From Staphylospora marina (lineage in GTDB: Bacteria > Bacillota > Bacilli > Thermoactinomycetales > Thermoactinomycetaceae), in NCBI RefSeq assembly GCF_003856495.1, contig NZ_CP034118.1, positions 1,810,182 to 1,834,181 of the forward strand: a stretch of 24,000 nucleotides of DNA, given 5' to 3'. The notes beneath the pieces were generated by a model that had not been told where the DNA came from, made no database searches, and saw only the letters and a program-made list of their open reading frames with translations. Below are positions 1 through 24,000 of the stretch, piece after piece (within the stretch, counting starts at the first letter, position 1; every line of letters starts with the position of its first letter). The translations under genes and the position numbers were made by a program.

Positions 1-666
1 TGCTTCGGTGCCTTTTCCTCCCGTGACGATCGCCACGCTGGCGCTGGCACCGATGCGATTGGCTCCCGCTTCGATCATCCGGAGAGCGGTTTCCTGATCC
101 CTGATCCCGCCGGAAGCCTTGACACCCATGTCGTCCCCCACGGTCCGGCGCATCAGGGACACATGGTGAACGGTGGCTCCCCCCTTGCCGAATCCGGTCG
201 AAGTCTTCACGAAATGGGCGCCGGCTTCTTTGGAAAGCTCACAGGCTTTCACAATCTCTTCGTCGCTCAAAAGTCCGGTTTCGAGGATCACCTTGACGAC
301 CGCTCCGCCAGCCGCTTTGACCACCGCCCGGATGTCTTCGCGCACCACGTCAAAATCTCCCGACTTGAGCGCTCCGACATTGATCACCATGTCGATTTCG
401 TCCGCCCCGTTTTTCACGGCGTTCTCCGTTTCAAACGCTTTGACCTCCGTCGTGTTGGCCCCGAGAGGAAAGCCGATCACCGTACACACCTTGACATCGC
501 TTCCGGCGAGCCGCTCGGCCGCTTCTTTCACCCAAAACGGCTGAATGCAGACGGAAGCAAACCCGTGCTGGAGAGCCTCCTGACAAAGCCGCTCCACCTG
601 CTTGCGGGTGGATTCCGGTTTCAACAACGTATGATCAATCATGCCGGCGAGCTGTTTCGCATCCAT
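1..666 (-). CDS. deoC: Deoxyribose-phosphate aldolase (class I aldolase); C-terminal end lies beyond the window start
   Basis: Own minus-strand translation from the ATG at 664-666 gives [139 protein letters not shown]. DeoC hallmarks are present: HTLLKP, the FVKTSTGF Schiff-base Lys context, and KASGGIR. An AAGGAGAA Shine-Dalgarno lies about 8 nt upstream. The ORF is absent from the track because the frame has no stop before position 1. Confidence 0.88.
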
Positions 667-1107
667 GGTCCGTTCTCCTTCCTTCCATGCGATCCTCAGT
701 TTCTCAAAGGCCCGCAACCAAATGTCATCATTGTTGCGATATCCGCGTTCCCGTTGACGCCGCCAGGCATCTTCGGGAGTCAGCCAACCGACGCTGCGGA
801 TTTCCTCCAGCTGCGGGGTCTCTTCCCCGTCCACGGCTTCCACCAGAAAATAATGCACTTCTTTGTCCACTTCACCGTGCTCTTCGTGCACATACCGGTA
901 GGTCACCACGCCCAGTTCTTCCCGGATGACACCGCGAATCCCCGTCTCCTCGAGAATTTCCCGGATGGCCGTTTGGCGGACGGTTTCCTCCGGCTCCATT
1001 TTTCCTTTCGGCAGGGTGACATGACCGAAACGGTCCCCGATCACGAGCAATTCCGGCCCGCGCTCCGTGCGGCGCACGACCACCCCGCCCGCCGAAATTT
1101 CCTTCAT
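667..1107 (-). CDS. Nudix hydrolase domain ORF (147 codons) that lacks a stop codon and continues in frame into deoC
   Basis: The ATG at 1105-1107 is preceded by AAAGGAG with a 7-nt spacer. Translation: [147 protein letters not shown], followed directly by the MDAKQ of DeoC. The Nudix box GX5EX7REUXEEXGU is present as [24 protein letters not shown] found no TAA, TAG or TGA in this frame from 1107 to 1. The absence of a 147-aa ORF from the track is consistent with this. Confidence 0.75.
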
Positions 1108-1223
1108 GACCGCACTCCTTTCCGCGGCTTGCCCCGTGATGATAGCACAGAGCGGCAAGCGGTGCAAGAAGGCCGCTCTGTCCCGCCGTTTCCCGACGGA
1201 ACGGCCGCCCGGACACCAGGAGG

Positions 1224-1256
1224 AAAAAGAAAAAACCACCGGAAGTCTCCGATGGT
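1224..1256 (-). terminator. Rho-independent terminator after mtaB (end of the dnaK-region operon)
   Basis: The minus strand reads ACCAUCGG-AGACUU-CCGGUGGU (8 bp including one G-U pair), followed by UUUUUUCUUUUU. It lies about 80 nt downstream of the mtaB stop. Confidence 0.75.
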
Positions 1257-1337
1257 GAATGGTTGCCCGCGGTGTCCGGTCTTTCACCGCCGGGAAGGTC
1301 TCCCGTCGCGGAAACAACCGGCATCGATTCCTTTTCG

Positions 1338-2690
1338 TCAGGCTGTTTCGCGCGTCGCCGAAGCAGGAACTTCATCGACGATGCGCACGAACGTTCCTTT
1401 GGACACTTCCGGCCCCGCCTCGTCAATCCGCACGCGACAAACCTTGCCGACCATGTCGGGGGTTGCTTCGAACACCACCTGGATGTAGTTGTCCGCATAA
1501 CCGACATACAGACCGTCGTCCGAATCTTCGCGGTACGGACGCTCGGGAATCACTTCCAGCACATCCCCGACAAATTTTCGCGCGTAAGTGAGCGTCAACC
1601 GGTTGGAAAGGTCGATCAGCCGTTTCACCCGTTCGTGTTTCACTTCCTCCGGCACCTGATTCGGCATGCGGGCCGCGGGTGTGCCGGAACGTTTGGAATA
1701 CGGGAAGACATGCAGCTGATACATGCCCAGCTCTTCGATGAACCGGTATCCGTTTTCAAACTGCTCTTCCGTTTCACCCGGGAAACCGACGATCACGTCG
1801 GTCGTGATGGCCACACCCGGCATGACTTCGTGCAGTTTGAGGATGGTCTCCCGGTATTCGGCGGTGGTGTATTTGCGCCGCATGCGCTTCAGCACGTCGT
1901 CATCTCCGGACTGAAGCGGAATGTGAAGGTGACGGCACATTTTTTCCGAGGCGTTGAGCACTTCGATCAGCTTGTCGTCGATCTGGCTGGCTTCAATGGA
2001 GCTGATGCGGATCCGCTTCAGCCCTTCCACTTTGTCAAGGTCCCACAGCAGATCGGACAGCTTGTAGTTTTCGAAATCATCGCCGTAACCGCCCGTGTGG
2101 ATCCCGGTGAGCACAATTTCCTTGTAGCCGGCATCCACCAGTTTGCGGGCCTGTTCCAGGACGTTTTCCGGCTTGCGGCTGCGGGAAAGCCCCTTCGCCC
2201 ACGGAATGATGCAAAACGTGCAAAAGTTGTTGCACCCCTCCTGGATCTTCAGGAATGCACGGGTCCGGTCACTGAACGCCGGAACGTCCAACTCTTCGAA
2301 GGTTCGTTGTTTCATGATGTTGCCCACGGCGTTGATCGGTTGCCGTTCCTTCAAGAAACGGTCGACGTACTCGATCAGCCGGTCCCGGCCCTGTGTTCCG
2401 ACGACGATATCCACTCCCGGAATGGCCGCGACTTCATCGGGAGAAGTCTGGGCGTAACATCCCGTGACACAAATCACGGCATCCGGATTTCGCCGGATGG
2501 CCCTCCGGATCACCTGGCGGCTCTTCTTGTCCCCCGTGTTGGTGACCGTACAGGTATTGATGAGATAGACATCCGCCGTCTCCTCAAAATCGACGCGTTC
2601 ATAACCGGCGTGTTTGAACAACTGCCAAATCGCTTCCGTTTCATAGGAATTCACTTTGCAACCCAATGTATGAAACGCGACCGTTTTCAT
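1338..2690 (-). CDS. mtaB: tRNA t6A37 methylthiotransferase MtaB (YqeV-type radical SAM MiaB-family enzyme)
   Basis: 450-aa track ORF. It has the N-terminal UPF0004 Cys pattern ([22 protein letters not shown]), the radical-SAM CNNFCTFC motif and a C-terminal TRAM-like domain. The ATGA overlap with the rsmE stop and the position after prmA-rsmE match the Bacillus yqeT-yqeU-yqeV order. Confidence 0.9.
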
Positions 2691-3433
2691 TCGGTTTCAC
2701 CTCCCAGATCGTTTCTGGCGAACAAAATGCAGGACGCCGCGAAAAGAGGGGCCGTTTCCGCCCGCAAGATGCGGCTGCCGAGAGAGATCGGCACGGCTCC
2801 CGAGCCGGCGGCCTCCTCCGCTTCCCGTTCGGAAAATCCTCCTTCAGGGCCGACGATCAGCAAGATCTCGGAAGCCTCCGTTTCGGCGATGGCTCTCTTG
2901 AGCGCCTTTCCACCTTTCTCCCAAGCGAGAAAAGCCGCTTCAAACCGGGCCACCGACCGAAGCAGGTCTTTCCAGTTCATGACCGGTGCAACTTCCGGCA
3001 CTCTTCCCCGATGGGACTGCTCCGCGGCTTCCTTGACGATCTTCCGCCAGCGTGCCTGTTTTTTGTCCGCTTTTTTTTCGTCTATTTTGATCAGACACCG
3101 CTCGGATGTGAACGGGATGAATCCGGCGGCTCCGATTTCCGTTCCCTTTTGCAGCACCCACTCCCATTTGTCTCCTTTGGTCAGGGATTGGGCAATCCAC
3201 AGGCGGGTCACCGGTTCCCCGGTGGACGGAGATTCCGACACGATGCGGCAAAGGACCTCTTCCGCGCCGGTCTCCGTGATTTCGCACAGATAATCGGTCC
3301 CCGTTCCGGCACAAACGATGATCCGGTCGCCGGGACGGCAACGCATCACACGCAGGATGTGGTGAACATCCTCGCCGATGATCCGGGCAAAACCTCCGCT
3401 GATTTGCTCAGGCGCCGTGAAGTAACGCTGCAT
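2687..3433 (-). CDS. rsmE: 16S rRNA (uracil1498-N3)-methyltransferase RsmE (YqeU)
   Basis: 248-aa ORF starting MQRYF.., with a PUA-like N-terminal region and a C-terminal SPOUT motif (LLIVGPEGGFSEREAE..ISLGSRILRAETAP). A GGGAG Shine-Dalgarno lies 7 nt upstream of the ATG at 3433. Confidence 0.9.
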   Translation of the reverse strand: MQRYFTAPEQISGGFARIIGEDVHHILRVMRCRPGDRIIVCAGTGTDYLCEITETGAEEVLCRIVSESPSTGEPVTRLWIAQSLTKGDKWEWVLQKGTEIGAAGFIPFTSERCLIKIDEKKADKKQARWRKIVKEAAEQSHRGRVPEVAPVMNWKDLLRSVARFEAAFLAWEKGGKALKRAIAETEASEILLIVGPEGGFSEREAEEAAGSGAVPISLGSRILRAETAPLFAASCILFARNDLGGETE

Positions 3434-3451
3434 AATGACACTCCCGCCATT

Positions 3452-4396
3452 TTACCATTTTTTTGCCGTGATCGCCACCCATCCGTCTTGGTGAACGGTT
3501 TCCATCACGCGAAGTCCCTGATCGGACAGGGCTTCACGGACGGTTTCCGCTTTCTCCGCGATGATTCCGGAAGCGATGAACCATCCGCCGGGAACGAGCA
3601 CACGCGGCAAGTCATAAGCCATCTTCCGGATGATCTCCTCCAGAATGTTGGCGACCACCAGGTCTGCGGTTTCTCCCACGCCCCGCAACAGATCTCCCTG
3701 TCGGACCACCACCGCATCCTCCACCCGGTTCAGTCCGACATTCTCCCGTGATTTCTCCACGGCCAGCGGATCGAGATCCAAGGCCAGGACCCGTCCGGCT
3801 CCCAGCTTGGCGGCAGCCACCGACAGGACGCCGCTTCCGCATCCCACATCGATGACGCGCATCCCCGGCCGCACATGCTTCTCCAGCATTTGAAGGCACA
3901 GCAGCGTGGTGGGATGGGTCCCCGTTCCGAATGCCATCCCCGGATCCAGTTCAATCACCTGCTCTTCCGGAGACGAAGGCGTGTAGTCCTCCCATTGCGG
4001 TTTGATGGTCAATCGATCCGACACCCGCACGGTGCGATAGTACTTTTTCCATTCATCGGCCCATGACTCCTCCGCAACGAGCCGGTGCGTCACTTCCGCC
4101 GGGCCCGGATCCAATCCGAGCTCCCGAAGCCAGTTCAGTTCTTTGCGAACGCGCTCGCAGAACCCGTCGGCATCGATCAGTTCAAGTTCCGAAAGATAGG
4201 CCCGGATGATGACCCCCTCGCTCGGATAATCATCGGGATTGAGTTCGACGATTTCACCGTATCGGCTGTCCCAAGCGCGATGGAGGACTTCCGGATCTTC
4301 GATGGCCACTCCGTCCGCTCCCATTTCCTGCAGCAGGTGACTGACCGCTTCCTGCGCTTCCCGACTGACGTGAACACTGATTTCCGTCCAGTTCAC
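3452..4396 (-). CDS. prmA: Ribosomal protein L11 methyltransferase PrmA
   Basis: 314-aa ORF with a GTG start and AAAGGGGG 7 nt upstream. It begins MNWTEISVHV.., has the SAM-binding motif VIDVGCGSGVLSVAA, and ends IASGII..GW, which is typical of PrmA. It sits immediately downstream of dnaJ, as in Bacillus. Confidence 0.92.
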   Translation of the reverse strand: MNWTEISVHVSREAQEAVSHLLQEMGADGVAIEDPEVLHRAWDSRYGEIVELNPDDYPSEGVIIRAYLSELELIDADGFCERVRKELNWLRELGLDPGPAEVTHRLVAEESWADEWKKYYRTVRVSDRLTIKPQWEDYTPSSPEEQVIELDPGMAFGTGTHPTTLLCLQMLEKHVRPGMRVIDVGCGSGVLSVAAAKLGAGRVLALDLDPLAVEKSRENVGLNRVEDAVVVRQGDLLRGVGETADLVVANILEEIIRKMAYDLPRVLVPGGWFIASGIIAEKAETVREALSDQGLRVMETVHQDGWVAITAKKW

Positions 4397-4425
4397 CCGG
4401 CCGCCCCCTTTCCATGATGAATGAT

Positions 4426-4451
4426 GAAGAAAAACGGGCGGTCACGCCCGT
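4426..4451 (-). terminator. Rho-independent terminator between dnaJ and prmA (probably partial or leaky)
   Basis: The minus strand reads ACGGGCG-UGAC-CGCCCGU followed by UUUUCUUC. Only about 30 nt separate it from the prmA Shine-Dalgarno, so prmA-rsmE-mtaB probably depend on read-through. Confidence 0.6.
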
Positions 4452-4513
4452 TGTGATTGCATGGATCCTTTTTGTGATTCCGGAAAAAGATGCCCGGAGT
4501 GTCCGTGGTGACA

Positions 4514-5638
4514 TCAATCACCACGGAATGCCTGTTTCATCTTGTCGAAGAAGTTGGTGGATTGCTCCTGTTTGATATATTCGCCGCACAATCTCGTGAA
4601 ATGGCGAAGAGCTTCTTTCTGCTCATCGGTCAGTTTGGTCGGGGTCACGACGCGAACCTTGACCCTGAGATCCCCTTCACCATACCCCCGCAATCTCGGA
4701 ACACCCTTGCCCGGCAAGCGAAACTCGGTGCCCGTTTGGGTTCCGGCGGGAATTTTGAGACGTGCCCGTCCATCCAGCGTCGGAACGATCACTTCGTCAC
4801 CGAGGGCGGCCTGACCGAACGTGATCGGCAGCTCGCATACGAGATCGTCTCCTTCCCTGCGGAACACATCGTGCGGCTTCACCAGGATGGTGATGTACAG
4901 ATCGCCCGGAGGCCCGCCGTTGATTCCCGGCTCTCCTTCCCCGGCAACCCGGAGTTGTGCTCCTTCGTGAATGCCGGCCGGAATCTTGACATTGATCTTT
5001 TTCTTCCGTTTGACCTTTCCGCTTCCGCCGCACGTGTGGCACTTCTCCCGAATGATCCGTCCTTCTCCGCCGCAAACATGGCAGACACGGCGATTGACGA
5101 TCCGGCCGAACGGAGTGTTCTGCACAACCTCCGTCTGTCCGGTTCCGCGGCAAGCGCTGCAGGTTTCAGGATGCGTCCCCGGTTTTGCCCCGCTTCCGAA
5201 GCACGTATCGCACGTCTCGGTGCGCGGAATGACCACATCCACATTTTTGCCGAACACGGCATCCTTGAATTCAATCTGCAAGCGATATTCCAGATCCGCC
5301 CCCTGCTTCGGCGCATGAGGATTGCTCCGGCGACCGCCTCCAAAAAACATATCGAAAATATCGCCAAATCCGAAATCGGTCGCTCCGAAGCCCTGATCCC
5401 CCATTCCGAAGCCGCCGTCTCCGCCGGCATGCCCGAACCGGTCGTAGTTGGCTCTCTTTTGCGGGTCGCTCAGCACTTCATATGCTTCTTTGACTTCCTT
5501 GAACTTCTGTTCGGCGTCCGCCTCCTTGTTCACATCCGGGTGGTACTTGCGGGCCAATTTGCGGTAGGCCTTTCGGATTTCTTCATCCGTGGCCGTTCTT
5601 TGGACACCGAGGACTTCATAGTAGTCGCGCTTGCTCAC
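4514..5638 (-). CDS. dnaJ: Molecular chaperone DnaJ (type I Hsp40)
   Basis: Track ORF 4514..5668, with the start refined to the GTG at 5638 (GAGGAGGTGA Shine-Dalgarno, 6-nt spacer). This gives the canonical N-terminus (M)[11 protein letters not shown]. It has the J-domain HPD motif, a G/F-rich linker, and four CxxCxGxG zinc-finger repeats ([32 protein letters not shown]). Confidence 0.95.
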
Positions 5639-5698
5639 CCGATTCACCTCCTCATCCATCTCCCTCATGCATCAGTTTCGCAGGCCGGGCCCTTTCGC

Positions 5699-5748
5699 AC
5701 AAAAAACGGAAAGTCACGCCGGGGCAAGACCCGGGCGCTGACTTTCCG
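5699..5748 (-). terminator. Strong rho-independent terminator after dnaK
   Basis: The minus strand has CGGAAAGUCA..UGACUUUCCG (10 perfect bp), with inner CGCC/GGCG and GGG/CCC pairs, followed by UUUUUUGUG. It starts about 26 nt after the dnaK stop. Confidence 0.8.
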
Positions 5749-5773
5749 GTGAGAAGCCGAAGCCTCTCAGGGA

Positions 5774-7645
<1,872 letters not shown>

Positions 7646-7786
7646 CTATCGGCCAGCGTCCGGGACAACGATGAGCAAAAATCAGGCAACGCCGTTAAAC
7701 TTCCCGTCCGCTCCCGCGCGGGAAAACGGTCAACGGGTGAAAACGGCTTCGATCCGCATGTCGGTCATCATCCGGGACGACCGCCC

Positions 7787-8461
7787 TCAGACGCTGACCT
7801 TCACCATGGCCGGGCGCAAAACCCGGTCCAGATATCGGTAACCGGTCTGCAGCTCTTCGACAACCGTTCCGGACTCCACATCCCCGGCCTCCACCTGCAT
7901 CACGGCATTGTGCTCGTACGGATTGAAAGGTCGCCCTTCGGCCTCGATCATGCTGAGACCGGCCTGCCCGAGAGTCTGGAGAAATTGACGGTATACCATG
8001 TCAATCCCGTTGATGAACGCCTCCAGTTCGGGAGAAACGGGATGCTCCTGTTGATCGGCCAAGTCAAGAGCGCGTTCAAAGTTGTCCAATACCGGCAACA
8101 AGGATTCCAGCAAGGGGACGGCCGCATACTTGACGGCCTCTTCCTTGTCCTTGCGGGCACGTTTCCGGAAATTCTCAAAATCAGCCATGTTGCGAAGAAG
8201 CTGCTCCCGCGCTTCTTCCGCCTGAGCTTTCCAATCGGCGGCGATCCGCCTTGCGTCCTCGAGTTCGGCGCGCAGCCTTTCGATTTCGGACTCAGGAGAG
8301 TGCACGTCGGCCGAATCCTTCCAATCCGAACTTTCGATATGTAATTCCATACGTTCGGAATGTAATTCCAGACGTTCGGGACGGGTGTCGGGTTCCCGCG
8401 CGTCCTGAGATTGATATTCCCCGGACGTCTGCTGGAAATCCCGCTTTTCCTGATCCAGCAT
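7787..8461 (-). CDS. grpE: Nucleotide exchange factor GrpE with an extended acidic N-terminus
   Basis: Track ORF 7787..8467 begins at TTG. The ATG at 8461 has GGGAGGA 7 nt upstream. The GrpE core is recognisable: LLRNMADFENFRKRARKDKEE..LLPVLDNFERAL..GYRYLDRVLRPAMVKV. The N-terminal region of about 60 aa is acidic and low-complexity and contains a 7-aa tandem duplication. Confidence 0.93.
   Translation of the reverse strand: MLDQEKRDFQQTSGEYQSQDAREPDTRPERLELHSERMELHIESSDWKDSADVHSPESEIERLRAELEDARRIAADWKAQAEEAREQLLRNMADFENFRKRARKDKEEAVKYAAVPLLESLLPVLDNFERALDLADQQEHPVSPELEAFINGIDMVYRQFLQTLGQAGLSMIEAEGRPFNPYEHNAVMQVEAGDVESGTVVEELQTGYRYLDRVLRPAMVKVSV
8339..8380 (-). repeat. In-frame 21-bp tandem duplication inside the grpE N-terminal region
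   Basis: Plus-strand units are atgtaattccatacgttcgga and atgtaattccagacgttcggg (19 of 21 identical). On the minus strand they encode PERLELH and SERMELH. Confidence 0.85.
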
Positions 8462-8486
8462 GAACAAATCCTCCCATGACAGATAC

Positions 8487-10031
8487 TTACGATTGCGGCT
8501 CGTCTTTCATCTTGACAACCGTATGGATGCGGAGGATCGCCGCAGCCACCTCTCCGGCCGCTTTGAGGGCATGCGCCTTGACGGGAAGCGGATCGATGAC
8601 GCCCATTTCGATCATGTCCGCCACCGTTCCCCGGTCGCAGTCAATGCCCAGCGAATCGGACTGCCTTTTGAGCTGGAGCGCTTTGACCTGTTCGATTTTT
8701 TCCAGGGGATTGAATCCGGCATTGGCGACAACCCGGCTCATCGGCTTCTGCAATGCTTCCGCCACGGCGGAAACCCCGAAACGCTCCATTCCCTGCACGG
8801 TATCCCTGAAATGCTCCACTTCCCTGGCGATGGCCAGCTCGATGGCTCCGCCTCCCGGTACGAAACCGCCACGAATCGCAGCCTGGACCGCAGATGCGGC
8901 ATCCCGACAGATGCGTTCCTTTTCTCCCACCACTTCTTCGGTGGAAGCTCCCACCAAAATGGTGGCAAACGGTTTCCCCCGACCTCCGCTGACACGGAAC
9001 CAGCCGAGCACTTCATCATCTTCGGCTTCCGTGCAAAAACCGATGAAGGCATCCAGTTCTTCCACGGATCTGCGAAGACTGCTCCGCTTGACCATCCGGG
9101 CTCCCGTATGTTCGGCAATCCGTTCCAGATCTTCCTGATTCACTCCCGACACGGCGATGATTCCCGCATCGGTCAAAACCTCTTCGGCATACGCATCAAT
9201 CCCGCCGCCGATCACCACCAGACCCACGTTCAACTCGATGAGTTTTTCCACAAACACGTAAAAGTCTTGGCGCAATCTTTCCTGTTTGGCGAATCCGGCA
9301 TCCGTTCCCCGGGCTTCTTCTTCCACCGTTTCCGGTTCGAGAGAGTCGGCGAGCACCAGCACCCGGGCGTTCTCCTTGAACACGGGCATTTGCTGATTGG
9401 CACGCCCGCGGCGGATCATGGTGCCGGAAAACACGATGTTTTCGGCACGGGGATGAGCCATCACGCAGCTGGAGAGCCTGAAATTCTTTTCCAAGAGCTT
9501 CTCACGGCCCACCATCTGGGCGGCTTCGATGACCGCTTGCGTGATTTCCTCGTCTTCCCGGCTGGCGGTGTAAGCAATCCGCTGAAGCCATTCATCATGA
9601 TCCAGTTCATAGATGGGGCGGGATTTTTCCTTCATCTTGTTCAAAGCAAAACGGATCCCCCGCTGGATGCCGGCGATCACCTTGGCGACGGGAACCCCGC
9701 GTGCCACCTGTTTTACGCCCTCGTCCACCAGAGCTGCCGCCAAAAGAGTGGCGGTGGTGGTACCGTCACCCACTTCCTCCTGTTGTGCTTTGGCTACTCC
9801 CACGATCATTTTGGCCGCAGGGTGGTCCACTTCCATCCGCTCCAGAATGGTCACGCCGTCATTGGTCACGATCACCTCGTTGCTGGAGTTGACCAGCATC
9901 GTGTCGAGTCCCTTGGGACCGAGCGTGGATGCAACGGCGGACGCCACGGAACGGACGGCCGCGGCATTGGACAAAAGCGTGGAAAGCTTCGTTTGTTCAT
10001 TCTCAGCGTGAAACTGTTGTTTGTCCGGCAC
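8487..10031 (-). CDS. Thermosome/CCT-type (group II-like, bacterial 'group III') chaperonin, Cpn60/TCP-1 family
   Basis: 514-aa ORF with a GTG start. Its motifs match archaeal thermosome subunits rather than GroEL: [10 protein letters not shown] (GroEL has LGPKGRNV), [66 protein letters not shown], and C-terminal [28 protein letters not shown]. There is no GGM tail and no adjacent groES-like ORF. The stop lies only 25 nt from the grpE start. Confidence 0.88.
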
Positions 10032-10113
10032 CGGGTCTTCCCTTCCTTTCTGTCAAAGGCCGTGAGGGGAACACACGGGTCCCCACCGGATGTCGAAACC
10101 TATATTCACTAGT

Positions 10114-11145
10114 TTATTCTGTTTCGTACAGAGTGCTCAACCTTCTGGAGAAATCTTTGGACAAAAAGTCAATAAGATTGATGATCCGACCATAATCCAT
10201 TCGGGTCGGCCCGAGCACTCCGATGGTTCCGACGACATCCCCGACGATTCGGAACGGTGCCGAAACGATGCTGCAATCATTCACCGCTTCCAGATCATTC
10301 TCACAACCGATGCGCACCTGAACACCGTTGGAGTTCGGCTCAACCAGTTGTGCCAGAACCCCTCCGCCCTCGATCAGATCGAGCAGTGCCTTCAATTTGT
10401 GGACGTCACGAAATTCGGGCTGCTCCAGAATCCTCGTGGCACCGGTGGCATACACGCGCTCTTCGTCTTCCGCCTGGAGAATGCGGTCCAGAAGCGTGGT
10501 CAGCTTTTCGAAATGTTCCACATGCCGTTTCAGTTCTTCATAGAGTTCCTTGGCCATGACCGCCTTGATTTTGGAAAGCGGCACCCCGGCCAGCCGATGG
10601 TTCAGCAGGTTAACCAGTTTTTCCACGGAAGAAAGGGAAACTCCCTCCGGGAAGGTGACGCGTTGCTGATGAACGTGACCGCTGTCGGTCACCAGAATGG
10701 ATACGGCGAGATGATCATGCAGGGGGATGATCTGGAGGTGCTTCAGCCGGCTTTCCATTTGTTTCGGCCCGAGGATGAAAGCCACGCAATTGGTCAGGTT
10801 GGACAGGACCGCGTTGGTGTGCTTGATGACCTGTTCCAAATGATCGACCTTCATGGCGTAATATTCATGAAGCGCCATCAGATCTTCCTTGGTCCACATA
10901 TATGGCTTGAGCAGATGGTCAACGTAAAAACGGTATCCCTTTTGCGAAGGAATTCGTCCGGCAGATGTATGCGGTTGCTCGAGAAACCCCATTTCTTCCA
11001 GGTCGGCCATCTCATTTCGGATGGTCGCCGCGCTGAATCCCACGCCCTTTTTGCGGGACACCGTCCGGGATCCAACCGGCTCTGCCGAGACGATGTAATC
11101 GTCGATCACCGCCCAGAGGATCAGTCTCTGCCGCTCGGTCAACAT
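10114..11145 (-). CDS. hrcA: Heat-inducible transcription repressor HrcA
   Basis: Track ORF 10114..11160 begins at TTG. The ATG at 11145 is preceded by GGGAGGGAGG and gives MLTERQRLILWAVIDDYIVSAEPVGSRTV..IRNEMADLEEMGFLEQPHTSAGRIPSQKGYRFYVDHL, the canonical HrcA winged-helix N-terminus. A CIRCE operator lies directly upstream. Confidence 0.95.
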   Translation of the reverse strand: MLTERQRLILWAVIDDYIVSAEPVGSRTVSRKKGVGFSAATIRNEMADLEEMGFLEQPHTSAGRIPSQKGYRFYVDHLLKPYMWTKEDLMALHEYYAMKVDHLEQVIKHTNAVLSNLTNCVAFILGPKQMESRLKHLQIIPLHDHLAVSILVTDSGHVHQQRVTFPEGVSLSSVEKLVNLLNHRLAGVPLSKIKAVMAKELYEELKRHVEHFEKLTTLLDRILQAEDEERVYATGATRILEQPEFRDVHKLKALLDLIEGGGVLAQLVEPNSNGVQVRIGCENDLEAVNDCSIVSAPFRIVGDVVGTIGVLGPTRMDYGRIINLIDFLSKDFSRRLSTLYETE

Positions 11146-11163
11146 CTGCCTCCCTCCCAATTG

Positions 11164-11190
11164 TTAGCACTCTGATCCCACGAGTGCTAA
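11164..11190. promoter_or_regulatory. CIRCE operator (HrcA binding site), a perfect inverted repeat
   Basis: TTAGCACTC-tgatcccac-GAGTGCTAA is an exact match to the consensus TTAGCACTC-N9-GAGTGCTAA. It lies between the candidate -10 element and the hrcA start. Confidence 0.95.
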
Positions 11191-11202
11191 TAACCTGATT
11201 TT

Positions 11203-11231
11203 AAATTACCAAACGGCCGAAAACATGTCAA
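11203..11231 (-). promoter_or_regulatory. Sigma-A-type promoter of the hrcA-chaperonin-grpE-dnaK operon
   Basis: The minus strand reads TTGACA, a 17-nt spacer, then TGgTAATTT (extended -10). It sits immediately upstream of CIRCE and begins 8 nt after the hemW stop. Confidence 0.65.
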
Positions 11232-11238
11232 CGATCCC

Positions 11239-12390
11239 TTAAATTTCTGCGTTTCCGAGAAATGCGGCGAACACTTCGTTCCCCAGAAACAGCCCTCTAT
11301 CGGTGAGACGGATCCTGTCCCCGTCGTCATGCAGCAGGCCCGTTTCCGTCAGCCTGCGGATCACGGGACCGAACACCCGATCCAACTTCAGGCCGTACCG
11401 CTGTTCAAACCGTATGCGGCAAACCCCATCGAGCATCCGGAGTCCCAGAATCATGAAGTTCTCCATATCTTCTTCTTTTTCCACAAAAAAGGATTCCGCC
11501 ACAGGACGCTTCCCTTCCCGGATGAGACGGATATACTCCCCGACCCCTTTGATATTGGCGTGCCTGACACCGCCTACATACCCGTGGGCTCCCGTCCCGA
11601 ATCCGTAATATTCTTCGTTCTTCCAGTACACGGAGTTGTGACGGCTTTCCCGACCGGGCCGGGCGAAATTGCTCACTTCGTATTGGCGGTATCCGTTTCT
11701 CCTCAGAACCTCGATGATCAGGCGGTACATCTCCACTTCTTCCTCTTCTTCCGGCAGGGCCAACTGTCCGCGTTCATGCAAGTGATGAAACAAGGTTCCT
11801 TCTTCGATCTTGAGACTGTAGCAGGAGAAATGTCCGGGATCGAGGGCGAGCGCTTCTTCCAGGGTTTGTTCCATGTCGGACACGGTTTGTCCCGGCAAAC
11901 CGAACATCAGATCCAGAGAGAGGTTGTCAAACCCCTCTTTCCTGGCGGATTCCACACTGCGAATGATGTCTTCCTTCCCGTGAATCCGTCCGATCCGCGA
12001 AAGCAGATCCGGGCGGAAGGTTTGGGCTCCGAAACTGATTCGGTTGACCCCTCCCGCTTTCATCACTTTCAAGAGCTCGGTTCCGGTCGTTCCCGGATTG
12101 GCTTCCACCGTGAACTCCCGCTCCTCGGACCACCGGGGAAAATGTCGGGCAACGGCCTTCAGGAGACGCTCCATCTGACGGGGGGTCAACACCGTCGGCG
12201 TTCCCCCGCCGATGAACACGGTGCGGATTTCATCCGGGGGAACGTCCCGGACCGTCAGCTCCATTTCCCGTTCCAACGCATCCAGGTAATCATCCACCGG
12301 TTGTCCGTTCACCACATAAGCGGTGAAATCGCAATAATGACATTTGTTGGAACAAAACGGAATGTGAATGTAAACCGCGCGGGGCGGCAT
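11239..12390 (-). CDS. hemW: Radical SAM heme chaperone HemW (HemN-like, oxygen-independent coproporphyrinogen oxidase family; YqeR position)
   Basis: Track ORF 11239..12417, with the start refined to the ATG at 12390 (GGGAGGA 6 nt upstream). This gives MPPRAVYIHIPFCSNKCHYCDF, which contains the CxxxCxxC motif. Also present are GGGTP and the HNSVYW motif (HNxxYW). It lies between lepA and hrcA, as in Bacillus. Confidence 0.9.
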   Translation of the reverse strand: MPPRAVYIHIPFCSNKCHYCDFTAYVVNGQPVDDYLDALEREMELTVRDVPPDEIRTVFIGGGTPTVLTPRQMERLLKAVARHFPRWSEEREFTVEANPGTTGTELLKVMKAGGVNRISFGAQTFRPDLLSRIGRIHGKEDIIRSVESARKEGFDNLSLDLMFGLPGQTVSDMEQTLEEALALDPGHFSCYSLKIEEGTLFHHLHERGQLALPEEEEEVEMYRLIIEVLRRNGYRQYEVSNFARPGRESRHNSVYWKNEEYYGFGTGAHGYVGGVRHANIKGVGEYIRLIREGKRPVAESFFVEKEEDMENFMILGLRMLDGVCRIRFEQRYGLKLDRVFGPVIRRLTETGLLHDDGDRIRLTDRGLFLGNEVFAAFLGNAEI

Positions 12391-12573
12391 GTCGATTCCT
12401 CCCAGGCATAAAATCAAAGCCGCGAGCGAATACCGCAGGCGGCCGTTTTGTCACGCGCGCAAGCCGTTCGCTTTCCTCCGGGAAGAATGAAAGGCTCCGC
12501 GGCGCGCTTGCACCGGTCTTCCCTCCGTCGGAAAGCTCTTCACGCGTTTGTTTGCAGTTTTCAATCCAAACCG

Positions 12574-14391
12574 TTATTTGTCGTCATCGATTTTCAGCAC
12601 GGCCATGAACGCCTCTTGGGGCACTTCGACGGTACCGACCGCCTTCATGCGCTTTTTGCCCTCTTTCTGCTTTTCCAGGAGCTTCCGTTTCCGGCTGACG
12701 TCACCGCCGTAACATTTGGCAAGCACGTTTTTGCGCATGGCGCTGATCGTTTCGCGTGCCACCACTTTGTTGCCGATGGCCGCCTGGATCGGCACCTCGA
12801 ACATCTGCCGCGGGATGAGCTTTTTCAGCTTTTCCACCAATGCCCGTCCGCGTTGGTACGCTTTCTCGCGATGCACGATGAACGACAGGGCGTCCACCAC
12901 TTCCCCGTTCAGAAGCACGTCCATTTTGACCAGGTCCGACGGTTTGTATCCGATCAGTTCATAATCGAAAGAGGCGTATCCCTTGGTGCCGGATTTGAGC
13001 TGATCGAAAAAGTCGTACACGATCTCGGCCAGCGGAAGCTCGTAGATCAGGTTGACCCGGTTGGTGTCGAGATAGTTCATGTCCACATACTGACCGCGTT
13101 TCCCCTGACAAATCTCCATCACCGCACCCACGTATTCGTTGGGGACCATGATGCTTGCGCGGACATAAGGTTCCTCGACACGTTCGATCTTCTGCTGCGG
13201 AGGCATGCGGGTCGGATTTTCGATTTCAACAACCGTTCCGTCCGTTTGGTGGACTTTGTACACCACGCTCGGAGCGGTGGTGATGAGTTGAATGCCGAAT
13301 TCCCGTTCCAGCCGTTCCTGGATGATCTCCATGTGCAAAAGCCCCAGGAATCCGCAGCGGAACCCGAAACCGAGTGCCGTGGACGTCTCCGGCTCATAGG
13401 AAAGCGACGCATCATTCAGCTCCAGCTTTTCAAGTGCCTCCCGGAGATCGTCGTATTCCGAGGAATCCACCGGATAAAGTCCGCAGAACACCATGGGGTT
13501 GATTTTCCGGTAGCCCGGCAGCGGTTCGGGAGCGGGACGGTCCGCATCGGTGATCGTGTCCCCCACCCGGGTGTCTTTCACGTTTTTGATGTTCGCGCAA
13601 ACGTAACCGACCTCGCCCACCGTGAGCTCATCCATTTCCTTCTGGTGCGGGGTGTATGCGCCCACTTCGGTCACTTCGTACGTCTTGCCCGTGGCCATCA
13701 GCTTGATCCGCATTCCCTTTTTGATGGTGCCGTCCACCACGCGCATGTAGATGATCACGCCTTTGTACGGATCGTACAATGAGTCGAAAATGAGCGCGCG
13801 AAGAGGAGCATCCGGATCCCCCGACGGCGGCGGCACTTTTTCCACGATCTGTTCCAGAATTTCTTCGATCCCGATGCCTGTCTTGGCAGACGCCAATACC
13901 GCATCGCCGGCATCCAGGCCGATCACATCTTCGATCTCCTGACGGACGCGCTCGGGGTCGGCACTCGGCAGGTCGATTTTATTGATAACGGGAATGATCT
14001 CCAGCTCGCTTTCCAGCGCCAGGTACACGTTGGCAAGCGTCTGCGCTTCCACTCCCTGCGCCGCATCCACCACGAGCAGGGCACCTTCGCACGCCTGAAG
14101 ACTTCGGGACACTTCGTACGTGAAATCAACGTGACCGGGCGTGTCGATCAGATTGAGCACATATTCCTTCCCGTCCTTGGCTTTGTAGGGAAGCCTGACG
14201 GACTGGAGCTTGATGGTGATGCCCCGTTCCCGCTCCAAGTCCATCTTGTCAAGGAACTGGTTTTGCTTTTCCCGTTCACTGAGTGCTCCGGTGATCTCGA
14301 GAATCCGGTCGGCCAACGTGGATTTCCCGTGGTCGATATGCGCGATGATCGAGAAGTTTCGAATCATTTTCTGACGCTCTTTTTTGTCCAT
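12574..14391 (-). CDS. lepA: Translation elongation factor 4 (LepA)
   Basis: 605-aa ORF. It begins [32 protein letters not shown] (G1 motif AHIDHGKS), with [13 protein letters not shown] and the LepA-specific C-terminal domain (..[24 protein letters not shown]..). Confidence 0.97.
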
Positions 14392-14441
14392 TCCCGCTTC
14401 ATTCCCTCCCGAAAAAACAAAACGAAACCATGCATCGATTA

Positions 14442-14471
14442 ATTATACCAGCGCAAGCGACGATTCTTCAA
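14442..14471 (-). promoter_or_regulatory. Sigma-A-type promoter for lepA
   Basis: The minus strand reads TTGAAG, an 18-nt spacer, then TGgTATAAT (extended, perfect -10). It is about 50 nt upstream of the lepA ATG and just downstream of the yqxA-like terminator. Confidence 0.65.
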
Positions 14472-14500
14472 TGAAATTCCGCGCTTCCGCCGGTTTCCGG

Positions 14501-14528
14501 AAACAAAAAAAGGAGTCGGAGGACTCCT
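14501..14528 (-). terminator. Rho-independent terminator ending the spoIIP/yqxA-like unit
   Basis: The minus strand reads AGGAGUC-CUCC-GACUCCU followed by UUUUUUUGUUU. Confidence 0.75.
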
Positions 14529-14541
14529 GAAACGGGCGGAA

Positions 14542-14579
14542 ATCCGTGGTGCGGGCCCCCAAGGACCCGCACCACGGAT
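14542..14579. other. Perfect 14-bp GC-rich inverted repeat (stem-loop) between the yqxA-like stop and its terminator
   Basis: ATCCGTGGTGCGGG - cccccaagga - CCCGCACCACGGAT. There is no U-tract on either strand. Confidence 0.8.
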
Positions 14580-14662
14580 CCGTTCGTCGATCCACTGTCC
14601 GGCCATCCTCACCGGTGCGTTTGTCATCGCACGGACAGCAAACCGGTCCGGGCGGGAAAGCG

Positions 14663-15025
14663 TCACCGGTCTTCCATCATCCATTCGATCAGCCAGCCGC
14701 TGATTCCCCGAACCGAATCACGTACGACCGTCCCGACGTGGTTCAGCAAAGTGGCCAGCACATTGCCGCTTTCACGAACTTTGCTGACGGCTTGCCGGAC
14801 TTTTTCCGGGTCGGCCTCGGGCACCGGACTCATGGTTTGGACATTTTGCCCAAGGACGGCGATCTCGATCCGACCGTCCTTGGGAGTGATCTGAATGGCT
14901 CTGGCGGCTCCGTCCAATCCTTGCATTTCCTGCATGTTCTTCTCTGCGGCGTTCACGCCGATGGCCATGCCGATCAGGAGCATGCCGACCAATCCGATGA
15001 TTCGAACCGCTGCGCCCATGTTCAT
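14663..15025 (-). CDS. Small membrane protein, YqxA-like (DUF3679-type) by position and architecture
   Basis: 120-aa ORF whose ATG overlaps the spoIIP stop (ATGA). It has one N-terminal hydrophobic helix (AAVRIIGLVGMLLIGMAIGV). It occupies the spoIIP-yqxA-lepA slot known from Bacillus subtilis. The family assignment comes from synteny and memory, not from a search. Confidence 0.6.
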   Translation of the reverse strand: MNMGAAVRIIGLVGMLLIGMAIGVNAAEKNMQEMQGLDGAARAIQITPKDGRIEIAVLGQNVQTMSPVPEADPEKVRQAVSKVRESGNVLATLLNHVGTVVRDSVRGISGWLIEWMMEDR

Positions 15026-16185
15026 CGATCCCCCCGTCCGGAAGCGGGCCGGCCGATGACCGGTTCCGCGTCGTGAATCCGCTCGGCAACCACCCTGGCC
15101 AGAATCTCCACCGAGCGGAAGGCCTCCTCAAATGTGTTGTCCACGCCTCCCACTTCCACGAGCATGCTGTCGGGAGAGAGAGATTGATTGTATTCCCCGT
15201 TGTTTTTGCCGCCTTCCCGTTCCTTGGTGATCACCGCTTTGGAGAGTCCCGGAACGAGTTGGTTGATCCGCTGATGCATCTCCCTGGCCAGACGCAAATT
15301 CTCTTCATAGTTTTTACTGGAACGGCCCACCACAAACGCCAGCCTGGCATATGTCTTTCCGCCTACGGTGATGGTGGTCTTGTCCCTCCGGTTCGAATCC
15401 CGGTGAAGATCGATCAACACGCGGGCCCGCGGATGACGTTGCATCACTTCCTGCACCATTTTCCTTGATTTTTGATAGGAGTTGGCCCAAGTGTACGTTC
15501 GTTGGGTGGTGATCGCCCCGATGCCCAGCTTTTCGAATTCGGCCGCCAAATGCTTGGAAACGAGGGTGATGTTCTTGTTCAGATCGCTGGCCTGATTCGG
15601 GTTTTTCTTCCCGATTTCCGGGAGATAAGATTCCCAGAAGTGCGTGTTGTAGATGATCACCTGTTTTTCCGTGTTGCCCGGTGTTACGGGCTCTTTCGGT
15701 TTTTCCGGCTTTTTTTCTTCTTGTTCCATGGCTTTGATGATCTCCCGCTCCAATTCCGGAGGAGGGGGAGATTCGATGGGAATCGATGTATAATCCACAC
15801 CGGCGCTGGCCATGTCGATCTCGCTGTCAAAAAGAGCAAAAAGCGGCAACTCTCTTCCGAGGAAGGTCCGGGGATCCCGGAAATTCACGCTCGTGGCGGC
15901 TTCAAACACGATGCGACCGACGATTTCATCCATCCCGGACAATCCGTTCGTCTCCCTGAGATACGGAATGTTTTCCGCCATGATCATGATCAGGGTCCGA
16001 GGGGAAATGTGGGACGTCACTTTGCCGAGGTCGGTGGCTCTCATGCTCCGTTCCGCCTGAATCATGGCAAACGTTCCGACAAACGCGAAAATGACCGCCG
16101 CCGACAGAAACAGCATCACAAAGGCGCGACGGATTCCCGGTTTCGACATGTTGTAAGCGGTGAATCCGCGAAATCCCTTCCTCAT
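15022..16185 (-). CDS. spoIIP: Stage II sporulation protein P (SpoIIP, engulfment cell-wall hydrolase)
   Basis: Track ORF 15022..16191 begins at GTG. The ATG at 16185 has GAGGGA 7 nt upstream. It has an N-terminal TM segment, a Pro/Glu/Lys-rich linker, and the SpoIIP amidase-like core (VIIYNTHFWESY..LIDLHRDS..ARLAFVVGR..YNQSLSPDSMLVEVGG). It lies downstream of gpr, as in Bacillus. Confidence 0.9.
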   Translation of the reverse strand: MRKGFRGFTAYNMSKPGIRRAFVMLFLSAAVIFAFVGTFAMIQAERSMRATDLGKVTSHISPRTLIMIMAENIPYLRETNGLSGMDEIVGRIVFEAATSVNFRDPRTFLGRELPLFALFDSEIDMASAGVDYTSIPIESPPPPELEREIIKAMEQEEKKPEKPKEPVTPGNTEKQVIIYNTHFWESYLPEIGKKNPNQASDLNKNITLVSKHLAAEFEKLGIGAITTQRTYTWANSYQKSRKMVQEVMQRHPRARVLIDLHRDSNRRDKTTITVGGKTYARLAFVVGRSSKNYEENLRLAREMHQRINQLVPGLSKAVITKEREGGKNNGEYNQSLSPDSMLVEVGGVDNTFEEAFRSVEILARVVAERIHDAEPVIGRPASGRGDR

Positions 16186-16287
16186 GGTCACGTCCCTCTC
16201 TTTTCGCCCCTCCGGGCTTGTCTTGCTTTCAATCTATGAAAAAGAGAGGGTTGTTTAGAACACCGGACATAGAGTCGATGGCGGTTC

Positions 16288-16314
16288 AAAAAAGAAAAAA
16301 CCGCCTGAGCGGTC
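16288..16314 (-). terminator. Rho-independent terminator after gpr
   Basis: The minus strand reads (G)ACCGC-UCAG-GCGGU followed by UUUUUCUUUUUU, about 130 nt downstream of the gpr stop. A further CCGGAA-ACCC-UUCCGG hairpin at 16429-16444 directly abuts the stop. Confidence 0.7.
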
Positions 16315-16445
16315 GTGTGACAAAGCCCGTATGAAAGCCGCCGGCCGCATTTGCAAGCAACAGACAGGAGCGGATTCAGCCCGGTTCTTCTTCAGGAGCG
16401 GCGGGCCATCGATTCTTTGTTACATGATCCGGAAGGGTTTCCGGC

Positions 16446-17564
16446 CTACTCCACGTGGGACGCCACATTGCCCATGTTGACGGCTTCATGCAAGGCGCAG
16501 TTGACCCCGTTGGCGATCAATTTGGCCATGTTGGCGATGAAATCGTCCACTTCCTTCGGCGTGACGATCAGGTTTTGACCCAGCGGAGACAGCACTTCGT
16601 GAATCAGCCGGCGCTTTTCATCCTCCGGGAGATTTCCGACCAAGCCCAACATCTTTTGCCCCGTTTCCGGATCCACGGTGTGGGATTGCAATTCTTTCAC
16701 CGTGGCACCCCCGTTCGGATTGAGCGGATGCGACGGGGCCCCCGACATTTCCCGGCTCAGATGGGAAAGGACGTAATGGATGGCATCATGGGCGATGGTG
16801 ACCGCATCCACCACGGTGGGCACGCCGACCGCAATCACCGGAACCCCCAGCGTTTCCCGGTTGAGAGCTTTTCGTCTGTTGCCGACTCCCGACCCGGGAT
16901 GGATTCCCGTGTCAGCCACCTGAATGGTGGTGTTCACCCTGGAAAGAGCCCTGGACGCCAAAGAGTCAAAAGCGATCACAAAATCCGGCTTCGATTTTTC
17001 GACCACCCCCTGCACGATTTCACTGGTCTCGATCCCCGTGATCCCGAGCACGCCGGGGGAGATGGCACTGACGCTGCGATATCCCTCCTGCACGTCTTCC
17101 GGGGCCAGACGAAACAAATGGCGCGTCACCATGGTGTGTTTCACCACCAGCGGTCCCAGCGCGTCCGCCGTGACGTTCCAGTTTCCCAATCCCACGATCA
17201 GGCATTTGGCATCCGGAGCGATTCCCACTTCCTCCAAAAACCGGGCAAATTCCTTCGCGAACAGCTCGGTGACCCGTTTTTCCAACATGGAATCCCGGGA
17301 TCGCAGCCCGGGCGCCTCCAACGTGAGATAGGTTCCCGGAACCTTCCCCATTTCGCCGGCACCTTCCCCCTCTTCAATCCACATCCAGCTGACGGTCACT
17401 CCGTCCTCCACGCGCTCATCCACCCGTACTCCCGGAATCTCCGTGTCTTGCCCGCGCCGGGCAACGGCCATGGCATGCGCTTCCCGGGCAAGGTCCGTCC
17501 GGATGGGAAACCCGGGCAACTTCAAATCGTGGATCCCGCTCATCTGATCACTTCCTTTCCGCAT
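16446..17564 (-). CDS. gpr: Germination protease GPR (spore SASP endopeptidase)
   Basis: Track ORF 16446..17567. The ATG at 17564 follows AGGGGGTGA; the ATG at codon 9 is an alternative start. The sequence strongly resembles GPR: RTDLAREA, YLTLEAPGLR, CLIVGLGNWNVTADALGP, TRHLF, VSAISPGVLGITGIETSEIV, KPDFVIAFDSLA, VNTTIQVADTGIHPGSGVGN, LGVPVIAVGVPTVVDA, LIHEVLSPLGQNLIVTPKEVD. Confidence 0.93.
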   Translation of the reverse strand: MRKGSDQMSGIHDLKLPGFPIRTDLAREAHAMAVARRGQDTEIPGVRVDERVEDGVTVSWMWIEEGEGAGEMGKVPGTYLTLEAPGLRSRDSMLEKRVTELFAKEFARFLEEVGIAPDAKCLIVGLGNWNVTADALGPLVVKHTMVTRHLFRLAPEDVQEGYRSVSAISPGVLGITGIETSEIVQGVVEKSKPDFVIAFDSLASRALSRVNTTIQVADTGIHPGSGVGNRRKALNRETLGVPVIAVGVPTVVDAVTIAHDAIHYVLSHLSREMSGAPSHPLNPNGGATVKELQSHTVDPETGQKMLGLVGNLPEDEKRRLIHEVLSPLGQNLIVTPKEVDDFIANMAKLIANGVNCALHEAVNMGNVASHVE

Positions 17565-17622
17565 CACTCACCCCCTATTGTTGAATGGCCGTTGCCCGTT
17601 TATTCTTCAATGTGCGGCATTG

Positions 17623-17651
17623 TTGCTTTTTGACTGATCACGTGCTAGAAT
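17623..17651 (+). promoter_or_regulatory. Candidate sigma-A promoter for rpsT
   Basis: TTGCTT, a 17-nt spacer, then TGcTAGAAT (extended -10), about 55 nt upstream of the rpsT start. Confidence 0.5.
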
Positions 17652-17706
17652 AGTCCATGTTGCACGAAATGGGGATGCGGAACCCACTGTCCGGGAGGTG
17701 AAACTG

Positions 17707-17976
17707 TTGGCAAACATCAAATCGGCGATCAAACGGGCCAAAACGAACGAAATCCGTCGCGCCCGCAGAGCTTCCCAAAAATCGGCCATGCGGACGTCCG
17801 TGAAGAAGTTCCTGGTCGCCCTGGAACAAAACCAGGACAACGCAGCGGAACTCCTGCAACAGGCTACCCGCGCTCTGGACAAGGCCGTGACCAAAGGCCT
17901 GATCCACAAAAACGCAGCGGCACGGAAAAAATCCCGCCTGATGAAAAAATTCAACGCCGTCAAGGCACAGGCTTGA
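17707..17976 (+). CDS. rpsT: 30S ribosomal protein S20
   Basis: The track ORF begins at the GTG at 17698, which lies inside the Shine-Dalgarno GGGAGGTGA. The TTG at 17707 (6-nt spacer) gives the canonical (M)[14 protein letters not shown].. N-terminus. The protein is basic and about 89 aa, and it is divergent from gpr as in Bacillus. Confidence 0.92.
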
Positions 17977-17998
17977 TAGCATTCATACGCCGCGAAGC

Positions 17999-18024
17999 CG
18001 ACCCATCCGATGGGTCGCTTTTTT
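17999..18024 (+). terminator. Rho-independent terminator of rpsT
   Basis: CGACCCAU-CCG-AUGGGUCG followed by CUUUUUUG. It ends 1 nt before the stop codon of the convergent minus-strand gene. Confidence 0.75.
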
Positions 18025-18025
18025 G

Positions 18026-18643
18026 TTATCCGGACTTTTCGCCCGTCAGTTTTCTCGCCGTGGCACTGGTCTGTACCTCTTTTTCGTCGGGGAACGTTCC
18101 GAATAGCCGGTCGCACACGCTGTGCGTCACTCCGAACCAGTAACGTTCGTTTTTGAAATGATGAAGCAAGTGTTGCCGCTTGAGCCTCCTCCCCCATTTG
18201 GTGATCGGTCTGACGGGCCTGTGGGCCACATAATGCGTCCACTCGTAATGAAGCAATCCGAGAACCGAACCGGCGGTCAAAAGCAGCGCCCATCCCCATG
18301 AATCGGTGAGCCACAGGGTGACGGCGCCGACCAGAATCAGCTGGGGTCCGCTGTACCAAATCGGCAGGAACAGGAGCTTCAGATCATCCGGTCGTTCGTG
18401 GTGATCATAATGCAGGCGGCGAAGCAGCTTGAACAGAACGGGATGTTTGGGAGGCGACATGTGAAACACAAAGCGGTGAGTGGCGTATTCCATTGCGGAA
18501 AACAAAAGCGCGCCGACCGGTATGCCCAACCACGCCCGCCCGGTCCCGGAAACAAGGAAACCGGACACCACCAATACGGGAAAAGCGAGACTGAGGATCA
18601 GAATGTCGGGAAACAGAAAAAACTCTTTCCATGCCCTTCTCAT
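18026..18643 (-). CDS. Fatty acid hydroxylase / sterol desaturase superfamily integral membrane protein (di-iron His-box enzyme)
   Basis: 205-aa ORF with about 4 hydrophobic segments and His boxes HRFVFH, HYDHH, HYVAH and HLLHH. The ATG at 18643 has AAGGGA 6 nt upstream. The substrate cannot be inferred from the sequence. Confidence 0.7.
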   Translation of the reverse strand: MRRAWKEFFLFPDILILSLAFPVLVVSGFLVSGTGRAWLGIPVGALLFSAMEYATHRFVFHMSPPKHPVLFKLLRRLHYDHHERPDDLKLLFLPIWYSGPQLILVGAVTLWLTDSWGWALLLTAGSVLGLLHYEWTHYVAHRPVRPITKWGRRLKRQHLLHHFKNERYWFGVTHSVCDRLFGTFPDEKEVQTSATARKLTGEKSG

Positions 18644-18689
18644 GTTTCATCCCTTCTCCTGACCGAATTTTCGGAACCATCCTGGTTTT

Positions 18690-18698
18690 ATTCTATCA
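18690..18698 (-). promoter_or_regulatory. Candidate extended -10 promoter (TGaTAGAAT) for the hydroxylase-family gene
   Basis: The minus strand reads TGATAGAAT directly after the MFS terminator U-tract. No convincing -35 element is present. Confidence 0.35.
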
Positions 18699-18749
18699 AA
18701 ACAAAATAAATCACGGCTTGGCGGGATTTTTCATTCCGCCAAGCCGTGA
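18697..18749 (-). terminator. Rho-independent terminator of the MFS gene
   Basis: A perfect 14-bp stem, TCACGGCTTGGCGG / CCGCCAAGCCGTGA (18711-18749), is followed on the minus strand by UUUAUUUUGUUUUGAU. It starts 10 nt after the MFS stop. Confidence 0.8.
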
Positions 18750-18758
18750 CTCATGAAT

Positions 18759-20171
18759 TCAACGGGGATCGGAAGCCGTCCGCACCGGCCCGGGTTCCCG
18801 TCCTTTCCCGAACACGGACGCATACACAAGCCCGGAAGCCGCCACCATCAGGGCAAATACGAGGAACAGATTGCTGTACGGAAGGGCGGCCTTCTCCAAT
18901 CCGAACGGAAGAAGCCGGAAATCAAACAGCCCGCTTGACAGCAGGGCGGCCACTCCCGCCGTGCCGATCGCCCCGGAGATGAACGCGCTCAGACCGTAAA
19001 AGCCCATGCCCACCCCGATCCGCTCAGGCTGGAGAGTCCGGGTGATGGTTTCGGCCATGGCCGTTTGCACGAACGACTGGCCGATGTACAGGAGAACCAA
19101 CACACCGCTGATGAGCCACACCCACCTGTCGGTCACTCCCGCCAGAAGGAACAAACTGCCGCTTGCCAATCCCAAACCGGTCAGAACCACCGCGTAATCC
19201 CCTTTTTTGGCGGTCAGATGCCCGGCCACCGTTCCGAAGATGACGGCGCTGAACGCTCCCGGGAACATGATCAGCCCGATCCGGTCCGTCGTCAGGCCGT
19301 GCACATGGGTCATCATCAGCGGGATCAAAAAGATCACCCCGAAAATGGCCCCGAACAGCAAAAAGCCCATGCCCACTCCGAACGTGTATTTTCGGTTTCG
19401 AAACAGCCCGGGGTCCACGAACGGTTCGGGAACACGGCGGATGTGAAAGACAAACCAGGTCGCGAGGACCGCGCTTGCCACCAGCCAAATCCAATCCATC
19501 AAGGTGAAGAACATCACCAGCGCCGTGAATCCGATTGCCAGGAGGGCCGCCCCGGCAATGTCCACCTTGGCATCGGTCCGCTTCGATTCTTCCTCGGGAA
19601 GCCATTTCAGAAAGGCCGGGATGGTCACCACCGTGAACAAGGGGATGAGCAGCAGAAAGGACCAGTGAAGATAGCGGGAGACAAAGCCCCCGATCACGGG
19701 TCCCACTCCCACCGCGAACGAGGCGGTGGAGGTGAACAGTCCGAACAGTTTCCCCCGTTGCTCCGGAGTGAAGTAACGGGCGACGATCACCATGGTGAGG
19801 GCCGGGAGCGCCGACGCGCCTGCCCCCTGAATCACGCGCGACGCAATCACCGCCGGATACCATGCCTCAAGCAAGGCTCCCAGCAGGGATGAACCAGCAT
19901 ACGTGAGAATGCCGATGATCATCAGCCGGCGCAACTCGTACACATCGGCCAACTTGCCGAAGATGATCTGTCCGACTCCGAAGGAAATGATGAACGCGGT
20001 GACCACCCAGCTGACCTCGGTCGGGGCGAGACCGTACTGTTCGGCAATCTTGGGGATGGACACGTTGAACACCGTTTCATTCAACACGGCGAAAAACACG
20101 ACATAAATGACCAGGAAGGAAAATCTCCGCAGATCGAATCTCTTCGCATGTTCAGATTGTGACATATGCAT
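18759..20171 (-). CDS. MFS transporter, DHA2 (EmrB/QacA-like, probably 14-TMS) drug:H+ antiporter family
   Basis: 470-aa highly hydrophobic ORF. It has MFS motif A (GKLADVYELRRLMIIG) and antiporter motif C (GVGPVIGGF). AGGAG lies upstream of the tandem ATGs at 20171 and 20165. Confidence 0.85.
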   Translation of the reverse strand: MHMSQSEHAKRFDLRRFSFLVIYVVFFAVLNETVFNVSIPKIAEQYGLAPTEVSWVVTAFIISFGVGQIIFGKLADVYELRRLMIIGILTYAGSSLLGALLEAWYPAVIASRVIQGAGASALPALTMVIVARYFTPEQRGKLFGLFTSTASFAVGVGPVIGGFVSRYLHWSFLLLIPLFTVVTIPAFLKWLPEEESKRTDAKVDIAGAALLAIGFTALVMFFTLMDWIWLVASAVLATWFVFHIRRVPEPFVDPGLFRNRKYTFGVGMGFLLFGAIFGVIFLIPLMMTHVHGLTTDRIGLIMFPGAFSAVIFGTVAGHLTAKKGDYAVVLTGLGLASGSLFLLAGVTDRWVWLISGVLVLLYIGQSFVQTAMAETITRTLQPERIGVGMGFYGLSAFISGAIGTAGVAALLSSGLFDFRLLPFGLEKAALPYSNLFLVFALMVAASGLVYASVFGKGREPGPVRTASDPR

Positions 20172-20262
20172 GATCTCCTCTCAAACGATCAAATGCGACG
20201 AGCAGGCAGCCAAGCCGTAAGCGGGTTGTTCCTGTTACCTGATCATGGGTCTCCCCTCCCGG

Positions 20263-20298
20263 AAAAAATCGAGCCGGGTGGATCACCCGGCGATTTTT
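20263..20298. terminator. Bidirectional-looking intrinsic terminator hairpin in the trpS-MFS spacer
   Basis: GCCGGGTG-gat-CACCCGGC (8 perfect bp) is flanked by AAAAAA on the left and TTTTT on the right of the plus strand, so each strand sees a hairpin followed by a U-tract. Confidence 0.6.
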
Positions 20299-20366
20299 AC
20301 TCGCGATACATTTTATTCCATTTTCGAGCCGATTACAACCCTTCCGAACCCATCCTCCCCGACAAC

Positions 20367-20404
20367 GATCAAATCAGCCGACGCATCGCATTTGCGTCGG
20401 CTGA
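20367..20404 (-). terminator. Stem-loop immediately after trpS (weak U-tract)
   Basis: A perfect 12-bp stem, TCAGCCGACGCA-tcgcatt-TGCGTCGGCTGA (20374-20404), begins 9 nt after the trpS stop. The minus strand then reads UUUGAUCGUUG. Confidence 0.55.
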
Positions 20405-20412
20405 GTCCGTTT

Positions 20413-21393
<981 letters not shown>

Positions 21394-21413
21394 TCACTCC
21401 TTCCGTATTTTTG

Positions 21414-21682
21414 AAAAAAAGAAAACGCCCGCCCCGCAAAGGGACGAGCGGTTGCTCGCGGTACCACCCTTTTTCGTCCGGCACCGACTGCCGAACGCAC
21501 TTCATGCGGATAACGGGATGTTCCCGGCCTTTCCTACCAGGGAGATTCCCCTTCGGAAAGGCGGCTCCGAAGCCCATTCACGCGTCGGACCGACCGGCTT
21601 GCACCTGCCGCCGGCTCTCTGGACGGACCGGGTCGCGCTACTCTCCTTCTTCCTCGCCGCTGCAATGTTCCGATGTGACGGT
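21414..21682 (-). promoter_or_regulatory. T-box riboswitch leader with a Trp (UGG) specifier, controlling trpS
   Basis: On the minus strand: the AGAGAG box followed by the GGUGCAA distal-loop motif; a specifier-loop context GAA-UGG-G (UGG at 21574-21576); an F-box-like CCGUUA (21511-21516); the T-box sequence GGGUGGUACCGCG (21457-21469); and a terminator CGCUCGUCCC-UUUGC-GGGGCGGGCG followed by UUUUCUUUUUUU (21414-21450). Confidence 0.9.
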
Positions 21683-21688
21683 ATGATC

Positions 21689-21717
21689 ATTCTCCCTGAA
21701 TCTTCCCATCAAGTCAA
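21689..21717 (-). promoter_or_regulatory. Candidate sigma-A promoter of the trpS T-box leader
   Basis: The minus strand reads TTGACT, a 17-nt spacer, then GAGAAT. Confidence 0.5.
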
Positions 21718-21727
21718 GTATATCTTA

Positions 21728-21756
21728 TTTACAAAGAATCACGATTGTGCTAGGTT
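21728..21756 (+). promoter_or_regulatory. Candidate promoter for the CcdC-like gene (divergent from the trpS leader)
   Basis: TTTACA, a 17-nt spacer, then TGcTAGGTT. The -10 is weak but has an extended TG. Confidence 0.35.
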
Positions 21757-21780
21757 GATGTCAGATGAGGAGGGACGGAA

Positions 21781-22284
21781 ATGGCGCATACTTTGCCGCT
21801 GCATCTTCACTGGTTGGCCCCGCTGGCCGCCTTCGTCATGGCCACGACGATGATCATCTTCCGTCTTCGTGCCGCCAACCGGCCGGTCAACGTTCAAAAA
21901 ATCCTTTTGCCGCCCCTCGGCATGAGCACGGGTTTTTTGATGTTTGTGTATCCGCCCACCCACATCCCCTGGTCTTGGGCACTGATCGCATTTCTGACCG
22001 GATCGCTCCTGTTCTCCGTTCCGCTGATCCGGGCCACTGCCTTCCACATGGTGGACGGAAAGGTATATGTCAAACGTTCCAAAGCACTTGTTTGGATCCT
22101 GCTCTCATTGTTTTCCATCCGGATTTTGCTTCACTCCTGGATCGAACAGCACATCGACGTGTTCCAAACCGCTTCCGTGTTTTTCATCCTGGCCTTCGGC
22201 ATGCTCCTTCCCTGGCGTCTCGCGATGTACTTCCAATACCGCAAATTCATGAAGGAGCATCAGCGGAAAACCGCCACTTCCTGA
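21781..22284 (+). CDS. CcdC-like (DUF1453-type) small integral membrane protein
   Basis: 167-aa ORF with AGGAGGG 6 nt upstream of the ATG and about 4 TM segments. The motifs KILLPPLGMSTGFLMF, KRSKALVWILL and ILAFGMLLPWRLAMYFQYRKF resemble my recollection of Bacillus CcdC/YneJ. The family call is from memory only. Confidence 0.6.
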   Translation: MAHTLPLHLHWLAPLAAFVMATTMIIFRLRAANRPVNVQKILLPPLGMSTGFLMFVYPPTHIPWSWALIAFLTGSLLFSVPLIRATAFHMVDGKVYVKRSKALVWILLSLFSIRILLHSWIEQHIDVFQTASVFFILAFGMLLPWRLAMYFQYRKFMKEHQRKTATS

Positions 22285-22301
22285 GTCGACATGAAAGATG
22301 C

Positions 22302-22333
22302 GCGTTGCCGTCCCGCTTCGGTAACGCTTTTTT
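22302..22333 (+). terminator. Rho-independent terminator of the CcdC-like gene
   Basis: GCGUUGCCG-ucccgcuu-CGGUAACGC (one G-U pair) followed by UUUUUU, 18 nt after the stop. Confidence 0.75.
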
Positions 22334-22352
22334 CATCGCGGGCTTCTTGCCA

Positions 22353-22859
22353 TCATTCGCCGGAATCGCGGCCTGCCCTGCCCCCCGTTTCGCAAGGGGG
22401 GGCCTTTTTTGAGAAATTCTCTTCCGATTCCACGCGGATGCCATGTCGGCGAAACAGGGCGGCGGTCACGCCGGCTCCCGGCTTTTTCCGACCGCTGAAC
22501 GTTCCGTCATAGATGGCACAGCTTCCGCAAGACGGACTTTTCTCCTTGAGAATCGCGTGTTTGGCCCCCACGGCCTTTGCCAAGGCCAGTGCCTCACGGG
22601 CACCCCGCAAAAATTGTTCGGTCACGTCATTCCCCCGGTTGTCCACCACACGGGCTTTTCCGTCAAGCACGTCATCGCCGTCCCCGCCCACGATCTCCGC
22701 GGGAGGTCGCGGGGTCTTCAAACCGCCCAACTGTTCGGGACAAACCGGAATCGCTTCTCCGCTCCGAATCAATTCCACGATTTCTTCCACCCGGTTGTGC
22801 TTTCCGTCGTAACGGCAATGCAACCCCGCGAAGCAGGCGCTCACGATTTTCTTGTCCAT
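22353..22859 (-). CDS. DUF523 family protein (TudS-like, putative [4Fe-4S] thiouracil desulfidase family)
   Basis: Track ORF 22353..22940, with the start refined to the ATG at 22859, giving MDKKIVSACFAGLHCRYDG. It has the conserved Cys triad contexts SAC..RYDG, PVCPEQLGG and KSPSCG. An unusual C-terminal tail of about 19 aa (SKKAPPCETGGRAGRDSGE) follows. Confidence 0.8.
   Translation of the reverse strand: MDKKIVSACFAGLHCRYDGKHNRVEEIVELIRSGEAIPVCPEQLGGLKTPRPPAEIVGGDGDDVLDGKARVVDNRGNDVTEQFLRGAREALALAKAVGAKHAILKEKSPSCGSCAIYDGTFSGRKKPGAGVTAALFRRHGIRVESEENFSKKAPPCETGGRAGRDSGE
22380..22410 (+). terminator. Second plus-strand intrinsic terminator, embedded in the 3' coding end of the convergent DUF523 gene
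   Basis: GCCCCCC-guuucgcaag-GGGGGGC followed by CUUUUUU. On the minus strand the same bases encode ..KKAPPCETGG.. of the DUF523 ORF tail. Confidence 0.6.
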
Positions 22860-23023
22860 GATGTTGGCCCCCACCTTTTTGGGATATTTTATCACAAAGA
22901 GGTTCACGAAATTTTCGAACTCAGTCGGATCCCTGTGCATTCCGCCACAAAGTTGCTACAATACGAAGAGTGGAAACGATTGTAATCCGGGATCGGAATC
23001 CTTTTTCTGAACACAATCCGGAA

Positions 23024-23058
23024 GCCGGGAGAAGGCGGAACCGCTCCGCTTCCCCGGC
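23024..23058 (+). other. Imperfect 14-bp stem-loop upstream of the oxidoreductase gene
   Basis: GCCGGG(a)GAA(g)GCGGA-accgc-TCCGCTTCCCCGGC pairs as 6+3+1+4 bp with two single-nucleotide bulges. No U-tract follows. It ends 15 nt before the GGAGGAG Shine-Dalgarno. Confidence 0.5.
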
Positions 23059-23091
23059 GGATCCGGTTCCATGGAGGAGTGAGCATGATTC

Positions 23092-24000
23092 GTGCCTGAA
23101 AAAGTGTTGGTGGCAGGCGGAGGATTGGCCGGCCTGAGCGCCGCCGCGCGCCTCGCCGTCCACGGATATGACGTGACTCTTCTTGAAAAGGCGCCGAAAC
23201 TGGGAGGAAGGGCCATCACCATTCCCCTGAAAGGGTTCAATTTCAACTTTGGCGCCCACTGCATTTACGGCCGGGACAAATCGGTTCTCAAAAAATACGA
23301 GAGCGAGCTCGGACTCCGCGTGGACTGGCGGGACTTCTCCCCGTCCAAAGCGTATTACGACATGGGCGATTACACCACGCCGATGCCGGCCACGCTGGAG
23401 GGATTGTACCGGACCCGTGTGCTGGATTCGCAAAACAAAATCCGGTTCGCCTATGAAGTGTTCAAAACCATGGCGCACCTTGAAACGGGAGAAGAAGGGA
23501 TTCCCATCGGCGAATATCTGGAGAAGGAGTCGGCACAGGTCCGCGACCTCTTCCTGACGATCGCTTCGTCCAACTTCTTCACCAACGAATCCGAAAAAAT
23601 TCCTTCCCCGCTTTTCTTTCAATACTACCGGCGACTGTTTTCGACGCAAAAAGCCGTTTCATACATCGGGGGCGGCTGGCAATCCATCGTCGACGGATTT
23701 GCGAATCTGATCGAACAGAACGGCGGGAAAATCATCACCAAGGAAAAGGCAACCCGGGTCGAGACGGAAGGTAACCGGGTGCGTGCCGTCATCGGCAAAG
23801 ACGGGGAACGGTATGAAGCGGATCATTTCATTTTTTGCATCCCGCCCAAGGAACTGGTCTCCCTGTTCGAAGGCACCCCCCATGTCGGCCTGTTTGAAGA
23901 ATACCGGCGGTACTCGCCCACGCTGGTGGTGGTGTACGACGTCGGCCTGCGCGAGCGCATTCACAGCCCGTTCACGTACATCTACCACAAGGCGGACCGG
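23092..24000 (+). CDS. NAD(P)/FAD-dependent oxidoreductase, phytoene-desaturase (CrtI) / amine-oxidase-like family; 3' end beyond the window
   Basis: Own translation from the GTG at 23092 gives (M)PEKVLVAGGGLAGLSAAARLAVHGYDVTLLEKAPKLGGRA.. (Rossmann GxGxxG plus the downstream E and GGR), continuing ..YIGGGWQSIVDGFANLIEQNGGKIITKEKATRVE.. to the window end without a stop. It is not in the ORF track because it is open-ended. The start is uncertain: the GTG at 23104 or the TTG at 23107 are also possible. Confidence 0.75.
   Translation, partial: MPEKVLVAGGGLAGLSAAARLAVHGYDVTLLEKAPKLGGRAITIPLKGFNFNFGAHCIYGRDKSVLKKYESELGLRVDWRDFSPSKAYYDMGDYTTPMPATLEGLYRTRVLDSQNKIRFAYEVFKTMAHLETGEEGIPIGEYLEKESAQVRDLFLTIASSNFFTNESEKIPSPLFFQYYRRLFSTQKAVSYIGGGWQSIVDGFANLIEQNGGKIITKEKATRVETEGNRVRAVIGKDGERYEADHFIFCIPPKELVSLFEGTPHVGLFEEYRRYSPTLVVVYDVGLRERIHSPFTYIYHKADR

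Follow-up and report, generated by a model that had tools for sequence, protein, structure and literature searches.

A group III, thermosome-like chaperonin gene in the hrcA-dnaK operon of Staphylospora marina

The chaperonin gene and its operon

The window, which is the whole 24,000-nucleotide stretch of Staphylospora marina DNA analyzed here, carries on its minus strand, at 8487..10031, a gene for a group III (bacterial thermosome-like) chaperonin of 514 amino acids. According to the ORF list and the translation, the interval 8487-10031 is filled exactly by one unbroken reading frame of 514 codons and a stop, opening with a GTG start that follows the ribosome binding site (RBS) GAAAGGAAGGG. 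A first, sequence-only reading had given the same coordinates and length but no strand, and the minus strand is to be added to it. The motifs quoted there (VTNDGVTIL, VPGGGAIE, and IDPLPVK...LRIHTVV, among others) are all found in the translation. As also stated there, the chaperonin lacks a GGM tail, its C-terminus reading KMKDEPQS, and it lacks the GroEL-type ITKDG, the stem-loop motif being TNDG and not TKDG. Its GC content was said to resemble that of its neighbors, and the gene indeed measures 0.574 in a window that ranges from 0.53 to 0.60. The family model for Cpn60/TCP-1, PF00118, matches residues 29-509 with 373 bits and covers profile positions 1-489 of 490. The chaperonin gene is intact and under purifying selection. 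Its GTG start and RBS are kept in orthologous loci, and its dN/dS ratio against orthologs is 0.075-0.09, a value that is approximate because dS is saturated. The opposite (plus) strand holds a mirror ORF of 550 amino acids (8460-10112) antisense to the chaperonin; long antisense ORFs are frequent in the window.

The chaperonin is part of a series of genes on the same (minus) strand, in the order gpr, spoIIP, DUF3679, lepA, a hemW-like radical SAM gene, hrcA, the chaperonin, grpE, dnaK, dnaJ, prmA, rsmE, and an mtaB-like gene. Pfam matches bear out the position between hrcA and grpE that had been read from the letters, with HrcA encoded upstream and GrpE, DnaK, and DnaJ downstream. The heat-shock repressor gene hrcA (10114..11145, minus strand; PF01628, 221 bits) has its probable ATG start at 11145 and would encode 343 amino acids. 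The mechanically called hrcA ORF begins at a TTG at 11160, within the RBS, and the ortholog on the related contig L027 likewise has 343 amino acids. On the other side, grpE (7787..8467, minus strand; PF01025, 170 bits) lies 19 bp 3' of the chaperonin stop, and is followed by dnaK (5774..7603, minus strand; PF00012, 841 bits) and dnaJ (4514..5668, minus strand; PF00226, PF01556, and PF00684). The probable start of dnaK is at 7603, giving a protein of 609 amino acids; the mechanical ORF begins at 7645, and the L027 ortholog has 609 amino acids. The intergenic gaps that flank the chaperonin are only 82 bp (to hrcA) and 19 bp (to grpE), and thus leave no space for groES. A tblastn search with four GroES proteins, and with one upstream ORF mistaken for a fifth, found no GroES in the window (best E 0.19); the sole GroEL-like match by tblastn in the same 24 kb is the chaperonin itself. 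The GroES queries, as well as the group I outgroup used below, were taken from distant GroEL loci by a scan of genome contigs. The earlier statement that no co-chaperonin ORF adjoins the gene therefore stands.

The region 5' of hrcA reads, on the minus strand, as a promoter (11231-11203), a CIRCE element (11190-11164), the RBS GGGAGGGAGG, and the ATG at 11145. The CIRCE operator, a predicted HrcA binding site at 11164..11190 that is not assigned to either strand, is a perfect inverted repeat, TTAGCACTC-N9-GAGTGCTAA. It has no mismatches, has no second match in the window even with up to three mismatches allowed, and was matched in none of 100 shuffles. The exact pattern is also present 5' of hrcA in four related contigs (L027-L030). 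Directly 5' of CIRCE, a sigma-A-like promoter is predicted at 11203..11231 (minus strand), with TTGACA, a spacer of 17 nt, and TAATTT. This candidate was read from the sequence, is not among the matches of the consensus scan, and as a pattern match may serve as the promoter of the operon. At the other end, an intrinsic-terminator-like hairpin with a T-run (4433..4452, minus strand; eight pairs, of which six are G-C) follows dnaJ. It is a pattern match that likely marks the end of the operon, in a region where the total of terminator-like sites is not above the shuffle expectation. A structured element in the hrcA-chaperonin intergenic sequence was considered and rejected, the fold being no better than that of shuffles (z = +0.96); conservation in this intergenic sequence is limited to the RBS and the start.

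In Bacillus subtilis, hrcA is the first gene of an hrcA-grpE-dnaK-dnaJ operon that has a sigma-A promoter and CIRCE. The architecture of promoter, CIRCE, and hrcA in first position is common to both loci, whereas the present operon has an extra chaperonin cistron between hrcA and grpE. The genes from hrcA to dnaJ would be co-transcribed and heat-induced. Since the chaperonin is the second cistron of this sigma-A/CIRCE/HrcA operon, its heat co-induction with the Hsp70 system is expected.

Hallmark residues and group assignment

The hallmark features of group III chaperonins were taken from An et al. (2017, PMC5635000) and checked on HMMER and MAFFT alignments. The catalytic residues Asn55, Asp56, and Asp373 of Ch-CPN, the prototype from Carboxydothermus hydrogenoformans, correspond to N57, D58, and D377 in the chaperonin. 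In the nucleotide-sensing loop, the chaperonin has a gap of six residues relative to group II, and its Arg158 is aligned to Arg155 of Ch-CPN. The six-column gap is seen against ACII, TKS1, and the thermosomes of T. acidophilum and S. solfataricus, and Arg158, which stands in place of the group II Lys, is invariant in 55 aligned homologs. The lid has the same length as that of Ch-CPN, with no insertions or deletions, and is 3-4 residues shorter than that of group II, in keeping with the deletion of about four residues in front of α11 by which group III lids are described. The "ball" Leu439 of Ch-CPN is represented by L443 and is invariant, and the socket residues K109/V111/M411/Y414 are R111/V113/M415/F418. 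Arg at the K109 position is the majority state across group III, and Phe at the Y414 position is typical of the Thermoactinomycetaceae-like sub-clade.

These residues bear on whether the gene encodes a working machine. It could be a decaying or ATPase-dead relic that acts as a passive holdase or is not expressed. In about 20 of 122 related group III proteins, TNDG has become TNAG with the loss of the catalytic Asp, which indicates that the family tolerates such a change, and the essential chaperonin role is presumably covered by GroEL. Nevertheless, the chaperonin keeps N57, D58, R158, and D377, its ORF is full-length with a conserved start and RBS, its dN/dS is about 0.08, and its operon has an intact predicted promoter and CIRCE. 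A relic is, on this evidence, very unlikely.

The comparison with profiles and solved structures places the chaperonin with group III. Among NCBIfam models, the thermosome models score highest (296, 286, and 280 bits), followed by the CCT models (~230-158 bits) and the GroEL models (197 bits or less). The proposed check of PF00118 together with thermosome and GroEL models thus comes out in favor of a thermosome-like protein (373 bits for PF00118; 296 against 197 bits). Every thermosome, CCT, and GroEL model of NCBIfam scores the chaperonin under its curated cut-off, as would be expected for a clade distinct from groups I and II: the cut-offs missed are 450 for thermosome_alpha (295.6 bits) and 671 for TIGR02339 (285.5 bits), and the GroEL models stop at 197 bits where 352 are required, in a match that is split into two stretches in the equatorial domain. 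When PDB sequences are ranked, 9rwq comes first (564 bits, with an alignment that spans residues 2-510 of the chaperonin), followed by 5x9u/5x9v (Ch-CPN, 407 bits), 9rwp (ACII, 288 bits), and the thermosomes (218 bits or less). The 9RWQ entry is ACIII, a reconstructed group III ancestor (PMC12696368), although its PDB molecule name reads "ACII". With custom profiles, the chaperonin scores 739 bits on the group III profile, 264 on that of group II, and 165 on that of GroEL. The group III profile was built from Clostridia-type members and Ch-CPN, with the Thermoactinomycetaceae-like clade left out, the group II profile from four thermosomes, and the GroEL profile from 11 GroELs.

The tree that had been proposed, with references from groups I, II, and III, was computed by neighbor joining, a distance method, from 504 alignment columns of 85 sequences and bootstrapped 200 times. 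A split that unites the chaperonin, its homologs, Ch-CPN, and ACIII is recovered in 198/200 replicates, in a tree whose five group II references are all archaeal or reconstructed, without CCT and without the Thaumarchaeota branch. Group II and GroEL are each recovered in 200/200, the chaperonin falling in group III and not within group I. The Thermoactinomycetaceae-like clade that includes the chaperonin also has 200/200 support.

Structure prediction points in the same direction. An AlphaFold2 model built on the 55-sequence alignment has a pLDDT of 90.5 and a pTM of 0.84, and its apical domain contains a long helix (244-266) that follows a protruding loop and a short helix. In a Foldseek search of the PDB, the top matches are the closed and open forms of Ch-CPN, 5x9v_A and 5x9u_A (TM 0.88-0.92, rmsd 2.5 Å, 43% identity), and Mm-cpn, TKS1, the thermosome, and CCT subunits come next (TM ~0.76-0.85). 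The built-in apical lid, for which a structure prediction had been suggested as a check, is thus present in the model as a helical lid that superposes best on 5x9v/5x9u. HMMs, PDB matches, tree, profiles, and the AlphaFold model all favor the thermosome-like, group III identity first proposed from the sequence, and the chaperonin belongs by family and clade to group III, the bacterial thermosome-like branch of Cpn60/TCP-1.

The relatives of the chaperonin outline its history. No identical protein is present in the collection that was searched. The nearest relative, at 82% identity, comes from a JGI metagenome, and the named relatives at 63-78% identity (Paenactinomyces, Thermoactinomyces daqus, Hazenella, Croceifilum, Melghirimyces, Marinithermofilum, Salinithrix, Desmospora, and Marininema) are all Thermoactinomycetaceae. 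At ~54% identity are the Clostridia-type Desulforamulus, Desulfotomaculum, and Thermosediminibacter, as well as Paenibacillus hamazuiensis. The existing annotations of these relatives read "TCP-1/cpn60 chaperonin family protein" or "thermosome-like protein". The hrcA-cpn-grpE-dnaK-dnaJ order recurs, together with most flanking genes, in two Thermoactinomycetaceae-like contigs, in Desulforamulus reducens MI-1 (included in the sequence set of An et al., PMC5635000), in P. hamazuiensis, and in one further contig. Common to the present locus and those of Desulforamulus and Paenibacillus are lepA and hemW upstream and prmA, rsmE, and mtaB downstream. Within the sub-clade, pairwise identities of the chaperonin track those of dnaK, hrcA, dnaJ, and lepA, and a recent insertion is therefore unlikely; the chaperonin looks vertically inherited within the Thermoactinomycetaceae lineage. 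Between Thermoactinomycetaceae, Paenibacillus, and Desulforamulus, the pairwise chaperonin identities are all ~54%, whereas hrcA and dnaJ follow taxonomy. This cross-order pattern could result from a change of rate or from separate acquisitions.

These data also bear on the possibility that an archaeal group II thermosome gene was recently transferred horizontally into the dnaK operon. Of the NCBIfam models, those for thermosomes match best, and the fold is thermosome-like (TM ~0.82 to Mm-cpn and TKS1), as a group II origin would have it. The thermosome scores, however, are far under their cut-offs (296 against 450-671), the chaperonin is without the six-residue nucleotide-sensing segment and its Lys, and it clusters (198/200) with Ch-CPN and ACIII, apart from the five group II references. 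In addition, its GC content equals that of its flanks, the insertion site is common to Bacilli and Clostridia, and ortholog identities track dnaK, hrcA, and dnaJ within the clade, so that such a transfer is extremely improbable. A divergent GroEL (group I) paralog that uses a GroES encoded elsewhere would account for the significant partial GroEL matches (197 bits, over two equatorial-domain stretches) and would fit with the extra GroEL copies of many Firmicutes (PMC5220055), but its chances are next to negligible given the GroEL profile score of 165 bits, where the group III profile reaches 739, the split and sub-cut-off GroEL matches, the missing GGM tail, the TNDG stem loop, the apical helical protrusion, and the GroEL split at 200/200.

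Predicted mechanism and the lid tip

The locus is, in all probability, explained as a predicted functional group III chaperonin of the Ch-CPN type, encoded in an hrcA-cpn-grpE-dnaK-dnaJ operon. By homology to Ch-CPN, the chaperonin would assemble into a 2 × 8 homo-hexadecamer, with two octameric rings stacked on each other. ATP would bind in the equatorial domain, and the stem loop with N57/D58 and the intermediate domain with R158 (in the shortened α6-α7 loop) and D377 would be drawn onto the phosphates. With the Leu443 ball-and-socket joints as pivots, the inter-subunit β-sheet would lever neighboring subunits inward, and the apical helical protrusions (approximately residues 227-267) would shut the cavity without GroES. 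In the cell, the chaperonin may be co-regulated with DnaK/DnaJ/GrpE and work alongside them, possibly taking clients from DnaK. For this protein, the oligomeric state and the closing on ATP are predicted by homology, and heat induction and a partnership with DnaK are expected from the operon. For Ch-CPN itself, closure occurs on ATP binding with a Hill coefficient near 1 (PMC5635000), and hand-off from DnaK to the chaperonin has been proposed, not demonstrated (PMC5635000, PMC5220055).

The lid tip is where the chaperonin departs from the prototype. Residues L237, F243, Y246, and F253 at the lid tip of Ch-CPN have been called strictly conserved (An et al. 2017, PMC5635000); the corresponding residues here are R241, F247, Q250, and F257, so that two of the four are kept. 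The Tyr246 position is Tyr in all 69 of the other group III proteins, whereas Gln occupies it in 43 of the 53 members of the Thermoactinomycetaceae-like clade. The Leu237 position is variable in this clade, and is Arg in the chaperonin. The strict conservation of the lid tip is treated here as a descriptive generalization and not as a criterion that defines group III. A hydrophobic lid tip as in the prototype is thus not universal in the group. Given the changes to R241 and Q250, the docking of clients or co-chaperones may differ from that in Ch-CPN.

A stronger proposition is that, within group III, the Thermoactinomycetaceae-type proteins have diverged in function as a sub-lineage with a remodeled lid tip and altered docking of clients or DnaK. 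We regard this as rather unlikely. As the lid tip is the proposed docking site for clients or a partner such as DnaK, the aerobic spore formers of this lineage may capture clients or hand them off differently from the Clostridia-type prototype. Taken with the TNAG relatives, such a divergence would mean that group III is mechanistically heterogeneous and not one Ch-CPN-like machine. The remodeled lid tip of the Thermoactinomycetaceae-like sub-clade was not found in the group III papers PMC5635000, PMC5220055, and PMC12696368. Members of the Thermoactinomycetaceae are described as aerobic, and proteins of the clade could therefore suit tests of the proposed hand-off between DnaK and the chaperonin and of the role of the lid tip.

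Comparison with known chaperonins

Group III is an established class. The sequence-only reading had traced the name "group III" to Techtmann and Robb (2010), whose wording, as cited in PMC5635000, PMC5220055, and PMC12696368, is "archaeal-like chaperonins"; Conway de Macario et al. (PMC5220055) credit the "group III" proposal to Rowland 2016, and Robb, Cha, and colleagues use the name in papers from 2016-2017 (PMC5635000). The lid mechanism had been called poorly understood, which does not agree with the crystal structures that exist for the open (5X9U) and closed (5X9V) states of a group III chaperonin (An et al. 2017, PMC5635000). In 2017, 195 group III members were reported, their genes embedded in the dnaK operon with one exception (PMC5635000), and the group was studied again in 2025 (PMC12696368). 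Many members are already annotated in public genomes, including those of Thermoactinomycetaceae. The locus is thus a further group III member, in a Bacillales-type spore former, and introduces no new principle. Its value is that of a clean case of CIRCE/HrcA control in an endospore former of the Bacillales (Thermoactinomycetaceae-like) type, for a chaperonin group that bears on the origin of the GroEL and thermosome/CCT branches and on a possible functional coupling between chaperonin and Hsp70 in bacteria.

From GroEL (group I), the chaperonin differs in missing the GroEL cut-offs, the GGM-rich tail, and an adjacent groES. With group II (thermosome, CCT/TRiC) the chaperonin shares a built-in helical lid, a predicted independence from GroES, the TNDG stem loop, the GDGTTT P-loop motif, and the overall fold (TM ~0.8). 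Group II proteins differ in having a nucleotide-sensing loop that is six residues longer and carries a conserved Lys, and a lid that is 3-4 residues longer and forms a β-strand iris (PMC5635000); they also occur in archaeal and eukaryotic genomes and not in a bacterial dnaK operon. ACIII (9rwq) is the top-scoring solved sequence (564 bits), and its double octameric rings have been seen by cryo-EM (PMC12696368). It is, however, an inferred, non-natural sequence, and it keeps the L/F/Y/F lid tip that is partly absent here.

Among natural proteins of solved structure, the best match is Ch-CPN, whose host is an anaerobic, thermophilic carboxydotroph of the class Clostridia, whereas the present gene belongs to an aerobic-type endospore former of the Thermoactinomycetaceae (Bacillales). 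The chaperonin differs from Ch-CPN in its lid tip (R241 and Q250 for Leu237 and Tyr246), in its socket (K109 to Arg and Y414 to Phe), and in its short C-terminal tail, KMKDEPQS. In other respects the two correspond closely: they are 43% identical over the whole chain, Ch-CPN is the best structural match (TM 0.88-0.92), and both have the three-domain topology, the short α6-α7 loop with its Arg (R158 here, R155 in Ch-CPN), a lid of equal length without insertions or deletions, the catalytic N/D/D residues, and the Leu ball. Like nearly all group III genes, the present one belongs to the dnaK operon, where it lies between hrcA and grpE.

Substitution of the catalytic aspartate among group III homologues

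In a sequence comparison of the group III homologues of the window chaperonin, about 20 of the 122 proteins carry TNAG in place of TNDG, which replaces the catalytic stem-loop aspartate, Asp56 in the numbering of Ch-CPN, the Carboxydothermus hydrogenoformans prototype, with alanine. These homologues (P0041-43, P0046-49 and P0051-54, together with P0058, P0064, P0071, P0073, P0077, P0079, P0095, P0096 and P0109) fall into at least two distinct clusters, and one chaperonin locus of the group lies at 2454-3995 of contig L033. The gene for P0048 retains the hrcA-cpn-grpE-dnaK context, and its product is unusually divergent when compared with the DnaK of the same locus. The TNAG proteins may be variants with an altered ATPase.

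The solved structure that matches the window chaperonin best by sequence, 9RWQ, bears the PDB molecule name “Ancestral Group II Chaperonin (ACII)”, whereas the data-availability statement and Fig. 5 of its paper (PMC12696368) assign it to ACIII, the reconstructed group III ancestor. Its sequence is clearly group III-like, and the label is therefore misleading in hit tables.

Gene neighbourhood and antisense reading frames

Gene order over approximately 15 kb (window 2687-18000) is common to Bacilli-type and Clostridia-type genomes, as found in Paenibacillus hamazuiensis (L032) and Desulforamulus reducens (L031), and reads rpsT, (gpr), spoIIP, lepA, hemW, hrcA, cpn, grpE, dnaK, dnaJ, prmA, rsmE and mtaB. 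The chaperonin neighbourhood is thus very old and conserved in Firmicutes.

Across the whole window (57% GC), long antisense ORFs lie opposite real genes, and the one opposite the chaperonin gene (8460-10112, plus strand, 550 aa) exceeds that gene in length. These ORFs are mechanical artefacts and a possible source of wrong strand assignment.

Outer parts of the window

A T-box leader (21437-21663, minus strand; RF00230, 129.8 bits, full model) lies upstream of a gene (20413-21387, minus strand, 324 aa, PF00579) that encodes a Trp/Tyr-type tRNA synthetase of class I and, by its size, is probably trpS. A Pfam search of 1-1337 and 21700-24000 left several ORFs without a match (163-1488, 21765-22412 and 22443-22985 on the plus strand; 872-1507, 22921-23649 and 23659-23988 on the minus strand), and a 2-thiouracil desulfurase-family gene is located at 22353-22940 (minus strand). 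Beyond rpsT are genes for a fatty-acid hydroxylase-family protein (18026-18643, minus strand) and an MFS transporter (18759-20171, minus strand), and both likewise lie beyond rpsT in the related Thermoactinomycetaceae-like contig L027.
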